Source: a virus
Lineage: Duplodnaviria > Caudoviricetes
Direction: 5' to 3' (one strand)
DNA length: 64,000 nt
Virus record (IMG/VR): IMGVR_UViG_3300029305_002203
Span: 1-64,000 of that record
Shown: positions 1 through 64,000 of the stretch, in pieces
Position numbering within the stretch: position 1 is the stretch's first letter
How the letters are laid out: each line of letters begins with the position of its first letter
The notes under the pieces: generated by a model
Databases searched by the model: none
What the model was told of the DNA's origin: nothing
Seen by the model: the letters and a program-made list of their open reading frames with translations, nothing else
Translations under genes and position numbers: made by a program

Positions 1-2
1 AT

Positions 3-176
3 GCGTTTGTTTTAGATGATTATGGTGTCAAAGGTGCTGTTATGGAGTACGGATGGGACGAAGATGCAGGTGAATTTGGAATTGTAGATACAAATGGATT
101 TGATGATTTTTATAGTATTGATAGCATTAGAGTTGTTGGAAATATCTATGAGAATAAAGATTTGATTACAAGATAA
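3..176 (+). CDS. YopX-family phage protein, C-terminal fragment (truncated by window)
   Basis: Frame 3 reads ...DSIRVVGNIYENKDLITR*; the VVGNIYEN..L ending is the YopX-family signature. Confidence 0.7.
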   Translation, partial: AFVLDDYGVKGAVMEYGWDEDAGEFGIVDTNGFDDFYSIDSIRVVGNIYENKDLITR

Positions 177-206
177 AATAAATCTTTGATAGGAGGTAAC
201 TAATAT

Positions 207-506
207 ATGTATAAATTATTTTCATTTCCAAATCCGGAAACTCATGCTCACGGAACTATTATTGGAATAAAGGATGAGGACGGGAAAGAGGTTGATGCAT
301 ATTTTAGAGATCAAAACGATGCATTTGATTACATTAAAACAAAATTAGAAAATGATGAACAGTATAAGAATTTCATTTCTCATCCAGAGATTTATGCAAA
401 AGATATTTATGATGCATTAGATGATTGGAATAAAGCAATGATACAAAAATCTTTGGTTAGCAAATATAAAAACCAATGTATGTATGAATATTTTATGAAG
501 GAGTAA
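207..506 (+). CDS. hypothetical phage protein
   Basis: ORF with AGGAGG SD. Confidence 0.75.
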   Translation: MYKLFSFPNPETHAHGTIIGIKDEDGKEVDAYFRDQNDAFDYIKTKLENDEQYKNFISHPEIYAKDIYDALDDWNKAMIQKSLVSKYKNQCMYEYFMKE

Positions 507-536
507 ATAAAAACAAAGTTTGATCAGGAGGATAAC

Positions 537-731
537 ATGACAGTAGGCGATTTAATTCATGAATTAAATAAATATGATAAAAGTAAGAAAGCTGTATTTA
601 GTGAATATGTTTTAAAGTCTATCGAAGGACTTAATTGTTATTGTCCAGAACCAAGAGACATAGCATTGGTAGATGATGAATTGCATGATGGATGTGTCAC
701 TTTGATTTTAGGCGTAGACACAATAGAATAA
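537..731 (+). CDS. hypothetical phage protein (MTVxELI-type small protein)
   Basis: ORF with AGGAGG SD. Confidence 0.7.
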   Translation: MTVGDLIHELNKYDKSKKAVFSEYVLKSIEGLNCYCPEPRDIALVDDELHDGCVTLILGVDTIE

Positions 732-750
732 CACTTTAATAGGAGAAATT

Positions 751-1071
751 ATGGTTGAAAAATATGTTTTAAAACACAGAAAAGATTCAGAGCCAATCCA
801 AGTATTAAAGTACACTGGCTGCAATTATGATGAAGTTATGGAGTTTATTGGTGATAGTTGGGGAGAGATAAAATATGTACCAAAAGAATGGTACGTTGGA
901 TTTGAAGACAATGTATTAGATTTTAAAGATGAAACCGGATCAATGTTCTGTTATGCCGGAGATTATATTATTAACGATAATAACAATGTACATTGTCTTC
1001 AGAAATTTTATCCATGTAGAAAACATTTATTTGAACCATATTATGAACCATATGATAAAAGCAGCATTTGA
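751..1071 (+). CDS. conserved phage protein (GDYII...FYPC..FE..YE family)
   Basis: AGDYIIND...FYPCRKHLFEPYYE motif common in phages; SD AGGAG. Confidence 0.7.
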   Translation: MVEKYVLKHRKDSEPIQVLKYTGCNYDEVMEFIGDSWGEIKYVPKEWYVGFEDNVLDFKDETGSMFCYAGDYIINDNNNVHCLQKFYPCRKHLFEPYYEPYDKSSI

Positions 1072-1085
1072 TGAGGAGGTGTGAA

Positions 1086-1487
1086 ATGATTACAAACCCT
1101 AGACATGGTTGGTGTAGTTTTGAATTAGGAGACTTTAAAGGTTCTCCAAGTTATTTAACAGACGTACCGGTTGAATTGTTAGATGCATTTCTTGATTACC
1201 ATACAAAAGGATATGGAGTAGCAGTTTTTGACGAAGAAGGATCTTATTTTACACTAGTTATGACAGCATATAATTGGGGAATATATATTATAGAAGAAAA
1301 GGATTATCCAAAGTTACATACTTTTGGTGATTTTGATGTTGATGATTTAAAAGAAGAACTGGTAAGAGATATTGAGAAAGATTTGAATGGTTGGTCTGAA
1401 TTTATTACAGATGATGACCCAGAAGAAATTGCACAACACAGAAATGAAATTCGACAGAGAATTGCAAGACTGAAACACAATTGGTAA
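1086..1487 (+). CDS. hypothetical phage protein
   Basis: ATG at 1086 after GAGGAGG. Confidence 0.75.
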   Translation: MITNPRHGWCSFELGDFKGSPSYLTDVPVELLDAFLDYHTKGYGVAVFDEEGSYFTLVMTAYNWGIYIIEEKDYPKLHTFGDFDVDDLKEELVRDIEKDLNGWSEFITDDDPEEIAQHRNEIRQRIARLKHNW

Positions 1488-1504
1488 ATCAGGAGGAAAG
1501 AACA

Positions 1505-1753
1505 ATGGTTGATTTTGATGATTATTTTGGTGGTTTAACCAGAGAAGAATATGAACAAGTATCTGAAGAACACTTCAAATATATTGACCATATATGCAAA
1601 TGTGATTATGAAAGAGCTTCATTGTTGTTAGATAAGTTCAAGGAAAATTTATTTGCCAGTGAATTTATTTCTGATGAAGAAGCAACAATGCTTTATCATA
1701 CAATTTTAAATTGGAAAGATAAATCTGAGATGTATGACGGCTTATGTGACTAA
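1505..1753 (+). CDS. hypothetical phage protein
   Basis: ATG at 1505 after AGGAGG. Confidence 0.7.
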   Translation: MVDFDDYFGGLTREEYEQVSEEHFKYIDHICKCDYERASLLLDKFKENLFASEFISDEEATMLYHTILNWKDKSEMYDGLCD

Positions 1754-1880
1754 ATGCAAAAATTAAAAACCCTTTAAAATAAGGGTTTTTCAAAGGTCAA
1801 TAAGTCAATAAAAACAGAATTTGATTCGGAGGTAAGAAGGAGGTGGAAAAAAAATAAAAATAGAAAATGTAAATATTGGA

Positions 1881-3245
1881 GTGCCGTATACTTACAAAGA
1901 ACTATGTGATTTGTTAGGTGCTAAATATACAAATGCGACTAATAAAAAGGTTGAATTTCTTGAAGAATTGGAAAGCTATTGTGAGTACGAAAGAGTTGAT
2001 AGTAAACATTTTATAATAACAAATATATATGATAATCCATTACCTACATTATGCAATGGCTATTATTACAAAACAATAATTATTCCAGTTAAGTGTTCAA
2101 AAGAAGATTATGATTACTTAATGCAATGTAGTAAATGGGCAGGAGATTGTTGGAATAAAATTGTAGAAGCAGATCATTCTTTCCATGAACAAAATGACAG
2201 ATGGATGAAAAAATGTGAGCTGCAAAATTTTGTAAAAGGATTAACTCCACTTCATGCTGTTGGTAATCAACACGTATATATTAAGTATGAAACTTCTCGT
2301 GATGCAATGTTTAGATCAATTGAGTCAGAACATAGTGGCAGCAACAAAGTAAGACTTCCATATAAAAAGAAAAAATATTTTGTAGTTGGTTGGAATGTTT
2401 TTTGTTCCCAGATTGATTATAAGAATCATATTTTAAAGCTTGCAAAGAAAGCAGATGAGAATAGAAGACAACAGAAACCTATTGTATGTTATTTTAAGAC
2501 AATGCCAAAGCATGTTGTTGAGATTGAGTTGATATACAGAAATGGTTTATGTTTAGCAATTAAATATAAAGAACCAAAAACAAATGATACCATCCAGTAC
2601 AATAATGTTGCTGCAATAGACCTTGGTGAAATACATAGTATCACTTCTATTGATAATAATGGTAATGCAATTATTATTACTGGAAGAAGGATTAGAAGTA
2701 TTAAAAGATTGCAAAACAAAGAACAAGCAAAACTTCGTAGTAAAAGAGATAAACTTACAAAAGGAAGTAGACAATATAAGAAATACAGTCGAGCCATATA
2801 TAAACTAAAGATAAAATCAGATAGGCAGATTTTGGACTGTGTTCATAAGATAAGCAAATTGTACTTAGATTATTGCATTGAAAATAATATCTCAAAAGTT
2901 TATTACGGAGACTTAGATTCTTGCACAAGAAATACAAAAGAAAGAACCGGTAAATTAGTAGGACAGAAGTTAAATGATTGGTGTTATGGATTGTTGACAC
3001 AGCAGTTGGAAAACAAATTGAGTAGATATGGTATTGAAATGATAAAGATTTCAGAAGCATATAGTTCCCAGACTTGTCCTCATTGTGGTAATAAGTACAA
3101 GCCAACTAATAGAAATTATCAGTGTAAATGTTGTGGATATGTACAACATAGAGATTTAGTTGGAGCGATGAATATTCTTAGCTTCAATGAAAAAGATGTT
3201 CATATTGAAAAGTATAGTAACTTAAAGTATCTACGTATTGCGTAA
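1881..3245 (+). mobile_element. tnpB: Solo TnpB RNA-guided endonuclease (IS200/IS605/IS607 superfamily, no TnpA)
   Basis: RuvC-I AAIDLGE, RuvC-II region YYGDL...ISEAYSSQTCPHCG, Zn finger CPHC/CKCC, RuvC-III HRDLVGAMNI; true start may be ATA at 1854 after AGGAGGTGG. Confidence 0.9.
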
Positions 3246-3357
3246 AGCAGAAGTAGTAGATGGGTAGGTTGGACTCCTAAGTAGTCTGGTTAAAATGTAA
3301 TCAGAAAGTACAAAATATTGTACACCCAACCAAACCAGAGTTTTATGAGTGCGAAGA

Positions 3358-3615
3358 TTATTCACACTCAGCTCTGCAATACATACCAAATCTATGTAAA
3401 CATATGTATTCATCAGAATCATGTGTTTTGATTTCGCAATCACCATACATTTGATGGCATTTGGAACAAGTAAACAGTAGTTCTTCCGAAAAAGGTAATT
3501 TTTTGCCATATTCATAAATTTCGTCATAGTCAGATAAGAATTCAAATAGTTCTTCTTCCGACATAGAATTGATGATGTTACATAAAGTGGTTTTAATTCT
3601 TTCAAGATTTGTCAT
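3358..3615 (-). CDS. small Cys-containing hypothetical protein, inverted relative to neighbours
   Basis: GGAGG SD upstream on - strand; possible own promoter at ~3645-3678. Confidence 0.65.
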   Translation of the reverse strand: MTNLERIKTTLCNIINSMSEEELFEFLSDYDEIYEYGKKLPFSEELLFTCSKCHQMYGDCEIKTHDSDEYICLHRFGMYCRAECE

Positions 3616-3721
3616 AGTTAAGTACCTCCGTATATGTTCTTATATGTATAGGATAGTATGTATTAGATGCCAAATCAAGAAAAATAGCTTTCCGATTTTA
3701 AAATTTAATAGGAGTGAGTTT

Positions 3722-3973
3722 ATGACAGTTGGAGATTTAATTAAAGATAAAAACTATGATTATATATCTTGGAGAGTAACATTGCCTGAAGATTTGGGTG
3801 GTGAAGATATATTCTTTGGCGCAGCTAAAAGTGAGAATGGTAAATTAATTTCTCTTGACGGAGACAGTTATTCAGAATGCACTGAAATTATTGGTTATGA
3901 AGAATGGGACAATCCGGAAGAAGGAATTAAAAACGGTCTTACAGTAATTTATAAAGGTGAATGGATGAGGTGA
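3722..3973 (+). CDS. hypothetical phage protein
   Basis: ATG 3722 after AGGAG. Confidence 0.7.
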   Translation: MTVGDLIKDKNYDYISWRVTLPEDLGGEDIFFGAAKSENGKLISLDGDSYSECTEIIGYEEWDNPEEGIKNGLTVIYKGEWMR

Positions 3974-3979
3974 TGCTTA

Positions 3980-4300
3980 ATGAAATGGAATGTGTATATC
4001 TATAATTTTAATCAAAATAGAATAGAGAAATACAACGTATTTAAACACGGTTCTTTTATGGAATATCTAAAGAAAGCTTGCGAAGAATGTAAAAGTAAAG
4101 ACATGCTCGCTGAAAAAATTAAGTCTGAATTGAGATATTATTTTTGGGCAAAAAGCCAATGGGAAATTATTATTTCTCCGTGGGTCGGCAAGTCAGAACC
4201 ATGCGATATAAAAATAGACGTGTTCGACCAGGTAATGATGAATTTTGATATTTTTGTGGATTATATTTGGAAAAATAGAAAGGAACTTTTAGAATTATGA
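3980..4300 (+). CDS. conserved hypothetical phage protein
   Basis: ORF with GAGGTG SD. Confidence 0.75.
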   Translation: MKWNVYIYNFNQNRIEKYNVFKHGSFMEYLKKACEECKSKDMLAEKIKSELRYYFWAKSQWEIIISPWVGKSEPCDIKIDVFDQVMMNFDIFVDYIWKNRKELLEL

Positions 4301-4467
4301 AAAGAATAATTAAAGTAACTGCTACTTACGATTTGAGTGATCCAAAATTTAAACAATTTCAGATTACTCCAAAAGAAAGAGTAAAAGAGATGATAGAAAA
4401 AGATGTTATACATGTATTTGCCGGAGAAGGATTTCGTGGTGTAGAAGTTGAAGTTATTGATAAATAA
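4297..4467 (+). CDS. hypothetical 56-aa protein (not in ORF track)
   Basis: MKRIIKVTATYDLSDPK...EVIDK*, ATGA overlap with previous gene, AAGGA SD. Confidence 0.6.
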   Translation: MKRIIKVTATYDLSDPKFKQFQITPKERVKEMIEKDVIHVFAGEGFRGVEVEVIDK

Positions 4468-4494
4468 AATCTTGGTTTGGTTAGGTGGTGAGTT

Positions 4495-4767
4495 ATGTTT
4501 AAAGTGATTGATATGTGTGATTGTATTCACGATGCATATGGAACATTTATTGATGAAGATGGAGATGTCCAGCTTATCTTATGTAATAGTTTTGGAGAGT
4601 TTTATAAAACCGATTCCATTAAAGGATATTATAAATTGTATGAAGAGTCTACAGAATATGATTTGCGTATTATCTTTCCGCAAACAATAGGGGATATAAC
4701 ATTTTATGATAGACATGAATTGATTGAATGGGTAATGAATCAACAAAAGATAAACAAGAATATATAA
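4495..4767 (+). CDS. hypothetical phage protein
   Basis: ORF with AGGTGG SD. Confidence 0.7.
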   Translation: MFKVIDMCDCIHDAYGTFIDEDGDVQLILCNSFGEFYKTDSIKGYYKLYEESTEYDLRIIFPQTIGDITFYDRHELIEWVMNQQKINKNI

Positions 4768-4798
4768 ATAAAAGAAATGTTTGATTAGGAGAAAAAAT

Positions 4799-5707
4799 AT
4801 GGGTAAGTTATATTTTTTGGTCGGACTCCCCGGTTCCGGCAAGAGTACATATGCAGAAAAATTGAAAGAAGAAGGAGTTATTATTCATTCTTCGGATGCG
4901 ATTAGAGAAGAGTTCGGTGATGTTAACGACCAGAGTAAGAATACAGATGTATTTACAATTCTTCATAGAAGAATTAAGGACGATTTAAGAGACGGTAAGA
5001 ATGTCTGCTATGATGCAACAAATCTCTCACGCAAGAGACGAGTGGCTTTTCTTCGAGAACTAAAGAACATTCCGTGTGAAAAAATTTGTATATTAATTGC
5101 TACACCGTTTGAGAGATGTTTATTACAGAACTTAGAAAGAGAACGTACTGTTCCTAGAGATGTTTTAGACAGAATGTATAGAAACTTTCAGATACCTTGT
5201 AAACAAGAAGGGTTTGATGAAGTTATTATTCATTATCTGAAAGAAGAATTTAAAGAGTATTATGGAGATGTTGCAGACCATGTGAATGGTTTGTGTGATT
5301 TTGAGCAAAATAATTCTCATCATGCACTTACTCTTGGCGAACATATGAAAGTGGCTGGCCGTTATATATCTTCAATCGTAAAAGAAGAGAACGACCTTGT
5401 TCATGCTACATATACACACGACATTGGTAAAGTTGATACTAAGGCTTTTATGAATGCTAAAGGAGAACCTATTGAAGAAGCACATTTCTACAATCATCAG
5501 AATGTTGGCTGCTATAAAAGTTTATTCTTTGGATACCCTTCATATATTAATAAAGAACATGTTGCATTATTAATTGAATTACATATGAATCCTTGGTTAG
5601 TTTGGGAACAGTCTGAGAAAGCAAAACAAAAAGAATTAGAGCTATTTGGTGAAGATATTGTCGCAGAAGTAGAGTTATTACATCAGGCAGATTTATATGC
5701 TCATTAA
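4799..5707 (+). CDS. polynucleotide kinase (AAA_33) / HD phosphoesterase, Pnkp-like RNA end-healing enzyme
   Basis: P-loop GLPGSGKS, DATNL motif, C-terminal HH..TLGEH...HDIGK HD domain. Confidence 0.8.
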   Translation: MGKLYFLVGLPGSGKSTYAEKLKEEGVIIHSSDAIREEFGDVNDQSKNTDVFTILHRRIKDDLRDGKNVCYDATNLSRKRRVAFLRELKNIPCEKICILIATPFERCLLQNLERERTVPRDVLDRMYRNFQIPCKQEGFDEVIIHYLKEEFKEYYGDVADHVNGLCDFEQNNSHHALTLGEHMKVAGRYISSIVKEENDLVHATYTHDIGKVDTKAFMNAKGEPIEEAHFYNHQNVGCYKSLFFGYPSYINKEHVALLIELHMNPWLVWEQSEKAKQKELELFGEDIVAEVELLHQADLYAH

Positions 5708-5729
5708 TTAAACTAATTAAAATAATAAC

Positions 5730-5758
5730 TTGACAAAGCAAAAGTTATCTGATAATAT
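5730..5758 (+). promoter_or_regulatory. sigmaA-type promoter flanked by two operator motifs
   Basis: TTGACA(5730)-17bp-TAATAT with TG extension. Confidence 0.75.
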
Positions 5759-5818
5759 ACAATTAAACTAATCAAAATAATAAATATGCAAGACAAAAAC
5801 AAGAGAGGAGATTCAAAT

Positions 5819-6421
5819 ATGTGTTACATTTTTGTTGACGGAGATATTTATCTTGGTATGAGTCAGAATAGTTATTTGCCTGTTAAGGATAAACTAAAAG
5901 CTAAAAGATTTCCGTCAAAACAATATGCAGAAAATATATTTAAAAGTAGTGTTCCTAAGATTTTGAAAAAAACTTATGATTGGAATATTGAAGAAGCAGA
6001 AGAATTAGAAGTTAATAGAAAAGTAAATGCTTCATATGTACATATAGATGTTACAGATTTGCAAACTATTATTAATGATTTATCCAATAAGATATCAACT
6101 TTACAAGGCAATAAAGAATGGCTTTTAGAACAAGAGTCGAATATTGATAAACAGATCAGTGATATCCTACACTTTATTGAGTTTGAAAAATTCTCTGCAT
6201 CTGAAGGTTTTAAATTGTGTAAGGCTTTAAAAGAGTTGAGATTAAAGAGAAGAGATGTCAAGAACGAACTTGAGATTATTGGTATTCTAAATTCACATAC
6301 ATGCAACAATATTGCTAACGGACATACGAATAAAGCTATTTCCGGAATTGAGAATAAACAATATACTCCTAGAGTATTAACTGAATTATTTGAAAATAGG
6401 AATATAAATGATTTAATTTAA
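5819..6421 (+). CDS. hypothetical coiled-coil phage protein
   Basis: ATG 5819 after GAGGAG. Confidence 0.75.
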   Translation: MCYIFVDGDIYLGMSQNSYLPVKDKLKAKRFPSKQYAENIFKSSVPKILKKTYDWNIEEAEELEVNRKVNASYVHIDVTDLQTIINDLSNKISTLQGNKEWLLEQESNIDKQISDILHFIEFEKFSASEGFKLCKALKELRLKRRDVKNELEIIGILNSHTCNNIANGHTNKAISGIENKQYTPRVLTELFENRNINDLI

Positions 6422-6452
6422 AAATTAAACTAATCAAAATAATAAAATACTA

Positions 6453-6481
6453 TTGACAAGAGTTTTCTGATATGATAATAT
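6453..6481 (+). promoter_or_regulatory. sigmaA-type promoter flanked by two operator motifs
   Basis: TTGACA(6453)-17bp-TAATAT with TG extension. Confidence 0.75.
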
Positions 6482-6583
6482 AACAATATCGAAACTAATC
6501 AAAATAATAATTAGTAAAGATAACAAGAGTTTTCTTGTGTAAAACCTTCCTTTCTAAAATGGCAGTGTTAAAGCTGCCAACAT

Positions 6584-6655
6584 TGGGCTATCGCCAAGCG
6601 GTAAGGCACAGGACTTTGACTCCTGCATTCGTTGGTTCGAATCCAACTAGCCCAG
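6584..6655 (+). tRNA. trnQ: tRNA-Gln(TTG), CCA not encoded
   Basis: Acceptor TGGGCTA/TAGCCCA, anticodon arm CAGGA-CTTTGAC-TCCTG, T-loop GGTTCGAATCC. Confidence 0.95.
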
Positions 6656-6696
6656 TTTCTATAAAATTCGCATAAATAATTAATAGGAGGTATATT

Positions 6697-8736
6697 ATGG
6701 AATTTGTAGCTATGAGAGACAAGTTAATGGAGAACTTCGCAGAGATGACAAAGGATGTAACACATTTATTTGAGGTAAATGTTGATAAGGATGAAATGTG
6801 GAATCTTTATCTGGATAGTTTTCCGGCTGGCACAAATGAGATTTACAGAGAGCGCCGAGAACATGATTGTAGTTGTTGTCGTCAGTTTATCAAAACTATT
6901 GGTAATGCAGTTGTAATCAAGAACAATAAGATTACAACCATTTGGGATTTTAATACAGACGATAGTACATATCAGCCAGTGTTAGATGCTTTAGCAGCTT
7001 TCATTAAATCTCACGCAGTTTCAGATATTTATGTAAGTAAGTTTAAAAAGATTGGAACTTTGCAGAATTATGAAGAGATGGAAAACGGTCATATGCACGA
7101 ATGGAGTCACTTCTTCTTAGAACTTCCTGATAAGTTTGTAGATAGAAGTAACCGTTCTGAGGGTGATATCAAAGGTGGTTTAAGAGATACAAAAAATGTA
7201 TTCAAACGTTCTCTTGATGAAATTGATATGGATTCACTTGATACAATTCTTGAACTTATTACATCAAACACTTTATATAAGGGAGAAGAATGGAAGGGTG
7301 CTTTAACTGAGTTTCGTAAGTATAAGAAAGAATATGACAAACTCACAACTGAAGAAGAGAAGAATAATTTTGCATGGGAACAGTCTGTAAAAGTTGGCAT
7401 TGCAATTGGCAGAATCAGAAATCACAGTATTGGTACTCTGCTTGTAAATGTAAGCGAAGGTATGGATTTAGATACAGCAGTTAAGAAGTATGAACAGATT
7501 GTTGCACCTAGCAATTATAAACGTCCAAAAGAAATCTTTACAAAGAAAATGTTAGAAGACGCAAAGAAGACCATTGAAGAATTAGGATATATAGATTCTC
7601 TTAGTAGAAGATTTGCTACTCTTGATGATATTACAGTAAATAACATCTTATTCTCTAATAAAGATTCTGCTAAGAGAATTGGTGGTATGGATGACATATT
7701 TGGTGAGATGGAAAGAGAAGTTATTTCAAATCCTAAGAAGTTTTCTAAAGTAGAAGAAATTCCAGTTGATAAATTTGTATCTGATGTACTTCCAACTGTC
7801 AGTGAAGTAGAAGTTTACTTTGAAAATAAGCATACAAACAATATGGTTTCACTTATTGCACCTGAAAATAGAGATGCAAAGACAATGTTTAAGTGGAACA
7901 ATAATTTTGGATGGGCTTATGCCGGCAACATGACAGACTCTATGAAGGAAAGAGTAAAGGCGGCTGGTGGTAAGGTTGATGGTGATTTGAGATTTTCTAT
8001 TCAGTGGAATGAAGATGGAAAAGATAATTGCGACCTTGATGCACATTGTAAGGAAGCAACTGGATTTGAAATTTACTATGGAGATAAGTATTCAAGATAT
8101 ACAAATGGCAGACTTGATGTTGATATTATTCATCCAGACGGAAATATTGCGGTTGAAAATATCACATGGGCAGATAGAAGAACTATGAAGACTGGCAAGT
8201 ACTTATTCTTTGTACATCAGTTCTCAGGAAATGCAAGAAATGGATTTAGAGCAGAGATTGAGTTTGACGGGCAGATTTATTCATTTGACTACAATAAGTC
8301 AATGAGAAGTGGAGAAAAAGTAAATGTAGCAGAAGTTACTTATAATGCAGATGGAACATTTACAATTAAGGAATTATTACCTTCTAACTTATCATCTAAG
8401 GACGTTTGGGGAATAAAGACAAATCAGTTTGTACCTGTTTCTGTTATTTGTTATAGTCCGAATTGGTGGGATACTGATAATGGAGTTGGCCATAAGCATG
8501 TGTTCTTTATGCTGAAAGATTGTATCAATCCTGAACAACCAAATGGTATGTTCAATGAATACTTAAAGGAAGAGTTATTGACACATAAGAGAGTATTTGC
8601 TGCGTTAGGTTCAAAGATGCATGTAAAAGATTCTGATGACCAGTTATCAGGCGTAGGTTTTTCAACCACCAAGAGAGATGAAGTAATTGTTAAGGTAAAA
8701 GGTAAGACTGAAAGAGTATTAAAGGTTAAGTTTTAA
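6697..8736 (+). CDS. conserved large-phage protein of unknown function (679 aa)
   Basis: HDCSCCRQF motif; C-terminal DLDAH...GRLDVD...VENI (YfaP/DUF2135-like). Confidence 0.7.
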   Translation: MEFVAMRDKLMENFAEMTKDVTHLFEVNVDKDEMWNLYLDSFPAGTNEIYRERREHDCSCCRQFIKTIGNAVVIKNNKITTIWDFNTDDSTYQPVLDALAAFIKSHAVSDIYVSKFKKIGTLQNYEEMENGHMHEWSHFFLELPDKFVDRSNRSEGDIKGGLRDTKNVFKRSLDEIDMDSLDTILELITSNTLYKGEEWKGALTEFRKYKKEYDKLTTEEEKNNFAWEQSVKVGIAIGRIRNHSIGTLLVNVSEGMDLDTAVKKYEQIVAPSNYKRPKEIFTKKMLEDAKKTIEELGYIDSLSRRFATLDDITVNNILFSNKDSAKRIGGMDDIFGEMEREVISNPKKFSKVEEIPVDKFVSDVLPTVSEVEVYFENKHTNNMVSLIAPENRDAKTMFKWNNNFGWAYAGNMTDSMKERVKAAGGKVDGDLRFSIQWNEDGKDNCDLDAHCKEATGFEIYYGDKYSRYTNGRLDVDIIHPDGNIAVENITWADRRTMKTGKYLFFVHQFSGNARNGFRAEIEFDGQIYSFDYNKSMRSGEKVNVAEVTYNADGTFTIKELLPSNLSSKDVWGIKTNQFVPVSVICYSPNWWDTDNGVGHKHVFFMLKDCINPEQPNGMFNEYLKEELLTHKRVFAALGSKMHVKDSDDQLSGVGFSTTKRDEVIVKVKGKTERVLKVKF

Positions 8737-8756
8737 GAAAAAAGGAGAATAAGATT

Positions 8757-9143
8757 ATGAATACAGAAAAGATTTTTGAGTATGCAGTTAGAAATAAGGT
8801 AAGATTTCCGTTTAAGGGAATGATTTCAGTAGAGGATCTGTGGGACTTATCTCTCACAAACCTTGACTCTATCTACAAAACATTGAATAAACAGGTTAAA
8901 CAGTCAGAAGAAGAAAGTCTTTTGAGTACAAAAGAGAGTGTAGATGTAGAACTTGAAGTACAGATTGCTATTGTAAAACACATTGTAACTGTTAAATTAG
9001 CGGAAAAAGAAGCTGCTGAGAAGGCATCTGCAAAGAAGGCTCAGAAGCAGAAGATTATGTCTATTATTGCATCAAAAGAAAATGAAGCATTACAGAATAG
9101 TTCTATTGATGATTTGAAGAAGATGCTTGAGGAATTAGACTAA
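8757..9143 (+). CDS. conserved phage protein, usual partner of preceding gene
   Basis: KVRFPFKGMISVEDLWDL motif; SD AAGGAG. Confidence 0.75.
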   Translation: MNTEKIFEYAVRNKVRFPFKGMISVEDLWDLSLTNLDSIYKTLNKQVKQSEEESLLSTKESVDVELEVQIAIVKHIVTVKLAEKEAAEKASAKKAQKQKIMSIIASKENEALQNSSIDDLKKMLEELD

Positions 9144-9222
9144 AACTAGTCAAAATAATATTAGCTTTCATAAAACCTCCTCTTTAAATATAACCGAGCT
9201 AGGCGGTATATCCTAGCAAAAC

Positions 9223-9296
9223 GGACACTTAGCTCAGTTGGTTAGAGCAACCGGCTCATAACCGGTAGGTCTTGGGTTCGAGTCCCAAAGTGTCCA
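9223..9296 (+). tRNA. tRNA with CAT anticodon (probably Ile2, possibly Met)
   Basis: GGACACT/AGTGTCC acceptor, ACCGG-CTCATAA-CCGGT anticodon arm, GGTTCGAGTCC; resembles Firmicutes tRNA-Ile2. Confidence 0.9.
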
Positions 9297-9586
9297 TTGG
9301 GGCAACAGACTACATACTGAAGTGACTTCACAATTCTTCAAGAGAAAGAATTGGTCGGGAAGCAGACGTAGCTTTGACTTTTCAAGTGGTTTTCAATATG
9401 AAAATGACTCCTTACTGTGATTAGGTGGAGAAAATAACAGAGGCAGTGACTTACACTTGACCGTTACTCTTTTACAAATAGACACATAAAGAGCGTTTCA
9501 GTAAAATGTATCAGGCTTACGTTATAGTGCTGAATCATAATCCCCTTTCGCTGCAGAGTCTGGGGTCTGTACAGAGACAAGAATAT

Positions 9587-9731
9587 GGCGATAGCAAGCA
9601 GAGAAGGAAGTCTATAAAAATCCTTAAATGCGAGATTGCTTTTTGATAGTCCAGTGGGACAGTGGTGATAGGCTTATGGTGAGCACAAGGAGTGAGATCC
9701 TTGAGGGCAGATTCGATTTCTGCTATCGCCA
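9587..9731 (+). ncRNA. ~145-nt tRNA-like structured RNA
   Basis: Acceptor stem GGCGATA/TATCGCC+A, T-arm GCAGA-TTCGATT-TCTGC, enlarged interior with several hairpins. Confidence 0.6.
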
Positions 9732-9788
9732 TTATATTATCCTAGTGCACGGGATAATAAAAAGATAACAAGGAGAAGAAAAAAATAA

Positions 9789-10742
9789 ATGTTTTGGATT
9801 ATTTTAAGTATTATTGGTATTATAGCACTATTCATTTTATTAGGATTTAATGTTACTTTTGAAAAAAACAATTGGGGAGAACTAAAACCGCTTTTTAATT
9901 GGAAAATTAATAAAAAACAGGTTTTAGCAGTATTTGCTGCTTTGCTTATTATTCCGGCTTTTATTGCAAAAGTCCCGGCAAACTCGGTAGGTATCAAATA
10001 TTCACCTTTTTCGGGAACTAGTGAAACAACTTTATCAGAAGGTTTTCATACAAAGAGTCCCTTTGACAAGGTGTATAATATTAGCACAGAAGTTCAGACA
10101 ATGACTGTTGCTAATTTAACTACTCAGACGCAGGATGCTCAGTATGTTAATACAACTTTAGATATTAAATATCGTGTAAGTTCGACAAACGCATATCTGA
10201 TTTTTACACAGTTTAGAACATTAGATAAAATGTCAGAAACATTAATTGTTCCTACAACACAAAGAGTTTTAGAATTAATTACAACAAATTATAATGTAAT
10301 GGATGTTCTTGGAGAAAAGAGAAGTAATATTTATGGAGAATTAGAAGCAAATCTTACAGAAGAACTTTCAAAATACGGCGTGGAATTCTATTCAATTTCA
10401 ATTACGGATATGGATGCAGGAGAAGCTATTGAATCTGCAATTACGGCAGAAGCAGTTGCAAAGAAAGAAGTTGAGACAGCAGAACAGGAACTTCTTAAAG
10501 CTCAGACAGAAGCACAGAAGATGTCTGTTGAAGCACAGGCAGAACAAGATGCTGCTAAAATTGAAGCAGAAACTAAAGTCATCCAGGCTCAAGCTGAAAA
10601 AGAAGCTAATGAATTATTGCAGAAATCTTTAACAGATCAGATTCTTATTCAGCAGTGGATTGACAAATGGGACGGTCAGACCCCTACATATTATGGTGGA
10701 AATGGTGCTGATTTAATTTTTAATGCAGGCACAGTTGAATAA
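9789..10742 (+). CDS. SPFH/prohibitin (Band 7) membrane protein
   Basis: N-terminal TM helices, LSEGFH..SPF, alanine/glutamate coiled coil, WIDKWDGQTP. Confidence 0.85.
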   Translation: MFWIILSIIGIIALFILLGFNVTFEKNNWGELKPLFNWKINKKQVLAVFAALLIIPAFIAKVPANSVGIKYSPFSGTSETTLSEGFHTKSPFDKVYNISTEVQTMTVANLTTQTQDAQYVNTTLDIKYRVSSTNAYLIFTQFRTLDKMSETLIVPTTQRVLELITTNYNVMDVLGEKRSNIYGELEANLTEELSKYGVEFYSISITDMDAGEAIESAITAEAVAKKEVETAEQELLKAQTEAQKMSVEAQAEQDAAKIEAETKVIQAQAEKEANELLQKSLTDQILIQQWIDKWDGQTPTYYGGNGADLIFNAGTVE

Positions 10743-10767
10743 AAAATACTTGTTTGGAGAGATTAGA

Positions 10768-10926
10768 TTGTATTACGAAGAATTAAAAAAGCAATTATTG
10801 TCCAACGTGGATGAAATAATTAAGGCTATAGAGTCTGATAAAACAATCGAGATAAAAAAAGAAAGAGATACTTTACAGATTTTTGAAGTAAAGAAGAAGA
10901 AATATTTAAAAACAAAAATTAAATAA
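10768..10926 (+). CDS. small basic hypothetical protein
   Basis: TTG at 10768 after GGAGAG; IIKAIESDKTIEIKKE. Confidence 0.55.
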   Translation: MYYEELKKQLLSNVDEIIKAIESDKTIEIKKERDTLQIFEVKKKKYLKTKIK

Positions 10927-10960
10927 TGTACCTTATAACAGGTTGGTTATAAGAAGCGTG

Positions 10961-11030
10961 AGGTGGCACGACATTTGATTATGTGATTTATACATTAGAT
11001 TACATGTTGAGATGTTGTGCCACCTTTTTT
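10961..11030 (+). terminator. long hairpin + U tract (terminator/attenuator)
   Basis: AGGTGGCACGACAT...ATGTTGTGCCACCT-TTTTT. Confidence 0.7.
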
Positions 11031-11059
11031 AGTTTTGATTAAGAAATGGAGGTGTAAAA

Positions 11060-12244
11060 ATGAGCGAAAGAGCATTAGCTCATATTGAGAAAGTAGCATG
11101 GATTAAACCAATTGAAGGAGCAGATAATATTGAACTCATTGGTATCTTGGGATGGGTATGTATCGCCAAGAAAGGTGAGTTTAAAGAAAATGATATGTGT
11201 ATCTACTTTGAAATTGATTCTAAGTTGCCTGAAAAAGAATGGTCTGAATTTATGAGATCAAAACATTTCAAGGTTAAAACAATGAAATTGGGAAAATTTA
11301 ATGTAATTAGCCAGGGATTAGCTTTGCCTTTAAGTGCATTTAATTCAGAAGGATGTATATTCCCAGCAACAAACGATGGTGTTCCAATTGAAGGAACTGA
11401 TGTTACTGAACTTCTTGGAGTTACATATTCAGTAGAAGAAGACAATCAACGTAAATCTAAGAATGGTGATCCGAATGCTAAATACAAATCAATGGCAGCA
11501 AGACATCAAAAGTTATTTAAGACTAAACCTTTTAGATGGTTAATGAAGAGAACTTGGGGAAGAAAATTATTATTTATTTTATTTGGAAAGAAGAAGGATA
11601 AACCAAAAGCATTTCCGGATTGGATTGTAAAAACTGATGAAACAAGAATAGAAAATGCGCCCTGGTACTTAGAAAGCAAAGAACCTTGGGTTAAAACAGA
11701 AAAGATAGATGGCACTTCAAGTACATATGCAATTGATTTTAACAAGAATAAAAAAGGTGAATTTATTGTTTGTTCTCGTAATGTAAGACAAGTAGATGTA
11801 GCCCAAACATGTTATCACGATTGTGGCAATGTGTATTGGGAAATGGTTGGTAAGTACAATATCGAGTCAGCAATTAGAAAAATTGCAGAAAAACATAATG
11901 CGACCAGAGTTGTATTACAGGGTGAAACCTATGGAGAATCTCTACAAGGCAATCCCTATAAATTAAAAGAAAGAAGATTTGCAGCATTTAATTTAATTAT
12001 TGATGGCAATAGATTCGGGTCTGTAAAAGCACAAGAGATATTAAAAGAATATGACATTCCTTTTGTCACTATCATTGACACAGAATATTATCTTCCGAAA
12101 GATATGGAAACTTTTAAATTAGAAGCAGATGGTAAATCAACTATTGCAGATGTTCCAAGAGAAGGATTTGTATATAGAAGTTTAGATGGTAGTAAAAGTT
12201 TTAAAAATATAAGTAGAGAATTTTTACTCAAACACAACTCCTAA
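11060..12244 (+). CDS. RNA ligase (DRB0094/Rnl5-like)
   Basis: N-terminal IEGADNIE OB-like domain, motif I TEKIDGTS, LQGE, REGFV, SFKNIS. Confidence 0.85.
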   Translation: MSERALAHIEKVAWIKPIEGADNIELIGILGWVCIAKKGEFKENDMCIYFEIDSKLPEKEWSEFMRSKHFKVKTMKLGKFNVISQGLALPLSAFNSEGCIFPATNDGVPIEGTDVTELLGVTYSVEEDNQRKSKNGDPNAKYKSMAARHQKLFKTKPFRWLMKRTWGRKLLFILFGKKKDKPKAFPDWIVKTDETRIENAPWYLESKEPWVKTEKIDGTSSTYAIDFNKNKKGEFIVCSRNVRQVDVAQTCYHDCGNVYWEMVGKYNIESAIRKIAEKHNATRVVLQGETYGESLQGNPYKLKERRFAAFNLIIDGNRFGSVKAQEILKEYDIPFVTIIDTEYYLPKDMETFKLEADGKSTIADVPREGFVYRSLDGSKSFKNISREFLLKHNS

Positions 12245-12311
12245 AACTAATCATAATAATACATGGGTAATACTGTATAACATAGTTTAAAAGAAAGGAG
12301 GTTGCGGATGA

Positions 12312-12515
12312 GTGGAAGATTTAAAACATAACAAGAAATGCACAAAATGTAAAGAAGATTTTGTTTACTTTCAAAAAGATACTTGGTGGGACTATACCGG
12401 AATAAACAATGTAAAACTTGTAAAATGTCCATTTTGCGAAAGCATACAATCTTTGAAATATGGAAAATTATCAAATCCAAATTATGATGAAAAATATTAT
12501 CAATATAAGAAATAA
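12312..12515 (+). CDS. Zn-ribbon small protein
   Basis: CTKC...CPFC; SD AAGGAGG. Confidence 0.65.
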   Translation: MEDLKHNKKCTKCKEDFVYFQKDTWWDYTGINNVKLVKCPFCESIQSLKYGKLSNPNYDEKYYQYKK

Positions 12516-12559
12516 TTAAACTAATTAAAATAATGAAGAAGAAAAGGAGAAAAGTTTAA

Positions 12560-13786
12560 ATGGCAAAGAAAGAAAAAAAAACTTTAGCAAAACAGAATTG
12601 GCAGCAATCATTCAATCTTGTAGGAGAAGTAAGTCTTAATGACTATACTTTTAAACTGGATGAAAAGAGTGAAAAAAGCGATTGGGTTTACAATGCTCTG
12701 AATTTGACTATTGATTGTGGGGAGCATTATGGAAAGTGTAATTGTGAATTAATGGGTGGTTACGGAAGTGAAAGAACAAATAATGTAGTTTATGTTCATG
12801 GCAAGGATGAAAACGGAAGAGATGATTTCAATAATTCTTATCAGATTGATTGGGATGACCGTTTTGAAGAATCTATTTTAGAAGATATCGGTGACTTATG
12901 TTTTCTTACTATTGGACTAGAAAAGGACTCGAAAGACAAGACTTTTTATAAAAAGTTCCTTACACCTTATGATTTTATTGCTTATGCAAATGAACATCTA
13001 GCTGATGGTATGGTAGTAAACATTAGAGGCCAGATCAAGTACACAATTTACAATGGCAATATCCAGTGCAGAAAAGAAATTAATAGCATTGCTTTATCTT
13101 CTGCAACACCGGATAAGTACAGAGCTACATTTACTCAGACAATTTTATTAGATAAGGATTCTGCTACTAAGGATTCTATCGACAAGGAAAAGGGTGTTTT
13201 AAATGTCGATGCTTATGTTCTTGAAAAATTTAAGGAATATAATGGTTGGGACTTAACTGATGGTGGAAAGGTTAAGGGCGGTATTTTCATTCCTTTACAT
13301 AAGAACTTTGAATATGTAATTGATACTGAAAATCCTGAACTTACTTCTAAGATTATTAGCAAGATTTTCAAGGTTAAGAAGGGTGTTACCCAGGTTACTT
13401 TTGAGGGTGAGTTTATTGAAACAGGTGCTGCAGTTACTGCTACAGAAGAAGATCTCACAGATGATATCAAGGAACTTATCGACTTAGGATTATACACTCT
13501 TGAAGAAGCACTTGCTAAGTGTGCAACCGGTGGTGCTAAAGAAAGAAGAATGGTTCTTTTGAAGCCTGCAATTCGTATGGTTGGTGAGGATGAAGAAAAA
13601 GTTCCTCAGATTCAGAGATTTGAAGAACAGTTCGATGAAGAAGATTTATTGCTTGACTGTTTGGTAGCAAAAAATGAAGAAGATGATGACGATGAAGAAG
13701 TTCCTTTTGAAGAAGAGACAACAGAATCAGAAAGCACTTCGGATGAAGATGATGAACTTGCAGCATTGTTAGATGCCCTTGATTAA
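12560..13786 (+). CDS. putative single-stranded DNA-binding protein
   Basis: First gene of replication cluster, beta-rich, strongly acidic C-terminal tail. Confidence 0.55.
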   Translation: MAKKEKKTLAKQNWQQSFNLVGEVSLNDYTFKLDEKSEKSDWVYNALNLTIDCGEHYGKCNCELMGGYGSERTNNVVYVHGKDENGRDDFNNSYQIDWDDRFEESILEDIGDLCFLTIGLEKDSKDKTFYKKFLTPYDFIAYANEHLADGMVVNIRGQIKYTIYNGNIQCRKEINSIALSSATPDKYRATFTQTILLDKDSATKDSIDKEKGVLNVDAYVLEKFKEYNGWDLTDGGKVKGGIFIPLHKNFEYVIDTENPELTSKIISKIFKVKKGVTQVTFEGEFIETGAAVTATEEDLTDDIKELIDLGLYTLEEALAKCATGGAKERRMVLLKPAIRMVGEDEEKVPQIQRFEEQFDEEDLLLDCLVAKNEEDDDDEEVPFEEETTESESTSDEDDELAALLDALD

Positions 13787-13885
13787 TTTTTGAAACATCA
13801 AGAAACTAGTTAAAATAATAAATGATATTTAAACAAGCCACTGCTCTTAATTGGGCAGTGGTAGTTAAAGATAAGGAGATAAGAA

Positions 13886-15025
13886 ATGGCTAAATTTGGT
13901 AAAAAGAATCATGTGTCTATTAATCCACTTGATTATTCTACATGCTTATTAGGTGAAGCTAAGTGCGGAAAGACAACTTTGATTAAAGAAGTATGTGAAA
14001 AACTTACTGGCTCTCAGGACGGATACCTGTTCTTAGAATTTGGTGATGAACGTGGTGCTGCAGCAATTGAGAATATCAACTATGAAAATGTTGAAGCATG
14101 GTGGTCTGATGAAGATGAAGATATTGTTGGATTTGCAGATATTGTAGAAGATATTTGTGAAAATAAGAGTACTGATTATCCTGATTTGAAAGTTGTAATC
14201 TGGGATACCTATGACCAGATTATTCCTATCGCAGAAGCAGAAGTAATCCGTCTTTACAATAAGACAGTTCCTGCTGACAAGAAGGCTGAGACTATTAATT
14301 CTGCATTCGGTGGATTTGGACGTGGCGAGAAAAAAGCTATGGAACTTATGTGGGATATGAAGAATCGTTTAAAGAAGGTTGGAGTTGAAACTATCATTAT
14401 TGGACATGTCAAAACAAAAGACATTACAGATACAATCTCAGGTGAACAGTATCAGATTTTAACATCTGACCAGCAACAGAATTATTTTAATGCATTAAAG
14501 AAACAGTTGCATTTCTTAGCTTTGGCATATGTAGATAGAGAAATTGTTAAAGAAAAGACTGGAAAGAAAGACATTAAAGGCAAGGATATTATGAAGAGTG
14601 CCATTACGGAAGAAACTAGAAAAATCAAATTCCGTGATGAGGGATATGCGGTAGATGCAGGTTCTCGTTTCGCAGATATTGTTCCTGAGATTCCTATGGA
14701 TGCTGATGCATTTATTACTGCAATTACCGATGCAATCAAGGCAGAACAGTCTAAATCCGGTAAGTCTTTCGAAGAGACTAAAGCCGAACAAGAAAAAGCA
14801 GAAGCAAAGCGTTTAAAAGAAATCGCAGCTGCGGAAGAGAAGAACAAAGCAAAGAAAGAGATCGATACAGTAATCACTAAGATTATGGATTACGTTAAGG
14901 AAAACAAATCAGATATGTCTAAAGTGAAACCGGTACTCGCAAAGTGCAAGGAATTTGGTGCTGCTAAACCTACTGATTTAGAGAAGTTAGAAGATGCTTT
15001 AGCAGTATTAGAAGTTATTGGATAG
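13886..15025 (+). CDS. AAA_24 / Sak4-like ATPase (SPbeta YorG-like)
   Basis: GEAKCGKTT Walker A, VIWDTYD Walker B, IIGH. Confidence 0.75.
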   Translation: MAKFGKKNHVSINPLDYSTCLLGEAKCGKTTLIKEVCEKLTGSQDGYLFLEFGDERGAAAIENINYENVEAWWSDEDEDIVGFADIVEDICENKSTDYPDLKVVIWDTYDQIIPIAEAEVIRLYNKTVPADKKAETINSAFGGFGRGEKKAMELMWDMKNRLKKVGVETIIIGHVKTKDITDTISGEQYQILTSDQQQNYFNALKKQLHFLALAYVDREIVKEKTGKKDIKGKDIMKSAITEETRKIKFRDEGYAVDAGSRFADIVPEIPMDADAFITAITDAIKAEQSKSGKSFEETKAEQEKAEAKRLKEIAAAEEKNKAKKEIDTVITKIMDYVKENKSDMSKVKPVLAKCKEFGAAKPTDLEKLEDALAVLEVIG

Positions 15026-15089
15026 GGTTAATCCCTTTGAGGTTACGAGGGTCAAACCTCGTAGCCTTGTTTAGTAAAAGGTGGTAGTT

Positions 15090-15569
15090 ATGGCAAAGAA
15101 GAAAGAAACACTTTTACCTAGAGATAAAGAACAGTGGAATGAACTTTGTGCATGGGTAGAACTTAATATATTTGAATATGAGTCAACTCAGAAATTACAA
15201 CGTCAAGCTTGTTTGACTTTAGAAGGACTTCGTAAAGGGCAGAATACAGCAAATAACAAGCAAGATACATATGGAGAGTACCCATTAAATGTTATTTTAC
15301 TCACTTTTAAGGCCAATAAAAACGTTCTTTTATCAGCTCTCAAAGGCAAGAATTTTGAGTCCGAAGATAAGAAGATGAGATACTGTTGTGCAGTTATCAG
15401 AGATAAGATAAATGACGTTTACACCCGGTACTTAAATGCTCAGAAGGTGCAGAAGAAAACAGACAATGTTGATACAAGTATCATGGAATCTAATAGCGTT
15501 GAATATAAAAGCGTTGTTAAGACAGAAGAAGAAAAGAAGACAGAAAGTAAGTATGAAGGATTGTGGTAA
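15090..15569 (+). CDS. hypothetical replication-cluster protein (possible helicase loader)
   Basis: Located immediately before the helicase. Confidence 0.6.
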   Translation: MAKKKETLLPRDKEQWNELCAWVELNIFEYESTQKLQRQACLTLEGLRKGQNTANNKQDTYGEYPLNVILLTFKANKNVLLSALKGKNFESEDKKMRYCCAVIRDKINDVYTRYLNAQKVQKKTDNVDTSIMESNSVEYKSVVKTEEEKKTESKYEGLW

Positions 15570-17117
15570 ATGACAGATATTAAAAACAAGACTAAAAATA
15601 CTGCAAATGTTGCAAAAAATAATCAGAATAAAAAACAGAAAATCGAACTTACTCCTTTTGAAAAGGAACAGTTAGATACATTAAAGAAGATAAATGAATT
15701 TAAGTTGGCGGCAGAAGCTTCAGCAGTTGCTAGTTTATATAAAAAACCAGATTTAATTACACAAATAACTTTAAAACTAGAAGACCTGACCAATAACGAA
15801 TGGCGTGTCTTTTATGCAATTGCTTATGGTGTAATCGTAACAGAAAACAAAAATTCTCTTTCTGATGTCGATGTGAATTTTTATTTAGAGAAACATCCTA
15901 AACTGAGAGAAAAATTTGAATCTTATGGTGGCTATGACACAATTCAATCTGCGATGTCTTACGTGTCTGAATCATCAATTAGTGGATACGTGGATGAAAT
16001 CAAGAAGTGGAATACTGTTATTGAATTAGTAAAATTTGGTTTCCCTGTTAAAGATAAATTAAAAGAATATGTAGATCAGAGTTTGGATTCTATTTACCGA
16101 GAACTGGAAGGATATTTAAATCATGTATTTGCAAATGCAGACTCCAAGATAAAAACATATAACGCATTAAGTGATTTACATGAATTAGTTGATGATATGA
16201 ATAAGGGTGAAGAAGTAGGACTGCCTTTTACATCAGACTTGCTTACTAAAGAAATAGGTGGTTTAAGAAAAGGTCATATCTATAGCTTTATTGGGTCATC
16301 TGGTGCCGGTAAGAGTACTGTTGTAATGAACACAATTTTACCTCAAATCATTGCTAAAAACCAGAGGTGCTGCATCTACATCAATGAAGAAGATGTTACT
16401 AAGGTAAGACGAGAACTTTTAATATTTTGTTGTAGATATATTTTAAATACTCCGATCAAAAAGGTTCAGTTAAGAGATGGTAAGTTTGACGAAAAGACTT
16501 TGGAAACATTACATAAAGCAGCTGATTGGTTAGAAGCACAAGATAAGAATCATAACATTACAGTTATCCCTCTTGAAAGATATACTGTAAAAACTGTTAC
16601 AGCTTTAATTAAGAAATATAAGAATCTCTTTGATGTGGATTACCATATTGTAGATACCCTGAAAGAATCTAGTGATTCTACAGAAGAAACATGGAAAAGT
16701 ATGTTAAAAGATTCTACCACGCTATATGACTGTATAAAACCAGCCGGATTAAATGTTTGCCTTGTTGTTACTATGCAGATGGCAAAGTCTTCAATGAAAA
16801 ATAGACATTTAACTTTGTCGGATATAGGGCAGAGTCGATCAGTTGCAGATGTAATGTCAGTCTGTTGTCTTCTTAGAAAAGCAGAACAAGAGGAATATAA
16901 AGGCGGCAAGAAAGAATTAAAGTGTTTTAGATTAGAAGGAACAAATAAAAAGAGTAAGATACCATTTTACTTAGAAGAGGATAAATATTATTTAATTTTA
17001 TTCTTAGGAAAGAATAGATTTGGAGTCAGTGATTCTTATAGTTTGGTATGGGAAGTAGATTATTCTACAAATCTATTTAAGGATTTAGGTTATACGATTG
17101 TGCCGGAGGATTGGTAA
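15570..17117 (+). CDS. dnaB: replicative DnaB-like helicase
   Basis: GSSGAGKS Walker A, IVDTLK, MQ motif, KNRFG arginine finger. Confidence 0.85.
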   Translation: MTDIKNKTKNTANVAKNNQNKKQKIELTPFEKEQLDTLKKINEFKLAAEASAVASLYKKPDLITQITLKLEDLTNNEWRVFYAIAYGVIVTENKNSLSDVDVNFYLEKHPKLREKFESYGGYDTIQSAMSYVSESSISGYVDEIKKWNTVIELVKFGFPVKDKLKEYVDQSLDSIYRELEGYLNHVFANADSKIKTYNALSDLHELVDDMNKGEEVGLPFTSDLLTKEIGGLRKGHIYSFIGSSGAGKSTVVMNTILPQIIAKNQRCCIYINEEDVTKVRRELLIFCCRYILNTPIKKVQLRDGKFDEKTLETLHKAADWLEAQDKNHNITVIPLERYTVKTVTALIKKYKNLFDVDYHIVDTLKESSDSTEETWKSMLKDSTTLYDCIKPAGLNVCLVVTMQMAKSSMKNRHLTLSDIGQSRSVADVMSVCCLLRKAEQEEYKGGKKELKCFRLEGTNKKSKIPFYLEEDKYYLILFLGKNRFGVSDSYSLVWEVDYSTNLFKDLGYTIVPEDW

Positions 17118-17118
17118 A

Positions 17119-18357
17119 ATGAGAAGAATTTATTTGGAGGATTTACCAACCAATAAAAATGGAACAGTATCATGGAAACAAAGTGTTGGATGCAATGTAA
17201 GATTTGAATATGATGACATGTTTGGTAGCATTAAAATTCTTGAATATAATACAAAAAATTTTTATTTAAAAATTCAATATAAAGATAGGATCAGAGATAT
17301 TTTTGTTGGTAATTTTAAAAAATGTGCAATAAAAGAAGTGTTAGGAATAATACATTCAGAGTACAAATTTAATGTAGGTGAAGTTATTTTTGAAATATTT
17401 AAAATTGAAGAACAAATAAGAGTTCCACATGCAAAAAAGCATGACAAAAATTCAAAATCAAAAACAGGTATGAATAAAGCATATGTTATTAGGTGTTTAG
17501 AATGTAATTCATTGTTTCCAATTGGCGAAGACACTTTAATTAATAAAGATGGTGGTGAGTGTCCTATATGTGGAAAATACCACAAAAAAGTTGTTGTGGG
17601 TATTAACGATATGTGGACAACAAATCCACAACAAGCCTCAATGTTATTAAATCAAGATGATGGATATAAATATATGCAATCTTCTAACGCATATGTAAAC
17701 TGGAAATGTCCATTTTGTCATTCAATAATTGAAAATAAATCTATTAATAACGTGAATAAAAATGGATTAAGTTGTCCTATTTGTAGCGATAATATATCAA
17801 TGCCTGAAAAAATAATGAGGGAAATACTGACTTATTTAAATATTGATTTTAAAATGCATACTACATTTTTTTGGTCTGATAGGAAGGAATATGATTTTTA
17901 TTTATCGGATTATAAAATGATTATTGAAACACATGGGGAACAACATTATATTGAAAGTAAATTGTCTACTAGAACATTAGAAGAAGAGCAGGCTAACGAT
18001 TTATATAAAAAACAAATGGCATTACAAAATGATATTAAACATTATATTGTAATAGATTGTAGATATAGCGACTTTGATTATATATACAATAATATTTTAA
18101 ATAGTAGTTTGCATAAAATATTTAATTTTAACGAATTATCAAAAGAAGATATTATTTTGCAATCTAACAGTAATGATTTTTTATTGGTATGCCAAGAATG
18201 GAACAGAGGAAATAACGATATAGAATCTATTTCTAATTTAATACATATGAGTGAATATACAACAATGAGTTATTTGAAAAAGGGTACAAAGTTAGGAATA
18301 TGTAATTATGATGGCAAAACAAAGAAATATTTAAATCATAGAAACAAAACTAGTTAA
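17119..18357 (+). CDS. free-standing putative homing endonuclease (Zn-finger + DUF559/PD-(D/E)XK-like)
   Basis: CLEC, CPIC, WKCPFCH, CPIC, YDFYL...IIETHGEQHY; inserted between helicase and primase. Confidence 0.75.
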   Translation: MRRIYLEDLPTNKNGTVSWKQSVGCNVRFEYDDMFGSIKILEYNTKNFYLKIQYKDRIRDIFVGNFKKCAIKEVLGIIHSEYKFNVGEVIFEIFKIEEQIRVPHAKKHDKNSKSKTGMNKAYVIRCLECNSLFPIGEDTLINKDGGECPICGKYHKKVVVGINDMWTTNPQQASMLLNQDDGYKYMQSSNAYVNWKCPFCHSIIENKSINNVNKNGLSCPICSDNISMPEKIMREILTYLNIDFKMHTTFFWSDRKEYDFYLSDYKMIIETHGEQHYIESKLSTRTLEEEQANDLYKKQMALQNDIKHYIVIDCRYSDFDYIYNNILNSSLHKIFNFNELSKEDIILQSNSNDFLLVCQEWNRGNNDIESISNLIHMSEYTTMSYLKKGTKLGICNYDGKTKKYLNHRNKTS

Positions 18358-18404
18358 AATAAAATGTGCAAAAATAACCATAAAATAAAAGGAGCGAATT
18401 ATGG

Positions 18405-19484
18405 ATGACCTCTCAACAACTTAAAGAATATATTTGTACTGAAAATTGCATAGAGAAGATTCTTGAAGACATTGGGTGTCACTCCATAAAGTTTCACTCA
18501 GATAAAGACTATTTTACGGCTTGTCAAAAGGATGGTGATAATCCGTTAGGTGTGATAGTAAAGAATAATTTATATCTTAATTACTACTCATATTCAAGAA
18601 ATATTCACATAGAAGACGGTAAAGACCTATTCGCTTTAGTCCAAGAAACAAAGAAAATAACATTTGCAGAAACAATGAAGTACCTACATAACCTTCTTGG
18701 ACTAAAGTATACTTTTAAAAAAGAAGAACCGAAAGATGATAAACCTAAGTATGACCCGTTAGCAATATTCAAGAAGGCAGCAAGCAAGAAGAAATGTAGG
18801 AATGTATTGGATTGTACGTTTGAATCTTTAGATGAGAGTGTGCTGACAGACTTAGTTCCTATGATACACATTGATTTATTACGAGAGGGCATAATGCCTT
18901 GGACAGTTAAGAAGTTTGGATTAGCCTATTCATATCGTTGGAAACGTACCATTTTCCCACATAGATATATTAATGGAGAATTAATGGGTTGGAATGGAAG
19001 AAGTAGTGTTCAAGACTGTGAACTTCTAGGAATTACGAAGTATTATATAACTCCAGGTATGAAAAAGATTTGTCCTTACGGATTATATGAAAATTATGCT
19101 GATATTGAGAAAGCAGGATATTGTGTTATCTATGAGAGTGAGAAATCAGTTTTGAAACGTGACTCTAAAACTGATAGTACAGGACTTGCAATATCCGGTA
19201 AAAGTATTAGTGACGAAGAAGTACGTTTGATACTAGGACTTGATATCAAAGAAATTGTGTTAGCATTAGATAAAGACGTAGATATAAATGAAATCAGACA
19301 TTTGGCAGAGAAGTTCTTTAGGCTAAGGAAAGTAAGTTACATTTACGACAAATGGGGGCTTTTAGATAAAAAAGATAGTCCGGCAGATAAATGTAATAAG
19401 ATATATGATTTCTTGTTTAAGCATAGGGTTGTTTATGATGAACAAGAACATCAATTGTATTTAAAGAGTTTAGAAAAGAAATAG
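18405..19484 (+). CDS. dnaG: DNA primase (TOPRIM)
   Basis: VIYESEKS, LALDKD, KDSPAD motifs; follows helicase. Confidence 0.8.
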   Translation: MTSQQLKEYICTENCIEKILEDIGCHSIKFHSDKDYFTACQKDGDNPLGVIVKNNLYLNYYSYSRNIHIEDGKDLFALVQETKKITFAETMKYLHNLLGLKYTFKKEEPKDDKPKYDPLAIFKKAASKKKCRNVLDCTFESLDESVLTDLVPMIHIDLLREGIMPWTVKKFGLAYSYRWKRTIFPHRYINGELMGWNGRSSVQDCELLGITKYYITPGMKKICPYGLYENYADIEKAGYCVIYESEKSVLKRDSKTDSTGLAISGKSISDEEVRLILGLDIKEIVLALDKDVDINEIRHLAEKFFRLRKVSYIYDKWGLLDKKDSPADKCNKIYDFLFKHRVVYDEQEHQLYLKSLEKK

Positions 19485-19519
19485 AAAACTAATCAAAATA
19501 ATAATGAAAGGAATATGCA

Positions 19520-20680
19520 ATGCGTAAAACACATGAGGAATTAATTGAATTGTACAAGAAGTTTAATACTGATCGGCTCTGGTCATGGTCAAGAGTGAAT
19601 TGTACTCACAATAGTTTGTATGAATATTATTTGAAATATATAGCACATGAGAAAGAAGACAGAGCAGATTCTATCTATACTGTAACTGGTGGAATATCTC
19701 ATGATATTATAGAGAAATTCTATTCTGGAGAAATCACCAAAGAGCAGATGCTAGAAGAGTTTAATGATGGATGGACGGTTGCTTTCGATATTGGAGATTT
19801 GAAGTTTAATAGAAGTGATTCTGAAAAAAATAATGATATCGCAGATAAGTATTATAAGAATCTGGAACATTTCTTTAAGAACCATACAGTATTACCTCAG
19901 AAGGTTGCTTTGGAGCAGTTTGTAACAATTAAGATTGGCGAAGAGTATTACCAGGGATATATTGACTGTCTTACAACTGATGAAAATGGTAATTATGTAA
20001 TTATAGATTGGAAAACATCTTCTCTATACGTTGGAGAAAAGGCTAAGAATGAATGCGGACAGCTCGTGCTATATGCAATGGCCTTACATCAGAAAGGTAT
20101 TCCGTATGAAAAGATTCGTATCTGTTGGAACTTCCTCAAGTATCAAAACATCACAGTTCACATGAAGAATGGAACATCTAAGGTTAGACAAATTGAACGT
20201 GTCAAGATTGGTGAATCACTTACTGCAAATGCAAAAATGTGGTTAAAAGCTTTAGGATATGAAAATAAATTAATGGAATATCTTGATTTGTTAGTTCAGA
20301 CAAATGATATTACTGTTCTTCCGGAAGATGTTCAAGAAAAATATATCTGTGAAGATTGTTATGTATATGTTGATTTAACAGAAGAGTTATTGCAGCATTG
20401 GGAAAATTACATTATTGAAACAACCAAAATGATTCGTGATAAAGAAGCAGAATATGAGATTTCTAAAGACGAAAGTATCTGGATGGAGAGTCAGGAAGAT
20501 GTAGCGAAGAATAGTTTTTATTTTGCAAATCTTTGTGCTTATTCAGCAAATAAACATAAGCCTTATAAGATTTACTTGGATAATTTAGAAAAAGAAAAGA
20601 ACGGAGACATTTTTGGAAGTAAACCAAAACCATCTGATGATGACGATGATGATATGAGTTGGTTAGCAGATTTAATATAA
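19520..20680 (+). CDS. PD-(D/E)XK (RecB/Cas4-like) exonuclease
   Basis: SWSR, GYID...IIDWKTS, QLVLY. Confidence 0.8.
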   Translation: MRKTHEELIELYKKFNTDRLWSWSRVNCTHNSLYEYYLKYIAHEKEDRADSIYTVTGGISHDIIEKFYSGEITKEQMLEEFNDGWTVAFDIGDLKFNRSDSEKNNDIADKYYKNLEHFFKNHTVLPQKVALEQFVTIKIGEEYYQGYIDCLTTDENGNYVIIDWKTSSLYVGEKAKNECGQLVLYAMALHQKGIPYEKIRICWNFLKYQNITVHMKNGTSKVRQIERVKIGESLTANAKMWLKALGYENKLMEYLDLLVQTNDITVLPEDVQEKYICEDCYVYVDLTEELLQHWENYIIETTKMIRDKEAEYEISKDESIWMESQEDVAKNSFYFANLCAYSANKHKPYKIYLDNLEKEKNGDIFGSKPKPSDDDDDDMSWLADLI

Positions 20681-20708
20681 TTAAACTAATCAAAATAATA
20701 AATAATTA

Positions 20709-20737
20709 TTGACAAATACATTCTACTGTAGTAGAAT
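20709..20737 (+). promoter_or_regulatory. sigmaA-type promoter for dnaE, flanked by operator motifs
   Basis: TTGACA(20709)-17bp-TAGAAT. Confidence 0.8.
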
Positions 20738-20818
20738 AGCATTAGGATAGGGTAGTTTGTATCCTATCCTATATTTTTTAAACAAATTAAACTAGTCAAA
20801 ATAATAAAGGGGTAAATA

Positions 20819-23800
20819 ATGAATAGAACTTACTCAGCATATCATGTACATTCTACAATGTCGAATGGTGTAACCAATATAGATAGTGTTACAAAATATA
20901 ATGATTACATAGATTATGCAGCATCATTAGGAATGAAAGCAATGGGATTCTCAGAACATGGTTCAGTTTTTCAGTGGGTAAAAAAGAAAGTTGATATAGA
21001 AAAGGCTGGTATGAAATATATTCATGCAGAAGAATTTTATGTGACTGAAGACTTATATCAAGAACCTAAGACAGAAGAATATGAGAAAGCATTAACAGAA
21101 CTTACAGAATCTTTATTGGGGACAGATCCAGAAGATGCTCAACAGGAGATATATGAGTTTGTTGAATCTAATAAAATAAAAGTAAGAGACAATCTTCACT
21201 GTATTCTTATTGCTAAGAATTATGATGGTGTTTTAGAATTAAATACTTTGTCATCTAAAGCTTTTAATAAAGAAGATGGACATTTTTATTATGTACCAAG
21301 AATTACTTTGGATGAATTGTTTAATACTTCTGATAATATTATTGTTACAACTGCTTGCATTGGCGGTATTTTTTGTAAAGGTAATAAAGAAGTACAAAAA
21401 AGAGTGGCAGATTTTTTACTTGCTAATAAACATAGATGTTATTTGGAAGTGCAGCATCATATTGATCCTATACAGATACAATATAATCAGTATCTTGCAA
21501 AGATTTCTGAGAAATATGGTATTCCATTGATAGCCGGTACAGATACACATGCATTAAATAAAACTCATTTAGTTGGTAGAGAAATTCTTCAGAAAGCAAA
21601 AGATGTTAACTTTGAAGGAGAATCCAATTTTGATTTAACATTTAAAACTTATGATGAATTAGTTGAATGTTATAGAAAACAAGGTGCGTTAACAGAAGAA
21701 CAGTATCTTAAAGCTATTGAAAATACAAATGTTATGGCAGATAGTATTGAAGAATTTGAATTGGATTATACTAAAAAATATCCTAAATTATATGAAGATT
21801 CAATGGCTGCTATAAAGCAAAAAATTGTACAAGGTGTAAAAGATAGGGGTATTGATAAATATCCTAACTATAAAGAATATAAAGAAAAAATCGCATATGA
21901 ATTAAAAACATATATACATAATGGTGCGATTGATTTCTTGTTACTTGAAGAAGACTATAAGGCTGCATTAAGAAAACAAGGTGTTTACTGTGGCCCATCA
22001 AGAGGTTCTGTTTCTGGAAGTATTATTGCCTATATACTTGGGATAACAGATGAAGATAGTATAAAGTTTAATCTTAATTTTGAAAGATTTATGAATCAGG
22101 AACGTGTTTCACTCGCAGACGTGGATAGCGACTGGTATAAAGGTGATCGTTGGAAAGTAAGAGATTATCTTTATAAAAGAGACGGTTTGTATTGTTGCGA
22201 TATTATTACATTTAACACGATTGCAATGAAAGGTGCAATTAAAGATGTTGGTAGAGCATTGGGTATGACACCGGAAGAAACACAAAGTATTAGTGATTTA
22301 GTACAACAAGATGAAAATAAAAAAGATTTTGTTGAAAATTGGGTAAGAGAAAAATATCCATTATTGTTTAAATATGTAGATATTGTAATGGGTACTATTG
22401 TTTCTGTAGGTAATCATCCAGCAGGATTAGTAGTTTCTCCACACGATGTAAATCCAGCATTAGGTACATTTTATAGTTCGGCAAATGAAAATCCTATATC
22501 ACAGATTAACATGAAGGCAGTAGATATGCTTAATTATGTAAAACTTGATGTTCTTGGTTTGGATTGTGTTGGACTTATTAATCAGACTTGTAAGTTTGCA
22601 AACATTCCAAGATTAACACCAGATAATATGGATTTTAATGATATTAAAGTGTGGAATGATATTGCACAAGATACAACTATGGTTTTTCAATTCGAATCGG
22701 ATTTCGCTGGAGATTATTTGAAAAGTATCTTGGCAAAAGAAACAGTAGAAAAGATTAAGGCAGTAAACCCTAATTTCTCATATATTGATTTAATGTCAAT
22801 GGCAAATGGTGCAATTAGACCGGCAGGTGAATCATATAGAAATGAATTATCACAAGGTATTTATAGAGATAATGGACATAAAGCATTAAATGATTTTTTA
22901 GCACCAACGTTAGGATATCTTGTATATCAAGAACAGATTATTGAATTCCTTTATAAATTCTGTGGTTTTACAATGGGTGAAGCTGACGTTGTAAGAAGAC
23001 ATTTTGCTAAAAAGACTGGTACAGAAAATGATATCCCAATCATTAAAGATGGTGGATATCTTACAGATGACAGAAAGCATTATATCAAAGGTTTTATTCA
23101 GACAATGAAAGATGATTATAGTGTTGAAAAAGAAGAAGCAGAACAATTGATTGTTAATTTTCTTCAGGTAATCATTGATGCAAGTTCGTATTTGTTTTCG
23201 AAAAACCATTCTGATCCGTACAGTCACCTTGGCTTCGCTTGTGGATATTTAAGATATTATCATCCACTTGAGTTTTTAACTGCGGCAATGAACATTTATA
23301 AAGAAGATTCTGAAAAGAGCATTAAGATAAAAGAGTATGCAAAGAAGAAAGGTATAGAAGTAAAACCAATTCAGTTTGGTAAATCTAAAGCCGAATATTT
23401 TATGGATAAAAAAGAGAATGTTATTTACCAGGGAATTGAAAGTTTAAAGTATTGTAATGCACAGATTGCAGATGAATTATTTGAACTTTCTAAAAACCAC
23501 TACAACAACTTTGTAGAATTGATTCAAGATATCAATGAAAAGACTTCTGTAAACTCTAGACAGTTAGAAATCCTTACTGGTCTTGGTTTCTTTGAAAAAT
23601 TTGGACGCAACGCATACTTACTAGAAATTATTAGATTGTGTAATGGTGTAAAGGAAGGAAGTAAAGTTGTTCGTCCGGCATTATTAGATTGTAAACAGCT
23701 TAAAAAGGATAAACTTGAATCTTACGGAATTTCCGAATACTTGGCTCAAAAGTATAGTGGTAAAGAAACAGCAAAACAATATTCAGATATTGATAATATT

Positions 23801-24181
23801 GGATTGCTTAACGAGTTAACAAACAGATTAGAGAATAAACCACTGAATGTAGTAGAGCAGATTAAATTTGAACTTTCATATTTAGAATATGTTGTTTATA
23901 CAAATCCTAAAATTAATGAGCAGTATTACATAGTAACGGAGTATAAAACATTTAAAGAACCAAGAAAACCATACGTTACACTGCACAATCTAAAAACTGG
24001 AGAAGATGTAAAGACTAAGATTAAATCAGTAAAAGTGTACGAGGGAGCACCATTCGGATTATATAGTATATTGAAAGTAAAAGAGTTTACAATGTCTCCT
24101 AAGACAAAAATGATAAACGGAGAATGGGTAAAAACAGATGAATTAGAACCAATCTTGACTTCCTACGAAGTCATTAAGTAA
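20819..24181 (+). CDS. dnaE: DNA polymerase III alpha subunit
   Basis: PHP HVHS/SEHG/TDTH, GPSRGSVSGS, ADVDSD, HPAG, KLDVLGL, VYQEQ. Confidence 0.95.
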   Translation: MNRTYSAYHVHSTMSNGVTNIDSVTKYNDYIDYAASLGMKAMGFSEHGSVFQWVKKKVDIEKAGMKYIHAEEFYVTEDLYQEPKTEEYEKALTELTESLLGTDPEDAQQEIYEFVESNKIKVRDNLHCILIAKNYDGVLELNTLSSKAFNKEDGHFYYVPRITLDELFNTSDNIIVTTACIGGIFCKGNKEVQKRVADFLLANKHRCYLEVQHHIDPIQIQYNQYLAKISEKYGIPLIAGTDTHALNKTHLVGREILQKAKDVNFEGESNFDLTFKTYDELVECYRKQGALTEEQYLKAIENTNVMADSIEEFELDYTKKYPKLYEDSMAAIKQKIVQGVKDRGIDKYPNYKEYKEKIAYELKTYIHNGAIDFLLLEEDYKAALRKQGVYCGPSRGSVSGSIIAYILGITDEDSIKFNLNFERFMNQERVSLADVDSDWYKGDRWKVRDYLYKRDGLYCCDIITFNTIAMKGAIKDVGRALGMTPEETQSISDLVQQDENKKDFVENWVREKYPLLFKYVDIVMGTIVSVGNHPAGLVVSPHDVNPALGTFYSSANENPISQINMKAVDMLNYVKLDVLGLDCVGLINQTCKFANIPRLTPDNMDFNDIKVWNDIAQDTTMVFQFESDFAGDYLKSILAKETVEKIKAVNPNFSYIDLMSMANGAIRPAGESYRNELSQGIYRDNGHKALNDFLAPTLGYLVYQEQIIEFLYKFCGFTMGEADVVRRHFAKKTGTENDIPIIKDGGYLTDDRKHYIKGFIQTMKDDYSVEKEEAEQLIVNFLQVIIDASSYLFSKNHSDPYSHLGFACGYLRYYHPLEFLTAAMNIYKEDSEKSIKIKEYAKKKGIEVKPIQFGKSKAEYFMDKKENVIYQGIESLKYCNAQIADELFELSKNHYNNFVELIQDINEKTSVNSRQLEILTGLGFFEKFGRNAYLLEIIRLCNGVKEGSKVVRPALLDCKQLKKDKLESYGISEYLAQKYSGKETAKQYSDIDNIGLLNELTNRLENKPLNVVEQIKFELSYLEYVVYTNPKINEQYYIVTEYKTFKEPRKPYVTLHNLKTGEDVKTKIKSVKVYEGAPFGLYSILKVKEFTMSPKTKMINGEWVKTDELEPILTSYEVIK

Positions 24182-24218
24182 TAAGCGAAACTAGTTAAAA
24201 TAATAAAGGTGTAAAGTA

Positions 24219-26483
24219 ATGAGCAATAACACAAACAATAAATCAATAGAATTCGTTGGCAGAGTAATAAATCAAATTTACTCTGCCGAGGACTTCAAAA
24301 TGTATGCATGCGATGTTGATAGAGAAAAATATCCAAATATAAAGTTCGGTAAATTTGGTAATGCAGTAATCGCTGGTAATTTACATAGTTTAACTCCCGG
24401 AGTTGAATATCAAATCAAGGCTATTGAGAAGAATGGTTCAAAAGGATATTTGTATAACGTAATTAATATTCGCAAGACAGATTTGAAGACAGAAGGGGAT
24501 GTATATGAGTTTCTTCAAGAAATACTTACATTTCGTCAGGCATCAGAGCTGTATAAGGTATATCCAAACATTGTTGATATGATAATGAATGGAGAGTCTG
24601 ACAAAGTTGATTTATCAAAACTGAATGGCATAAAAGAATATACCTTTGAAAGAATCAAAGAAAAAATTATAGAAAACTTTTGTCTTTATGAAATTATTAA
24701 TGAATACGGTGGAGTTCTTACTATGAATATGATGAAAAAATTGTATGAAAAGTATCCATCAGTAGAAAAGATTCGTAGTGAATTAAAAAATAAACCATAT
24801 AAGTGTTTGGTTAATCTTAGTAGAGTTGGTTTTAAAACGGCAGATACTATGCTGCTTAAACTTGAGAAAGAGGGTAAGTTAGAATTTTCTTCTGATTTAA
24901 AAACGAGTAAAGATAGATGTATGGCCTGTATGGTTCATTTGCTAGAGAAAAATGAAGAAGAAGGAAATACACGTATGTCCATTCCGGAACTTCGAAAAGC
25001 AGTTCTTAAGCTCTGTCCTGCATGTGCTCATCATTTTGTAGATTGTATCAATGGCAATAAGGATATCTATTACAGTAAAGAGACTATGGATATTGCTTTG
25101 ATGAGCACATATCTAACTGAATTAAAGATTGCTATAACTATTCTTGATGGATTAAAGAAGAAACAAGTGTGGAATATTGATTGGAAATCATATAGAGACA
25201 AAGGGGAATTTCCTTTATCTGATGAACAGTTAAGTTCTTTGGGTATGGCTTGTCTTGAACAAATTATTATCCTTTGTGGTTTTGCTGGTAGTGGAAAAAC
25301 CGCTACAACAAACACGTTAATTAAAATGTTAGAAGATGATAATAAAACATATATGCTTGTTTCACCTACTGGAAGAGCTGCGAAGGTATTGTCTGGATAT
25401 ACTGCAAGACCTGCTGGTACAGTACATAGACAATATAAATACAATCCTAAAGACGGTTGGGGATATAACGAAGAAAATAAGGTTGATGTAGATATTGTTA
25501 TTTGTGATGAATCTTCTATGATAGATATATTTTTATTTCTTCGTTTATTAGAAGGTATAGATTTTAATAGAACAAAATTATTTATTATAGGAGATCCTGC
25601 GCAGTTGTGTTCGGTGTCGGCAGGGAATGTTTTAAATGATTTGATTTCTAGTAAGGTTATTCCAACAACCATATTGTCAAAAATCTTCAGATATTCGGAC
25701 GGAGGATTGATGCAAGTTGCTACTGATACAAGAAATGGCAAAATATTTCTTAAAGAACAAACTGATGGTTTTCAATATTTTGGCAACAATAAAGATTATG
25801 CATTCTTACAGTGTACTAATGAGAACATCATAAAACGTGCAGTGGCATTATATGAGAAATTGTTGCAGCAAGGATATAAACCAGAAGATATCATGGTTCT
25901 TACATCTCAGAATAAGGGAGATTATGGAACAATTGAAATAAACAGACAGTTACAAAAGGTTGCTAATAAAAATTTTGGCTCTAACAAAAACATGAAAGTA
26001 GGAGATTCAATCTACTATTTAGATGATTTAACAATGCAGATACAGAATAATTATAAAGCTATTGTTTATAAAGAAGATGATTTTTTTGATTCATCTGATG
26101 AAATACAAACATTGATTGCAAATGGAGAATTAGGAGTCATTAAAGATATAAATTCATCTCGTGTAGTTATTGATTTTGATGGAACATTAATTAGATATGG
26201 AAGAGAAGATATGCAGAATATAACTGCCGGATATTGTCTTACCACACATAAGAGTCAGGGTGGCTCTGCAAAGATAGTAGTATTTCTTACTCCATCAGCT
26301 CATACCTTCATGTTATCATCAAACCTTTTGTACGTTGGTTTGACCCGAACAAAAGAAAAATGTTTCCATCTTGGAGATATGACAACAGTAAATAGAGCAA
26401 TTAAGAAAAAAGAGAATGTCAATAGAAATACTTTTTTATTGAGTATGCTAAAAACTAATCAAAATAATAAAGGACAAAAATAA
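24219..26483 (+). CDS. recD2: RecD2-like SF1B helicase
   Basis: GFAGSGKT, DESSM, IGDPAQL, TTHKSQGG, LYVGLTR. Confidence 0.9.
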   Translation: MSNNTNNKSIEFVGRVINQIYSAEDFKMYACDVDREKYPNIKFGKFGNAVIAGNLHSLTPGVEYQIKAIEKNGSKGYLYNVINIRKTDLKTEGDVYEFLQEILTFRQASELYKVYPNIVDMIMNGESDKVDLSKLNGIKEYTFERIKEKIIENFCLYEIINEYGGVLTMNMMKKLYEKYPSVEKIRSELKNKPYKCLVNLSRVGFKTADTMLLKLEKEGKLEFSSDLKTSKDRCMACMVHLLEKNEEEGNTRMSIPELRKAVLKLCPACAHHFVDCINGNKDIYYSKETMDIALMSTYLTELKIAITILDGLKKKQVWNIDWKSYRDKGEFPLSDEQLSSLGMACLEQIIILCGFAGSGKTATTNTLIKMLEDDNKTYMLVSPTGRAAKVLSGYTARPAGTVHRQYKYNPKDGWGYNEENKVDVDIVICDESSMIDIFLFLRLLEGIDFNRTKLFIIGDPAQLCSVSAGNVLNDLISSKVIPTTILSKIFRYSDGGLMQVATDTRNGKIFLKEQTDGFQYFGNNKDYAFLQCTNENIIKRAVALYEKLLQQGYKPEDIMVLTSQNKGDYGTIEINRQLQKVANKNFGSNKNMKVGDSIYYLDDLTMQIQNNYKAIVYKEDDFFDSSDEIQTLIANGELGVIKDINSSRVVIDFDGTLIRYGREDMQNITAGYCLTTHKSQGGSAKIVVFLTPSAHTFMLSSNLLYVGLTRTKEKCFHLGDMTTVNRAIKKKENVNRNTFLLSMLKTNQNNKGQK

Positions 26484-26746
26484 TGTTAGAAAAAGGACAG
26501 ATTGTATATTACGCAAGAATAATTGAAAATGTTGGAATTTATGATGTATTAGAACTGAAGATACGTACAGTAGCAGACACCTATTTTGTTGGAACTGAAA
26601 AAAATAGTAAACATGCATATCTATTAAGTAATTTTTATTTAAATGAAACAGTTTTTTATGATAGAAAACAAGCTTTAAAGATCGTAAAAGAAGCAGAGAA
26701 AAATAAGAAAGAAGCGAGCACAGAGACTTATTATGAGGAAGATTAG
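26483..26746 (+). CDS. hypothetical phage protein
   Basis: Translationally coupled ORF. Confidence 0.7.
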   Translation: MLEKGQIVYYARIIENVGIYDVLELKIRTVADTYFVGTEKNSKHAYLLSNFYLNETVFYDRKQALKIVKEAEKNKKEASTETYYEED

Positions 26747-26757
26747 GAGGAAAAATA

Positions 26758-27504
26758 ATGACAGAAGAACAGTTGAAATTTGTAGAACCAATTCTCAATA
26801 CGTTTGAGAATAATGATATCAAAGAATTCGCAGTGGAAATACTAAACAACATTCCTAGTTATATTTGGGATGTTGGAGCATCATCGACTGGTAAGTACCA
26901 TCCGGCTTATACCTTGGGAAGTCTTGGTCTGATGAAACACCAAGTAGCAGTAGTAAGATTTATTAATTTCTTTTTTGAATTAGAACAGTATAAAAACAGA
27001 TTTACTCCAAGACAAAGAGACTTACTTAGGTTGGCAGCATTGACGCATGATGGAAGAAAGTCTGGTTCTCAGGAAGATTATGAGAAATCTAAGTATACAA
27101 AGTTTGAACATCCATTATTAATGGCAAAAGTGTATTTATCGTACAAAGACAAAGGTTTATTACCAGAAGATGAGTTGAAATATATAGCAGTAGCTATTTC
27201 AAAACATATGGGTCAGTGGAATACGGATAAAAGAAGTTCAATTGAATTACCAAAACCTTCAGATGAAGCAAGTGAGTTATTGCATTTGGCTGATTATTTA
27301 GCAAGCAGAAAGTGCTTGAATATGTCTTTTGATGAATACGAAATTCCTATCACCGAAGATATCAATACTTATAAAATGCCTTTCGGAAAACATCAAGACA
27401 CATTAATTAAGAATGTTCCAAAGGATTATCTTAAATGGTTGTCTGAGCAAGAACTAAAAGAACCATTGAAGACTTTTGTAAATCAAATTTTAAAAGACGA
27501 ATAG
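26758..27504 (+). CDS. HD-domain protein with C-terminal DUF3820-like MPFGKH motif
   Basis: SSTGKYHP, LTHDGRK, HMGQW, LADYL; MPFGKH...YLKWL. Confidence 0.75.
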   Translation: MTEEQLKFVEPILNTFENNDIKEFAVEILNNIPSYIWDVGASSTGKYHPAYTLGSLGLMKHQVAVVRFINFFFELEQYKNRFTPRQRDLLRLAALTHDGRKSGSQEDYEKSKYTKFEHPLLMAKVYLSYKDKGLLPEDELKYIAVAISKHMGQWNTDKRSSIELPKPSDEASELLHLADYLASRKCLNMSFDEYEIPITEDINTYKMPFGKHQDTLIKNVPKDYLKWLSEQELKEPLKTFVNQILKDE

Positions 27505-27563
27505 TATATTTTTTTTGACCAAAATTAAACTAGTCAAAATAATAAAAATAAAGGAGAAAAAGA

Positions 27564-29858
27564 ATGAATAAACCCAAATTAACAATGATTGAATTTTTTT
27601 CTGGTATTGGAGCACAGAAGAGAGGTATTGATAACACAGAACTTTATGATTTAGATGTAGTGGCTACTAGCGATGTTGATAAAGAAGTAATGGTTGAATA
27701 TGCAGCTATTCATCATGGATTAACAAATGAGATGGTTGAGAACTATGAAAATTATCCAAGTCGTGAAGAAATGGTAGAAGAATTAAAAACCCGTAATATT
27801 GGTATGGATTTTGACAAGGGTAAAATGTTTGATTGGAACAAGCTTATAAAGAAGAAAACAAAAGATTTAGAGAAGTATTGGCTTGCTATGACATTACAGA
27901 ATAATCTTGGAGATATTAGCAAAATTGAACAAGCACCTACTGCTGATTGTTGGTTTTATTCGAGTCCTTGTCAGTGTTTTTCAGTAGCTGGTAAGCAAGA
28001 TGGTATTGATGCTACTTGTAATGCATGTGGTCAGAAATATAATCCGATGTTATTAGATGCAGACAAGAGATATATTTGTCCCCATTGTGGTTCTGATGAT
28101 GTAAAAGGTACTAGATCAGGATTATTACTTGAAATAGAAAGATTGCTCATCAAGGCTATTGAAACAAATACTGCACCTAAATATCTTTGTTTAGAGAATG
28201 TAAAGAACCTTGTAGGTAAACAGTTTAAAACTGACTTTGATGCTTGGATTAAGAGATTGGAGTATTTAGGGTACAATACATATTGGCAAGTTTTAAATGC
28301 AAAAGAATGTGGAGTTCCACAAAACAGAGAGCGTGTTTTTGCATTCTCAATCCGTAAAGACATCGACACCGACAAATTCACATTTCCACTCCCTTTTGAC
28401 ACCGGTATTCGTTTAAAAGATATTCTTGAAAAAAATGTAGATGAAAAGTATTACATAAACACAGAAAGAGCTTCAAATCTTATTCAGCAGTTAGTAGATA
28501 AAGGCCAGTTAAAAGGTCAGAGAGAATGTTGCGATTCAACTATCAATGACCCTAATGTAAGAGATGTTAGTAATGCAATTATTGCAAGATATGATGCTGG
28601 AATTAGTAATTATAGACAAACAGGATTAGCAGTAGCAGAACCTCAACCTATTCTTGTTAAGAATCAGGGAACAGAATACATAAAAAATCTTGATGAATCG
28701 GTAACACTTAAAGCAAGAGATTGGAAAGGTTGGGATAATTATGGTTCAACTGCTATTGTAGAATCTGAAACTTTAGACTCTTCTAAGAGATTAGGTGGGA
28801 TGTTTGATGATAACACTAAACATCAAGCAGGCTCAGTATGGGATACAAACGGTTTAGCACCTACATTAGATACAATGCAAGGTGGATTGAGACAACCATG
28901 TGTTGTTGACACAGAACCTAAAGAAAGATTCTTCAAACAAGCATTAGAAACATTTAATAATAATGATTGTGAAGAAGGTGATACCATTGATGCTTTCAAT
29001 CAAAGAGTAAACAAGAGTGGTTATAGCCCTACCTTAACAACAAGACCAGAAGGATTTAAAACTGCAATTTTGCCGGTTGTTAAAGAAAATGTATCCGAAA
29101 CTAGTCAAAATAAAAAGTCTACTTGGAAAGACATTAACTCTCATTACAAAATCAGTAGCAAAGGTGTAGTTGTAGATGTTATTAATAAATGCCAAGTAAA
29201 AGAAATAGATGGCAAGGTTGAATTAGAAGTCAAAGGTAAGATGGCTAAATTCCCTATTGATGCTTTAATGAAGAAGTATTTCGCAGAAGAAGTAGATACT
29301 ACAAAGCCTATTTGTGTAGGTAATACAACTCCATCTGGTAAATCACAGTGCAATGCAGTTTATTCAACTGAAGGCGTTTCTCAAACTTTGTGTGCTGGTA
29401 CTCATGGATATGCAACAGGTTCTATATTAGAAGAACAAAAAGAAGTAATAGGTATTAAACAAGCAACTAAGAAGGGATATATTGAGTGCGAACTTCCTGG
29501 GTGTGCAGATTTAAGTTTTCCTTCTTCTACAACAAGAAGAGGAAGAGTACAAGATAATGGTCAAACTTCTCCTACAATTACTGCTACAGAAACAGGAGTG
29601 CATTACATAGAATCTGTTTATCGCATAAGAAAGTTGACCGTTGGTGAGTGTTTCGTGCTTATGGGATTTGAACTATTAGATTGGGATAAATGCGTAGCAG
29701 TGGGTATTTCGAATAGTGCAGGATATAAGGCGGCTGGCAACTCAATTGTCACCAATTGTATCTCCTTGCTCTTTGAACATTTATATAAAGCACAATATGA
29801 TGAATCATATATTTGTACTGATGAAAAAATGCAAAATTTTCAGAAACCAGAGGCATAA
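27564..29858 (+). CDS. multi-TRD (multispecific) DNA cytosine-C5 methyltransferase
   Basis: FFSGIG (I), SPCQ (IV), ENV (VI), QNRERVF (VIII), ~6 tandem TRD-like modules, RKLT..EC..LMGF (IX), AGNSI (X). Confidence 0.9.
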   Translation: MNKPKLTMIEFFSGIGAQKRGIDNTELYDLDVVATSDVDKEVMVEYAAIHHGLTNEMVENYENYPSREEMVEELKTRNIGMDFDKGKMFDWNKLIKKKTKDLEKYWLAMTLQNNLGDISKIEQAPTADCWFYSSPCQCFSVAGKQDGIDATCNACGQKYNPMLLDADKRYICPHCGSDDVKGTRSGLLLEIERLLIKAIETNTAPKYLCLENVKNLVGKQFKTDFDAWIKRLEYLGYNTYWQVLNAKECGVPQNRERVFAFSIRKDIDTDKFTFPLPFDTGIRLKDILEKNVDEKYYINTERASNLIQQLVDKGQLKGQRECCDSTINDPNVRDVSNAIIARYDAGISNYRQTGLAVAEPQPILVKNQGTEYIKNLDESVTLKARDWKGWDNYGSTAIVESETLDSSKRLGGMFDDNTKHQAGSVWDTNGLAPTLDTMQGGLRQPCVVDTEPKERFFKQALETFNNNDCEEGDTIDAFNQRVNKSGYSPTLTTRPEGFKTAILPVVKENVSETSQNKKSTWKDINSHYKISSKGVVVDVINKCQVKEIDGKVELEVKGKMAKFPIDALMKKYFAEEVDTTKPICVGNTTPSGKSQCNAVYSTEGVSQTLCAGTHGYATGSILEEQKEVIGIKQATKKGYIECELPGCADLSFPSSTTRRGRVQDNGQTSPTITATETGVHYIESVYRIRKLTVGECFVLMGFELLDWDKCVAVGISNSAGYKAAGNSIVTNCISLLFEHLYKAQYDESYICTDEKMQNFQKPEA

Positions 29859-29868
29859 CTGTCTCTGG
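29834..29868 (+). other. predicted -1 programmed ribosomal frameshift signal
   Basis: In-frame A AAT TTT heptamer (29834-29840), 6-nt spacer, 9-bp stem CCAGAGGCA/TGTCTCTGG. Confidence 0.7.
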
Positions 29869-30040
29869 CGAAGAAACATTTAAACCACAGCTACTTGCTG
29901 GTTTCGGTGAAATAAACTTTGGCAAACAATATAGACAAGGTAATAGAGTTTATTCGAGCGACCATATAGCCATGGCACTCAATGCTCAACCTGTCGGAAA
30001 TATGGGAGGTTATTCATATTTATATGTCGTTAGAGAATAA
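29840..30040 (+). CDS. -1-frame extension of MTase encoding extra TRD-like module
   Basis: Open -1 frame SETRGITVSGEETFKPQLLAGFGEINFGKQYRQGNRVYSSDHIAMALNAQPVGNMGGYSYLYVVRE*; no own start/SD at its 5' end. Confidence 0.65.
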   Translation, partial: SETRGITVSGEETFKPQLLAGFGEINFGKQYRQGNRVYSSDHIAMALNAQPVGNMGGYSYLYVVRE

Positions 30041-30302
30041 TAAAGAAGTATATATATTAGATGACCTATATGCCAATAGAGATCCAAGACTATACACTGA
30101 ATGCCCCACATTGCGTAGTGAACGATATGGCTTAAAGGTTATAGAAGAATTCCCGGTTTGTTGTGCTATGCGTGGAAGATATAATGAAGACGGAAAGATA
30201 GAGCAGCAATTAGAAGTTAATTCGGCAGATTATTGTAATGCAATTACAACAGTTTTTAAAGATTGTATGATATTGGAGAAATTGGAGAATACAGATGAGT
30301 GA
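30024..30302 (+). CDS. stand-alone protein with two MTase TRD-like modules
   Basis: GGGAGG SD; CPTLRSERYGLKVIE and CCAMRGR...CNAITTVFKDCMILE resemble the PTL/xTL TRD repeats of the MTase. Confidence 0.65.
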   Translation: MSLENNKEVYILDDLYANRDPRLYTECPTLRSERYGLKVIEEFPVCCAMRGRYNEDGKIEQQLEVNSADYCNAITTVFKDCMILEKLENTDE

Positions 30303-30498
30303 TTTAGATTTTACTTATAGTCCATACGTGAATAGTAAATATACGCAATTCTATGAAAAGTATGGATATCTACCTAAATATTTTAATCCTTATAACTGTA
30401 CAGAGTTGGATGGTTATGCTCCAACTCTTACTTCTCAAGGAGATAGTATTACAAAATCAGGAACAGTGTTGATCATAGAAAAAATTGTCGAAAATTAA
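30295..30498 (+). CDS. stand-alone TRD-like module
   Basis: FNPYNCTELDGYAPTLTSQGDSITKSGTVLIIE, cf. AFNQRVNKSGYSPTLTT in the MTase. Confidence 0.65.
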   Translation: MSDLDFTYSPYVNSKYTQFYEKYGYLPKYFNPYNCTELDGYAPTLTSQGDSITKSGTVLIIEKIVEN

Positions 30499-30522
30499 AC
30501 TAATCAAAATAATAAAAACATA

Positions 30523-30551
30523 TTGACAATAATTATTGCGTGTGTTAATTT
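30523..30551 (+). promoter_or_regulatory. sigmaA-type promoter flanked by operator motifs
   Basis: TTGACA(30523)-17bp-TAATTT with TG extension. Confidence 0.65.
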
Positions 30552-30602
30552 ATAATTAAACTAATCGAAATAATAAAACACAAAGAAACGGAGAGTGATA
30601 TT

Positions 30603-30761
30603 ATGTTATGTCCAAAGTGTAATAGTGCAATGCGCAACACAATGCATTTTGAAAAAGATAAAAGATATCAATTCAATGAGTGTTCAATATGCCATGAAAA
30701 GACTAAAAACAAAAGAATTCATTTTGAAGATATTGTGGAAGAAACTAATAAGAAAAAATAA
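30603..30761 (+). CDS. 52-aa Zn-ribbon protein (not in ORF track)
   Basis: MLCPKC...CSICH; GGAG SD. Confidence 0.6.
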   Translation: MLCPKCNSAMRNTMHFEKDKRYQFNECSICHEKTKNKRIHFEDIVEETNKKK

Positions 30762-30781
30762 TTAAATTAGTTAAAATAATA

Positions 30782-31489
30782 ATGAAAGGTGGTATTGTTA
30801 TCAAAGAAATAATTCAGATGAAGAGAGAGAATAGAATAGCATTGTTTGTTCTTATTGTATGTGCAGTATTATTAGGTATTGATATTTTCGCTACATACAA
30901 AACAAATGAAATAATGAAACAATACAATGAAGTGCATGTGCAACAAGTAGAAACACAAACTTATAAAGCAGTACAAGATACTGAGGTTATAACAATAGAT
31001 ATTGTTGAGATTAAGCGTCAGGAATATGTGACAAAAGTTGAAGAACTTAAGTCTATTGAAGATGAACAAGAAAGATTTGTTGCTTACAAAGAATTATATG
31101 AGGAGTATCTGGAATGGTGTGATTTACCGGAAACGATCTATGACTGTTACTCAGAAGAAGAAATTCTTTTAATTCAGAAAGTTGTTGAGACAGAAACATA
31201 TCAATGTGATTTTATGTCAAAAGTTAATGTAGCAAATGTTGTTTTAAATAGAGTAAAGCATGAAAGTTTCCCTAATACTGTAACAGAAGTAATAACCGCT
31301 GCAAATCAATTTGCTTATGGAAGAAATAAGATTTCAGAAAGTACAGTATTGGCGGTGGAATATGCATTCTTAAATGAAGATACAACAGATGGTGCTTTAT
31401 TTTTCCATAGTAATCCAAAGACAGATACATTTAATGGAGCACAGTATGTTTTTAGTGATGACGCAATTCATCACTTTTATAAAAAGTAG
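30782..31489 (+). CDS. membrane-anchored SleB/Hydrolase_2 cell-wall hydrolase
   Basis: TM helix; VETET...VANVVLNRV...FPNTVTEVI..NQF...GALFF...HHFY. Confidence 0.85.
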   Translation: MKGGIVIKEIIQMKRENRIALFVLIVCAVLLGIDIFATYKTNEIMKQYNEVHVQQVETQTYKAVQDTEVITIDIVEIKRQEYVTKVEELKSIEDEQERFVAYKELYEEYLEWCDLPETIYDCYSEEEILLIQKVVETETYQCDFMSKVNVANVVLNRVKHESFPNTVTEVITAANQFAYGRNKISESTVLAVEYAFLNEDTTDGALFFHSNPKTDTFNGAQYVFSDDAIHHFYKK

Positions 31490-31526
31490 AAACTAATTAA
31501 AATAATAATAAAATAAAGGAGTAAAA

Positions 31527-31772
31527 ATGAAAACAAAATTTTCTGTAAACTTAAACAGCATTATTGCTATTAAAGAATTTGTGAATACCACATCAAAATT
31601 TACATCAGATATTGACATCATTAGCGGAAGATATGTTTGTGATGCAAAGAGTCTTAAGGCTTTATTTTCTTACGATTTATCTCGTCCGGTTGACATTGTT
31701 ATTCATTCAGATAATGAAGAAGAGTTAATTAGATTTGCAGAAGCTATGAAGCCTTACGAGGTAAAGGAGTAA
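31527..31772 (+). CDS. HPr-like protein
   Basis: SGRYVCDAKSL (Ser46-type motif); no His15 motif. Confidence 0.75.
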   Translation: MKTKFSVNLNSIIAIKEFVNTTSKFTSDIDIISGRYVCDAKSLKALFSYDLSRPVDIVIHSDNEEELIRFAEAMKPYEVKE

Positions 31773-31774
31773 GA

Positions 31775-31993
31775 ATGAAAGTAAAAGTTGTAAAAAATAT
31801 TGGATATGATAGCAAATTTGAATTTGGTGCTGAAGGAAATATCTTAGAAGTAAAAGATGGTTGTATTAATAGTCTTAGAGCTGGTTGTTTCTGGGAACAG
31901 TGGTCGCAGCATGAATGTACTATTGAAGCATTAAATAAATATTTTGGAGAAGAAGATCAATTTCAGACAGTATTTGAGTTAGTGGAGGAATAA
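31775..31993 (+). CDS. hypothetical protein
   Basis: ORF with AAGGAG SD. Confidence 0.65.
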   Translation: MKVKVVKNIGYDSKFEFGAEGNILEVKDGCINSLRAGCFWEQWSQHECTIEALNKYFGEEDQFQTVFELVEE

Positions 31994-32671
31994 ATGGGAA
32001 AAGTTATTATTCAGGATTTTACATATAAATATCCGATTCAGATGATTGGTACAGAAGCAGGTGTTTGTTATGGGTCTGATACAACAAATGCAGAGAAGAA
32101 TTATAAGAGAGGAATTGATTGTTTAGAAAATAATCATGGACGTACATGGGAATTCCCTGATGTGTATATGGTTTTAGATGAATACTCGGCAAGAGTTTTC
32201 CGTGAATGGTATACCCACATTGGCGGCTCCCCTACAAGACTTCAAGCATCAACTAGATATATTAATTACCAAAAAGGATTTGATTATTTTACACCACCTT
32301 CTATTCAAAACAATAGTACAGCATTAAAAATTTATGATGAGTTGATGGAACATATTTCTTGTAGTTTAGCAACATTAGAAACACTAGGTATTCCAAGAGA
32401 AGATTCAGCAAACGGACTTCCTTTGGGAATGATGTCAAAGATTGTGTGCAAGCATAATTTTAGAAATTTAGTAGATATGTCTCATCAGAGAGAATGTACT
32501 AGAGCCTATCACGAATATCGAAAATTATTTAAGGATATTTGCAATGCCCTTTCAGAATATTCAGAGGAATGGAAGTATTTAGTTGAAACATATTTTATGC
32601 CTAAATGCGACCAGTATGGATATTGTACAGAGAAAAATTCGTGTGGAAGAAAACCTAAGAAGGGAGAATAA
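31994..32671 (+). CDS. thyX: FAD-dependent thymidylate synthase
   Basis: H.R.WEF, QASTRY, REDSA..LP, NFRNL. Confidence 0.85.
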   Translation: MGKVIIQDFTYKYPIQMIGTEAGVCYGSDTTNAEKNYKRGIDCLENNHGRTWEFPDVYMVLDEYSARVFREWYTHIGGSPTRLQASTRYINYQKGFDYFTPPSIQNNSTALKIYDELMEHISCSLATLETLGIPREDSANGLPLGMMSKIVCKHNFRNLVDMSHQRECTRAYHEYRKLFKDICNALSEYSEEWKYLVETYFMPKCDQYGYCTEKNSCGRKPKKGE

Positions 32672-32674
32672 AAA

Positions 32675-33232
32675 ATGATTCTATTAGTAGGCAAGTCGGC
32701 TGCTGGCAAGGATACAATTCGTAACGAGCTTATTAAATTAAATTATAGACCTGTTGTAAATTATACAACTAGGCCACCAAGAGAAGGCGAGGTTAATGGA
32801 GTTACATATAACTTTATCTCAAAAGAATATTTTATGACAAAAGAATCTGCCGGGGCTTTTGCAGAAACAACTTCTTACAATGTTGCATCTGGAGAGACAT
32901 GGTATTATGGGTCAGCAATTGATGATTTAGCACCTGATAAAGTTATGATTGTTAATCCTGACGGTGTAAAAAAATTAAAGAAGCTTACAAATATTAAGCC
33001 GGTTGTTTTTTACATCTTAGCAAATGAAGAAACTCTTTGGAACAGATTGAGACAACGTGGTGGAGACAATGTGGAAGCACGTAGAAGAATGAATGCAGAT
33101 GATATTGACTTCGCAGATATTAATGATTATGTTGATTTCTCCATAAGAAGTGACATTGGTTTATCAGCAAAAGAAATTGCATTGCTCATTGATGATATTT
33201 ATAGAAAGGTGGATCTATTAGATGAAGAATAA
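32675..33232 (+). CDS. gmk: guanylate/dNMP kinase
   Basis: GKSAAGKD, YTTRPPREGEVNGVTYNF. Confidence 0.9.
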   Translation: MILLVGKSAAGKDTIRNELIKLNYRPVVNYTTRPPREGEVNGVTYNFISKEYFMTKESAGAFAETTSYNVASGETWYYGSAIDDLAPDKVMIVNPDGVKKLKKLTNIKPVVFYILANEETLWNRLRQRGGDNVEARRRMNADDIDFADINDYVDFSIRSDIGLSAKEIALLIDDIYRKVDLLDEE

Positions 33233-33650
33233 GTTTTTGATTTATCTATGTGGTGGAATGACCGGTCTATCTCATGAAGAACAAAACAATTGGCGTTCAT
33301 ATTTAAAAACTGCATTAGAAGAGATTCAGTCTTCTGTATATTGTTATAATCCAGTAGATTACTTCACTGTAGAAGAAGTTAATGATGGTGGAATAGATGT
33401 TCAAAGAAGAGCAATGAATCTGGATTTATATAAATTAAGAACTTCATCGTTAGTGATTTGTAATTTTAACAATCCAAATTCATTAGGAACAATGACAGAA
33501 TTAGCAATTGCACATGATAGAGGTATTCCTATTGTGGGCTTAAATATAAATCACAAACAATTACATCCTTGGTGTGAATTAATGTGTGAGATTATCTTTG
33601 ATTCAATTGAGGATTTAATTTTATATATTTCAAAAATGTATTTTAAATAA
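33222..33650 (+). CDS. nucleoside 2-deoxyribosyltransferase-like protein
   Basis: IYLCGGM, SLGTMTELAIA. Confidence 0.8.
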   Translation: MKNKFLIYLCGGMTGLSHEEQNNWRSYLKTALEEIQSSVYCYNPVDYFTVEEVNDGGIDVQRRAMNLDLYKLRTSSLVICNFNNPNSLGTMTELAIAHDRGIPIVGLNINHKQLHPWCELMCEIIFDSIEDLILYISKMYFK

Positions 33651-33668
33651 CAATAAAGGAGGAAAGAT

Positions 33669-33869
33669 ATGGTTACATTTTATAGTACACATTGCCCCAA
33701 ATGTGCAGTATTAGAAAAGAAATTACAGCAGAATAATATTTCTTATGAAGAAATTAATGATGTTAATGTTATGACACAAAAGGGATATAAATCCGTACCT
33801 ATGCTTGAGGTTGACGGTGTAAGTATGGATTTTAATGAAGCAGTTAAATGGATTAATAATAACAACTAA
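33669..33869 (+). CDS. glutaredoxin/NrdH-like redoxin
   Basis: CPKC, SVPML.VDG. Confidence 0.85.
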   Translation: MVTFYSTHCPKCAVLEKKLQQNNISYEEINDVNVMTQKGYKSVPMLEVDGVSMDFNEAVKWINNNN

Positions 33870-33880
33870 AGGAGAAAACA

Positions 33881-35800
33881 ATGAATATTCCAATTAAAAT
33901 GAATAAAGATTTTGAAAGAGCGTTATCTACTATTGATGCAAAATACGGAGAAGATTTTGAGATTTTAAATGGGTTTCATGAATCTCAGCTCAATTTCTCA
34001 GATTTCATTGATGGTTTTGTTGATAAGAATGTTGCAGATGTAACCATTGATGCAAATGCTAATGCTCATCATAAAGATATCTGTAGTATGTTAGGAGAAA
34101 AAGGTAAGTCTGAAGATAAGCTCTTTGCATTTAATAAGATTTTTTATGAAATGAAAAAGAAATATGGGTTAAGAACAGCAAAAGAATGGTTAGAGACTGA
34201 GTACAATGGTGGCTTCTATCTTCATGATGCTCCAAGCGCAACATATAAGCCATATTGCTATGCTTACGATTTAACAAGATTAGCAACAGAAGGATTGTTC
34301 TTCTTGGAGAATTATAACAATCAAGCACCTGGTCATTTAACTACATTCTTAGATGATGTAATTGAGTTCGTCTCATTCTTTAGTAATAGAAGTTCCGGAG
34401 CTTGTGGTTTACCGAATGTATTATTATGGACATTCTATTTCTGGAAAAAGGATTGTGCAGAAAGCTATTATTTGAAGAATCCAGACTATTATATTAGACA
34501 GTCTTTCCAGAAGTTTATTTATAGATTGAATCAGCCTTTCTTAAGAGTTGATCAATCAGCCTTTGTAAATATTTCGATTTTCGATAGACATTATCTCGAA
34601 GCATTATTTGGTGGGGTGGAATTCCCTGATGGTACATTTGCAATTGATTATATTGATGAATTGTTAGAGCATCAGAAGATTTTCATGGAAGTTGTTTCTG
34701 AGATTAGAAGTTCTAATATGTTTACGTTCCCGGTATTAACTTATAGCCTTCTTTATAAAGATGGTAAGTTCCAGGATGAAGAATTTGCAAGATGGTGTTC
34801 AGACCATAACACTACATGGAATGATAGCAACTTCTTTATGAGTGACAATGTTGGTGTTCTTAGCAACTGCTGTAGACTTCTCTCAGACACCTCTAAACTT
34901 GATGGTTTTATTAATTCTATTGGTGGAACCGCACTGTCAATTGGTTCTGTAAAAGTTAATACTATTAACTTAATGCGTATTGCATATGAAAGTGATTTTG
35001 ATGAAAAGAAATATCTTAACTTATTAAAGAAGAGAACTACATTATGTTGTAAATCACTCGATGTTATCCGTCATATCATTGCTAGGAATGTAGTAAAGGG
35101 ATTACTGCCTAACTATTGTGATGGTGGCATCGAAATGAGTAAGCAATATTGTACATGCGGTATTTTAGGTTTATATGAGGTAATTGAAGCATTTGGATAT
35201 ACAGAGAAAGATGAATTTGGAAATGTATCTTATACAGATAAAGGTATTGAATTTGCTTCAAAGATTTTTGAAGTATTAAATGATGTAAAAGATAATTTTA
35301 CTGATGAGTTCAGCTACAATGTTGAATCTGTTCCTGCGGAACGTGCAGCAGTAATCCTTTGTCAGAAAGACAATCTGCTTTATGAGAAAGATGATAAGTT
35401 TATCTATTCTAATCAGTGGATTCCTCTTTCGGAGAAATGTACAATTCAGGAAAAATTGAGACTTAGTTCTATCCTAGATACTAAATGTTCAGGAGGAGCT
35501 ATCGCACATATTAATCTTGAACAGAACTTCCCTAACAAAGATATGGCATGGGATATGCTCAATATGATTGCCGCATCTGGTGTTATCTATTTTGCATTCA
35601 ACACAAGAATTAATGAATGTGATAATCATCATGGATTTGTTGGAACAGATATTTGTCCGGAATGCGGTCACGGTATTATGGATACTTATCAGAGAATTGT
35701 AGGTTTTCTTGAGCCTGTTCGTGCATACTCTAAGGATAGAAAGAAAGAGTTTGACACAAGACAATGGTATTCATATGCAGATATGAAAGGTGAAATTTAA
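33881..35800 (+). CDS. nrdD: anaerobic (class III) ribonucleotide reductase
   Basis: YLHD, TFPV, SNCCRL, VPAE, glycyl-radical motif RIVGF. Confidence 0.95.
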   Translation: MNIPIKMNKDFERALSTIDAKYGEDFEILNGFHESQLNFSDFIDGFVDKNVADVTIDANANAHHKDICSMLGEKGKSEDKLFAFNKIFYEMKKKYGLRTAKEWLETEYNGGFYLHDAPSATYKPYCYAYDLTRLATEGLFFLENYNNQAPGHLTTFLDDVIEFVSFFSNRSSGACGLPNVLLWTFYFWKKDCAESYYLKNPDYYIRQSFQKFIYRLNQPFLRVDQSAFVNISIFDRHYLEALFGGVEFPDGTFAIDYIDELLEHQKIFMEVVSEIRSSNMFTFPVLTYSLLYKDGKFQDEEFARWCSDHNTTWNDSNFFMSDNVGVLSNCCRLLSDTSKLDGFINSIGGTALSIGSVKVNTINLMRIAYESDFDEKKYLNLLKKRTTLCCKSLDVIRHIIARNVVKGLLPNYCDGGIEMSKQYCTCGILGLYEVIEAFGYTEKDEFGNVSYTDKGIEFASKIFEVLNDVKDNFTDEFSYNVESVPAERAAVILCQKDNLLYEKDDKFIYSNQWIPLSEKCTIQEKLRLSSILDTKCSGGAIAHINLEQNFPNKDMAWDMLNMIAASGVIYFAFNTRINECDNHHGFVGTDICPECGHGIMDTYQRIVGFLEPVRAYSKDRKKEFDTRQWYSYADMKGEI

Positions 35801-36273
35801 TGATTATCAAACAATTACTAGATGAAGATTTTGTAAATTATAAAAAGCCATCTATGTTTATTGGTTCATCAATATGCACTTGGAAATGTGAAAAAGAATG
35901 TGGTGAGCAAGTATGCCAAAATAGCATACTTGCTTCCGCAAATAACATTTATATCAATGATGAATCTTTAGTAAATAGATATATTAATAATTCTATCACA
36001 TCAGCTATTGTTGTAGGTGGCTTAGAACCTCTTGATACATGGGAAGAACTGTATAAACTGATAACTTGTGTAAGGACAAAAACAGATGATGACATTGTTA
36101 TTTATACAGGTTATTACAAAGAAGAGATTCAATCATATATTAATAAATTAAAACAATTCTCAAATATTATTGTTAAATTTGGAAGATATATACCAAATAG
36201 AGAGAAACGCTATGATGAAGTATTAGGTGTATATCTAGCATCAGACAATCAGTATGCAGAAAAAATAAGTTAG
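35800..36273 (+). CDS. nrdG: anaerobic RNR activating enzyme
   Basis: CTWKC...CQN, GGLEP, IYTGY, KFGRY, ASDNQ. Confidence 0.9.
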   Translation: MIIKQLLDEDFVNYKKPSMFIGSSICTWKCEKECGEQVCQNSILASANNIYINDESLVNRYINNSITSAIVVGGLEPLDTWEELYKLITCVRTKTDDDIVIYTGYYKEEIQSYINKLKQFSNIIVKFGRYIPNREKRYDEVLGVYLASDNQYAEKIS

Positions 36274-36283
36274 GAGTAACATT

Positions 36284-36472
36284 TTGAAAGTTGTAGTATC
36301 TGAAAATAAAGAATTGGTAAAAGAGATTAGAGAAAAATTAAAAGACAATGATGGTTATTGCCCATGTTCTTTGGTAAAAAATATCAATACAAGATGTCCT
36401 TGTAAAGAGTTTAGAGAGCAAGAAGATCCAGGAGATTGTCATTGTGGGTTATACATTAAAATCAATGAATAG
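36284..36472 (+). CDS. ferredoxin-thioredoxin reductase catalytic-subunit-like protein
   Basis: YCPC, CPC, CHCGLY motifs. Confidence 0.85.
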   Translation: MKVVVSENKELVKEIREKLKDNDGYCPCSLVKNINTRCPCKEFREQEDPGDCHCGLYIKINE

Positions 36473-36482
36473 GGGTGATTGT

Positions 36483-36815
36483 ATGGTTAAAAGATTACCA
36501 TCTAATAGATATAAAATGACGAACCATTCTAAAGATAATTTAAAAAAAATAGGATTTAAAAAAGTGATAAATGAACCGGATTTATATACTTATAGATTCC
36601 CTGTATATAAATATAACAATATCCCTACAGAATGGTGTGTATTAAATATAGACAGTTCAACTGGCGAAGTTAATATTGATGTAGTTAATAATAGTGGTAA
36701 TTTTTTGTCTGCCTTCTATCAACATATGAGTGGCTTTGATGAATTTATTGAAAAGATTAATTCGAGAATTAAAAATAAGTTATCTAAATTAGGAATAAAG
36801 AAAGTGAAAAAGTAA
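36483..36815 (+). CDS. hypothetical protein
   Basis: ATG 36483 after GGGGTG. Confidence 0.7.
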   Translation: MVKRLPSNRYKMTNHSKDNLKKIGFKKVINEPDLYTYRFPVYKYNNIPTEWCVLNIDSSTGEVNIDVVNNSGNFLSAFYQHMSGFDEFIEKINSRIKNKLSKLGIKKVKK

Positions 36816-36980
36816 ATGGCAGAAAATACAATTACAACAAATGAATGCGAAAAATGTAAATACGGAACGATTGATTATTCAAATAAAGCAAAATTACCTG
36901 TGTATTGCAGCTATAAAAATAAGACTTATGTATATGGTCAAAGAATACCATGTGATTATTATGAGGAGACAAAAGAATAA
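36816..36980 (+). CDS. 54-aa Cys-containing protein (not in ORF track)
   Basis: MAENTITTNECEKCKY...PCDYYEETKE* fills the gap exactly. Confidence 0.6.
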   Translation: MAENTITTNECEKCKYGTIDYSNKAKLPVYCSYKNKTYVYGQRIPCDYYEETKE

Positions 36981-37468
36981 TGTATCTCGTTTTAGGTTTA
37001 ATTAAGATTTTAGATAATATAATCCTTACAGCAAAATCGTTATCTCAATATAAAGGGCAAAAGTTTGTTTCTTCTATATTAGTAATTATTTCTCAGTTGT
37101 TGTTTTATTTAGTTATTAAAGAAGTTATTAATGATAATTCTTTGATGGCAATAATTATTGTTGCTGTTAGTTCCGGAATAGGGAATTATATAGCTTTTAT
37201 AATAAATGATAAATTCAAGAAAGATGATGTTTGGGAGAATACGATTACATCATCAGATAAAGATTTTCTTGTTAATCTTTGTACAATGCTTAGAGAACAT
37301 AAAGTCAAATATCTTCTCTATGAAACACTTAATCGTAGGTTTGAGCAATCATATACTGTGACTGCTTTTACCAAGACAAAAGCAGAGAGTAGATTGATTG
37401 ATGAGTATTTGAAGAATACAAATGTTAGGTATTTAAGAATGATTGATGGCGTAGAAGTAAAAATGTGA
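36980..37468 (+). CDS. membrane protein (DUF5698/DUF2179-like)
   Basis: Three hydrophobic helices, GIGNYI motif, soluble C-domain. Confidence 0.65.
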   Translation: MYLVLGLIKILDNIILTAKSLSQYKGQKFVSSILVIISQLLFYLVIKEVINDNSLMAIIIVAVSSGIGNYIAFIINDKFKKDDVWENTITSSDKDFLVNLCTMLREHKVKYLLYETLNRRFEQSYTVTAFTKTKAESRLIDEYLKNTNVRYLRMIDGVEVKM

Positions 37469-37523
37469 TAAAAAAGGGTAAATAAAAGATAGATTTTATT
37501 GTCAAAAATAAAGGAGAATTATT

Positions 37524-37964
37524 ATGGAAACGATTAAGATTAAAAAAATAAATGAAAATGCAATTATTCCAACAAGAGGAAGTGAATATGCAGCCGGTTA
37601 TGATTTGTATGCCTGTGTTAATGTGCCAACCACTATTCCCGCACATTGCACTGAGAAAATCGGAACTGGATTATCAATTGAAATCCCAAATGGATATTTT
37701 GGAGCTATTTTTGCAAGAAGTGGTTTAGCAACAAAGCAAGGATTAAGACCTGCAAATTGTGTAGGTGTTTGTGACAGCGATTATAGGGGAGAATATATAG
37801 TAGCTTTACATAATGATACAGATGAAGCTAAATTAATTATGCCTAGGGAACGTATAGCACAATTAGTTGTTATGCCATTCTTAGAAGTAGAGTTTGACGA
37901 AGTTAATGAATTAGAAAATACCAAACGTGGAGACGGAGGGTTTGGTAGCACAGGAACAAATTAA
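37524..37964 (+). CDS. dut: trimeric dUTPase
   Basis: AGYDL, ARSGLA, GVCDSDYRGE, RIAQ, RGDGGFGSTG. Confidence 0.95.
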   Translation: METIKIKKINENAIIPTRGSEYAAGYDLYACVNVPTTIPAHCTEKIGTGLSIEIPNGYFGAIFARSGLATKQGLRPANCVGVCDSDYRGEYIVALHNDTDEAKLIMPRERIAQLVVMPFLEVEFDEVNELENTKRGDGGFGSTGTN

Positions 37965-37979
37965 TGGAGTAATTATATT

Positions 37980-38171
37980 ATGGAAGATAAAATGCTTTTA
38001 TCCATAAAAGATATTATGGAAATGACAGGTCTTGGTGAAAAGAAAGTACGTCAAATGTTAAAAAGTCCAACAAGTACATTTACAATTCGTAATGGAAATA
38101 GATTATATGCACACAAAGAGTTGTTTAAAGATTACATAGAGAAGTGTGCAAAGTTCCATTTGACATTGTAA
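37980..38171 (+). CDS. xis: excisionase (HTH)
   Basis: LLSIKDIMEMTGLGEKKVRQM; directly upstream of integrase. Confidence 0.75.
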   Translation: MEDKMLLSIKDIMEMTGLGEKKVRQMLKSPTSTFTIRNGNRLYAHKELFKDYIEKCAKFHLTL

Positions 38172-38246
38172 TTGCGACAATTTATAATTAAAGCATCAAG
38201 AAAATTACCCATAGATATTATTAATAATGAAAGGAAGATAATATAT

Positions 38247-39452
38247 ATGGGAAAAGATCTTAAAGGAAAAGAACTGGGAGTTGGATTAGGTCAAAGAAAG
38301 GACGGTAGATACGAAGCAAGAGCTGTTGTTAATGGTGTGAAAATTGCTTTATATGATTTCAATTTAAGTGAATTAAAAAGAGAGTTTGAAAGAGAAAAAG
38401 AAAAAGCAAAAAGAAGTAACGTTGTTCATTGTCCAGATATTACAGTAATGGAATGGTTTGATGCTTGGTTTGAGCAATACAAAAAGCCGACATTAAAACC
38501 AACCGGTGTAGTAACATATAAAAGAAAATTTGTTAATACATACGGTGAACAATTAGGTTTTGTTAAGGTTAAAGAATTAAATCAATTTGCAATCCAAACT
38601 GCAACATCTGAACTAGTTAATAAAGGTTATAAGTTTAAGTCAATCAGAGATGCATTATCTGTTTTAAAACTTATGTTAGACGCAGCCGTTGGTAATTGTG
38701 TAATTGATAACAACCCGGCATTAGGTATTATTGTACCAACATATGCCGAAACAAAAGAAGAAAGAAGAGTATTAACAAAAGAAGAACAAAAAATGTTTCT
38801 TAATAAAGTGGAGTCTTCTCATTATAAAGAATTATATCAATTTATGTTATCAACAGGTGTTAGAGTTGGTGAAATGGGTGCATTACAATGGTCTGATATT
38901 GACTTTGAAAATGAGTTTGTTAATATAAATCATTCATTAACTTGTCACTATGTTAAAAGTAAAAAAACTCTCATGCTTACAACACCAAAAACAAAAAACT
39001 CTTTTAGAAAAATACCGTTCTTCGGAGAAACAAAACAAATTCTTTTAGCACAAAAAGAAAAACAACAAAATCTTAAAAAGCAGCTTGGTGACAGATGGAG
39101 AGGTTCAGAAGAACTTGGGAATGCAGATTTAGTATTTACATCTTCGATGGGTTCTCCAGTTACTCGTTATGTTTTAGAGCATGATATGAGACAGATATCA
39201 AAAGAAATCAATGCGATAGAATTATATAACGCTTCCAGAGAAGGAAGAAATGCAGTTGCTTTTGACTATATTCACCCTCATGCATTAAGGCACACTTTCG
39301 CTACAAGATGCTTTGAAAAAGGTATGAGTGTGGAGACAGTTCAGAAAATAATGGGACACGCAAATATTAATATGACTATGAGTTACACGCATGTTTTAGA
39401 CGATGTATTGAAACAGGCAGCATCAAATGTGGGTAATTTCTTAGATGCGTAA
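38247..39452 (+). CDS. int: tyrosine integrase with Tn916-type arm-binding N-domain
   Basis: QRKDGRYEAR; TGVRVGE, HALRHTF, MGH, catalytic Y in MSYTH. Confidence 0.93.
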   Translation: MGKDLKGKELGVGLGQRKDGRYEARAVVNGVKIALYDFNLSELKREFEREKEKAKRSNVVHCPDITVMEWFDAWFEQYKKPTLKPTGVVTYKRKFVNTYGEQLGFVKVKELNQFAIQTATSELVNKGYKFKSIRDALSVLKLMLDAAVGNCVIDNNPALGIIVPTYAETKEERRVLTKEEQKMFLNKVESSHYKELYQFMLSTGVRVGEMGALQWSDIDFENEFVNINHSLTCHYVKSKKTLMLTTPKTKNSFRKIPFFGETKQILLAQKEKQQNLKKQLGDRWRGSEELGNADLVFTSSMGSPVTRYVLEHDMRQISKEINAIELYNASREGRNAVAFDYIHPHALRHTFATRCFEKGMSVETVQKIMGHANINMTMSYTHVLDDVLKQAASNVGNFLDA

Positions 39453-39790
39453 AACTGTTGCGACAGATTACGATTTGCGTAAAAAAAATTGAACAACCAA
39501 GATTTATCTTAACAAAAGTTGCGTAAAAGTTGCGTAAAAATCGCAAGTAGGGGTTGCGAAGCCAGTAAAATCAATGGTTTCAAAAATTCTTATCAAAGCA
39601 GATGTTAGGATAAATTATTCGGCAAAGATATATGCGAATGACGGTTCAAATCCCCTTATTTTCTAGGATTTGAGCCGTTTTTCTTTACTCAAAAACTAAT
39701 TCTTGATGCGTAATTATAATGGCATAACTTGGCATAAAACGGCATATTTTTTCAGTGTTTTGCGTATGAAATTGCAACGGATTTGCGTAA
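39445..39790. other. putative intact attP with arm-type repeats
   Basis: (T/A)TGCGTAA repeats at 39445, 39475, 39519, 39530, 39706, 39760, 39783; GGCATA x3 at 39721-39746; non-coding, downstream of int. Confidence 0.65.
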
Positions 39791-39881
39791 ATTATGAATG
39801 CAAGAATCTTCGGCTAAGTTTCGCAAATTAAGACCAAGTAACCGGGTAATTTTCTTGAAATAATTATTTCAAATAAAAAGT

Positions 39882-39925
39882 AAAAAAGGGGACATTCTCA
39901 TTGAGAATAATCCCCTTGATTTTTT
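39882..39925. terminator. bidirectional intrinsic terminator
   Basis: A-run AAGGGGA...TCCCCTT T-run between convergent arms. Confidence 0.75.
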
Positions 39926-39927
39926 AT

Positions 39928-40734
39928 TTACATGTGTACCAAATTTTGATAATGCGTATCTAATGTTAGTACAGCATTATATAAAACTGATAGAATAAAA
40001 TTTCTCATATTTGTTATCTTACTCGGATAACTATTAATCGCATCAATAGTATAAGTAATATGATTCATATTAACTTTCAATAATATAATTTTCAAATGTT
40101 CACAATTTATTTCCCCATTATTAATTTTAATACGTTCATAGTTATTAACGAATATATCTACAATTACATCTACAATATTATCTACCAGTTCTTTATCTGA
40201 CGAACCAACAAACACAGGCTTATAATCTATATTTGTTTGTATGATGTTAGTATATAAAGTATTATTCTTTATAGTATTATTACTTAAAGTCTTATTATAC
40301 GAGTGGGTTTCCCACTGCATAGGTAAGCTACCGAGTGGGTTTGCCACAAGTGGAGAAGCCACATGTGGGTTTTCAACATATGGCTTTATAGAAGTTTGAG
40401 CCGTAGGTGGATTTTCAACATATGGGTTATCACATACTTCATATTCATAATAAAACTGTTTTGTTTCGTCATCTTTAAGCCTATGTTGTATAAGATAACC
40501 ATTGTCTTTTAATTCTTTCCACGCACCTCTAAAAGAAGTTTCACCATCCGTAGATTTATTAATTAAGAACTGCTTATAAAGAATGAAGTTCTCCAAACTA
40601 ATATAAGATTCAATGAGTGATAATAATCCCTTGGCTTTCAAAGATAAATTCTCGTCTCTAAGAGCAATGTTACTTACTTGAGCAAATGATGTCTTTTTCT
40701 TTCTGAAAGCTCCTGATTGCTGCATATAAATCAC
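39928..40734 (-). CDS. replication initiator-like protein (wHTH N-term, DUF6017/DnaD-like C-term)
   Basis: FAQVSNIALRDENLSLKAKGLL; PYVENP linker repeats; ITNMRNFILSVLYNA. Confidence 0.75.
   Translation of the reverse strand: MIYMQQSGAFRKKKTSFAQVSNIALRDENLSLKAKGLLSLIESYISLENFILYKQFLINKSTDGETSFRGAWKELKDNGYLIQHRLKDDETKQFYYEYEVCDNPYVENPPTAQTSIKPYVENPHVASPLVANPLGSLPMQWETHSYNKTLSNNTIKNNTLYTNIIQTNIDYKPVFVGSSDKELVDNIVDVIVDIFVNNYERIKINNGEINCEHLKIILLKVNMNHITYTIDAINSYPSKITNMRNFILSVLYNAVLTLDTHYQNLVHM
40303..40433. repeat. iteron-like repeats inside rep (putative origin)
   Basis: GTGGGTTT.C.AC variants at 40303, 40335, 40350, 40365, 40407, 40422 next to AT-rich 40230-40300. Confidence 0.6.
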
Positions 40735-40737
40735 TCC

Positions 40738-41790
40738 TTATTTAATTAGTTTCATTAGTTTTTCTCTTGCAGAAAGTTCTTGAGTTGGTTTCTTATTTTG
40801 TATAGTTATAGTGTAATCATCTTTGAATGTTACACCAGCACTAAACTGCATATCTAACTCAATTTTCTTTTTGTCTTCTTTAATAGATTCGTATAATTTG
40901 TTAATAATAGTCATTGGATATTGCAATCCACTCATAAATATCATATCTGTTTTAGTCTGATATCCTTGGAATATATCTCTCCAATATCCAAAGGTTAATT
41001 GTAACTCATCATAATCAACTTTCACAGTCTTACGCATAGTAGAAGATTTAATCCCACAGTAGTATAATGTATTACGTGGTTCAATATCGGCAAAAATATT
41101 ATTTGCAATAGAAGTCTTTATTGCCGATGTAATATCTGTTTGTGTAGGTTTGCGAACAAAATGATTGAGAATACCATATCCCTTTTGTTCTAACATTGCA
41201 CAGATTTCAGAATAATCATAAATACCATCAATAGAAGTAGACACATCTGATATAAGAGAATAGATTAAATTAGCAAGTGTCTCATTGCTTTTAATAAAAT
41301 TAGACTCTTTATTGTTATCAACAATAAATACAGTATGTTGAGCACAACCGAATAACTCTTTAAGTAATTCATATGAATTGGTTTTTGCTTGTAATGACTC
41401 TGATAAACTTGGAATAGTAATAACCGGAATAACAATTTTTCCTAATTCATTTTCTAATAACTCTGTCATTAATGCACACATTCCAGAAGAAGTACCACCA
41501 CCAGTTGATCCAAATAAAAATACATACTTTCCAGTTAAATAACGTTCTATGTGTTTTAATATATCCTCATAATTATGTGCTAAATATTCTTTAGATACAT
41601 CTCTGTCTTTGTGACAACCAATCGCCCCCTTAACGTGATAGTAGTGCATATCTTGTAATCCTAAACTATTCAAATCTTCCATAGCAGAATTAATATAAAA
41701 ACTTGCCAAGTTATATTTTTTAAAAGCTGCAACCTGATTTCCACCACAAGCACCAATTCCTAATAATCCAAAATCTTTTAAGTCATGCAT
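40738..41790 (-). CDS. tubZ: tubulin/FtsZ-family GTPase (TubZ-like)
   Basis: GIGACGGN, tubulin signature GSTGGGTSSG, VDN, D..EI. Confidence 0.85.
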   Translation of the reverse strand: MHDLKDFGLLGIGACGGNQVAAFKKYNLASFYINSAMEDLNSLGLQDMHYYHVKGAIGCHKDRDVSKEYLAHNYEDILKHIERYLTGKYVFLFGSTGGGTSSGMCALMTELLENELGKIVIPVITIPSLSESLQAKTNSYELLKELFGCAQHTVFIVDNNKESNFIKSNETLANLIYSLISDVSTSIDGIYDYSEICAMLEQKGYGILNHFVRKPTQTDITSAIKTSIANNIFADIEPRNTLYYCGIKSSTMRKTVKVDYDELQLTFGYWRDIFQGYQTKTDMIFMSGLQYPMTIINKLYESIKEDKKKIELDMQFSAGVTFKDDYTITIQNKKPTQELSAREKLMKLIK

Positions 41791-41792
41791 AC

Positions 41793-42053
41793 TTATACCC
41801 CCTTAATTAAATTAATACCATCTTCAGTAATGTAATACATTTTTTGATTACCATAGTTCCCTGATTGACAAACCAAACCTTTATCAATTAATGAGGATAA
41901 ATGTTTCCAAATACAAGATCTTTTTACTTCGGTTATATTCATTTCTTTAATAGTCAACCCAAGTATATGATTTGTTGCCCCATTAGAATCTAAGGAACTT
42001 AAAATGAGATAATCAATTCTGGAAAGTTCTGTATGATTCCCTGCTGTTTCCAT
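41793..42053 (-). CDS. winged-HTH protein, TubR-like adaptor
   Basis: Small wHTH (YYITEDG) immediately upstream of tubZ; GGAGG SD. Confidence 0.65.
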   Translation of the reverse strand: METAGNHTELSRIDYLILSSLDSNGATNHILGLTIKEMNITEVKRSCIWKHLSSLIDKGLVCQSGNYGNQKMYYITEDGINLIKGV

Positions 42054-42081
42054 ATGTTCCCTCCTTTTCTTAACAGTCACA

Positions 42082-42121
42082 AAATGTTATAAAGTGTTAC
42101 AAAGTGTTCCTTTGTTGTTCA
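42082..42121. repeat. 10-bp-phased direct repeats upstream of tubR (tubC-like)
   Basis: AAAATGTTAT-AAAGTGTTAC-AAAGTGTTCC-TTTGTTGTTC. Confidence 0.45.
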
Positions 42122-42202
42122 CATTATAAACAGTATTGTTTATAAAGTCAACAGATATATTTTTTATTTTGTGATATAATTATAGTGAAGGGAGAGAAGA
42201 GT

Positions 42203-42400
42203 ATGGAAGTTAATTATGATAAATTGTTTGTATATATGTTTAAAAATAATATAAGTAAAAGTGAGTTAGCTGAAAAGGCTGGGATTAGTAGAAATACAAT
42301 CATTAAAATGACAAAAGGTGAGCCAGTACATTTATCTGTAATATTAGCAATTTGTGAAGCCTATGGACTTCCATTATCAGATGTAATTCAAGAAAAATAA
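42203..42400 (+). CDS. Cro/C1-type HTH regulator (HTH_26)
   Basis: VNYDKLF...SKSELAEKAGISRNTI; TGnTATAAT promoter at 42172-42180. Confidence 0.85.
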   Translation: MEVNYDKLFVYMFKNNISKSELAEKAGISRNTIIKMTKGEPVHLSVILAICEAYGLPLSDVIQEK

Positions 42401-42442
42401 AAAAAGGGGACTACTCTTGAATTGAGTAATCCCCTTAATTTA
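42399..42442. terminator. bidirectional terminator, near-copy of 39882-39925
   Basis: AAAAAAGGGGAC...ATTGAG.TAATCCCCTT. Confidence 0.75.
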
Positions 42443-43771
42443 TTATTCAGATAAATCTAATAGCATATTATATTCATCCTCAGAAATAATTTTTAATGCC
42501 CAATCTTTAGGACAATACATTTTAAATTTCTTATTTATATTATTCTTCTTATAGTACATATTCCATAAGTAAACATTAGCCAAAGAACGAGCTTTATGCA
42601 TTTCACATATGTATGTTGCACGTTTGTCCGGTGTGCCAAATTCTTGATAATTATATGCGCTACACCACGAACACCCTTCAGCAATAGGGCAGTAAAAACA
42701 TTCATCTGTACTTTGAGTTTTACGATCAATACAGTTTAAACAATGCAAACAATCTTTTTCACATTTAGATGATGCAATGCCATCATTTACATTTCCGATC
42801 CTCATTGGATTACGAGTACAACCAAGAGATGACTCCATATATCTAATACAAGGATATAAGTACCCATCTGGGTCACATGATAACATTAATCCAGTTCCTC
42901 CACACCAATTTTGTAGGTCATTTTCATTTTTCTGTTTGAAGAAGCTTTCTTCAAATAAAGAACAATATATATCCCCAACTAAGTCATTATCAATAAAATA
43001 ATTGGCAATCTTTTTTAATTGTTTATAAAATTCTACAGAGTGTTCTTGTTCCCATCCTTTTTCATAAACACAATTTGCATTTATATCTAAATAGCCCAAA
43101 TCAACCATATGAATAATTGCATCATAAAGATAATTTATGTTACCAGGAGCAATAGTTATTTTGCTTCCCATATAATTACCTTTTGCAATCCAATCGTTTG
43201 CACCAGCAACTGCAATATCATAGCTTGGATTTCCATTAGGGAATATTCTGCAAGAGTCATGTAGTTCTTTATTACCATCAATAGTGATAGAAAAAGACAT
43301 ATGATCTTTATTTTTATTTAAAAACTTTTGCACTCTTTCATCAAAATAAAGTACGCCATTAGAACATATACTTATACAATAATTCGTTGCCCAAGGATGT
43401 ATCAATTCAATGGTGCGTTCTCTAAAATAATCTACGATTTGATCTATTAATTCAATTTCAAGAAAAGGTTCTCCACCAATAAATTCAAGTATGATTGCAG
43501 GAGAGTTTTCAGGATTAATATATTCTTTAAAACCTTTTTTCCCGGAGAGTAATAAGTCAATATATTGCTTTGCAATATCAAAAGACATTCTTCTTTTTCC
43601 TTTATTGATTTGGTAACAATATGTACATGCAAGGTTACAATTATCTGTCACTTGAAAAGTTACAGTTCTTGATAATACCATTTTAGATGAGTCATTAGAT
43701 GAATATTCAGGGTACAATCTTGCAATCATATCTTGCCATTGTTCAAGTCTTCTTAATTTCTTTTCTGTCAT
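42443..43771 (-). CDS. radical SAM/SPASM peptide maturase (CXXX-repeat target family, TIGR04115-like)
   Basis: CNLACTYC, FIGGEP, SITIDG; SPASM WCGG...YPC...CFYCPIAEGCSWC...IC. Confidence 0.9.
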   Translation of the reverse strand: MTEKKLRRLEQWQDMIARLYPEYSSNDSSKMVLSRTVTFQVTDNCNLACTYCYQINKGKRRMSFDIAKQYIDLLLSGKKGFKEYINPENSPAIILEFIGGEPFLEIELIDQIVDYFRERTIELIHPWATNYCISICSNGVLYFDERVQKFLNKNKDHMSFSITIDGNKELHDSCRIFPNGNPSYDIAVAGANDWIAKGNYMGSKITIAPGNINYLYDAIIHMVDLGYLDINANCVYEKGWEQEHSVEFYKQLKKIANYFIDNDLVGDIYCSLFEESFFKQKNENDLQNWCGGTGLMLSCDPDGYLYPCIRYMESSLGCTRNPMRIGNVNDGIASSKCEKDCLHCLNCIDRKTQSTDECFYCPIAEGCSWCSAYNYQEFGTPDKRATYICEMHKARSLANVYLWNMYYKKNNINKKFKMYCPKDWALKIISEDEYNMLLDLSE

Positions 43772-43792
43772 TCCTTTTACTCCTATAATTCC

Positions 43793-44140
43793 TTATTCAA
43801 CATTTTCTAAAGCTGCAATTCCACATTCGCATAAAACATCTATTGTCATAATATTAGTAGTAAAATCAACACTCCAGTTATACTGATGTTTACCATATAA
43901 TTCTTCTGGAACATATAACTTTTCAACTTCCAATTTTGCCATTTCATACTCTGCCTTAATTCTTGACAACTCTTCAGAATATTTCAAAAAAGGTTTGCTT
44001 ACAAACAAACTATCATCAGTATCATCCTTATGCATCTCAAGTAATTTAGTAATAATTTCTTCTCTTGTGAATACTTCATAATTTAATCTCTGTAAATAAT
44101 TAACCATATCCTGAGTAACACTAATTTTAATCTTTTTCAT
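43793..44140 (-). CDS. CXXX-repeat modification system partner protein (TIGR04116-like)
   Basis: Small helical protein ending W.VDF.T between substrate and rSAM. Confidence 0.6.
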   Translation of the reverse strand: MKKIKISVTQDMVNYLQRLNYEVFTREEIITKLLEMHKDDTDDSLFVSKPFLKYSEELSRIKAEYEMAKLEVEKLYVPEELYGKHQYNWSVDFTTNIMTIDVLCECGIAALENVE

Positions 44141-44162
44141 AATTTAATTCTCCTTATTTTCT

Positions 44163-45455
44163 TTATACTGAAGCTTTTGCTGAGCCAAAACATTGTGCAG
44201 AGCAAGTAGCATAACAATTTGTTGAGCATGTTGTTGAACATGAATTTTTACATGTGGCTGTACAATTTGTATTACAACTACTTCCACACCCAGTAGAACA
44301 TGTTGTATAACAAGTAGTAGTACATTGGCCGTAACAAGAACCTTTGCAACCTGAACATTGAGAAGAACATCCGGCACAACCATCACAACCCGAACATGAA
44401 GCGCAAGAGCCACTACATCCTGAGCAACCTGAACCACATCCTGATGAACAACCATTACAACCACCAGTACAACTAGTACATCCACTAGAACATCCGGTAC
44501 CACATCCTTCTGCACATCCTGTGCCGCATCCTATAGCACATGAGCCTCCGCATCCATCTCGGCAAGCACCGTCACAACCAGAACATCCGTTACATCCTCC
44601 GCAAGAACTTGTACAATCACCAGAACAACCACTAGAACATGCACTTGCACAACCTGAACCACAACCACTTGTACAGTTTGAACCACAACCGCCTTGGCAG
44701 CCATAACATCCACCACCACATCCTGCGCCACAACCAGTAGAACAACTACCACCGCAACCAGAACAACCGGTGCAGTCAGCACATCCAGACGAACAACCTG
44801 ATGAACAAGAAGCACCGCATCCACCAGAACAAATATTACCGCATCCGTTAGCACAAGTTGTTCCACAAGTAGCAGTACATCCACTGCCACAACCGCCAGA
44901 ACATCCTGAACAGCCACCATCACATCCTGAACACGATGAACAAGACGAACTGCAACCAGCACATCCTCCACAAGCAGAAGCGCAAGTAGTGCCACAACCA
45001 GTACACGCAGTTCCACATCCTCCGCTACATGTATTACCACAACTTCCTATACAAGTTGCAGAGCAACCGCCAGTACAAGTTCCGCTACATCCGTTACATC
45101 CTCCTGAACAAGTACCAACACACAATCCAGTACAAGCACCTCTACAAGATGAGGTAGTTCCGGTCATAGTTTCTTTTGCCAATGTATCAACATAAGTAAT
45201 TAATTCATTTGTGAAACTGCTTGGTATAAGTTCATTCTGTTTAACGAATTTTAAGTTTCCTTTATCTTTAATTTGCAGTAACAAGTCTATTGTCTTCTGA
45301 CCATGTTCTGCTAAAATTGTTCCACCTTGTTTTGGGGCAGTAGTAAAATCATACGTTGTTGCAGCAAAAGAAGAAAGAGATCCATATCCAGATCTCCTTG
45401 CCATTTCTGCTTTAACTTTATTTTTCAAACTAACAATTTCTGTTGCTGTAAGCAT
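44163..45455 (-). CDS. 430-aa Cys/Gly/Ser-rich CXXX-repeat protein, putative rSAM substrate and tail-associated protein
   Basis: ~100-aa Cys-free N-domain then ~86 Cys spaced only Cx2C/Cx3C; ATG 45455 with GGGGTGA SD overlapping the upstream tail gene stop. Confidence 0.85.
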   Translation of the reverse strand: MLTATEIVSLKNKVKAEMARRSGYGSLSSFAATTYDFTTAPKQGGTILAEHGQKTIDLLLQIKDKGNLKFVKQNELIPSSFTNELITYVDTLAKETMTGTTSSCRGACTGLCVGTCSGGCNGCSGTCTGGCSATCIGSCGNTCSGGCGTACTGCGTTCASACGGCAGCSSSCSSCSGCDGGCSGCSGGCGSGCTATCGTTCANGCGNICSGGCGASCSSGCSSGCADCTGCSGCGGSCSTGCGAGCGGGCYGCQGGCGSNCTSGCGSGCASACSSGCSGDCTSSCGGCNGCSGCDGACRDGCGGSCAIGCGTGCAEGCGTGCSSGCTSCTGGCNGCSSGCGSGCSGCSGSCASCSGCDGCAGCSSQCSGCKGSCYGQCTTTCYTTCSTGCGSSCNTNCTATCKNSCSTTCSTNCYATCSAQCFGSAKASV

Positions 45456-45460
45456 AAAAA

Positions 45461-46420
45461 TCACCCCCAGACTGCTTTCGTTGCGACCCAAGCGGTGCCA
45501 TTATGGTATTTCATTATTCCACCATTACCAGTGTCAATCCATAATAATTCTCTATCAGTAGGAGCTGTAGCACCTATATAACTTCCACCTGAACCTGTTT
45601 CAATTGTTGTCCATGTTGTACCGTTTTTATATTGTAATTCTGCGTTATAAAATCGAATACCATGAGCACCATTCACTGTATTTATAGGTACATCATGTGC
45701 AGTTAATCTGTCGCCTACATTATCTATTTGTTCAGATACATCGTTTAATTGTCCAGCAAAATCACTTAATTGTTCAGCAAAATCGTTTAATTGTGAAGTA
45801 ATATCATCAGTTATATTTGCAAGACATAACCAATTAATATTTGTATCAGTGGGTTCACTGTCAGAATTTTGAACAAGACACTGCCAAAAAGCATTATTAT
45901 GAGCAACAAAATCATTTACTAAATAAAGTGATAAATTATTCCATAAACCTCTTGGGGAAAGTCCCAAACCTGACTCACCTTTCTCACCCTGAATAATTCT
46001 TGGAATCCAATATGTAGTGTTTGTTGGAAGAGTAGCAATAGGTGTATCATCTCTTAAACATTCAAATGTTTGAGTTATGCCATTAACCGAATATGTTACA
46101 AAATTGTATTTTACATATTTGGTTGTTGAATTCCATTCACCTTTATTGACTACTGTTTCATGTATATATGTTTGTATATTATTTAAAAATAAATCTTGGA
46201 CTTCTTCGATAGTCTTACTCAATCTATTCATATATACACTGTCAATAATACATTTTTGTAATTCTGCATTAGATTGTAATAATGTAGCAGCATTAGCAAA
46301 TTGACCATTTGCTATATAACTATTAAATTGTCTCCAGTCAGAATACACACTACTTGATACATCTGTTTTTAAATCAAATCTTTGTACACTGTCAGGAAAC
46401 GTTGTATAACTATTTGCCAT
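45461..46420 (-). CDS. tail fibre/baseplate-associated protein (module B)
   Basis: GEWNSTTKY/GLWN..Y repeats, QGEKGESG, GATAP...LWIDT. Confidence 0.7.
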   Translation of the reverse strand: MANSYTTFPDSVQRFDLKTDVSSSVYSDWRQFNSYIANGQFANAATLLQSNAELQKCIIDSVYMNRLSKTIEEVQDLFLNNIQTYIHETVVNKGEWNSTTKYVKYNFVTYSVNGITQTFECLRDDTPIATLPTNTTYWIPRIIQGEKGESGLGLSPRGLWNNLSLYLVNDFVAHNNAFWQCLVQNSDSEPTDTNINWLCLANITDDITSQLNDFAEQLSDFAGQLNDVSEQIDNVGDRLTAHDVPINTVNGAHGIRFYNAELQYKNGTTWTTIETGSGGSYIGATAPTDRELLWIDTGNGGIMKYHNGTAWVATKAVWG

Positions 46421-46431
46421 ATATTTTCCTC

Positions 46432-47841
46432 CTAGCTATAAGGATCTGTATCATAAAAAGCAACCATGCTAACATCCATAGTACCTCCAGTTGTTGATCC
46501 GTTTATTTGTTTTGTTACATATCTTTTTATATCTTTAGTAGTGTATGATTGATGTTCAATTAACCAATTAACATCCAACCAAGGAATATCAATCATATTT
46601 AAATTTATACTTTCTTGCAATCTACAAGCATGATAAAGTTCATAATTTGCTCTATCTTGAGCTAATGAATTTGAATAAATCTTACTATATTCATCACTGG
46701 ATAATATCTTAGTTATTTCTTCCCCAATATTAGACTTATGAAATGGTGAGAGAGTGTTTGTTTCACTTGCTTCTGCATACACCTGATGTTCACCAAGCCA
46801 ATAAAAGTCATTATTTACTTTTCTATATTTGAATACATTGTATGTTTCTATGGCAAGCGTTTTTGCAGGGATATGTTTTCCTTTGTCATCTACAATATAA
46901 GCCGTTGTTCCTGCAATAGTTAACTTGGAATCTGCACCATTTGTTTGAGGAATAAGAATTGCATATAAATCAAAGTTGCCTACAGATGTGACAGTTGCAA
47001 TAGTGGGAGTATATGTATTAGTAGAAGTATCATAAGTACATGTATCCGTAGAATAAGTTGGTTCTAATTGTTGTCCCCATACAACAACTCGGTTATATAT
47101 TTCTTTAAATGAAGTGTTTAAACCCTCACTGATAACAAGAGGAGAAATAAAATCATAGGTAAGCAAAATATTATCACTATCTTGATGTGGGATTTTTTGA
47201 ATAATAAATGTACCATTAATATCAAAAAACATTTCAAAATCAGAAAATAAAGAAACTACTTCGTTTAATACATCATAATAAGTTTGTGTTGCATCAAATT
47301 CCATTTCGTATGGAATAAGTAATCCATCTAAGTCAGATAAAATATATTTAGTTACATTTGCTTCTTTAAGAAGTGTAACAAGTAATTCTCGAACATTTTC
47401 ATCTTCCTCAAACTTAATAGAACTCTTTAATGCACCGTTTCTGTCACCATTTAATTTACTCATAAGATCCGAACAACTAAGTGAAAGAGTATTAGTAGAT
47501 GAATCAAAAGAGTAATTACTGTCAAGCATTATAAATGTGCCTTTAAGATATTTAATTATCTCACCAGTTCGAACCTCCTTGATGCAAATATAAGGTCTAA
47601 TATACTTGTCCATCCATATACGTTTATCAGTTCCTATTAACATAGAACTATCAGTAACTAATAAATCCATAGAATAAGTTCGTCTAATCGCAGAGTTTGC
47701 ATCAATAGAAAACGAATCAGATATCAATTTCCCTTCTACAACATCAACAACTTTCATATCTGAATTTAACAACTCAACAGTTACAAACAAATCCTTTACA
47801 TTTTGATTTATGATATTTTTATCTCTCTGAGTAATAACCAT
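46432..47841 (-). CDS. tail hub/Tal-like protein (DUF5048-like), module B
   Basis: SAIRRT, MFFDINGTF, IPWLDVN. Confidence 0.65.
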   Translation of the reverse strand: MVITQRDKNIINQNVKDLFVTVELLNSDMKVVDVVEGKLISDSFSIDANSAIRRTYSMDLLVTDSSMLIGTDKRIWMDKYIRPYICIKEVRTGEIIKYLKGTFIMLDSNYSFDSSTNTLSLSCSDLMSKLNGDRNGALKSSIKFEEDENVRELLVTLLKEANVTKYILSDLDGLLIPYEMEFDATQTYYDVLNEVVSLFSDFEMFFDINGTFIIQKIPHQDSDNILLTYDFISPLVISEGLNTSFKEIYNRVVVWGQQLEPTYSTDTCTYDTSTNTYTPTIATVTSVGNFDLYAILIPQTNGADSKLTIAGTTAYIVDDKGKHIPAKTLAIETYNVFKYRKVNNDFYWLGEHQVYAEASETNTLSPFHKSNIGEEITKILSSDEYSKIYSNSLAQDRANYELYHACRLQESINLNMIDIPWLDVNWLIEHQSYTTKDIKRYVTKQINGSTTGGTMDVSMVAFYDTDPYS

Positions 47842-47844
47842 AAG

Positions 47845-48735
47845 CTATACTCCTTCCACATCGACATCAGATAAACCAGCATTGTAAAGATCTGTTGTGC
47901 TATCACTGTCGCCTATTTCCGTGAATTCTATATTATAAATTATATTATCTGGATGACCATCTACTGATTGAGAGATTGTATTACCGGTGCTAACCATCCA
48001 TCTTCGCCCTTTGTTATCCTTTAAAATCATAGCTTGATTTTCTGTTAAAAAATTATTTACTTCTCGTCTGTAAGCAACGGCATTTTCAAAATCTAATTGA
48101 CAATTATCTTTCACTGGTACAAAACTTGTACTCATAGAAAGTGTATCATATTGTGACATTCCGTTAGAGATAGCAAATGGTTTCTTTCTGCCAAGAGTAG
48201 TTATAAATTCCTTATTCTGATTTGTTGTTACTTCCAACGATAAATTCACAAATGCATGATATTGTTTTGCTTGTGTACACAAGTAACATCCATCAAAATC
48301 TGATATAACAGTATTGGTTATATAATTGGCCTCTGTACTATTTAACACCGGAACAATTGCAACTTCGTATTGTGTTTTATTCCCTTTGAGATAGTAATAA
48401 GTTTTAGCAAAATTAAAATCTTCCTCGGAATTAATCTCGTATTCGTAGATGGTTCTCCATAAGGTGTCGCCATATTCTCTTACCTTAATCCTCATAGAAC
48501 TTATTGCACTAATTGGAATCAGAATATTTCCAGCAAGTAAATTCCCCTGGAATGTTGCCCAGAAGATTGTATTAATGTCCCAAATTAAAGAATCGTTTTG
48601 TTTGTTATAATCTGCATTTGCACTAACATATAAATCATTAATTAAACAGTTCATTACATCAATAACATTTATATTATCTCCCAATGTTGTTTTAAGCACA
48701 TCCGTGCCAGTTACAGTCGCACCAAGAAAAATCAT
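47845..48735 (-). CDS. distal-tail-like protein, module B
   Basis: YEVAIVPV, ILKD.KGR.W, FTEIGD. Confidence 0.6.
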   Translation of the reverse strand: MIFLGATVTGTDVLKTTLGDNINVIDVMNCLINDLYVSANADYNKQNDSLIWDINTIFWATFQGNLLAGNILIPISAISSMRIKVREYGDTLWRTIYEYEINSEEDFNFAKTYYYLKGNKTQYEVAIVPVLNSTEANYITNTVISDFDGCYLCTQAKQYHAFVNLSLEVTTNQNKEFITTLGRKKPFAISNGMSQYDTLSMSTSFVPVKDNCQLDFENAVAYRREVNNFLTENQAMILKDNKGRRWMVSTGNTISQSVDGHPDNIIYNIEFTEIGDSDSTTDLYNAGLSDVDVEGV

Positions 48736-49745
48736 ACAATCACCTCCATTTCAAAGAGAGTATCTTTTCTTTTAATCCATAACGAAATCTCATCTTCTGT
48801 ATATGGATTAGCTTTTGTAATCATATAATCATTATTTTTATATATTGCATGAAGTTCAAAATAATATATATCAGAAAACGTATCATATTTATAATCAACA
48901 ATGACAATTTCATCATTTCCTGATAATCTTAAAATTCTTTCATTTACACCAAACTGTGAACCCTTAATTAATAATGAAAAGTCTCCTGAAATAGTAAATC
49001 CTTTATTGAAATGAACAACATTATTTGTCAAGTCTGCAATCTCATTATCAATATAAGTAACATCAGAGTCAGATGTACCTTCTACAGATATAATGTTGGA
49101 TTTCATATAAACTCCACCAGTGTCATACATATTCTGTAACTCAAGTACAAAATATGCTTCCGATTTAATAAAGTCAGCAGAAAAATTAATTCTACCAGTA
49201 GATAACACTATACCATTGATTGTTTCCCCTGTAGCAAGAATAGAATAGTGGTTATTATCTTGTAAGTTAGTTATTTTTACAGTATCAAGTACATAACGTG
49301 TATTAGAATCGTATATTACAACACTATCTGAGTTGTATACTCTAATACGATATGATTGTAACAATTCTCCCTCTGATTGAGCATAGGCAATATTTACACC
49401 ATATGTCTGTGCCTGTATAATTTGGTCTGGTTCAATGTTGATTTGAAAAGTGGGAGTTGAATAGCAATAGAAGAGAAGAACATCTGACCATTCAGAATTA
49501 ACACCATTGCTATCAGTAACCCTAATCGCAGCATTATATAAAGTACCATTTACTAAGCCAGATGAAATAGGTATCGCATGTTCTAATCTCATTGTTGTTT
49601 GAGTCTGTTCGTATACCACTTCGTTTGTTGTGTTATTTTTTATCACAAGTGTATTACTAATAGGTTGATTCCCTAGCCATGAGAACTTAATTGTACTCCC
49701 AAGGGAGGAGTCAAAGCTAGGTATCAAATATAAGCCCGGTTTCAT
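48732..49745 (-). CDS. Ig/FN3-like tail protein, module B
   Basis: SEWSD.LLFYCYSTPTF; tail context. Confidence 0.6.
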   Translation of the reverse strand: MKPGLYLIPSFDSSLGSTIKFSWLGNQPISNTLVIKNNTTNEVVYEQTQTTMRLEHAIPISSGLVNGTLYNAAIRVTDSNGVNSEWSDVLLFYCYSTPTFQINIEPDQIIQAQTYGVNIAYAQSEGELLQSYRIRVYNSDSVVIYDSNTRYVLDTVKITNLQDNNHYSILATGETINGIVLSTGRINFSADFIKSEAYFVLELQNMYDTGGVYMKSNIISVEGTSDSDVTYIDNEIADLTNNVVHFNKGFTISGDFSLLIKGSQFGVNERILRLSGNDEIVIVDYKYDTFSDIYYFELHAIYKNNDYMITKANPYTEDEISLWIKRKDTLFEMEVIV

Positions 49746-49754
49746 AAATTACTC

Positions 49755-50003
49755 CTAATGAGGCAATATTATTGCATTAATCCAACTGTTTTCTGGTAAT
49801 AAAACATATACAATATCATTCTCAGAATAATCTCCATTACTTACTACAACATGAGAAACACCATCTTTTTGTACAACATATTTATTATCAGCAACTTTTG
49901 AAACAACCCTACATTTATATGTCTTATCGAATTTTGCAGAACTAATTACCTTATTACAAACTGTAAATATAGCATCGGATAAAGCATTACTAATTTCTCT
50001 CAT
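49755..50003 (-). CDS. small baseplate/tail protein
   Basis: FDKTY...V.VLLPEN; directly after tape measure. Confidence 0.55.
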   Translation of the reverse strand: MREISNALSDAIFTVCNKVISSAKFDKTYKCRVVSKVADNKYVVQKDGVSHVVVSNGDYSENDIVYVLLPENSWINAIILPH

Positions 50004-50029
50004 AATAATTTCTCCTTTAACAAAAAAAT

Positions 50030-50067
50030 AAAAAAAGGGGCAGTCATAAATTAATATGACCGCCCCT
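50030..50067 (-). terminator. intrinsic terminator after tape measure
   Basis: GGGGCGGTCAT...ATGACTGCCCC-TTTTTTT on - strand. Confidence 0.7.
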
Positions 50068-50073
50068 ATAACA

Positions 50074-53000
50074 TTATTTAGAATGTAGTTTCTGAATTAC
50101 TTTTAGTGGTAATTCCTTAACTATTTCATCAACGATCATATCCGAATTATCCGGATTATAAACGTTAATATCACCAATGGTAATTTCCATAGGCGAATTT
50201 TCTCTTTTGTTAATTGGTGCAATGGAAGAATATGCTTTGTTTAAGTTACTAAACATATTTCCCATTTGATTATTAGTTAACACAACTTCTCCATAAAGAA
50301 GTTTTGCCAGTGTTTCATTTGGTTTTAAGTTGTCCTCTGTTAAAGCTACAAAGTTTTCAGGTAATTTATTCTTAGAGGTCGGCTTACCAACAATACCACC
50401 AGAATGGTATAGATGCATTGTTGCACCATTTTTACCACCTTTGTTTGAAGTTGTGTTACCTTTCGTGCCATTACCTTTGTTTCCATTAGTTCCAGCACTC
50501 GCAGCTTTTGCTTGATAATCAAGAATTTGTTTATAAGTTTCTTTTGCATTGGTAAGAATGGTTTCCAATGAACTAAAAGCAGAGTTAGCCTTACTTACCT
50601 GTGAAGCAATTTGACCATATAAAGACACAGCAACATTTTTAAATTCCTCTAATTTTTTCTGTCTTTCGTCTAAAATAGTGGCCTCAGAATCCTTTGCAGA
50701 AGTATGTGCCGATGTAACAAATTCAAGAGCAGAAGTAATATTAGCATCTGCCTCTGTCCATTTATCAGATAATTCTTTTGTTTCATCAGTTCTATTCTGA
50801 ATAGCCTCTAATTCTTCCTCGTTCTCAACTATTGCTTTATTGATTGCATCTTGAGCTGCCTTTATCTCTAATTGTTTAGCGAGATAGGCTTCAGCTTCTT
50901 CTCTGATTTGCTGCATAGTAGTATTGTTTGCATCAATCTTTTCTTGAATGGTATCTACTTCAGTTTTAGCATTATTTAATGAAGTTTCTAAGATTGTTAA
51001 TATACCTTCATCTTGTTGCAGAATACTATTTTCACCAGATGCTTTAAACAATTCAAGAAATGCTCTTTTAGAAATCAATCGTTCATAACTATCGGAAACT
51101 GCATTTAATTTCTTAGCATATTCTTCCCATGTCTTAATTTCATTATCAATAATTAATAAGTCATCTTCTTTATTTTTATTTAAAGTATCAATCTGCTTAT
51201 CAAAAGAAGCGATAGTATTATTATAATTCTGTTGGTCTAATTCTTGTTGAGCATCACGAATAGCATCCTGATCTGCTTCATAAACAAAACCTTCTCCGGC
51301 ACGATAGATACGCTGAGTCTTGTTTCGCATAGCTTTTTCAAGATTATACTTGGCATTCTCTAAATCAATTTCTCTTTGACGTTCATCATTAGACTCTGTA
51401 AGAGCATCCTTTTGTTCTTGGATTGCTTTGATTTGCTCATCATAACCATCTGATAAAACTTGTCTTCTTTCATTTAAAGCTTCAATTTCATCTTGGACAA
51501 GAATGTTAGCATATCCAATTGCACTTTCTATTTTTGACTGTAGTTTGGTCTGATAGTCTAAATCTTCTTCCAATTCCTTATTTAAATCTTCGTACTGTTT
51601 TATTGGCAATAGAAGAATAGCTCTATTATTTTCTATTTGAGCAATAGTACAGGCATTAATATTATCCTGAGCCTCTTGTACTTGGTCATTATATTCCTTA
51701 TATGCTGCGGTTCCCCATTTTTCGCCATCACGTTTTGCGATAGCTGCTTTAAGGTCAGCTTTATATATCTCTTTGTTTTTTTCATGTAAGGCATTCATAT
51801 CCAAGTATTGCTGTGCAGTTCCTTGACCACCTCTGGCTTCTTCCAAATCTATGTCGTTTTGAATATCTTGGATTCGGCTATTATAATAACTGGTTTTATT
51901 AGCACGACCTTCTCTGCCATTCTCATATTTTTTATCTGGTTCTGCCTCTACATATTCATCATAAGCCTTTTGAAGTTTTAATCGTTCTTCTTCGGTGGTT
52001 GCCAAAGCCAGATTAAGTTTTAGTATTTCACCTTTGATTCTTTTTTCTTCGTCAAGCCATTTATTTTTTTCAGCGACAGTCATACTTTCTTGGTCTACAA
52101 GATTATGATTTTCAAGATTTAATTCATTTTGCTCAAGTAGTGTGGAATTGACTTCGTCTTCATTCGCTTTAAGTTTTTCAACAGCATCGTTATTTTGGGT
52201 TATTGAATCTTGCCATCTATCATAAATCTCAACAAGCTTCATAACTCGATTGTATTCTTCCTCGTTGTCAAAGTTCTCAATTGTTAGCTGACTTCTATCA
52301 CCGGTTATCAATTTTATATATTTGGGGTCAATTTTAGCAGACTCTGTCTCCCAAATGCTTTTATATTCTTCAGAAGCTTCTGCGGTGGCAGTAACTAAAT
52401 CCTCGTTTGCCCCCTTTAATTGCTTTAATACAGCCAATCTTTCAGTAAAACCCTCTGTATTACTAAGAGTGTTATCAAGTTCTTCAATTCTACGATTGGC
52501 ATTTTCTACAGATCTTGCAAACCAGTCAAAATCTTCTGAGAATTTTTCTTCTTCACCTGAATCAGATCCAGAAGCACCAAATGGAAGATCGGTTCTAAAA
52601 TCTGGAACAACAGTAGAAATAGAAGTATTAACTCCATTTATAATTTCTTCTATCTCAACAAGTTCTTTTTCTGCTTGTACCATATCATCATATGCAGATA
52701 TAGAGGGATTTAAATAGTGAGTCCGGTCATTAACAGTTGATTCGTATTTTCTTTGAGCACTTTCAAATATTAATTTTTTACGAGCATACTCTTTATCCAT
52801 AGCAAGTTTTGCTTCAAGATAATTTGAATAGTTGCCTAACTCTATGCCATATTCTTTTGCCTTATTAATTAAATCTTCTGATAAACCATCAACAACAAGA
52901 TCATAGAAAGATTCATCTTCGCCTTTTTTCTGAGCCATATATAATTTGTAATTTTGCAAATCTGCTTCGTATTCTTTTTGTAAATCCCTTAATAAATCTT

Positions 53001-54738
53001 TTTCACTTGCTTTGCCTTCTAAGTATTTATCAATAGTAGCAGTAAGACCGGGATATTGACTTGCAATATTTTGTAAAGTAGAAACAGATATTTTACCACT
53101 TTCAGAAACTTCGCCTTTTACAGTTTTAATCATGGAATGAGTAGACTCTAATTCAGACAACATTTCATCTAAACTAATATTGCTACTCTCTGTAGTCAGA
53201 CCATCAAACAATTCTAAGATTTCATCACTGGCACCAGCATCTTGCAAAGAAGATTTTAAGCTTTTTAACTTGTCATCAATTAAAGTCTGAATGGCATATG
53301 ACAAATTATCGGTTTCACTGGTAAGAGTAGGAAAACTTTGCAATAAATCTAATAGGTCGGAAGAAGATAAGTTATTATTCCTAATCTTATCTAAAGCTTC
53401 TGATAAACTATTTAAATCAGATTGATAATTATCTATTCCTTCTTGGTTTGTAGCATCAAACGAAAATTTTGGGACAGAAGTATTAACTGCTTCTTGTGAT
53501 GTTGCAATACTATTTAAATATTGTAAATATACAGATGCGGGAGTTTGACCTTCTTCTAATATTAAATTAGCATCTTCAAGAGCAGTAATTAAATTATCAT
53601 ATTGAGCAATATCACTTTCAGTCAAAGTTCCATTTGCAAACTTCTGTTGAATTTCTTCCTTAGTTTTATCTAAAGATGTGTCATTTAAAGCAAAATCTAT
53701 TTGAAGTGTATTCCATTCACCAGAGCCATTATTTAGCTGATATATTTTTTTCTTCCAAGACTCTATATAATCCCACATTTGCTGATTAAGTGGATTGTCA
53801 AATGTACCGTCTTCATTTCTAAGTAACATTAATGTCTCTTGTTGCTCTAAAAATCCTTGAAGAATAGAAGCAGAACGTTTTCCTAATTCTTCTTGAAGAA
53901 TTAATTGGCTTTCTTGTAACGAAGTGACAAGTTTATCATTTCCCTCTGTTATTGCGGCATCAATTTGATTATTAACGCTTTCTAAATTAAATAATAGCCC
54001 TTGGTCGTCTATACGAGATGCCTCTTTCTCATTAATTTGTGCTGCCCATCCATGTAGCACATTGCCTTCAGCATTATATTCTGTATCAAAATCTGAACCC
54101 CATTCATCATTAAATGTTTCTCTGTTTTGTACTGATAGTTTTTTGGCATCTTCTTTAGCAAGGTCTTCCTTGGTTTTCTTTTGTTCTTCTAATAATTTAT
54201 TTTGCAGAATTAATTTATTAAGTTCATCATCTTCAACAAGAGTGATTGTACCTTCACTTAATTTATTCCTTAATTCTAATATTCTTTTTTCATTATCTAT
54301 TATTGCATTTCCAAGAGATTCAACTTCTTGGATAGTATTTTCATATTCATTTCTTAATTCTGAAATTTTCTCTTTTTGTTCTTCAATGGTTGGATTCCAT
54401 TTTTTATACACTTTAACTGCAAATCCTACTGCCACAGCGATACCAAGAATCCATGTTGCAGGATTAGTAAGTATTGCGGCTGCCATAGCTTTCGCATTTG
54501 CTAATAGAGCAGTAGTATATGCTTGCATTGAGAATGTAGCCAACCCGGTTGCAGAGGCAGAAGCAGTTTTTGCAACAATAGCTCCCGTCTCTGTTTGGGT
54601 TAATTTTTTATTTGCTAATACACTTGCTTTTTGACTTTCGGTTAAATTTTTAGTTAATCTGTCTAATTCATCCGTATCAGTCGCAGTGCTTCTTAATGCC
54701 TCTCCAAAAGCACTCATACCTTTAAAATCAAATATCAA
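50074..54738 (-). CDS. tape measure protein (apparently lacking usual N-terminus; no clear SD)
   Basis: 1554 aa coiled-coil, NPATWILGIAVAVG TM, C-terminal YHSGGIVG...GEVVLT. Confidence 0.75.
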   Translation of the reverse strand: MIFDFKGMSAFGEALRSTATDTDELDRLTKNLTESQKASVLANKKLTQTETGAIVAKTASASATGLATFSMQAYTTALLANAKAMAAAILTNPATWILGIAVAVGFAVKVYKKWNPTIEEQKEKISELRNEYENTIQEVESLGNAIIDNEKRILELRNKLSEGTITLVEDDELNKLILQNKLLEEQKKTKEDLAKEDAKKLSVQNRETFNDEWGSDFDTEYNAEGNVLHGWAAQINEKEASRIDDQGLLFNLESVNNQIDAAITEGNDKLVTSLQESQLILQEELGKRSASILQGFLEQQETLMLLRNEDGTFDNPLNQQMWDYIESWKKKIYQLNNGSGEWNTLQIDFALNDTSLDKTKEEIQQKFANGTLTESDIAQYDNLITALEDANLILEEGQTPASVYLQYLNSIATSQEAVNTSVPKFSFDATNQEGIDNYQSDLNSLSEALDKIRNNNLSSSDLLDLLQSFPTLTSETDNLSYAIQTLIDDKLKSLKSSLQDAGASDEILELFDGLTTESSNISLDEMLSELESTHSMIKTVKGEVSESGKISVSTLQNIASQYPGLTATIDKYLEGKASEKDLLRDLQKEYEADLQNYKLYMAQKKGEDESFYDLVVDGLSEDLINKAKEYGIELGNYSNYLEAKLAMDKEYARKKLIFESAQRKYESTVNDRTHYLNPSISAYDDMVQAEKELVEIEEIINGVNTSISTVVPDFRTDLPFGASGSDSGEEEKFSEDFDWFARSVENANRRIEELDNTLSNTEGFTERLAVLKQLKGANEDLVTATAEASEEYKSIWETESAKIDPKYIKLITGDRSQLTIENFDNEEEYNRVMKLVEIYDRWQDSITQNNDAVEKLKANEDEVNSTLLEQNELNLENHNLVDQESMTVAEKNKWLDEEKRIKGEILKLNLALATTEEERLKLQKAYDEYVEAEPDKKYENGREGRANKTSYYNSRIQDIQNDIDLEEARGGQGTAQQYLDMNALHEKNKEIYKADLKAAIAKRDGEKWGTAAYKEYNDQVQEAQDNINACTIAQIENNRAILLLPIKQYEDLNKELEEDLDYQTKLQSKIESAIGYANILVQDEIEALNERRQVLSDGYDEQIKAIQEQKDALTESNDERQREIDLENAKYNLEKAMRNKTQRIYRAGEGFVYEADQDAIRDAQQELDQQNYNNTIASFDKQIDTLNKNKEDDLLIIDNEIKTWEEYAKKLNAVSDSYERLISKRAFLELFKASGENSILQQDEGILTILETSLNNAKTEVDTIQEKIDANNTTMQQIREEAEAYLAKQLEIKAAQDAINKAIVENEEELEAIQNRTDETKELSDKWTEADANITSALEFVTSAHTSAKDSEATILDERQKKLEEFKNVAVSLYGQIASQVSKANSAFSSLETILTNAKETYKQILDYQAKAASAGTNGNKGNGTKGNTTSNKGGKNGATMHLYHSGGIVGKPTSKNKLPENFVALTEDNLKPNETLAKLLYGEVVLTNNQMGNMFSNLNKAYSSIAPINKRENSPMEITIGDINVYNPDNSDMIVDEIVKELPLKVIQKLHSK

Positions 54739-54803
54739 ACATTATTATAATACATAATATATTAGGGGTATATTATATATTCAAATTCAACTTTTACGGA
54801 TAA

Positions 54804-55346
54804 TTATTTGTTGTCAATAATAAAATTTTTAAATTCATTTTCATATAATGCATGGCATGTTCCATTCCCATAACAAGCAAAATATTCACTAAACATTGCT
54901 TCCATATTTTCGTGGTCTGTGATAGTAATATGTACTTTACCTTGCTCATCTACATTTTGACTAAAGTAACGCATACCGCCCAAGATACGATCTCTTAAAA
55001 CGGCACAGTCCCGACGCTTTCCATCCTCATCAATTTTGGTTAAACGTTCACTTTGTTCATCAATTTTTTTATCAAGTTGAGTACAACGATCATTCATTAT
55101 AGATACAAATTTTTCAATTCTTGTTGATAATTCTTCAATCGCTGCAGTGTTTTTATCAATTGTAGAAACTTCTTCCTCACGTCCTTTTCTTTTATTGTAA
55201 GCTTTGATAAATACTCCCCACAGCCATTTAATGAATTTTTCCAAACCAACCACAATTGCAACAATTACAATTAGTGCGGATAATAAATCCAAAAAAGTAT
55301 GTTCTGCAAAATATTCAATCATTTGTTCTAGCATTTTACAAATCAC
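54804..55346 (-). CDS. membrane protein of lysis cassette (XhlA/holin-like)
   Basis: TM + coiled coil, LRDRI, Y..GNG motif. Confidence 0.55.
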   Translation of the reverse strand: MICKMLEQMIEYFAEHTFLDLLSALIVIVAIVVGLEKFIKWLWGVFIKAYNKRKGREEEVSTIDKNTAAIEELSTRIEKFVSIMNDRCTQLDKKIDEQSERLTKIDEDGKRRDCAVLRDRILGGMRYFSQNVDEQGKVHITITDHENMEAMFSEYFACYGNGTCHALYENEFKNFIIDNK

Positions 55347-55411
55347 CCTTAGTCATATCTGACTCCTCCCTCTTTTGTTCTAGTCTTATAAATATTTATA
55401 AGAATTTTTAT

Positions 55412-57103
55412 TTACACGGTTTTCCTGTCTTCCTTATGACCATATTGTAAGTAATGCAACACATATGGTTTATAGCCATCCTTTTCTCCAAATGCATTTT
55501 GTAAATCGGGATTGCTTGATTTATAAATTGTAACATTAAATGTACTTTTTGCTTGACGACCCTCTTTAATACCATAATTAATATAGTGATTAAATAATTT
55601 TGTAGCATCAGTACCAAAATGCCTCTTCAAATCACTATAAGAATTTGCATAGTACATAGGATCGAATACAAGAGAATAATCAACTCCGTTATATACATAT
55701 CCCTTTGTCGTAGTGATATCTAATGGTTTTGAGGTTGAAGTAGAACTGGAAGAAGATAATTTAAGAACTTGTCCAACCTTAACGATATAAGGAAATTTAA
55801 TCCTATTTAAATTAGCTATTGTTTTCCATGCAACACCAGTTTTCTGTCCAATCTTAGAAAGAGTATCACCTTTCTGTACAATGTAAGTATTTGCTGATAC
55901 TGTTATAACAGGGGAGTTAGTAATTGGTGTAGAAATACTATTGTCTACCTTTATTCCCACATAATCTAAAAATCCTTTAGCTACATCTTCACCTTGTTCC
56001 TTGCAGAACATTTCAGTTTTCATTAATGCCGCTTCTTCTTTATTAGTCATAAAACCAATTTCAACCAGGCAAGCAGCTTTAACATTCATAGCAACACAGT
56101 TACACATTGCAAGAGATTGTTTCTTTACACCACGATTCTTTTGTTTTGTGCCTTGAACAAGTCGTGCTTGTATTTTAGTTGCCATTGCAAAAGAGTCACC
56201 AATATATGCAGAATTACTATGAATTAATGTTTCTACTCCATTTGCAGAGTTCCATACTGATTGATGTGCATTAGCATGAAAAGAAATAGAATAGTGACAA
56301 CCCTCATTCTTAATTTGTTTCTGTCTTGTTGATAATGCCACATCAGGATCATCTGTTGCATTAGTATCATCCCAACCAACTCTGAATGTTGATATGCCGT
56401 ATTTCTGCAAATACTGTTCACAGTAGTAAGCAGATTTTACGTTAATCCAGTGTTCCAGATGGTTGTCCGGGGTGCGCTTACCGGCAGTATTACTGCCATG
56501 ACCAGCATCTATTGCCACTTTGCATACCATATTCCCATCCTCCTTTACTTTAATCTTTAAAATATCATTTAAAATATCCAAAACCTGATATCCATAACTG
56601 TCCTTTGCTTTATTTGCCTCTTCCAAGCTTTTATACTTCTTGGTGTTATAACCCGGTACAGCCCAAGTCCCACCTAAATCTTCCATATGAGGAGCAGTCC
56701 CACCTTTAACATTTATAAACCACTGTGTTCTTCTAGGGTCTACATTTAGTTCATTTAAAGATGATTTAGTCGCATAAGATTTTGCATGTTGTGCGTGTGC
56801 TAATATACCAATTTCAATGGAAGTAAAAGAGCAACCTGGAACTCCACCGGTAGCACCAATACCGGCAAAATTATTTTGTGTATATTTAACATCTCCACCA
56901 TACTTTAAGTTGCCTGTTTCTTTAAGCATCTGACAGAAGATTAAATCCCCACGAACACCTTCTTTTGCTGGAATATCTAAATATAGCTGGCAAAACTCTA
57001 TGACAGATATACTTCTTGAAAGTTTAGGATTTTTATTTTTAGACAATAAATAAGAAGCCATCTGTTGTGCAGTGGCTTGTGATTTTCCTAAAATTAAAGT
57101 CAT
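55412..57103 (-). CDS. endolysin: glucosaminidase + amidase_3 + LysM + C-terminal binding repeat
   Basis: ETG...NNFAGIGA; IDAGHG...SFHANA...LVEIGFM; YIVQKGDTLSKI; FDP.YY..Y.DL. Confidence 0.9.
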   Translation of the reverse strand: MTLILGKSQATAQQMASYLLSKNKNPKLSRSISVIEFCQLYLDIPAKEGVRGDLIFCQMLKETGNLKYGGDVKYTQNNFAGIGATGGVPGCSFTSIEIGILAHAQHAKSYATKSSLNELNVDPRRTQWFINVKGGTAPHMEDLGGTWAVPGYNTKKYKSLEEANKAKDSYGYQVLDILNDILKIKVKEDGNMVCKVAIDAGHGSNTAGKRTPDNHLEHWINVKSAYYCEQYLQKYGISTFRVGWDDTNATDDPDVALSTRQKQIKNEGCHYSISFHANAHQSVWNSANGVETLIHSNSAYIGDSFAMATKIQARLVQGTKQKNRGVKKQSLAMCNCVAMNVKAACLVEIGFMTNKEEAALMKTEMFCKEQGEDVAKGFLDYVGIKVDNSISTPITNSPVITVSANTYIVQKGDTLSKIGQKTGVAWKTIANLNRIKFPYIVKVGQVLKLSSSSSTSTSKPLDITTTKGYVYNGVDYSLVFDPMYYANSYSDLKRHFGTDATKLFNHYINYGIKEGRQAKSTFNVTIYKSSNPDLQNAFGEKDGYKPYVLHYLQYGHKEDRKTV

Positions 57104-57166
57104 AATTTCACTTCCTTCTAAAGTAGAAGAGTACGGTGATATTTCACACCGTACTCTTAATTACAA

Positions 57167-57514
57167 TTATTTACTTGTATTACTAGCAAGTTCTTTTGCA
57201 GTATTCAAATCTCTAACCGCTGATTCGATTAAAACATTCAATTCTTCCTCAGTAATAGAGTATTTGGTCTTATCAAGAATACCGTTAATAAAATTAAGAA
57301 CATATTCCTTTTTCTGTTCTCCAAGACCAGTACCAACAAAAATCTGTTCTGCAGCTCTTACTGCATAATCAACATACATTGCAATAGTATCAAACTTTTC
57401 TGCACCGATTTCCTCTTTAAGTTTAGGAATTACATATCTTGTAATTAAAACAACAGCCACTGTAATAACTAAACCAATTACCATTTTTAAAATTTCCATC
57501 ATCCATGTTTCCAT
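57167..57514 (-). CDS. holin (LL-H family-like)
   Basis: N-terminal TM, AVRAAEQ...G.QKKEYV...LIESAV. Confidence 0.8.
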   Translation of the reverse strand: METWMMEILKMVIGLVITVAVVLITRYVIPKLKEEIGAEKFDTIAMYVDYAVRAAEQIFVGTGLGEQKKEYVLNFINGILDKTKYSITEEELNVLIESAVRDLNTAKELASNTSK

Positions 57515-57581
57515 AATTCATTTCTCCTTTTCTTTTATGAAATTAAAAAAGAGCCAATATAGGCTCTCAGTTACCATAACT

Positions 57582-57839
57582 TTATTCATTTAATATTTGA
57601 TTAATATCAATTTGTTCCCATATCTCTTTTGGTAAACTACCTAATACTTTAGGAACATTTTCTTTTGCTGATTTTTTTAAGTACCAAATATTACAGGTGG
57701 CAACCTCGCCCCAAGCAAGAGCAGCAATAGTAGTAATATTTGACATATCTAAATTAAAAAAAGTTCCCACAACCAAAACAATTGTAAGAACTATTGCAGA
57801 AATATAACTTGCTAATAATATTTTTTTACTTGTCTCCAT
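57582..57839 (-). CDS. two-TM small membrane protein (holin-like)
   Basis: SKKIL, two TMs, Y.KKSAKEN. Confidence 0.6.
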   Translation of the reverse strand: METSKKILLASYISAIVLTIVLVVGTFFNLDMSNITTIAALAWGEVATCNIWYLKKSAKENVPKVLGSLPKEIWEQIDINQILNE

Positions 57840-57851
57840 AATGCTATTCCC

Positions 57852-58883
57852 TTATATCTCTTCAAAACTTTGTTTATCATTATTCCATTTATATTTATAA
57901 TCTGAAATCGGTTCTTTTGTCTTATATGAAGCTATTTGATTAAGAGTATCACCGTCAGACCCTATAAATATAATACTATTTTTCATTTGAAGCGACTCAT
58001 AAAATAATATTGCATTAACCTTAACATCAGGGTCACTCCAAAATAGTTCCCATATATTTAAATCATTTTTTTTTAAACAATAAAACCCACTGCCGGCACT
58101 ATATTCATATAGATATATTTTATTATCATATAGAAATAGAAATTGTGGTCTAAGTTCTTCACATTCTATATTTTCAATATATGAAAAACTATTTGTAGAT
58201 TCTTTATAACTAATTATATAATGCTTTTTCGAAGCAAACATATGAATTTCATCTTCTATAACATATCCACGTTTATAAATATTATCATCAATTGATGGTA
58301 TAATACCTCCACATGGAATCCATTCCTGCTGTGCTTCATCCCACACACAAGTTCCATTATAATTAATATTGGAAACTGTTATATTTCGATATAAACAAAA
58401 TAATTTATTGTGTAACACAAAATAGTCACAATATCTTGAACTACTAAATTCTGTATCTCTAAATCCAATGTGAGCAGCACCAATTTTATATGCTGCCCTA
58501 TTTGTTATTTTGGGGTCATAAACATACATTTCGTTTTTCGCTTCATACATAATATAAATTAAATCATTATATACTATCGCATGACATGGATCCGTGTATT
58601 GTGGTAAAACACTTGGTTTTTCGCTCCATTTAAATCCATTATATTTCATAACGCAATAAGGGGACATGACATTATTACTACAATTAAAAACATAAATATT
58701 ATTATCATATAAAACCGAAGCCTTCTCTGGATGATTAAATTTATATTGATTACCATCAGAATCTTTTGGTAAATCTGGCAAACGTCCATATTGTGAAAAC
58801 ACTTCTTTTCCATTATGAATCCAGTTAACAATATTATAATTATTAAACAAAACATTGTTTATTTCAATTCCGTTATATATCAT
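57852..58883 (-). CDS. Kelch-like beta-propeller, putative receptor-binding protein (module A)
   Basis: Repeats VLYDNNIYVF, IVYNDLIYIM, VLHNKLFCL, VIEDEIHMF, LYDNKIYLY. Confidence 0.55.
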   Translation of the reverse strand: MIYNGIEINNVLFNNYNIVNWIHNGKEVFSQYGRLPDLPKDSDGNQYKFNHPEKASVLYDNNIYVFNCSNNVMSPYCVMKYNGFKWSEKPSVLPQYTDPCHAIVYNDLIYIMYEAKNEMYVYDPKITNRAAYKIGAAHIGFRDTEFSSSRYCDYFVLHNKLFCLYRNITVSNINYNGTCVWDEAQQEWIPCGGIIPSIDDNIYKRGYVIEDEIHMFASKKHYIISYKESTNSFSYIENIECEELRPQFLFLYDNKIYLYEYSAGSGFYCLKKNDLNIWELFWSDPDVKVNAILFYESLQMKNSIIFIGSDGDTLNQIASYKTKEPISDYKYKWNNDKQSFEEI

Positions 58884-58893
58884 TATTGCCTCC

Positions 58894-59127
58894 TTATTCT
58901 GTATAATCAGATGAACGTGTGGTTAATACACCTGTTTCTTCATCAAAAGAAACAATAAAAATACAACTATTTAATTGAGTTGTCATATCATCAATTTTTT
59001 GCGTCAAACTAGACCCATCACTCATTTCAACTGTATCAGCATGAGTCCATTCTGATACAAGTTTATAATTTTCATCATCAATTTTTAAATGTCGTTTGTA
59101 TTTTTCGTATCCAGATAATATTGACAT
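58894..59127 (-). CDS. small tail-associated protein
   Basis: WTHADTVEMSDG motif seen in fibre proteins. Confidence 0.55.
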   Translation of the reverse strand: MSILSGYEKYKRHLKIDDENYKLVSEWTHADTVEMSDGSSLTQKIDDMTTQLNSCIFIVSFDEETGVLTTRSSDYTE

Positions 59128-59145
59128 ATTATCCCTCCTTTTTTC

Positions 59146-59865
59146 TTACATATTTAAGCCGATGATTCCAAAGATATTTAAACCGTATGTTACTGTACTG
59201 TTTCCAATACGAACAACACATTCTCCATTATATTTTCCAATATTAGCAGTAATCTCAGAATAAGAAGCAGAAGATGTATGTGTATAATTTAATACTTCAG
59301 TATCATTTATTGTTATTGTAAAATTCTCATTTGCATAAAGATAAGCATCAATCTGCAATTTTCTTATACTAGATAAATCCATTTTAAGTTCTATATATGA
59401 ATCTGAATTAACAAAATTTTTGGCAGATGATCCATTTGCATACTTACCATTTGTTAGTCTAAGACCATTGGAATATGAACCTAATGTAATATTATTCTCA
59501 CTCTCTAAGGTACAATTAGTGTATGCCCCATCACTATTACTAGATGCATTGTAATAATATAATTCACTAGGAGGTTGCAACCACCATGTTTTTTTGTCGG
59601 CATCTTCGGTTGGCTCATCACTTAAATATATCTCATCTAATGAATATTCATTGTTTAAAATATGAGTTCCTAAAATATTAATTCTTTCAGCCAACTCATT
59701 AAAAAAAGATGCTCTAGCACCTTTGTCATAATTTTCTTCGTCTAAATAATTAGTGGCTTCTGTATATTTCCCCTCATTAATCAATGCAGCATGTGTATCA
59801 ATTACATCTCTATCGTTTGCCCCCATATCACTTAATGGTTTAAATTTTAATTCTTCTATTTGCAT
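59146..59865 (-). CDS. tail fibre/adaptor protein (module A)
   Basis: N-terminus related to 59878-60207 and 45461-46420; SDEP...WWLQP. Confidence 0.55.
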   Translation of the reverse strand: MQIEELKFKPLSDMGANDRDVIDTHAALINEGKYTEATNYLDEENYDKGARASFFNELAERINILGTHILNNEYSLDEIYLSDEPTEDADKKTWWLQPPSELYYYNASSNSDGAYTNCTLESENNITLGSYSNGLRLTNGKYANGSSAKNFVNSDSYIELKMDLSSIRKLQIDAYLYANENFTITINDTEVLNYTHTSSASYSEITANIGKYNGECVVRIGNSTVTYGLNIFGIIGLNM

Positions 59866-59877
59866 ATTTCACCATCC

Positions 59878-60207
59878 TTACATGGGTTGAAACCAAGAAC
59901 CATTTTGTAATTGATCTTCCGGTTCCTCACTACTAATAATGGTAGGAGAGTAATACATACTAAACACTCCCATATTATATACTTCTTCGCTCAATCTATT
60001 AACGAAAGCACTATTTATAATGTATGGTTCTAACACAGATTTATTAGCTTCATAATACTGATAAGCACCTGAAATATCTTCCTGATCAATATATTCATAA
60101 TAAGTATCAATCATTGTTTTAACAGTATCATTCACATCTTGTTTTTCCACAAAACTAGGCAAAGATGTCGGAAAAGTGCTTCCGAAATTATGATTATAAT
60201 TTGGCAT
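59878..60207 (-). CDS. tail adaptor protein (module A)
   Basis: STFP...II.S...NRL paralogous to N-terminus of 45461-46420. Confidence 0.6.
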   Translation of the reverse strand: MPNYNHNFGSTFPTSLPSFVEKQDVNDTVKTMIDTYYEYIDQEDISGAYQYYEANKSVLEPYIINSAFVNRLSEEVYNMGVFSMYYSPTIISSEEPEDQLQNGSWFQPM

Positions 60208-60210
60208 TTA

Positions 60211-61830
60211 TTATCCCTCCTCCTTTGTTATTAAAAATAAAGGATAGAATCTCGACATTGTAATAGAAGTAGTACAAGACTCCATCTCATTAGATATGCT
60301 TTTAACTATATATTGATGAACAGTATCATCTTGTTGTTTTTGATATTCTACTTTTGTGTTTGTGTCTAAAAATGGTATCATTTTTGTTGCAATCGTTACC
60401 GTATCAAAAACAGAAGAAGATTGTTTGTTGTAATATTTTGCGTTTTCTATTGCTACTGAATCAGATAAAATATTATCCCATTCATCACCATATTTAACAT
60501 CTAACACTTCTCCAATTTTCTGTACAGCAAAAGGACTATCTGGTTCAACTCTTAATACTACATTTCTTTCATCACAATTATACTTATTAGCAAAATATGA
60601 AATAGTATATTTAGAATCATCTGCATTATTAGTCAATGCACAAAGAGCATGAGGTTGATATTGCCCTAAGTAATAAGCAACCAATTTTGTTCCTTGTTGT
60701 GCTATTTTAAATACATAAGTTTTAGCAGACTCAATTGTACCCGGCTCAATACTTTCCTCTGTAAATTCTTTGTAGATTGGCAATACATCTAATTCATTAA
60801 TTTGAAATTTCATATTTGTAATGTTAGTAGATGGTGAAACAAATCCAATATAATCTCCGACATCATATCCTTCATAATCCTCTAATGTAAGTACATAGGT
60901 ATCATTATTTGTCGTACAATCTGTACAATATCTATCCACTTCATATGATTTGCCAAAAACTTCTGTAACATTTTTAATGGTATCAATCGAATATGTTACA
61001 TTTTCGGTTGATTCAGCTAACAATATTTGTTGTAAATAATCATTATCTAAAATCACTGAATCATTTTCTCTTGAAGGAATCATATTAAAACAAAAATGTC
61101 CGTATATATCAAAATACATCTCGTAATTTGGATAGAGATTTTTAATCTCTTCGAAAATTTCTGAGATGTAAGCACCTACACTATATTCTAAATCATAAGG
61201 AAGTTGATTCCATAATGGTTGCAGCTTTCTATATTCTTCATAATTTTCATTGAATTCCGGTAATGCCTTTGGTTCTCCAACATCGCTAATGATATAATCT
61301 GTAATTCCAGCTAATTCTTTTAGAATATCTTCGGTAAGTTTCTTAATAATTACAGGATTTCCGTCTTTGTCATAATTCGGAATGTCAATAATTGGAGCAC
61401 CACCTAATTGCCCATTTCTTGTGCCATTAAAAATAGAGTACCAATCGGACAGATTAAGAGTAAGAGAGTTATCAATAGCACTATATACAGTATTAGCTTC
61501 AGTGATTAAATAATAACCACAATCAAACCATTTATAGTCATCATCTCTTAAACTATATATACCTATTTGTAATAAAAAATTATATCCAATCCAAGAAAAT
61601 AATCTTGTTTCAATAGAAAGCTCTGAATAATATGTGTCTAACAACAGTGTGAGAGAAGTGGTTCTTCTTATATCTGAATCAGGATCAACTGCATATGAAC
61701 CTATATTTGAAATACCAACTAATTCATCAATATAATTTCTATTATTGTCTAAAACAATTAATTTATATTTATAATCTACGGACGGTTGTGTTATTAAAAG
61801 TTTATCATCTTCTGTAATGAGATAATACAT
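60211..61830 (-). CDS. tail hub/Tal-like protein (DUF5048-like), module A
   Basis: SDIRRT, EMYFDIYGHF, IPFLDTN; paralog of 46432-47841. Confidence 0.65.
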   Translation of the reverse strand: MYYLITEDDKLLITQPSVDYKYKLIVLDNNRNYIDELVGISNIGSYAVDPDSDIRRTTSLTLLLDTYYSELSIETRLFSWIGYNFLLQIGIYSLRDDDYKWFDCGYYLITEANTVYSAIDNSLTLNLSDWYSIFNGTRNGQLGGAPIIDIPNYDKDGNPVIIKKLTEDILKELAGITDYIISDVGEPKALPEFNENYEEYRKLQPLWNQLPYDLEYSVGAYISEIFEEIKNLYPNYEMYFDIYGHFCFNMIPSRENDSVILDNDYLQQILLAESTENVTYSIDTIKNVTEVFGKSYEVDRYCTDCTTNNDTYVLTLEDYEGYDVGDYIGFVSPSTNITNMKFQINELDVLPIYKEFTEESIEPGTIESAKTYVFKIAQQGTKLVAYYLGQYQPHALCALTNNADDSKYTISYFANKYNCDERNVVLRVEPDSPFAVQKIGEVLDVKYGDEWDNILSDSVAIENAKYYNKQSSSVFDTVTIATKMIPFLDTNTKVEYQKQQDDTVHQYIVKSISNEMESCTTSITMSRFYPLFLITKEEG

Positions 61831-61831
61831 A

Positions 61832-62743
61832 TTACCACCAGCCCGAACCTACATTGGTTAAACCTGCGTTATACATTGTTTTCATATCATTATAATCGCC
61901 AATTTCAACCCATTCAAAGGTAATATCTCTAACATCACGATGACCACCGTGAGAATCTGTTGGCATACCAGTAACTCTTATCAACCACATCCGTCCATCA
62001 TCAATTTTAAGAATTAAAGGTTTATGTTTTGCCAATCTGTTTTTTAAATCATTTCTATATTGGAGACTTGCTGCTCTGTCTAATTCTGTATGTGTTACAT
62101 CATCCATTTTTAAAAATGTTCCCGTAATTGAACCACTATCACAGTTAACAGAAGAGTTTGACACAACATTCATATATTGATTATTAAGTAATCCTAATGA
62201 TTGATTTTGTATATTTCTCGTAGTGTTGCATCCATCTACATTATAAACAGTTCCATATATAGAATCTTTATCTGCAATATAAAATCCAGCAAATTCTGAA
62301 TATACTTCTCCAATAATATAACTATTTTCTACACCGTTCATATAAGAAGAAATGCAGTATTCGTAATTTGTTTCTGACTTTGCAAAACTATCTCTAAATG
62401 TAAAAGAAAAGTCACCTATATCATTTATCTTTTTGACAAAAATAGTATTCCAATTAATTTCTCCCTTTTCACGTCTGCGAATTGCAATATATTCTGTGAT
62501 GGTTAAATTAAAACCAGTGTTACCTGCTTCTAAACTACCTTTCGTAAAATTCGCATATGCTTGTGTATAATCAGTCCACTGGTCAGAATTTAAAACATCT
62601 GTTGTTTCATCAGAAGAAGATGAAAGATATAAGCGTCTATAAGTACCTTCGTATAATGTCATTTCGTCTATTGATTCTTTTGGTGTAGGTGGAGAAAGTA
62701 AAGAACGTTTTCCACTACAAAAAGTTGTACCTAAAAATAACAT
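61832..62743 (-). CDS. distal-tail-like protein, module A
   Basis: MLFLG, ILKIDDGRMW, WVEIGD; paralog of 47845-48735. Confidence 0.6.
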   Translation of the reverse strand: MLFLGTTFCSGKRSLLSPPTPKESIDEMTLYEGTYRRLYLSSSSDETTDVLNSDQWTDYTQAYANFTKGSLEAGNTGFNLTITEYIAIRRREKGEINWNTIFVKKINDIGDFSFTFRDSFAKSETNYEYCISSYMNGVENSYIIGEVYSEFAGFYIADKDSIYGTVYNVDGCNTTRNIQNQSLGLLNNQYMNVVSNSSVNCDSGSITGTFLKMDDVTHTELDRAASLQYRNDLKNRLAKHKPLILKIDDGRMWLIRVTGMPTDSHGGHRDVRDITFEWVEIGDYNDMKTMYNAGLTNVGSGWW

Positions 62744-62758
62744 GCTTTATTCCTCCTT

Positions 62759-63835
62759 TTATAAATCTTTATATGAAATATTGAAATAATAATAATCACC
62801 ATATCTCTTTATTTCAAAAACCATGCTTTTTCCAGAAACATAAATTTGTCCATTCTCATATGTTGCATCCGGAATTAATATATATTGATTATGGTCAGTA
62901 TTTTTAACATTAAATCTACAATAATAATCTCCACATACATCAACAATACTTAAAGAATAAGTATTATCTTTTGTGGAGAAAAACTTTTTCACAGGAAGTT
63001 TGACTGCCTCTATATATAATGCAAAATCATTTTCTACCAAAAAACCATCATTATAAGTTATACTATTGTCATCAGAAATAATTAAAGCATTATCATCTAA
63101 TGAATAATTGCCATTCTTAATTTCATATCCAATAACTTTAAGACTAACTGAAACTGTAATGTAACCATTACAATAATTATTTTCTAATTGCAAAGTTACA
63201 TTATTTGGAGGTATTGTTTCGTAATTGACATGAATTTGTATATACCCTGTGTCTAATGGCATTCCATGAACAGTTTCTCCAATCGCTCGAAAACTATAAT
63301 ACCCATCATTATTCATTTTATAAAAACTATATGTCATTGAAGTTGTAGAATAAGATGTGTTTGAAGAATTGATAAGAGCACCATTAACATCATATTGCAA
63401 AAATTGAAAACTTTTAATGGATTCATTTTCTTTTTGAGAATAGTTTAAACTTAAGGTGATATCAGAACCATTGTATTCCGAACCATCTACAATTTCATTA
63501 AATGAAAATGTTGGTGTCGAAAAACAATAGAAGAGTACAGGGTCAGATAATGAACTCTGTTTTTCAACCGTTCCAGTTTCTGATATGTATAATACTTGAA
63601 TTTGAATTAAGTATTGATTCCCCGGTTCCAAAATATCTTTATAAATAGTATATGTTGTTCCACCAATGATACGAGTTTCATCAACAACTGTTTGTCCAGT
63701 TAAATTATCCACAATGACAGCACGTATTCTATTATGTTGTTCTCCAGCATACACAAAATTTATTTCATTATTATATTTTGGATCAAATGGGATAATCGCA
63801 TTAATCATTGGAGTTGGTAACATTTTAATTGCCAT
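62759..63835 (-). CDS. Ig/FN3-like tail protein, module A
   Basis: SD.VLFYCFSTPTF, GETVHG..L.TG; paralog of 48732-49745. Confidence 0.6.
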   Translation of the reverse strand: MAIKMLPTPMINAIIPFDPKYNNEINFVYAGEQHNRIRAVIVDNLTGQTVVDETRIIGGTTYTIYKDILEPGNQYLIQIQVLYISETGTVEKQSSLSDPVLFYCFSTPTFSFNEIVDGSEYNGSDITLSLNYSQKENESIKSFQFLQYDVNGALINSSNTSYSTTSMTYSFYKMNNDGYYSFRAIGETVHGMPLDTGYIQIHVNYETIPPNNVTLQLENNYCNGYITVSVSLKVIGYEIKNGNYSLDDNALIISDDNSITYNDGFLVENDFALYIEAVKLPVKKFFSTKDNTYSLSIVDVCGDYYCRFNVKNTDHNQYILIPDATYENGQIYVSGKSMVFEIKRYGDYYYFNISYKDL

Positions 63836-63871
63836 ATTCCCTCCTTTCTAACAAATGTTTTATTCAAACAT

Positions 63872-63976
63872 CTATTCTTCATCTAATATTTTTTGAACAG
63901 CTTCTCTTAAATTTTTAGGTACATCATCAATAGTTTTAAGTCCTTTTTTAATTAAATTTGCATAGATTTTTGCCAT
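63872..63976 (-). CDS. CD1375-family small phage protein (34 aa, not in ORF track)
   Basis: MAKIYANLIKKGLKTIDDVPKNLREAVQKILDEE*; AGGAGG SD. Confidence 0.75.
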   Translation of the reverse strand: MAKIYANLIKKGLKTIDDVPKNLREAVQKILDEE

Positions 63977-64000
63977 AATTAAATTCCTCCTAATATAGAC

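Follow-up and report, generated by a model that had tools for sequence, protein, structure and literature searches.

Introduction

Phage genomes are mosaic, and the origin of clean gene-border swaps without flanking homology is debated, with illegitimate recombination followed by selection set against conserved linkers. Several systems are known in which genes are exchanged at short sites. The attC sites of integrons are 57-141 bp long, carry paired R and L boxes and move together with the cassette; they are recombined in folded single-stranded form and depend on an IntI located beside attI. Heterospecific lox and FRT sites, with 13-bp arms and a known enzyme (Cre or Flp), are used for engineered cassette exchange, and well-studied tyrosine-recombinase sites in general have arms of 9-13 bp.

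The PeSL cassettes of T4-type phages carry a sigma-70-like promoter and a terminator hairpin (Arbiol et al. 2010, PMC2839356), and PeSLs are similar enough to recombine within one genome, forming mini-circles (PMC2839356). The pdif sites of Acinetobacter plasmids are 28 bp long, comprise 11-bp arms for XerC and XerD, face in alternating directions and are acted on by host Xer enzymes (PMC6449649, PMC13141974, PMC9947245). Tn1549 inserts at targets of consensus TTTT-N6-AAAA, and its enzyme tolerates unlike crossover regions (PMC5871717).

We analysed 64,000 nucleotides of a large gut phage (the window), which open with an array of accessory genes separated by short near-palindromic sites. Like PeSLs, these are short repeated intergenic elements around small non-essential genes in a plastic phage region, at which insertions, deletions and replacements between relatives break. 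They differ from PeSLs in being 18 bp long, with neither a sigma-70-type promoter nor a stable hairpin, and in having individual 6-bp centres, which make in-register exchange from genome to genome more favourable than exchange inside a single genome. As in pdif modules, which are shuffled between replicons, the units are bounded by short sites of tyrosine-recombinase type with a 6-bp centre; however, only 6 bp per arm are conserved here, the sites all point the same way and each position has its own centre. The arms also appear unlike the Xer arms. Tn1549 and Tn916 Int sites share the AT-rich inverted arms around a crossover region of 5-7 nt, but their polarity is opposite to the AAAA-N6-TTTK of the phage sites, and here identical centres are conserved.

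An earlier note on this DNA had likened the array to integron cassettes. Promoterless single-gene cassettes with imperfect inverted repeats between them are indeed common to both, and the sites do delimit swapped cassettes. The likeness to integrons did not extend further, since the sites are fixed at 18 bp and keep their rank while cassettes change, no IntI-type integrase adjoins the array on the contig, which begins at the array, and Tn1549 Int and YomM are better matches to the phage recombinases than IntI is. A parallel in logic exists with heterospecific lox and FRT sites, where the same arms with different spacers make neighbours incompatible and the same site elsewhere compatible, allowing exchange without deletion, although here such a logic is only suggested by comparative patterns.

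Results

Site anatomy and specificity

We scanned the 95-kb contig that contains the window for the strict motif ATAAAA-N6-TTTGRT and obtained seven matches, all in the first 4.8 kb and none in the remaining 90 kb. Dinucleotide shuffles gave an expectation of 0.30 +/- 0.58, and 0 of 100 reached seven, which confirmed the observation of the earlier note. Sites 1, 2, 4, 5, 7 and 8 of Table 1 are the strict plus-strand copies, and site 6 matches on the minus strand. A search allowing two mismatches showed no enrichment (51 observed against 59 expected), so that only the strict motif counts. The degenerate site 3 was nevertheless accepted as real, because the related phage G001 has an intact copy at the same rank.

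Table 1. Coordinates of the array, the TnpB element and other features of the window
Feature	Position	Strand	Remarks
YopX-family gene, 3' end	3..176	+	phrog_98 match; conserved left anchor of the array
Site 1, ATAAAA-TAAATC-TTTGAT	173..190	+	Same spacer in G001 and G006; downstream genes differ
Site 2, ATAAAA-ACAAAG-TTTGAT	507..524	+	Common to G001 and G006; flanks unrelated on both sides
Site 3, degenerate, ATAGAA-TAACAC-TTTAAT	723..740	+	G001 at same rank: ATAAAA-TAACAC-TTTGAT
Site 4, ATAAAA-GCAGCA-TTTGAT	1055..1072	+	Common to G001 and G006; gene 751-1071 ends with the TGA of the right arm
Site 5, ATAAAA-ACAGAA-TTTGAT	1808..1825	+	Common to G001; G006 reads ATAAAT-ACAGAA-TTTGAT
TnpB (IS605 OrfB) cassette	1826..3331	+	Pfam OrfB_IS605 and Cas12f1-like TNB
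omega-RNA scaffold	~3246..3331		3' of the TnpB ORF
Site 6 (address CCAGAG), ACCAAA-CCAGAG-TTTTAT	3329..3346	+	Spacer is that of G001 address 6
Slot 6 multi-gene cassette	3347..4463	mixed	No internal sites; genes 3358-3615 (-) and 3722-3973, 3980-4300, 4297-4467 (+)
Site 7, ATAAAA-TCTTGG-TTTGGT	4464..4481	+	G001 reads ATAGAA-TCTTGG-TTTGAT
Site 8, ATAAAA-GAAATG-TTTGAT	4768..4785	+	Last of array; G001 reads ATCAAA-GAAATG-TTTGAT; precedes a 302-aa gene
tRNA	6584..6655		Sole Rfam match
Full palindrome, ATAAAA-GATAGA-TTTTAT (ATAAAAGATAGATTTTAT)	37482..37499	.	24 nt upstream of dut
Tyrosine recombinase, Tn1549/Tn916 Int type	38247..39452	+	Candidate enzyme; PF00589, E 1e-33

Each site consists of 18 bases in a 6-6-6 arrangement, with near-palindromic arms (ATMAAA and TTTKAT) around a centre that varies from site to site. 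The spacing is strict: eight genomes contained 11, 34, 12, 15, 4, 6, 9 and 14 copies with N=6, against at most 3 for each other spacing from 2 to 11. Outside the 6-bp arms nothing was conserved apart from an A at position -1. The placement reported previously, at gene stops and directly ahead of the next Shine-Dalgarno (SD) sequence, was confirmed. In the window the stop codon of the upstream gene usually falls inside the left arm, and the SD of the next gene begins 0-3 nt past the right arm. The preceding stop ended at site position +4 in 59 of 100 sites, the next start codon lay mostly 10-20 nt downstream, and successive sites were co-oriented. The full palindrome noted before dut is also present, and similarity to G001 begins at it (the BLAST match starts at 37474).

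This arrangement, ATMAAA-N6-TTTKRT with inverted arms and a fixed 6-bp centre, has the geometry of a tyrosine-recombinase core site, with conserved arms shorter than those of the well-studied examples; it also fits a DNA site bound by a dimer. Neighbouring spacers were more alike than others of the same array (mean Hamming distance 3.59, compared with 3.97 +/- 0.10), and 0 of 5000 within-array shuffles gave a distance as low. This likeness of neighbouring centres suggests that arrays grow by site duplication: a neighbour would be duplicated, and its centre would then diverge.

The model phage SPbeta itself contains 13 ATAAAA-N6-TTTTAT palindromes where about 0.5 are expected. There the site is a perfect palindrome and occurs in regions of both gene orientations. 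We found no published description of the TTTTAT form of the site in SPbeta-like phages.

The position of the sites between stop and SD raised the possibility that they are signals of expression, since such tight packing fits a signal merely exploited by recombination. The earlier note had listed RNA processing or translation as an alternative. A site acting in mRNA, whether it controls translation as an operator, is a place of processing or couples the stop to the next ribosome-binding site, would explain why copies follow gene orientation (in the relative G006, 20 of 22 lie on the coding strand), why the stop sits inside the left arm with the SD immediately after, and why the arms are asymmetric in this clade (ATAAAA and TTTGAT). 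However, the seven plus-strand copies folded no better than shuffles (z from -0.27 to +1.3), and no hairpin between the arms was predicted; with minimum free energies of 0 to -3.2 kcal/mol, an RNA hairpin was ruled out. The dominant pair of arms would set A opposite G, the asymmetry is at least partly due to the left arm containing the TAA stop, and in SPbeta the perfectly palindromic site lies in regions of both gene orientations. Nor would a signal in mRNA explain the conserved addresses with swapped flanks described below. We consider this reading very unlikely.

We judged it similarly improbable that the site is a promoter of one temporal gene class, used by an RNA polymerase that the phage modifies or encodes, in a PeSL-like cassette with its own promoter and SD. 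Such a role would be consistent with the left arm often lying within TAAATAAAA, which resembles a -10 box, and with a different element, AAACTAATCAAAATAATAA, taking over in equivalent positions between 5.7 and 31.5 kb. Promoters are asymmetric, though, and these sites are palindromic, perfectly so in SPbeta. The site also ends so close to the SD that a transcript start would fit only if the left arm alone were the -10 box, and a conserved -35 element is absent. A sigma-70 promoter at the sites was ruled out on the lack of both enrichment and a -35 element.

Comparison with related phages

All eight window spacers (8/8) recur in G001, identical and in the same order. The matched backbone of G001 is only 68-86% identical to the window, except for the YopX end at 98.5%. 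This gene end, whose TAA stop falls inside site 1, is 98.5-99.5% identical to G001 as far as the site, and a PF09643 YopX gene occupies the same position in two further loci (L484 and L487). In G006, four window addresses occur in order with almost no further DNA similarity. Between the arrays of the window and its relatives, colinear nucleotide matches were limited to the sites themselves (18-28 nt), bar the YopX end that G001 shares. Proteins of the cassettes in the compared arrays gave no BLASTP match below E 0.01. Identical sites with unrelated genes between them indicate that gene replacement has its breakpoints precisely at the sites. In cases with one flank in common, the similarity ends at the outer edge of the site. 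The test set by the earlier note, that breakpoints of gene replacement among relatives should coincide with the sites that delimit the cassettes, thus came out in its favour.

Two further series of addresses showed the same behaviour. The chain TCCATR-TTCGTG-TTTGTA-ATTATA-GTTTCA recurs in G002, G010, L173 and G006, and the chain CGTGTA-TAATTG-CAATAC in L024, L017 and L227; in both, the genes and lengths of the slots differ. Because identical spacers were used to pair sites of different phages, spacers look more conserved than they are, and only the window-G001 series is unbiased. In that series, 0 of 48 spacer positions and 9 of 96 arm positions were mismatched (by estimate, about p = 0.03).

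The background was low, with about 11 sites across the 1.36 Mb of 79 dut-anchored loci from relatives and 0-1 sites in each of five relatives 139-204 kb in size; no alternative palindrome stood out in the site-free relatives. A search for close relatives with the YopX gene returned only G001 and one truncated contig. Exact 18-mer matches to address 4 were mostly due to chance, in coding sequence (IKAAFD), and were set aside. The first metagenome scan found nothing and the second a single contig of another lineage. Among the matches listed in a scan of bacterial genomes, most were chance single matches, and at least three loci had three or more sites, one of them in a Lacrimispora chromosome.

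The TnpB element and site 6

The earlier note had described the copy at 3329 as an inverted site following the only inverted gene. On the plus strand its spacer is CCAGAG, and what looks like its left arm, ACCAAA, overlaps the final, conserved helix of an omega-RNA. The G001 address-6 spacer together with an arm derived from omega-RNA shows that, as judged from the sequence, this is not an inverted copy but a normally oriented address 6, against which a TnpB element abuts with its right end. Site-specific inversion was ruled out as its origin, as a partner site is absent and the left arm belongs to the omega-RNA.

The cassette at 1826-3331 has the domains and the structured omega-RNA of an IS200/IS605 TnpB element. 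The OrfB_IS605 and zinc-ribbon TNB domains were matched with E-values of 4.7e-14 and 4.8e-22. The reading frame is open from 1836 to its end at 3245, and the probable start codon is ATA at 1854. Its 3' region is conserved in relatives L394-L397, with a covarying terminal helix (GGTTGG/CCAACC, CGTTGG/CCAACG, TGTGGAG/CTCCACA). No TnpA is present with the element. We rejected TTGAT at site 5 as a target-adjacent motif (TAM), as L394-L396 lack TTGAT before their left ends; an orphan SD (TCGGAGGTAAG) between site 5 and the TnpB cassette also contradicts this.

Candidate recombinases

No recombinase gene lies inside the array of the window; the contig begins at the array, so that upstream DNA is missing. 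The nearest recombinase, the Int-type protein at 38247-39452, has visible HxxRH and Y motifs and matches Tn1549 Int (E 5e-20) better than IntI4 (E 5e-10); its best solved relative is 6EN0, and among solved structures it is closest to the Tn1549/Tn916 Int family. Tyrosine recombinases were encoded in 5 of 5 site-bearing genomes tested and in 2 of 5 site-free relatives, a co-occurrence too weak to decide whether they act on the sites. A clear YomM orthologue, 31% identical to SPbeta YomM, is present in G000 and G001, and the YomM-like matches in G004, G005 and G009 were weak, split or stop-interrupted. G011 and G012 encode tyrosine recombinases, that of G012 being YomM-like, yet have no such sites.

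Proposed exchange between addressed sites

Sequence comparison demonstrates the anatomy of the sites, their strict spacing, the order of addresses, the breakpoints at sites and the likeness of neighbouring centres. Sites that recur with unchanged centres and order, and with unrelated genes between them, are most likely fixed crossover points for single-gene swaps. We therefore propose that the sites are probably addressed joints between cassettes, acting at the level of DNA, at which relatives cross over. A protein dimer would most likely bind the ATMAAA and TTTKAT arms, with the 6-bp centre serving as a position-specific address. When related phages meet, either by infecting a cell together or when one of them is already a prophage, a crossover within a shared site would swap everything on one side of it, and two such crossovers would swap one cassette. 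Since a site matches only another with an identical centre, the exchange would stay in register, and the gene order and series of sites would be kept while cassettes turn over.

For the maker of the crossovers, we see roughly equal chances for a phage tyrosine recombinase (YomM- or YopP-like, or the Tn1549-type Int) and for homologous recombination by the phage on short identity. A more far-reaching form of the proposal is natural recombinase-mediated cassette exchange in SPbeta-like phages, in which a YomM- or YopP-like tyrosine recombinase would act on the ATMAAA/TTTKAT arms and exchange strands for equal centres only, unrelated genomes would exchange genes one at a time, in register, at dozens of joints, and TnpB elements would exploit the same addresses, with omega-RNA guides that read the centres. 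We put this forward as tentative, and as a whole rather unlikely.

The main competing explanation is that the site is primarily the operator of a dimeric DNA-binding regulator, a silencer or roadblock before each accessory gene, with recombination incidental: the site would be the sole conserved sequence usable by homologous recombination, as in T4-type PeSL units. Palindromic arms with strict spacing, a position directly before each SD and the conservation of the arms from Bacillus SPbeta to these clostridial-type phages would all suit an operator, and MrpR of SPbeta-like phages is a tyrosine-recombinase-fold protein that acts as a repressor (PMC10516654). However, no promoter adjoins the sites (35 promoter-like matches in positions 1-7000, against 42 +/- 5.8 expected), the purpose of an operator between every gene pair of an operon is not obvious, and the kinship of neighbouring spacers is left unexplained. 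The operator of MrpR, the master repressor of SPbeta, is called SPBRE and is a 15-bp motif shared by ten MrpR-bound promoters (PMC10516654). The motif that we rebuilt from the upstream regions of these ten published targets, rather than from the published logo, is about AAAAATATGTATA and differs from the palindrome ATAAAA-N6-TTTTAT, which ruled out identity of the sites with SPBRE. We consider an operator as the primary function unlikely.

Addressed crossover joints would bear directly on the debate over phage mosaicism, as the linker here is explicit, short, of fixed geometry and individually addressed, and is conserved between SPbeta and gut phages that have not been cultivated. Provided that the sites are true crossover points, they offer a directly testable rule for single-gene exchange, a possible role for the unexplained tyrosine recombinases of SPbeta-like phages, and natural, mutually incompatible docking sites for phage engineering. 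Even with plain homologous recombination, the sites would explain gene-by-gene turnover of accessory genes at constant gene order.

Other features of the window

The 302-aa gene after site 8 has features that suggest a putative P-loop kinase. Beyond the array, the 19-nt element AAACTAATCAAAATAATAA occurs in 21 copies where 0.5 are expected, and looks like a class-specific promoter or operator.

A strict palindromic motif occupies gene junctions

The window covers the first 64 kb of G000, an IMG/VR virus contig of 95.5 kb with about 31% G+C and an estimated completeness of 56%. G000 shares a YopX-family gene, a YomM-type recombinase and dut with SPbeta, YopQ and YopR homologues are also present in related contigs, and weak nucleotide matches of the window DNA lead to large Bacillus and Clostridioides phages. 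Genes from position 1 to about 39.5 kb lie on the + strand, and every one has a strong Shine-Dalgarno (SD) sequence. Near the start of this region, an 18-base near-palindrome with a 6-base centre (its address) separates slots holding one or more genes (cassettes). Exact ATAAAA-N6-TTTGRT occurs seven times, all within 173-4785, compared with 0.30 expected from shuffles (0/100 shuffles reached seven), and has no copy in the other 90 kb of G000. A version allowing two mismatches was not enriched, so only the strict motif is informative. An eighth copy, at 723, is degenerate and is validated by a relative, G001. Sites are found at 8 of the 12 gene junctions in 1-4800. At the other four, genes overlap or abut, or there is a divergent promoter region, and a cassette may therefore contain more than one gene.

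The arms are near-palindromic (left ATAAAA or ATCAAA; right TTTGAT, TTTGGT or TTTTAT). Many phage contigs contributed to a pool of 177 non-redundant sites, a sample gathered using the motif itself and thus uninformative on the arms. The six central positions were essentially without bias, and the only conservation beyond the 18 bases was an A at -1. Only a spacing of 6 was enriched in eight genomes (11, 34, 12, 15, 4, 6, 9 and 14 copies), with at most three copies for each other spacing from 2 to 11. This strict geometry points to a putative dimer recognising duplex DNA, and not to a loose AT-rich linker. RNA folding of seven plus-strand copies gave stabilities no better than shuffles, and no arm-arm hairpin formed. 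Among 100 sites lying between two genes, the stop codon of the upstream gene ended at site position +4 in 59, as the TAA within ATAAAA, and the next start codon was mostly 10-20 nt past the site. The site therefore fills the entire intercistronic gap, and the stop codon in the arm accounts for much of the left-right asymmetry and for the co-orientation of sites with genes.

We also observed a G+C hairpin between A and T runs at 1765-1790, the sole terminator-like signal within the array, which ends the two-gene cassette ahead of site 5. The cassette proteins encoded at 537-731 and 3722-3973 have a common MTVGDLI N-terminus and otherwise different sequences; they may be distant paralogues or have one N-terminal module in common. 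Just 3' of the array is a tRNA gene (6584-6655; Rfam RF00005, 65 bits).

Relatives keep the addresses around different cassettes

We compared the array with that of G001, a 57 kb phage contig (loci L035 and L052). The end of its YopX gene is 98.5-99.5% identical to window 1-196, and is followed by sites with the centres TAAATC, ACAAAG, TAACAC, GCAGCA, ACAGAA, CCAGAG, TCTTGG and GAAATG, all eight of which are present in the window in identical order. However, the cassette genes differ in length and sequence (one in G001 starts with a lipoprotein-like signal peptide), and no pair of cassette proteins matched at a BLASTP E of 0.01. In short-word BLASTN of the two arrays, colinear matches were restricted to the YopX end and the sites (19-28 nt each). 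Mismatches numbered 0/48 in the centres and 9/96 in the arms, whereas identity outside the array is just 68-86%, so the centres are better kept than the backbone.

The 83.6 kb contig G006 barely resembles the window elsewhere at the nucleotide level, yet keeps TAAATC, ACAAAG, GCAGCA and ACAGAA in this order, flanked by yet other genes. The chains TCCATR-TTCGTG-TTTGTA-ATTATA-GTTTCA (G002, G010, L173 and G006) and CGTGTA-TAATTG-CAATAC (L024, L017 and L227) behave alike. A further chain, ACTGAG-GTTTTG-GTTTGA...TATCGG, is found in G006 and L053; at one point in it, a single gene of G006 is replaced in L053 by three genes plus two extra sites. When two contigs have just one flank in common, their similarity extends no further than the site's outer edge. 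The earlier note, which proposed integron-like recombination sites, had made that proposal depend on where breakpoints in relatives lie; they fall on the motif, as indicated by the array BLASTN, the swapped cassettes and the similarity ending at site edges. Judged on these comparisons, the motif is real and marks cassette borders at which relatives appear to have exchanged genes; the most fitting description is that of an addressed junction site.

In G001 the array leads almost directly into dut, whereas the window has 32 kb of replication genes (4786-37481; for G001, L052/L399) separating address 8 from the palindrome ahead of dut. Similarity to G001 picks up again at 37474. The 32 kb stretch looks like a large module set between two sites.

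Another junction element, AAACTAATCAAAATAATAA, is present in 21 copies with up to three mismatches, compared with 0.54 expected. Twenty are on the + strand at 5.7-31.5 kb (5706-31508), beginning just beyond the palindrome array, and the single - strand match, at 40743, has three mismatches. Copies sit on or just past stop codons, 16-36 nt ahead of the next start, and TTGACA-17-TAATAT follows those at 5706 and 6423. AAACTAATCAAAATAATAA might serve the replication module as a class-specific promoter or operator.

A TnpB element abuts address 6

The site at 3329-3346 had been described as an inverted copy. The probable TnpB start is an ATA at 1854, downstream of a second SD. Among the four closest TnpB genes, three apparently use a non-AUG start behind a good SD (window, ATA; L395, ATA; L396, ACG; in L395 and L396 just before position 1501); that of L394 starts with ATG. 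Four relatives with 61-79% identity (L394-L397) also have the non-coding region 3' of TnpB, and its last helix covaries (GGTTGG/CCAACC, CGTTGG/CCAACG, TGTGGAG/CTCCACA). AAA-N6-TTTKAT directly follows this helix in four of five elements; the L396 equivalent, GAA-GAAAGG-TTTTAT, is two bases further along. Since the helix abuts this motif, the ACC of the window's ACCAAA-CCAGAG-TTTTAT is part of the TnpB element, and the supposed inverted copy is in fact address 6 in normal orientation. In the four elements examined for this (window, L394, L395 and L396), the last bases of the DNA on their left form a stop codon (TAA, TAG, TAG and TGA). An omega-RNA guide is drawn from DNA just beyond the scaffold and so would read the site centre; such TnpB elements might home to one particular address.

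Coordinates of TnpB, recombinase and second junction features
Feature	Location	Strand	Remarks
TnpB coding region	window 1881-3245		
TnpB omega-RNA 3' regions	window 3246-3346; L394 2840-2990; L395 2843-2990; L396 2843-2990; L397 2670-2830		
AAACTAATCAAAATAATAA examples	window 5765, 6427, 6492, 19486, 20683, 26452, 30497		
Int	G000 38247-39452		closest to Tn1549 Int; intact catalytic motifs
YomM orthologue (tyrosine recombinase)	G000 85220-86260 (outside window)	-	31% identity to SPbeta YomM; intact catalytic motifs
YomM orthologue	L479 1221-2261		

Array growth and distribution

Homologues of the window slot-1 protein follow address CTTTAC in L488 and sit between ACAGAA and ACAAAG in L489, suggesting that cassettes can move to another address over longer times. 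The window arrangement itself was found again, unaltered, in contigs of several samples.

Within arrays, neighbouring centres resemble one another more than non-adjacent ones do: their mean Hamming distance is 3.59 (66 distinct pairs), compared with 3.97 +/- 0.10 when order is shuffled within arrays, and 0/5000 shuffles were as low. Fifteen neighbour pairs differ at just two positions (e.g. GCAGCA-ACAGAA-CCAGAG and TTCGTG-TTTGTA-ATTATA). Such likeness is the expected trace of site duplication and divergence; arrays would grow by duplication of a site, for instance on cassette insertion, with later divergence of the centre. If the sites were expression signals only, this likeness would be hard to explain. 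The array showed no enrichment of promoter-like sites. L155 (contig G003) contains an 'empty slot' at 1231-1264 (ATAAAATGATTGTTTGATAAAATCTAAGTTTGAT), where two complete sites, overlapping by 2 nt, retain both addresses and have no cassette in between.

Arrays of this kind occur in many IMG/VR contigs, one at 46% G+C, and SPbeta has 13 ATAAAA-N6-TTTTAT palindromes (about 0.5 expected), most of which lie at gene borders. We used site-poor relatives as a real-sequence control for motif enrichment: 79 dut-anchored loci (1.36 Mb) held about 11 sites, the background level, and 0-1 site was present in each of five relatives that are 139-204 kb long and 82-100% complete. The system is confined to certain lineages. 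Our literature searches found no description of these sites. At ten promoters the SPBRE element is bound by MrpR, the SPbeta repressor with a tyrosine-recombinase fold (PMC10516654); these ten upstream regions share approximately AAAAATATGTATA, a motif distinct from the palindrome.

Candidate enzymes for the crossovers

The swap pattern requires crossovers restricted to the sites, and their geometry makes a site-specific enzyme plausible. Tyrosine recombinases are encoded in all five site-bearing genomes tested, and also by two site-free relatives, which argues against a simple enzyme-site link. Short A/T arms have a precedent in the Tn1549 family, with AT-rich arms, a 5-7-nt crossover region and the target TTTT-N6-AAAA (PMC5871717), although the arms here have the opposite polarity. 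In G000 the neighbours of the YomM orthologue are structural genes. YopQ and YopR homologues are present in G006, G003 and G010, adjoined in G006 by a recombinase gene. No functional assignment for YomM or YopP turned up in our literature search. The SPbeta annotation includes a Sak4-type annealase, a RecJ-like nuclease and a Holliday-junction resolvase, and phage enzymes of this sort could yield the same pattern by recombining across 18-28 nt of identity.

Follow-up and report, generated by a model that had tools for sequence, protein, structure and literature searches.

A likely programmed -1 frameshift, predicted to give a multispecific C5 methyltransferase of a phage a second, longer isoform with an extra TRD

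Introduction

Does a phage DNA methyltransferase gene that ends at an ordinary stop codon also encode, in the -1 frame beyond that stop, a further specificity module (TRD) that ribosomes could reach by slipping back one base? This question is raised by a locus in a 64,000-nucleotide stretch of a Caudoviricetes genome (positions 1 to 64,000 of IMG/VR record IMGVR_UViG_3300029305_002203), hereafter referred to as the window. Programmed -1 frameshifting is known in few cellular or phage gene families. A literature search for programmed frameshifting in DNA methyltransferase genes found no publication, the matches being unrelated (an erm leader, a yeast tRNA methyltransferase, and mutational phase variation). 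Based on the comparisons reported here, the 3' end of this multispecific C5 methyltransferase gene likely undergoes a programmed -1 ribosomal frameshift that would produce a long isoform with an extra TRD.

Results

The methyltransferase gene occupies positions 27564-29858 (plus strand, as for all features described here) and encodes, according to the list of open reading frames, its translation, and a Pfam match (PF00145, E = 1e-45), a C5 DNA cytosine methyltransferase of 764 aa. Motifs I (FFSGIGAQ, aa 11-18), IV (PCQ, aa 133-140), VI (ENV, aa 210-216), VIII (QNRER, aa 252-259), IX (RKLT, aa 686-692), and X (GNSIV, aa 723-729) are found in the standard C5 order. In translation, the variable region between motifs VIII and IX extends over ~400 aa and contains many repeated TRD-like modules, and the whole protein is similar to M.SPRI, M.rho11sI, and M.H2I. 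The 764-aa enzyme is a C5 DNA cytosine methyltransferase, probably of the multispecific phage type. A near-identity nucleotide search of the phage collection with the window locus returned no match.

The last 0-frame codons of the gene read CAA AAT TTT CAG AAA CCA GAG GCA TAA and include the slippery heptamer A_AAT_TTT (29834-29840) in the X_XXY_YYZ register of the 0 frame (codons xxA AAT TTT, residues N758 and F759). It is followed by a 6-nt spacer, CAGAAA (29841-29846), and by a putative stimulatory hairpin (29847-29868) made of a 9-bp stem (29847-29855 with 29860-29868) and a TAAC loop (29856-29859), inside which lies the 0-frame stop codon TAA (29856-29858). The original prediction had described this same arrangement of in-frame heptamer, spacer, stem, and loop-borne stop, and each element was found exactly where it had been placed. 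Folding of the window hairpin gave an MFE of -13.9 kcal/mol (z = -3.45), and none of 200 shuffled sequences was as stable. When all 40 occurrences of AAATTTT on both strands of the window were inspected, a hairpin of at least 7 bp located 5-7 nt downstream was found only for the one at 29834-29840. The heptamer, A_AA.U_UU.U, falls within the H_HH.U_UU.Y class, for which efficient frameshifting was measured in E. coli (PMC4066793). Contigs from four sequencing runs span the heptamer and the hairpin, covering 29817-29862 in all four and 29796-29946 in three, and no indels were found at the frameshift site in the contigs of these runs. A look-up of RNA runs listed none containing the locus. Other readings of the same nucleotides were also considered. 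The A_AAA tetramer at 29825-29828 is a possible but weak alternative shift site that is not kept in the related contig L003. Transcriptional slippage was rejected, since it requires longer homopolymer runs than A3 and T4, and a role of the hairpin as a terminator was rejected because no T-run follows it.

The -1 frame is open from 29825, directly after TGA TGA, and its translation past the shift point (29840-30040) comprises 66 codons followed by TAA (30038-30040). The original prediction of about 66 codons with no start at the 5' end was borne out, and the peptide it had quoted is encoded there: no ATG, GTG, or TTG is present in the window -1 frame before 29972, a position that is itself already within the conserved module. 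A conserved TRD-type core (TFKPQLL...GGYSYLYV) lies at 29876-30028; its identity to the counterparts in L002-L004, L099, and L100 is 92-98%. The predicted trans-frame product would link methyltransferase residues 1-759 to 66 additional aa, for a total of 825 aa, with ...MQNF joined to SETR... at the junction. Comparison of the -1 frame with its closest relatives gave dN values of 0.018-0.036 and dS values of 0.72-1.19, and mean pN/pS was 0.22 in this frame, compared with 1.34 and 1.69 when the two remaining frames were read. The -1 ORF, far from being degenerate in relatives, is under strong purifying selection (dN/dS of about 0.02-0.03).

Relatives of the locus were found in more than 100 gut-phage and prophage contigs, with 46 distinct junctions, although many contigs share common ancestry, such that these counts exceed the number of independent observations. 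The heptamer A_AAT_TTT occupies the same register in 46/46 distinct overlapping junctions despite differing flanking codons and amino acids. In 42 of the 46 junction classes, no ATG, GTG, or TTG occurs in the -1 frame from its opening to the conserved module; the four classes with a start codon are L004, where an ATG lies just 5' of the heptamer, L126, L165, and L177. The frame relation was surveyed by searching with the -1 peptide alone and retaining loci with motifs IX-X just upstream (n = 131), and the module was found in the -1 frame at 118 of these loci. A signal-only search used the heptamer and hairpin as a pattern with no protein query and retrieved 77 viral contigs. The upstream 0-frame ORF carried motif X near its end in 74 of them, the register was correct in 70, and the -1 ORFs encoded many different TRD types.

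The hairpin is conserved in position and pairing. It starts exactly 6 nt from the heptamer in all junction classes that were folded, including those with unrelated stems. In aligned sequences compared by eye, three stem pairs differ on both sides between the window and L003. Among the 21 distinct sequences of an 11-bp hairpin class, 99.1% of cells were paired versus 41-52% when partners were slid, compensatory double changes were observed at three pairs, and the covariation score was reached by 0/500 shuffles. Conservation of the heptamer and stem in relatives, which the original prediction had put forward as a check, is therefore seen for the heptamer at every distinct junction and for a covarying hairpin in every class folded. 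Taken together, the conserved junctions, the covarying hairpin, the purifying selection, and the scarcity of start codons support the canonical -1 frameshift signal that had been predicted, and we judge the locus to be a genuine, conserved case of -1 programmed frameshifting, in which an established mechanism occurs in an unfamiliar type of gene. They also make it very likely that the frameshift product is made.

The predicted protein also exists as a single ORF, as at least three lineages (L098/L190, L189, and L195) carry the extension fused in frame. In L098/L190 (Eubacterium plexicaudatum ASF492), one extra C in the spacer produces the fusion. Regarding the identity of the extension, homologues of the module form the last TRD before motif IX in the ordinary methyltransferases L096/L188, L129, L181, L183, L193, and L194, where they belong to one ORF and lie 10-22 nt ahead of the motif IX match. 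Over a stretch of 36 aa, the -1 module also shares 47% identity with a variable-region segment of M.rho11sI (aa 270-305) and M.H2I (E = 1e-4); in M.rho11sI, this segment may be the GAGCTC/GDGCHC TRD. Its place directly ahead of motif IX in other enzymes marks the -1 module as a bona fide TRD type and, with the natural in-frame fusions, supports the earlier suggestion of an additional specificity module. The suggestion that the -1 peptide resembles the internal modules of the enzyme held for the generic TRD pattern but not for sequence similarity, since BLASTP found none that was significant (E = 31). An origin of the extension by internal duplication was dropped, as neither the -1 peptide nor the next ORF had a significant BLASTP match to the methyltransferase. 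Neither the -1 peptide nor the two small ORFs downstream belonged to any Pfam family. The position of the module departs from known TRD placement, since it follows motif X in the window, outside the VIII-IX region, and follows a C-terminal motif I in circularly permuted relatives; a TRD after motif X is not known from any C5 methyltransferase characterised so far. An AlphaFold2 model of the natural in-frame fusion L098, built from a 36-row alignment, was confident for the catalytic core, but pLDDT stayed below 50 in the internal TRD region (314-419) and throughout the extension (491-599), so that it does not inform on docking.

Two more small ORFs follow the extension. The first (30024-30302) lies in the methyltransferase frame, encodes two TRD-like modules (..CPTLRSER.. 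and ..AMRGRYNEDGK..NAITTV..), and has an ATG start overlapping the last codons of the -1 ORF; its dN/dS is 0.02-0.07 in its own frame only. The other (30295-30498) lies in the third frame, has an ATG overlapping the preceding stop, and encodes 67 aa with a TRD-like module (..APTLTSQG..). Both have fused counterparts: modules homologous to the first continue the -1 extension in frame in L004, and a homologue of the second is fused in frame within the -1 extension of L102. L003, L099, and L100 resemble the window in carrying further TRD modules in small ORFs that are separate, begin with an ATG, and are also under selection. Such separate ORFs suggest that TRD modules may act as free-standing proteins, which makes the need for fusion to the enzyme less compelling. 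The -1 ORF could accordingly be read as one more free-standing small TRD protein, produced by non-canonical initiation or by reinitiation at the methyltransferase stop, with an incidental heptamer. The ATG-bearing downstream ORFs of the window, the L047 class, in which the same module has its own ATG, and the ATG of L004 all fit this explanation. We nevertheless consider it unlikely, given that 42/46 junction classes offer no start codon ahead of the conserved module and that natural in-frame fusions exist. It also leaves unexplained the invariant in-register heptamer, its fixed 6-nt spacing to a covarying hairpin, and the near-exclusive -1 relation (118/131 loci).

The junction also shows signs of mobility. 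The same unit of heptamer, hairpin, and TRD is joined to two enzyme architectures, ordinary and circularly permuted; such units are stacked in L089, L175, and L178, with two frameshift units in series in some phages; and L110 appears to be a chimera whose breakpoint coincides with the heptamer, since it resembles L045 on the 5' side and L024 on the 3' side. Together with the very different TRD types found behind the same junction, these observations could mean that the heptamer and hairpin serve mainly as a recombination junction for swapping TRDs, in spirit like the attC hairpin of integrons, and that the frame offset is a by-product. This second explanation is quite improbable, as it accounts neither for the almost constant -1 frame of the downstream ORF nor for its absent start codons and purifying selection, and recombination is better taken as an added property of the unit than as a substitute for frameshifting. 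Very improbable is a decaying remnant or mutational on/off switch, in which a frameshift mutation or phase-variable indel severed the C-terminal modules of a formerly longer gene and the signal is fortuitous. In its favour, in-frame versions exist (L098/L190, L189, and L195), and the L047/L048/L052 group contains almost identical contigs that do not share one frame. Selection and conservation nevertheless largely refute this reading: dN/dS remains this low in the -1 frame across deep divergence with saturated dS, the same frame offset recurs in more than 100 contigs of diverse studies, slipped-strand phase variation would need a longer run than A3T4, the heptamer and hairpin are kept with covariation, and the contigs of four runs contain no indel variants.

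Discussion

Programmed frameshifting remains the explanation that we favour. A majority of ribosomes would decode AAT TTT, open the hairpin, and terminate at the TAA of the loop, yielding the 764-aa enzyme. A minority, paused by the hairpin 6 nt ahead, would slip one base back on A_AAT_TTT, with the Asn tRNA exchanging AAU for AAA and the Phe tRNA pairing with UUU both before and after the slip, and would then read 66 more codons to give an 825-aa isoform with an extra C-terminal TRD after motif X. The ratio between the two isoforms would be set by the efficiency of frameshifting. The catalytic core of the long isoform could thereby methylate one additional target, which would widen protection against host restriction enzymes. 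We infer the slippage itself, its efficiency, and the activity of a TRD outside the VIII-IX variable region from sequence features and homology. That the frameshift product adds a methylation specificity is reasonably probable.

A broader and more tentative idea, which we consider possible but rather doubtful, is that heptamer, hairpin, and TRD form a portable, stackable recoding cassette, of which gut-Clostridia phages append at least one to methyltransferases of two architectures. Serial -1 frameshifts would then create a graded series of isoforms with more target specificities at each step, and the conserved junction of ~40 nt would double as a homology patch for cassette swapping. TRDs would be active outside the VIII-IX region and, in some phages, even as free-standing proteins acting in trans. 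If correct, this would overturn the notion that a C5 methyltransferase TRD has to be inserted into the polypeptide that carries out catalysis.

With a conserved case in a DNA methyltransferase, the list of genes using -1 frameshifting would come to include an enzyme-specificity switch. Such a case would represent a translational widening of anti-restriction methylation that does not burden every enzyme molecule with an extra domain. The stacked extensions would then be rare examples of serial frameshifts within a single gene of a bacterial virus. Such an arrangement would also raise the structural question of how a TRD attached after motif X reaches DNA. Genes of this type are likely annotated as truncated enzymes with orphan ORFs, or as pseudogenes. 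Recognition of the signal would mend many gut-virome annotations and would be relevant to the prediction of phage methylomes and host range.

The locus shares several features with the G-T-type tail assembly chaperone genes of lambda and with OrfAB of the IS3 family, namely a heptamer and downstream stimulator near the 3' end of the gene, a short product accompanied by a C-terminally extended fusion at a fixed ratio (predicted in our case), and a signal that is kept across many phages despite sequence divergence. Unlike in these systems, the gene encodes a DNA-modifying enzyme, and what frameshifting would add is a module for substrate specificity. The heptamer also differs (A_AAT_TTT versus G_GGA_AAG or A_AAA_AAG), and the frameshift units can be stacked, as in L089, L175, and L178.

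With the Bacillus phage enzymes M.SPRI, M.phi3TI, M.rho11sI, and M.H2I, the window methyltransferase shares one catalytic core serving tandem TRDs between motifs VIII and IX. According to work from the Trautner laboratory, such multispecific enzymes reportedly protect their phages against several restriction systems. All TRDs of the Bacillus phage enzymes are in frame and within the VIII-IX region, whereas the window enzyme would gain an extra TRD after motif X through the predicted frameshift; its variable region (about 400 aa) is also much longer.

Two further systems invite comparison. In M.EcoHK31I (alpha/beta), part of the DNA-recognition function is likewise encoded in an alternative frame of the same locus (PMC2836561). 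The beta chain of that enzyme, which carries motif IX, is separately initiated inside the alpha gene and is essential; in the window, by contrast, the alternative frame is found past the stop, lacks a start codon, and adds a TRD, probably covalently through frameshifting. Phase-variable Type I hsdS and Type III mod genes resemble the window methyltransferase in that one locus varies methylation specificity through the choice of TRD. However, these genes are switched between cells at the DNA level, by recombination or changes in repeat length, whereas the window methyltransferase would be controlled translationally, with both forms present in each cell.

A canonical frameshift signal at the 3′ end of a phage methyltransferase gene

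The window encodes a 764-aa C5 DNA cytosine methyltransferase (27564-29858, + strand; Pfam PF00145, E = 1e-45) with motifs I, IV, VI, VIII, IX, and X in standard order and a variable region of ~400 aa between motifs VIII and IX, packed with patterns resembling target-recognition domains (TRDs). The enzyme is a member of the multispecific phage C5 methyltransferases and, as a whole, resembles those of Bacillus phages SPR, rho11s, H2, and phi3T. Between motifs IV and VI (residues ~150-182), it also carries a CxxC...CxxC zinc-ribbon-like insertion, which matched Pfam Zn_ribbon_8 and HypA below cut-offs and is kept in relatives (e.g., L024, L036, and L098; L numbers designate related gut-phage, prophage, and metagenome contigs).

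The original prediction placed a −1 frameshift at the end of this gene, and the elements that it described were all recovered. Because the last 0-frame codons read CAA AAT TTT CAG AAA CCA GAG GCA TAA, the slippery heptamer A_AAT_TTT (29834-29840, + strand) lies in the X_XXY_YYZ register. A 9-bp hairpin starts after a spacer of six bases (29847-29855 / 29860-29868, + strand; −13.9 kcal/mol, z = −3.45 upon folding), with the enzyme stop codon within its TAAC loop. The −1 frame is shut by TGA TGA until 29824, is open thereafter to the TAA at 30038-30040, and has no start of its own at the 5′ end, with no ATG, GTG, or TTG ahead of 29972. Of the 40 copies of AAATTTT on the two strands of the window, only that at 29834-29840 precedes such a hairpin. 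No indels were seen at the heptamer and hairpin in the contigs covering the site, which came from four sequencing runs. Judged at the sequence level, the signal has every feature of a canonical −1 frameshift site. An in-register A_AAA tetramer found directly after the −1 frame opens (29825-29828) might offer a second, weak site for shifting; L003 does not conserve it.

The heptamer and hairpin are conserved across relatives

The module was found in the −1 frame behind the enzyme C-terminus in all of L002-L004, whose enzymes are 66-75% identical. Viral, metagenome, and genome collections searched with the −1 peptide alone yielded ~180 loci, 131 of which have motif IX-X within 700 nt upstream of the module; 118 of these 131 carry the module in the −1 frame. 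Collapsing the loci gave 55 distinct junctions, 46 with overlapping ORFs in the −1 arrangement. Conservation of heptamer and stem in homologous phage methyltransferases, proposed as a check of the original prediction, held: A_AAT_TTT was present in the 0-frame register inside the ORF overlap of all 46, and a hairpin was found in all junction classes folded. The heptamer is constant while the preceding codon and following residues vary, and a standard start codon precedes the module in the −1 frame at only 4 of the 46 junctions.

In all classes folded, the structure starts exactly 6 nt past the heptamer, including those with sequence-unrelated stems or large loops (L050, L066, and L165). In 21 distinct sequences with the commonest stem (11 bp), 99.1% of cells were paired versus 41-52% with partners slid, three pairs were altered on both sides, and the covariation score was reached by none of 500 shuffles. 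Aligned by eye with L003, the 9-bp stem of the window shows three double changes. In L100, the hairpin is retained despite the 0-frame stop being shifted to immediately behind the heptamer, and the hairpin is therefore not there on account of the stop. A role as a terminator was rejected since no T-run follows the hairpin.

We also searched independently of the module peptide, with the signal alone (AAATTTT-N6-CCACAAG-N8-16-CTTGTGG). This pattern hit 77 viral contigs, of which 74 have motif X within the last 120 residues of the upstream 0-frame ORF and 70 the right register. Their −1 ORFs contain many TRD types, not just that of the window. Fifty-three distinct extension peptides comprise one to four modules each. 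Overall, the cassette (heptamer, hairpin, and TRD ORF) is broadly conserved, and a genuine −1 recoding function is very probable.

The extension is a TRD-type module under coding selection

Over a 48-codon core of the −1 ORF, the window differs from L003 with dN 0.018 and dS 0.72, from L099 with dN 0.018 and dS 0.91, and from L004 with dN 0.036 and dS 1.19. Mean pN/pS among 12 sequences was 0.22 in the module frame, compared with 1.34 and 1.69 in the two alternative frames. We infer that the −1 ORF is translated.

The extension had been likened to the internal modules of the enzyme; no significant similarity to those of the window enzyme was detected, and the resemblance stands for other enzymes. 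Ordinary multispecific enzymes, including that of a Clostridium magnum DSM 2767 prophage (L188) and those of L096, L129, L181, L183, L193, and L194, carry this module in a single ORF immediately ahead of motif IX, where the last TRD canonically sits. The module also matches M.rho11sI residues 270-305 and the equivalent part of M.H2I. The extension is thus a TRD-type module located after motif X.

Natural in-frame fusions were also found. A single additional C in the spacer brings the extension in frame in L098 and L190 (Eubacterium plexicaudatum ASF492), where one continuous ORF reads ...MINF-INPTSGLDSVCG...-module, the predicted product of the frameshift elsewhere. The extension is likewise fused in frame in L189, where the heptamer is lost, and in L195, which keeps the heptamer and a six-base-pair stem remnant. 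The fused polypeptide is therefore a viable form. The TRD parts in the predicted structure of a natural fusion were uninformative.

In the window, L003, L099, and L100, the −1 ORF stops after one module. Small downstream ORFs in other frames encode additional TRD-like modules, and the ATG of each overlaps the stop before it. Those of the window (30024-30302 and 30295-30498) consist only of TRD-like modules. Strong purifying selection acts on the first (dN/dS 0.02-0.07), whose ATG has its nearest GGAGG 14 nt upstream. The modules of the first are joined in frame into one long −1 extension in L004, as is the module of the second in L102. Both ORFs may encode free-standing, possibly trans-acting, TRD proteins.

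Serial cassettes and apparently permuted enzymes

Two cassettes in series were observed in L089 (2986 and 3303), L175 (2989 and 3192), and L178 (2792 and 2968). The first −1 ORF ends there with a new A_AAT_TTT and hairpin (...NFQKPPMS* or ...NFTKPQMD*), and the second signal leads to another TRD-like ORF, an arrangement that implies three nested predicted isoforms.

The cassette accompanies two enzyme architectures, the ordinary motif order of the window and a circularly permuted one. In L065 (1382-2995), L036, L089, L175, L083, and L047, motif I is missing at the N-terminus, which starts at Pfam profile position 22, and a motif-I stretch (..LKLSSFFSGIGAFE..) lies at the extreme C-terminus, past motif X and immediately ahead of the heptamer. 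Residues 2-21 of the ordinary L096 enzyme align with the C-terminus of L065, and residues 20-82 with the L065 N-terminus. All six enzymes look like circularly permuted C5 methyltransferases, and we know of no prior description of this motif-I-last permutation.

The L110 junction (2980-3051) combines a 5′ flank like that of the permuted group (L045 and L138) with a spacer and hairpin identical to those of the ordinary-order group (L024). It looks chimeric exactly at the heptamer, suggesting recombination at the cassette, which is probably also a recombination joint. The near-identical contigs L047, L048, L052, and L056 (~2860-3000 in each) disagree on the frame of a TRD-like stretch that separates the methyltransferase stop from the module ORF. 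This difference appears to come from a G-run indel (..MMGG / GGG..), which may reflect a sequencing error or a homopolymer that varies. In this group, the module comes with an ATG of its own.

Mechanism and comparison with known systems

The most likely reading is a tandem slip on A_AA.U_UU.U stimulated by the hairpin, which would yield an 825-aa isoform beside the 764-aa enzyme. AAAUUUU occurs in the literature on RNA-virus frameshifting. The site is a member of the H_HH.U_UU.Y class, for which −1 frameshifting in E. coli was high when a stimulator was present (PMC4066793). That the appended TRD adds methylation specificity is a reading we moderately favor. Genomes labelled Lacrimispora, Angelakisella, and other Clostridia contain cassette-bearing relatives within prophage regions, and the window sequence is present in animal faecal metagenomes. 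No RNA run was found to contain the locus.

Our literature search found no report of frameshifting in a DNA methyltransferase gene or of a TRD after motif X, nor were serial frameshift cassettes known from either the frameshifting or the methyltransferase literature. The cassette would bring an established mechanism to a gene class new for it, and its domain sits in an unusual place. Its signal follows the same logic as those of the phage tail-chaperone G/GT and IS3 OrfAB. M.EcoHK31I offers the nearest precedent for second-frame use, its alpha gene also encoding the beta chain in a different frame; in contrast to the predicted frameshift product of the window, that second product is separately initiated (PMC2836561).

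Follow-up and report, generated by a model that had tools for sequence, protein, structure and literature searches.

The 64,000-nt stretch of phage DNA analysed here (the window) encodes a C5 cytosine DNA methyltransferase (MTase), with additional target-recognition (TRD) modules lying outside the enzyme, 3′ of its ORF (Table 1). The MTase ORF matched the Pfam profile PF00145 at 1e-45 (156.9 bits, cut-off 22), with the same outcome on a genome scan, and matched phrog_116 (DNA methyltransferase) of PHROGs at 1.7e-59. Motifs I, IV (PCQ), VI (ENV), VIII (QxRxR), IX and X (GNS) occur in canonical order, and we predict a complete C5-MTase with motifs I–X. By the neighbour annotation of the virus record it is an orphan phage enzyme, without a cognate endonuclease beside it; the genes around it encode a helicase, an HD protein, a cell-wall hydrolase and ThyX. 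Compared with the nearest phage-collection records and the Bacillus phage MTases, DNA similarity extended over only ∼165 nt of the MTase core. The 25-nt intergenic motif found at both ends of the unit has nine copies in the window, all on the plus strand, against zero expected by chance, and is probably a phage promoter or regulatory element. Many of the MTase loci in these phages are fragmented.

Table 1. Features of the MTase locus in window coordinates; for motifs, the residue given is the first.
Feature	Position	Strand	MTase residue(s)	Remarks
25-nt intergenic motif	27523–27547	+		AATTAAACTARTCAAAATAATAAAA; immediately 5′ of MTase SD
C5 cytosine DNA MTase	27564–29858	+		764 aa
Motif I	27597–27614	+	12
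Motif IV	27966–27983	+	135
Zn-ribbon insert	28017–28091	+		within MTase
Motif VI	28194–28208	+	211
Motif VIII	28320–28340	+	253
Internal TRD array	28524–29615	+		six modules, between motifs VIII and IX
T1	28524–28640	+	321–359
T2	28647–28763	+	362–400
T3	28764–28910	+	401–449
T4	28911–29078	+	450–505
Insert between T4 and T5	29079–29309	+		77 aa, non-TRD-like
T5	29310–29435	+	583–624
T6	29445–29615	+	628–684
Motif IX	29622–29669	+	687
Motif X	29736–29750	+	725
−1 frameshift cassette	29834–29868	+		heptamer, spacer, stem-loop
Slippery heptamer	29834–29840	+		A_AAT_TTT, zero frame, X_XXY_YYZ type
Cassette spacer	29841–29846	+		CAGAAA, 6 nt
Cassette stem	29847–29855 / 29860–29868	+		9 bp; loop contains MTase stop codon 29856–29858
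−1-frame extension	29840–30040	+		linker + TRD module A (GFGEINFGKQYRQGNRVY..GGYSYLY); TAA 30038–30040
Mini-ORF D-B	30024–30302	+		92 aa; TRD modules D (CPTLRS) and B (CNAITT)
Mini-ORF E	30295–30498	+		67 aa; one TRD module (APTLTS)
Further copies of 25-nt motif	30493–30517, 30554–30578	+		AATTAAACTARTCAAAATAATAAAA; closing end of unit

The modules of the internal array, T1–T6, are contiguous and non-overlapping, and show no significant similarity to one another. A first-pass annotation of this DNA had picked out six internal modules by a TL signature, and the strings it quoted were all found again, at T1–T6. Each of the six has homologues in the catalytic ORFs of other phage loci, in other combinations. 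Among relatives, the loci L005, L006 and L007 are distinguished by the presence or absence of entire TRD modules, cleanly gained or lost. Motifs I–X together with six mutually dissimilar TRDs bear out its assignment of the enzyme to the multispecific C5-MTase type, a separate target for each TRD being predicted from this architecture. M.SPRI, M.Phi3TI and M.Rho11sI, from the work of the Trautner laboratory, are multispecific Bacillus phage C5-MTases. Like them, the window enzyme is an orphan phage C5-MTase with a single core and modules that are gained and lost as units; unlike them, it has six internal modules, and there are TRDs outside its ORF, provided via a frameshift or as separate cistrons.

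The external array consists of four TRD modules, A, D, B and E, in 640 nt downstream of the MTase. The two mini-ORFs, D-B and E, exist with the limits and module signatures first described for them; neither these nor A contain motif IX or X. Searches of Pfam, PHROGs and PDB sequences with the mini-ORFs and the extension of L007 returned nothing, and no connection between the modules and MTase TRDs of solved structure emerged from profile searches. All four modules belong to TRD families that are internal to canonical MTases elsewhere. An internal TRD in the MTase of L024 shares 63% identity with module B, module D has matches among the internal TRDs of L070 and L061, and the counterpart of module E in P0072 and P0142 is the final TRD ahead of motif IX, which upholds the earlier view of the mini-ORFs as TRD-family modules lacking catalytic motifs; an E module is also internal in P0073. 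Six internal modules plus A, D, B and E make ∼10 distinct modules in total, with no family duplicated. More broadly, at none of 24 loci did the extension of an MTase repeat a TRD family already present within the enzyme. The number ten had been proposed before and holds as a count of distinct modules; what that proposal had left out is the fourth external module, A, and its dependence on a predicted frameshift.

The frame of module A overlaps the MTase 3′ end and has no ATG, GTG or TTG; at 10 loci none of these codons precedes module A. Among 28 loci where the MTase 3′ end overlaps the A frame, 27 have the in-frame heptamer, which is also present in L092, L094 and L099, and in several loci the −1 frame begins exactly there. 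The cassette hairpin folds at −14.2 kcal/mol (z −4.9). Its alignment has 10 conserved pairs, 7 of them with compensatory changes, and 95.9% of cells are paired, compared with 86.6% in shuffles; no shuffle of 500 equalled it. Among bacterial and phage genes, dnaX and the tail chaperone G/GT exemplify programmed −1 ribosomal frameshifting. Our cassette shares with these an X_XXY_YYZ heptamer, a 5–6 nt spacer, a downstream stem-loop and two products with a common N-terminal body (825 aa predicted for the frameshift product, 764 aa for the normal one), but lies in a DNA methyltransferase gene, with a specificity module as the extension. To our knowledge, the slippery sites studied most thoroughly in bacteria do not include A_AAU_UUU. 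An Rfam search of the cassette gave no family match, and a literature search found no paper describing a frameshift-appended specificity module on a DNA methyltransferase. We predict that the cassette is a new, widespread recoding site, currently misannotated by gene callers. Transcriptional slippage there is unlikely, given A and T runs of no more than 3–4 nt.

Module A was also found in other arrangements. It is the internal TRD adjoining motif IX in 6–7 MTases (L061, L062, L072, L074, L081, L083), and it occurs as a free-standing gene, with SD and ATG in 16 of 26 unique genes. P0034 presents a natural in-frame form of the C-terminal TRD extension. Module A may resemble the M.HhaI TRD; when a profile of 23 module-A proteins was run against the PDB, the matches were no better than chance.

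D-B lies in one frame with the frameshift extension in L007 and L092. Compared with L007, the window and L006 have lost 2 nt, which separates D-B from the extension; in L099 an independent 1-nt insertion has the same effect. By these alignments D-B is the continuation of the frameshift extension, with a split that arose independently at least twice. The first-pass annotation was right that detached TRD modules are real; it had missed that D-B continues an extension cut by a 2-nt deletion. We rejected sequencing error as the source of the frame breaks, because the same 2-nt deletion is common to two independent assemblies despite many synonymous differences around it. The D-B ATG falls within the final stretch of the A frame, and GGGAGG lies 14 nt upstream, a long SD spacing that makes for a weak start in the window. 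Both mini-ORFs had been described as SD-bearing, which is fully apt for E alone. A +1 frameshift at the A/D-B junction was also rejected, since none of the codons at that point allows re-pairing in the +1 frame. Re-initiation at ATG 30024 is more likely, and D-B is probably translated in this way by ribosomes that have terminated at 30038.

The E ATG overlaps the D-B stop (ATGAGTGA), with a canonical SD, GGAG, 7 nt upstream; the window, L092 and L094 all preserve this overlap junction and SD. E is also a widespread stand-alone gene of 64–71 aa, in 39 clusters, with both N- and C-termini fixed, and in 7 of 7 contexts it sits directly 3′ of a PF00145 gene. In L095 it has a canonical GGAGG SD, and in L097 the start codon of E and the stop codon of the MTase overlap (ATGA). 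Neither a Foldseek search of the PDB (best E 4.5) nor a VIA-align comparison with 48,161 chains yielded a match for an AF2 model of E (pLDDT 76.4); a search of the ESM Atlas returned only unnamed small-protein clusters.

All of the external modules are under purifying selection, comparable to that on the MTase core. Ratios of dN/dS were 0.02–0.04 for A, 0.04–0.085 for D-B (five loci), 0.12–0.18 for E and 0.04–0.13 for the core. Between the window and L006, D-B has a pS of 0.61, near saturation, and a pN of only 0.06, as does the MTase core. Constraint on module A was equal whether it was frameshift-dependent, free-standing or internal, and D-B was equally conserved when fused to the extension (L007, L092) and when split off. 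With D-B at a dN/dS of 0.05, E in the range above and 39 clusters of stand-alone E, the mini-genes proposed earlier are real genes under selection.

These values bear on an alternative in which the downstream modules, left over from a longer frameshift extension or a second MTase, are decaying and now untranslated or useless, their frame breaks reflecting ordinary pseudogenisation. Decay would suit the three pieces in three frames, with a 2-nt deletion parting A from D-B, and the frequency of fragmented MTase loci in these phages. Relatives have lesions of their own: module A is disrupted by a 1-nt deletion in L094, one module of L049 is broken mid-way, and L032 and L056 have a poly-G tract of variable length inside a TRD. 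Nevertheless, we consider decay quite improbable. Besides the core-like substitution pattern in D-B, there is not one internal stop over the 92 + 67 codons of D-B and E, in 30% GC DNA; the D-B/E junction with its SD has been kept in three loci, and E forms a 39-cluster family with fixed ends. Purifying selection and conserved signals together argue against pseudogene debris.

The same combination weakens the notion of a silent recombination reservoir, one of the two roles that the first-pass annotation had offered for the detached modules. The external modules would then be silent cassettes for the array between motifs VIII and IX, selected via periodic expression after transfer. Clean whole-module gains and losses among relatives agree with this, as does the occurrence of the same families inside the enzyme in some phages and outside it in others. 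Such cassettes would be a poor fit, however, with a frameshift cassette conserved with covariation, or with conserved SD and ATG signals and stop-start overlaps. Moreover, neither the array nor its surroundings showed flanking repeats that might direct an exchange of cassettes, and no recombinase gene adjoins the locus; we judge a reservoir very unlikely.

Two-polypeptide C5-MTases and artificial complementation by fragments are documented, and the known split enzymes always keep motif IX or IX–X on the small subunit (PMC3404938). As with M.AquI and M.EcoHK31I, the pieces of the C5-MTase would come from adjacent or overlapping ORFs and be translated separately, their assembly in our case being predicted from the genes; the relatives L100 and L101 have an MTase split exactly as in M.AquI. 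Unlike those systems, the window mini-proteins carry a TRD only, with no conserved motif. We do not class the locus as a heteromeric C5-MTase, because A, D-B and E lack motifs IX and X, but it may work similarly. That all known small C5-MTase subunits carry motif IX (PMC3404938) and these proteins do not is a point in favour of a different function, as is their selection as proteins: they could be translated and useful as sequence-specific DNA binders, or as regulators or competitors of the TRDs of the MTase. We think this unlikely, in view of their position strictly 3′ of MTase genes (every one of the seven contexts for E), the fact that they never duplicate a family within the adjacent enzyme, and the service of the same modules as ordinary internal TRDs elsewhere.

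Conservation of outside modules in many phages suggests instead that the methylase may take target specificity from detachable parts. We lean slightly towards a scheme in which one catalytic core is served by ∼10 different target-recognition modules, delivered in three ways. Six TRDs occupy the usual position between motifs VIII and IX. By the second route, some ribosomes would slip −1 on A_AAU_UUU, six codons ahead of the stop and aided by the hairpin, appending the linker and TRD A at the C-terminus. By the third, ribosomes finishing the extension would start the D-B and then the E cistron, yielding TRD-only proteins; alternatively, ribosomes could enter at D-B and E by binding the SD-like TTGGAG and GGGAGG encoded by the module ends. 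Docking of TRDs on the core would be non-covalent, with one TRD in the DNA cleft at a time. Since only one module of the six-TRD array would be in the cleft, the tether would mainly raise local concentration; and, docking being non-covalent, C-terminally tethered and free TRDs should dock as well, adding specificities. We thus infer that the external TRDs act in trans on the MTase. The extra specificities would shield the phage genome from more host restriction systems. As a general proposition, the C5-MTases of a large group of phages could have detachable specificity subunits (60–90-aa TRD-only proteins and frameshift-appended TRDs) that plug into the core in trans, with dosage set by −1 frameshifting and translational coupling and ∼10 targets per enzyme; we hold this tentatively, at somewhat less than an even chance.

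In every case known to us, C5-MTase specificity has been ascribed either to a same-chain TRD lying between motifs VIII and IX or to a half-enzyme that bears motif IX as well. A TRD-only subunit would be the first known separate specificity subunit for C5-MTases. If free or C-terminally tethered TRDs work, docking is essentially non-covalent, which would explain how enzymes with many TRDs function. Phages would be able to widen anti-restriction methylation by 200-nt cassettes 3′ of the gene, leaving the enzyme untouched, and plug-in TRDs would offer a simple route to programmable cytosine methylases. The Type I HsdS protein is likewise a separate polypeptide that supplies target recognition to a methylase core, but this is an analogy only; the methylase class differs, and the sequences are unrelated, the mini-ORFs having no significant Pfam family matches.

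One close relative of the window MTase, L099, has no internal TRD and retains the cassette and the A | D-B | E arrangement. Only one cluster represents this TRD-less core, which may be an inactive enzyme.

By its anatomy the window enzyme, a C5 cytosine DNA methyltransferase (C5-MTase), is of the multispecific kind, since six dissimilar modules lie between motifs VIII and IX and relatives differ by whole-module indels. Motif order is canonical (I, IV, VI, VIII, IX, X). The region from motif VIII (aa 253) to motif IX (aa 687) holds six target-recognition modules (TRDs), T1–T6, bearing the strings read in the first-pass annotation (SNAIIAR, SVTLKAR, APTLDT, SPTLTT, SQTLCA, SPTITA), and one 77-aa insert that is not TRD-like. 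Mutual comparison of T1–T6 revealed no significant similarity, and every module has homologues in catalytic ORFs of other phage loci. Three close relatives, at 66–75% identity, are the enzymes of viral loci L005 (723 aa), L006 (565 aa) and L007 (513 aa), from which the window differs by clean gain or loss of whole modules: T2 and T3 occur in all four, T6 in three, T1 and T5 in two, and T4 in the window only.

Three-frame translation of 29859–30498 gave three pieces holding four modules (A; D and B; E). The three detached modules named in the annotation (D, B and E) exist, but the total is four, with A in addition. All four are, from their homologues, true TRD families. A is an internal TRD, usually the last before motif IX, in seven loci (L061, L062, L072, L074, L081, L083, L088). 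Internal copies of D occur in L070 and L061, and one of B in the L024 MTase (63% identity to window B); E takes the final TRD position ahead of motif IX in proteins P0072 and P0142, and is also internal in P0073. No duplicate was found among the ten window modules (T1–T6, A, D, B, E), in agreement with the proposed total of about ten.

Features of the MTase locus and of related loci (window positions unless a locus is named)
Feature	Position	Remarks
C5-MTase	27564–29858 (+)	764 aa; PF00145 at 1.1e-45; phrog_116 match
Four-cysteine Zn-ribbon	28017–28091	between motifs IV and VI; common to many related phage MTases
77-aa insert	29079–29309	in TRD array; common to L005 only
Heptamer A_AAT_TTT	29834–29840	
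Module A	29840–30040	-1 frame relative to MTase; ends TAA 30038–30040; contains GFGEINFGKQYRQGNRVYSSDHIAMALNAQPVGNMGGYSYLY
Modules D, B	30024–30302	CPTLRS; CNAITT
Module E	30295–30498	APTLTS
25-nt motif AATTAAACTARTCAAAATAATAAAA	5706, 5761, 6423, 12514, 20679, 20785, 27523, 30493, 30554	all + strand
TRD-less MTase	L099:1823–3701	414 aa
Split MTases	L100:1171–2393; L101:2309–3695	small phages
Intein-like insertion	L067:1308–3983	~280 aa, within motif IV
HNH/AP2-type endonuclease	L054:2–1786	in frame, right upstream of frameshift cassette
Permuted MTases	L030, L044, L050, L052, L075, L090; L074	ORFs of first six end near locus position 3983
Fragmented loci	L031:2000–4800; L032:2500–4350; L056:2600–4400; L053:2500–4650; L029; L034; L049	

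In the window no ATG, GTG or TTG was found in the module A reading frame. A search with module A gave 66 viral loci, 67 with the window, and in 28 of these the 3' end of a C5-MTase overlaps the A frame in -1 register. The heptamer A_AAT_TTT lies in the MTase zero frame, 10–28 nt upstream of the stop, in 27 of the 28; L071, the sole exception, has AAACTTT. In ten loci the -1 frame, from where it opens up to module A, has no ATG, GTG or TTG, and in several a -1-frame stop codon directly precedes the heptamer. A hairpin of 9–12 bp begins 5–6 nt downstream and encloses the MTase stop, with a minimum free energy of -16 to -24 kcal/mol in most loci (window, -14.2 kcal/mol, z -4.9). RNAalifold on 17 distinct cassette sequences gave 10 pairs, seven with compensatory changes; 95.9% of cells were paired, against 86.6% in shuffles and 42–54% with the partner slid, and none of 500 shuffles matched any observed measure. 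Module A dN/dS was 0.02–0.04 across four close relatives, with synonymous sites near saturation. The heptamer, missing starts, covarying hairpin and low module A dN/dS together mark the cassette as a programmed -1 frameshift, predicted to extend the enzyme from 764 to 825 aa. An Rfam search with the cassette matched no family, and a literature search found no paper describing it.

D-B is, judged from its arrangement across loci, a continuation of this extension. A single -1-frame ORF spans modules A, D, B and C in L007, and A and D in L005; in L092 the cassette runs directly into D-B without A. Two nucleotides between A and D are deleted in both the window and L006, which closes the A frame at TAATAA and leaves D-B in the +1 frame, its ATG overlapping the end of A; L099 reached the same split by an independent 1-nt insertion. 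D-B dN/dS was 0.04–0.085 in five loci, fused or split alike. Between the window and L006, D-B pS was 0.61 and pN 0.06, equal to the MTase core. Selection on D-B as a protein has thus persisted beyond the loss of the covalent link.

E, by contextual and codon-level evidence, is a genuine free-standing gene. Its homologues form 39 clusters (at 90% identity) of 64–99-aa proteins with 65–88% identity to E, most keeping its N- and C-termini, and dN/dS was 0.12–0.18. An E-type gene lies directly 3' of a PF00145 gene in 7/7 independent genomic contexts examined. In L097 the MTase stop and the E start share the sequence ATGA; L095 has a GGAGG SD and an E start 13 nt past the MTase stop; and the MTase ahead of E in L100 and L101 is naturally split (I–VIII plus TRDs, then IX–X). 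For the window, L092 and L094 the preceding gene is D-B; its overlap with E is conserved, and the GGAG is encoded by the '..ILE' end of the preceding module.

Detached TRDs are widespread. Among the best 150 representatives matching the L007 extension, 76 were TRD-only, 47 had TRDs plus motifs IX–X and 27 were full MTases. Of 26 unique free-standing module-A genes, 19 have an ATG and 16 an ATG plus SD-like site. Constraint on these genes equals that on frameshift-dependent and internal A modules (median pN/pS 0.22, 0.23 and 0.30 in that order; pS is saturated). In 24/24 cassette-bearing loci no A–D family occurred both inside the enzyme and in the extension, and in P0034 B and A are naturally fused in frame behind the C-terminal end of an MTase.

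The arrangement best fitting these sequences is a single catalytic core served by TRDs of three sorts: internal, appended by frameshift, and made as coupled TRD-only mini-proteins. The adjacent selected TRD proteins would supply specificity to the MTase in trans, because docking of any one TRD from an array of six has to be non-covalent in any case and because C5-MTase plasticity is documented (M.AquI, M.EcoHK31I, fragment complementation; PMC3404938). Against this count array lesions in relatives (A broken in L094, one module in L049, a poly-G tract of G6 in L032 and G4 in L056) and the weak start signal of window D-B. Known small C5-MTase subunits always carry motif IX, which also counts against it; because the arrangement here departs from them on motif IX, we do not class the window MTase with the M.AquI/EcoHK31I type. 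A PDB profile search and an AF2 model of E gave no structural support for action in trans. What the annotation observed is thus confirmed, and its interpretation has partial support: of the two options that it offered, trans action or a recombination reservoir, we provisionally favor the former, and the reservoir fits less well. The multispecific C5-MTase is itself of a known kind; the proposed delivery of TRDs from outside it is a new variation on that kind.

L099 is in effect a natural experiment on whether external TRDs function. Its MTase, a close relative of the window enzyme, has all catalytic motifs intact and no internal TRD; only 11 residues separate its post-VIII region from motif IX, and the locus retains the cassette and intact downstream A, D-B and E ORFs. 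Only one cluster represents this core, which may have arisen by a recent deletion.

Other architectures were noted. The split MTases of L100 and L101 are M.AquI style: ORF 1 has motifs I–VIII plus TRDs and ORF 2, just 66 aa long in L101, has IX–X. Circular permutation of an unreported form is seen in many cassette-bearing MTases: they start at motif II ('WELVNFCEFDKYA'), and motif I ('..SSFFSGIGAFExALxRLY..') comes last, behind motif X. L067 and L054 carry the intein-like and endonuclease insertions, and MTase genes of this group seem to be preferred sites of selfish elements. In seven loci the whole MTase locus is split into 6–11 short overlapping ORFs, one TRD each, mostly in successive +1 frames and flanked by a IV–VIII piece and a IX–X(-I) piece. 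Some junctions have SD plus ATG; others fall mid-module or at the variable poly-G tract. This fragmentation may be decay, phase variation or design.

The parent IMG/VR record is 95.5 kb with 30% GC, and the MTase locus sits within a replication and nucleotide-metabolism block (Pol III alpha, RecD-like helicase, HD protein, MTase, cell-wall hydrolase, ThyX, dNMP kinase, NrdD). A 25-nt motif occurs in nine copies across 5706–30578 (0 expected by chance), each intergenic and shortly upstream of genes; it probably serves the early/middle gene block as a phage-specific promoter or regulatory site.

Follow-up and report, generated by a model that had tools for sequence, protein, structure and literature searches.

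Why would a phage close a tail-fibre operon with an enzyme of the kind that matures peptides, and on what would such an enzyme act? The question is raised by a 64,000-nucleotide window (the whole stretch of DNA that was analysed) from a large, gut-type phage, in which one tail-fibre operon ends with a cysteine-rich protein, a small helper and a radical SAM (rSAM)/SPASM enzyme. We infer that the Cys protein would be a virion component, either thioether-stapled or metal-loaded, and comparative genomics leads us to put a probability of roughly 60% on an enzyme-matured tail appendage that is probably thioether-stapled. The features on which the argument turns are the following:

46432..50003, minus strand: upstream genes of the operon (tail-tip module B), for proteins of 82, 337, 296 and 469 aa
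45461..46420, minus strand: tail-fibre protein, 319 aa (phrog_26419 tail fiber, 8e-12)
44163-45491, minus strand: Cys-protein ORF, taken as 430 aa (44163-45455) with its ATG at 45455
45138..45455, minus strand: N-domain of the Cys-ladder protein, residues 1-106 (alignment, HMMER, AF2)
44190..45146, minus strand: Cys ladder (direct Cys count), the presumed rSAM substrate region
43793..44140, minus strand: partner protein, 115 aa (tblastn across loci, alignments)
42443..43771, minus strand: radical SAM/SPASM maturase of the TIGR04115 family
42404..42436, minus strand: intrinsic terminator closing the operon (13-bp stem, 6 GC pairs, T-run)

On the minus strand the tail-fibre gene is followed by the genes for the 430-aa Cys protein, the 115-aa partner and the radical SAM/SPASM enzyme, and the strong terminator at 42436-42404 lies directly 3' of the rSAM stop. 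A second, similar terminator (50067-50036, minus strand) stands ahead of the operon, and no internal terminator of note was seen between these two ends. Two of the upstream proteins can be assigned, the 296-aa protein to phrog_27355 and the 469-aa protein to DUF5048/phrog_1887 tail protein. The fibre gene ends in GTC TGG GGG TGA and the ATG of the Cys protein comes only 5 nt after the gene, so that the SD-like GGGGGTGA overlaps the fibre stop, while the partner and rSAM genes are each preceded by an AGGAG-type SD. The Cys-protein gene is thus located in the tail-fibre module and, judging from the 5-nt gap and the terminators at the ends, co-transcribed with it. The gene order, the numbers, the coupling to the fibre gene through an overlapping SD and the terminator had all been described in the original prediction, and all hold when ORFs, direct counts and the sequence itself are inspected. 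Alternative-frame ORFs over the ladder (44144-44515, 44531-45040 and 44770-45195) were rejected as genes, being by-products of the repeat. The idea that the cassette is a compositionally foreign island was rejected as well, since the partner and rSAM genes match the phage in GC; the ladder gene is richer in GC on account of its codons for Gly, Cys, Ser and Ala.

The ladder itself is strikingly regular. By direct count it contains 86 Cys, the first at residue 104 and the last at residue 422 of the 430-aa form, with the stop (44163-44165) about 8 residues past the last Cys. The gaps are 63 CX3C and 22 CX2C, with no other spacing, and the 319 residues are dominated by Cys (86), Gly (85), Ser (57), Thr (35) and Ala (21). 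The predicted arrangement of about 86 Cys in strict Cx2/Cx3 spacing behind a Cys-free N-domain is therefore borne out, with an N-domain of about 103 aa. Because the longest exact DNA repeat within the gene is only 18 nt, the periodicity is maintained at the level of the protein and does not come from recent tandem duplication; given also that the family keeps its periodicity without a common sequence, both a recent tandem duplication and an assembly artefact were rejected. In 80 proteins of the family, 3872 of the 4011 Cys-Cys gaps measure 3 or 4, a spacing far from chance. The AF2 model of the ladder has a pLDDT of about 30 and hence no confident fold. The C-terminal part of the protein matches phrog_6085 (2e-9), no homology to characterised tail proteins was detected, and NCBIfam, Pfam and PHROG revealed no recognised fibre or receptor-binding domain in the window's own Cys protein.

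The Cys-free N-domain, in contrast to the variable core behind it, is conserved (33-68% identity over 26 aligned sequences). An HMMER profile of it reaches 490 representative clusters, with N-terminal placement in 149 of the 150 listed, and a word-based homologue search with the same domain gave 1 match. It is predicted to be a small helical domain, residues 1-105 being modelled by AF2 with a pLDDT of 80-90, and is a candidate for either an attachment/oligomerisation module or a leader-like recognition module. Fold searches with the full-length model returned only spurious matches to low-confidence helices, and none for the N-domain (Z<5). Some loci (L102, L021 and L120) lack the N-domain but still have the partner and rSAM, so the domain is not a universal handle for the enzyme, which fits an attachment role. 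No obvious co-variation was seen between the N-domain and the three types of C-terminus found upstream, and this makes a specific docking pair less likely.

The enzyme is assigned firmly. It matches TIGR04115 over model positions 2-358 of 359 with 511.9 bits (E 1.2e-153; 512.3 bits in the genome search) against a cut-off of 350, and the proposed link to maturases of CXXX-repeat systems (NCBIfam/TIGRFAMs) is thereby confirmed. The CX3CX2C motif lies at residues 45-52, Pfam Radical_SAM and Fer4_12 match the N-terminal half, and the C-terminal half is a Cys-rich SPASM region; ten cysteines (C45, C49, C52, C290, C308, C358, C361, C367, C370 and C389) are invariant in 28 rSAM homologues. Inteins occur in some homologues of the enzyme. 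The family is found only here and there among genomes (2 of the 401 sampled in the phylum), but at least 136 viral contigs carry it. As in the CXXX-repeat systems, three genes encode a target, a small protein and an enzyme, and the adjacent target has a Cys at every third or fourth residue. Unlike in those systems, the target is 430 aa long with 86 Cys and a conserved N-domain, and the trio is set in a tail-fibre operon. The HMM checks suggested in the original prediction also set the locus apart: the Cys protein stays under the cut-offs of TIGR04114 (at best 15.7 bits, at 45096-45149, cut-off 20) and TIGR04117 (14.7 bits, cut-off 50), and the partner has no TIGR04116 match, either in the phage record at E<=10 or in five cassette-bearing genomes, where only sub-threshold matches away from the cassette were found.

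Lower matches of the enzyme are to the PapB family (1.6e-47), QhpD (1.5e-29) and the SCIFF maturase (9e-28), and the nearest solved structure is CteB (5wgg, 1.7e-21). With PapB (freyrasin), CteB (SCIFF) and QhpD it shares the rSAM/SPASM architecture and a clear sequence kinship, and PapB also acts on tandem short Cys-containing repeats. However, the phage enzyme scores far under the cut-offs of those families. In the alignment, CteB residue 82 falls on query residue 19; since the match begins past the first ~80 residues of CteB, the phage enzyme, unlike CteB, lacks a fused N-terminal RRE domain.

The 115-aa partner forms a conserved family of its own in alignments, and by tblastn it directly precedes the rSAM in nearly every locus, also where the N-domain is missing. 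It has no family in NCBIfam, Pfam or PHROG. AF2 models it confidently (pLDDT 92) as a beta-helix-helix-beta-hairpin, for which BFVD offered only three uncharacterised gut-phage proteins and other fold searches only generic helical hairpins; the ESM Atlas held nothing usable for the partner or for the C-terminal domain of the L031 relatives described below. That neither the N-domain nor the partner has informative structural neighbours is a counterpoint to an appendage role.

How tightly is the trio bound to tail genes? The N-terminal ~70 aa of the 319-aa fibre is paralogous to a 109-aa protein of module A (31%, blastp). The paralogy of modules A and B that had been noted is real (25-31% identity), and the 'Kelch-like' label given to the module A tip protein found no support in Pfam. 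The C-terminal ~45 aa of the fibre (about 45464-45600) carries a conserved motif, AP...LWIDT..GG..KY.NG..W....VWG, which aligns with sequences preceding Cys-ladder genes in many phages; a PDB profile search with it gave nothing. At least 15 lineages have this same motif at the C-terminus of the ORF just upstream, and some such ORFs are mini-proteins of 82-89 aa made up only of the fibre N-terminal anchor (Mtd_N) and the motif. A motif-first scan with a degenerate DNA pattern found ~54 C-terminal instances, of which ~45 were followed by a Cys-ladder gene or rSAM, and the rSAMs reached in this way were 41-66% identical.

The trio of Cys protein, partner and rSAM remains intact in 33 enzyme lineages, defined as clusters at <85% identity and drawn from 101 phage and prophage loci, a raw count that overstates independence because many loci are near-duplicates from one metagenome. 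In these 33 lineages, with enzyme identity down to 39%, the trio stays behind or between tail-fibre genes, which answers the synteny question posed at the outset in favour of attachment to the tail; dozens of other Clostridia phage lineages carry the same set after tail-fibre genes. The two upstream neighbours are tail or baseplate genes (Mtd_N, Phage_Mu_Gp48, BppU_N, DUF5048, Peptidase_S74, Sipho_Gp37 and PHROG tail fibre families), and holins, endolysins or more fibre genes lie downstream; Mtd_N, S74, collagen and Gly-rich domains occur in neighbouring genes. The Cys-protein relatives range from 200 to 650 aa or more, and some are fused to large globular domains. In L102 an 834-aa protein joins a ladder to two ALK_LTK_GRD glycine-rich domains (5e-90), and in the L031 cluster (37 contigs) the ladder is followed by an unassigned ~170-aa globular C-terminal domain. 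The trio is best explained as a dedicated accessory of the tail-fibre module, and its conserved place behind tail-fibre genes suggests that these phages may chemically staple a tail appendage.

In most prophages the holin and endolysin genes come right after the cassette, and the tail-fibre/lysis junction is a classic site for passenger (moron) genes, which is a counterpoint to the appendage. A RiPP-like system of this sort, whose product would not be part of the virion, is an unlikely explanation overall, but RiPP maturases are the closest kin of the enzyme family, the rSAM has no RRE of its own and is accompanied by a separate small partner, and a conserved ~100-aa N-domain before a hypervariable Cys core resembles a leader-core RiPP precursor. 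The N-domain would then be the leader for partner and enzyme, and the product could be, for instance, a large modified polypeptide rich in Cys that is set free at lysis or acts within the lysogen, with a role such as antimicrobial, metal chelator, or host modulation or exclusion. However, the N-domain is dispensable while the partner and rSAM remain. In contrast to ranthipeptide and sactipeptide clusters, the locus has no short leader-core precursor, its 430-aa substrate candidate being several-fold longer than their precursors and almost without Asp or Glu. As predicted, neither a peptidase nor an exporter turned up in the window or among the Pfam and PHROG families listed for two genes per side in the 33 lineages (the top 25 families downstream). 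The Cys protein has no signal peptide or promoter of its own and its gene is coupled to the fibre gene, the fibre C-terminal motif travels with the cassette, ladders in L102 and L031 are fused to receptor-binding-type domains, and fibre genes sometimes flank the cassette on both sides, as in L010 and MT835573.

How might the enzyme-matured appendage be made? The 430-aa protein would be a structural appendage (a distal fibre or whisker) rather than a peptide precursor, anchored or oligomerised by its helical N-domain at the end of the 319-aa fibre. Before assembly, while still in the anaerobic cytoplasm of the host, the 320-residue CX2-3 ladder would be the substrate of the TIGR04115 radical SAM/SPASM enzyme, presumably acting with the 115-aa partner. 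The chemistry would most likely yield many small Cys-S-to-carbon thioether rings because the nearest characterised relatives are PapB, CteB and QhpD, and the product would be a stiff, protease-resistant and redox-independent shaft.

The chemistry is also where a second structural explanation would depart, in which the ladder would be a metal or iron-sulfur module, or a shaft held by disulfides formed after lysis, and the rSAM would perform another modification (epimerisation, methylation or another C-H functionalisation, for example) or act at few sites. Spacings of CX2C and CX3C are classic for metal binding, the ladder is almost devoid of Asp and Glu, the acceptors for PapB and QhpD, and no TIGR04115 chemistry is reported in the literature searched, where we found no paper on the chemistry or biology of the CXXX-repeat/TIGR04114-04117 family. 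Yet those nearest relatives all form Cys thioethers, the strict Cys periodicity beside a dedicated Cys-peptide maturase argues that Cys is the enzyme's target, and no metallochaperone genes were found near the cassette, which together make this explanation quite improbable. That the trio serves solely to assemble the preceding fibre, acting as its scaffold or chaperone, and is itself absent from the finished particle, is very improbable, for although tail-fibre chaperone genes usually come directly after fibre genes and many loci have at least one extra ~100-aa gene between the Cys gene and the partner, an enzyme-modified 320-residue ladder would be an expensive chaperone, and where ladders are fused to distal domains of receptor-binding type they form part of the mature fibre polypeptide.

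An appendage matured by an enzyme would have parallels among known virion structures. Repeat-shaft fibres (collagen-like Gly-X-Y, Mtd_N-anchored or with Peptidase_S74 chaperone domains) likewise occupy tail modules and have a low-complexity, periodic shaft between an N-terminal module and, in relatives of the Cys protein, a distal globular domain, whereas here the repeat is a Cys ladder rather than Gly-X-Y and has its own modifying enzyme alongside. In HK97-type capsids, autocatalytic isopeptide cross-links (Lys-Asn bonds) form a chainmail. There too covalent cross-linking hardens a structural protein of the virion, as proposed for the ladder, but the phage described here would use a separate radical enzyme, on a tail appendage, before assembly. 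No enzyme-installed cross-link in a tail fibre is reported in the literature searched; searches combining rSAM, tail fibre and cysteine-rich found no paper, and those of the thioether/phage and jumbo-phage proteomics literature found nothing relevant.

If the appendage reading is true, radical SAM peptide maturation and virion structure, fields so far apart, would be joined, and the unstudied TIGR04115 family would gain a biological role. The ladder would be a new protein material, a shaft made of thioether rings in tandem. Disulfides are no option for phages of strict anaerobes, and such a shaft would account for how these phages harden their host-contact structures in the protease-rich gut. 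We see an even chance of something broader, namely that RiPP-type radical chemistry makes tail appendages of a class widespread among phages, in which a viral rSAM/SPASM enzyme would put dozens of thioether rings on a Cys-ladder shaft of the virion. The whole TIGR04115 family would then have ladder proteins rather than small peptides as its natural substrates, no virus particle would have been known before to contain a cross-link ladder installed by an enzyme, and no RiPP-like maturase would have a larger known substrate. The cassette consists of modules (fibre C-terminal motif, ladder protein, partner and enzyme), which makes it directly testable and reusable to stabilise engineered proteins. 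No cultured phage with the cassette was found in the phage collection, and a 10 kb megablast against cultured phages gave no match. Prophages carrying it are present in the cultured isolates Anaerolentibacter hominis CSJ-1 (L004), Eubacterium pyruvativorans i6 (L014) and Lachnospiraceae bacterium 47-T17 (L018).

The Cys-rich protein, its partner and the radical SAM enzyme close a minus-strand operon that is bracketed by two strong terminators (50067-50036 and 42436-42404), in a 95.6-kb IMG/VR virus record that is ~56% complete and has ~30% GC. From the sequence comparisons, we give a probability of roughly 0.6 to the reading that the operon encodes a tail appendage matured by an enzyme, probably through the formation of many small thioether rings.

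Genes of the tail-tip operon (module B), in operon order
Gene 1, minus strand: 82-aa ORF
Gene 2, minus strand: 337-aa protein
Gene 3, minus strand: 296-aa protein, phrog_27355
Gene 4, minus strand: 469-aa tail protein, DUF5048 / phrog_1887
Gene 5, 45461-46420, minus strand: 319-aa tail-fibre protein, phrog_26419
Gene 6, 44163-45455, minus strand: Cys-rich protein of 430 aa, counted from its ATG (45455)
Gene 7, 43793-44140, minus strand: 115-aa partner protein
Gene 8, 42443-43771, minus strand: 442-aa radical SAM enzyme

The first four proteins are paralogous (25-31% identity) to those of a second tail-tip module (module A, 59878-63835). The fibre gene ends in ...TGG GGG TGA, with the ATG of the Cys gene 5 nt further on, and an AGGAG-type ribosome-binding site precedes the partner gene and another the enzyme gene. 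The label "Kelch-like", which had been attached to the 343-aa tip protein of module A (57852-58883, minus strand), found no backing in Pfam or PHROG matches at the thresholds used.

The Cys protein is free of cysteine through residue 103 and then carries 86 of them, the last at residue 422, with 63 CX3C gaps, 22 CX2C gaps and nothing else; C, G, S, T, A, N and D make up 98% of this ladder. Gene calls and a direct Cys count thus bear out every detail of the gene trio and ladder layout described in the original prediction. Given that exact DNA repeats in the gene do not exceed 18 nt, and that the Cys-Cys gap is 3 or 4 in 96.5% of gaps among 80 family proteins, selection holds the spacing and not the sequence. 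The N-domain (residues 1-105) is 33-68% identical across 26 lineages, and a profile search with it yielded 490 representative clusters, most of them with a Cys ladder next, the domain being N-terminal in 149 of the 150 clusters listed. It is predicted to be a small helical domain (pLDDT 80-90); the ladder (pLDDT ~30) has no predicted fold, and a fold search with the Cys protein model gave no informative matches.

In at least 15 lineages, including that of the window, AP...LWIDT..GG..KY.NG..W....VWG forms the C-terminus of the ORF directly 5' of the Cys gene. The remainder of this upstream protein is highly variable, being either a fibre of 300-970 aa or a mini-protein of 82-89 aa, which in a Eubacteriaceae prophage (L010) consists of an Mtd_N fibre anchor and the motif, nothing more. 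Upstream endings of two further classes occur: GTGYGxW[SAQ], and DY[LM]LVN[PY]AYT[SA]V[ST]A with V or F next. There are also ~9 fibre proteins with an LWIDT...KY.NG..W ending and no Cys-ladder gene in the next 3 kb (L117, L118, L123, L130, L142, L143, L174, L176 and L187), and their endings are slightly different (CWGD, CWSE, ATFS and others). Scanning the viral collection with the motif only gave ~54 in-frame hits at protein C-termini, ~45 of them with a Cys-ladder gene next, counts that include near-duplicate contigs yet cover many enzyme lineages. Where the locus extends far enough after motif and ladder, a radical SAM enzyme 41-66% identical to that of the window is found too, and one lineage among these loci has the order partner, enzyme, ladder. 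The cassette thus travels with the 3'-terminal 45 codons of the fibre gene, for which we see no reason absent a functional tie to the fibre.

This bears on the first rival explanation, that of a passenger system whose product lies outside the virion. The junction between tail and lysis genes is a known site for morons, which we count as a weak point of the appendage reading. Enzyme homologues at E<1e-40 number more than 5,700, and we gathered 21 genome loci together with 80 of the viral loci, of which there are at least 136; at 85% enzyme identity the 101 loci form 33 clusters. Nearly all of them keep Cys protein, partner and enzyme in that order. The two upstream neighbours are tail, baseplate or fibre proteins (Mtd_N, Phage_Mu_Gp48, BppU_N, DUF5048, Peptidase_S74, Sipho_Gp37 and PHROG tail fibre families), and the two downstream neighbours are holins, endolysins, more fibre genes, integrase or host genes; no peptidase or exporter is among the families listed for the two flanking genes on either side in the 33 clusters. 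Fibre genes flank the trio on both sides in L010 and in the human-gut phage contig MT835573, whose enzyme is only 39% identical to that of the window. The original prediction had staked itself beforehand on the trio being attached to tail genes in relatives, and the tail-side linkage is indeed kept across the 33 clusters; we consider a passenger system unlikely. The enzyme family occurs in 2 of 401 genomes sampled in the phylum, a rarity that one would expect of a trait carried by phages.

The enzyme scores 511.9 bits against TIGR04115 ("radical SAM peptide maturase, CXXX-repeat target family"; cut-off 350 bits), and its next-ranked families are PapB (1.6e-47), QhpD, the SCIFF maturase and CcpM, all of which target Cys-rich peptides and whose characterised members make thioethers. 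An alignment of 28 homologues shows no variation in its CX3CX2C motif or SPASM cysteines. Among solved structures CteB (5wgg, 1.7e-21) comes closest, and, since the alignment with it begins only at CteB residue 82, the enzyme lacks CteB's N-terminal recognition (RRE) domain. The expected match to the CXXX-repeat models stood for the enzyme and failed for the rest: on the Cys protein the TIGR04114 target-repeat model reached 15.7 bits at the ladder start, below its cut-off of 20 bits (TIGR04117 scored 14.7 bits), and TIGR04116 ("associated protein") had no match in the phage record and only sub-threshold matches in five related genomes, where all lay at a distance from the cassette. The partner is a conserved family in its own right, as alignments across loci show, and is modelled (pLDDT 92) as a strand, two long helices and a beta-hairpin; structure searches with it brought up only generic helical hairpins and uncharacterised proteins from uncultured gut phages. 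While the TIGR04115 enzyme family is already catalogued, the system here differs from the catalogued one in its much larger target with an N-domain of its own, in a partner from a different family and in the tail-fibre context. We found no paper on the family's chemistry, targets or link to phage tails; that the ladder is structural and subject to other chemistry, either metal binding or a different radical SAM reaction, nevertheless seems improbable to us. Several TIGR04115 enzymes contain intein or LAGLIDADG domains (PF14528, PF14890, PF07591), a hallmark of phage-borne genes (P0007, P0049, P0108 and G312:C48:13238-14311, a 738-aa open frame).

In L102 an 834-aa protein begins with a 200-residue CXXX ladder followed by two ALK_LTK_GRD glycine-rich domains (5e-90), the ladder protein of the L031 cluster (37 contigs) has an extra globular C-terminal domain of ~170 aa, and in L021 the ladder leads and an N-domain-like segment comes after. 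In several lineages the protein is divided over two, one with the N-domain and a short ladder, the other a long ladder (L010, L011, L014, L016, L017). All the evidence considered, the ladder resembles a shaft module of tail-fibre proteins, and enzyme and partner resemble its dedicated maturation machinery; a factor for assembly only is very improbable. Partner and enzyme are still present in loci without the N-domain, which is therefore not a universal enzyme handle, and an attachment or oligomerisation role would fit it better than a leader role. In the window's protein, the stop lies 8 residues past the last Cys, so that the ladder would form the distal tip itself rather than a stalk carrying a head domain.

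Ladder copy number and size differ widely among loci. There are two tandem paralogous ladder proteins of 273 and 316 aa at L025:7681-9585, a 650-aa protein with 145 Cys at L024:5177-7129 (a contig binned as Tenericutes), and one of 500 aa with 105 Cys at L068:5995-7497, after which comes a 497-aa protein that matches Peptidase_S74 weakly. In 25 related contigs of the L085 cluster (L071-L101, e.g. L071:8119-9300) one conserved in-frame TAA interrupts the ladder frame; AAGGAGG comes right after it, and the ladder runs 225 codons further with no canonical in-frame start, which could reflect either readthrough or a split gene whose start is unusual. A fourth, optional gene lies between ladder gene and partner in many loci and is absent from the window; its product of ~100 aa starts MKI[VI]LKDG.E and has no family matches (L085:9355-9660, L010:9386-9676, L014:9362-9664, L011:9297-9629, L020:9117-9440, L102:9232-9642).

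Just upstream of the module B terminator lies a 1554-aa ORF (50074-54738, minus strand) with no PHROG match and a 55% identical equivalent in L002 and L003, presumably the tape-measure-like protein of module B. Directly 3' of the operon, the stretch 39928-42400 holds a small plus-strand HTH gene and genes for a TubR-like 95-aa protein, a tubulin/PhuZ-like 350-aa protein (phrog_17961/4733) and a replication initiator-like 268-aa protein. Together with an integrase at 38172-39452, on the other strand, this suggests both plasmid-like maintenance and integration.
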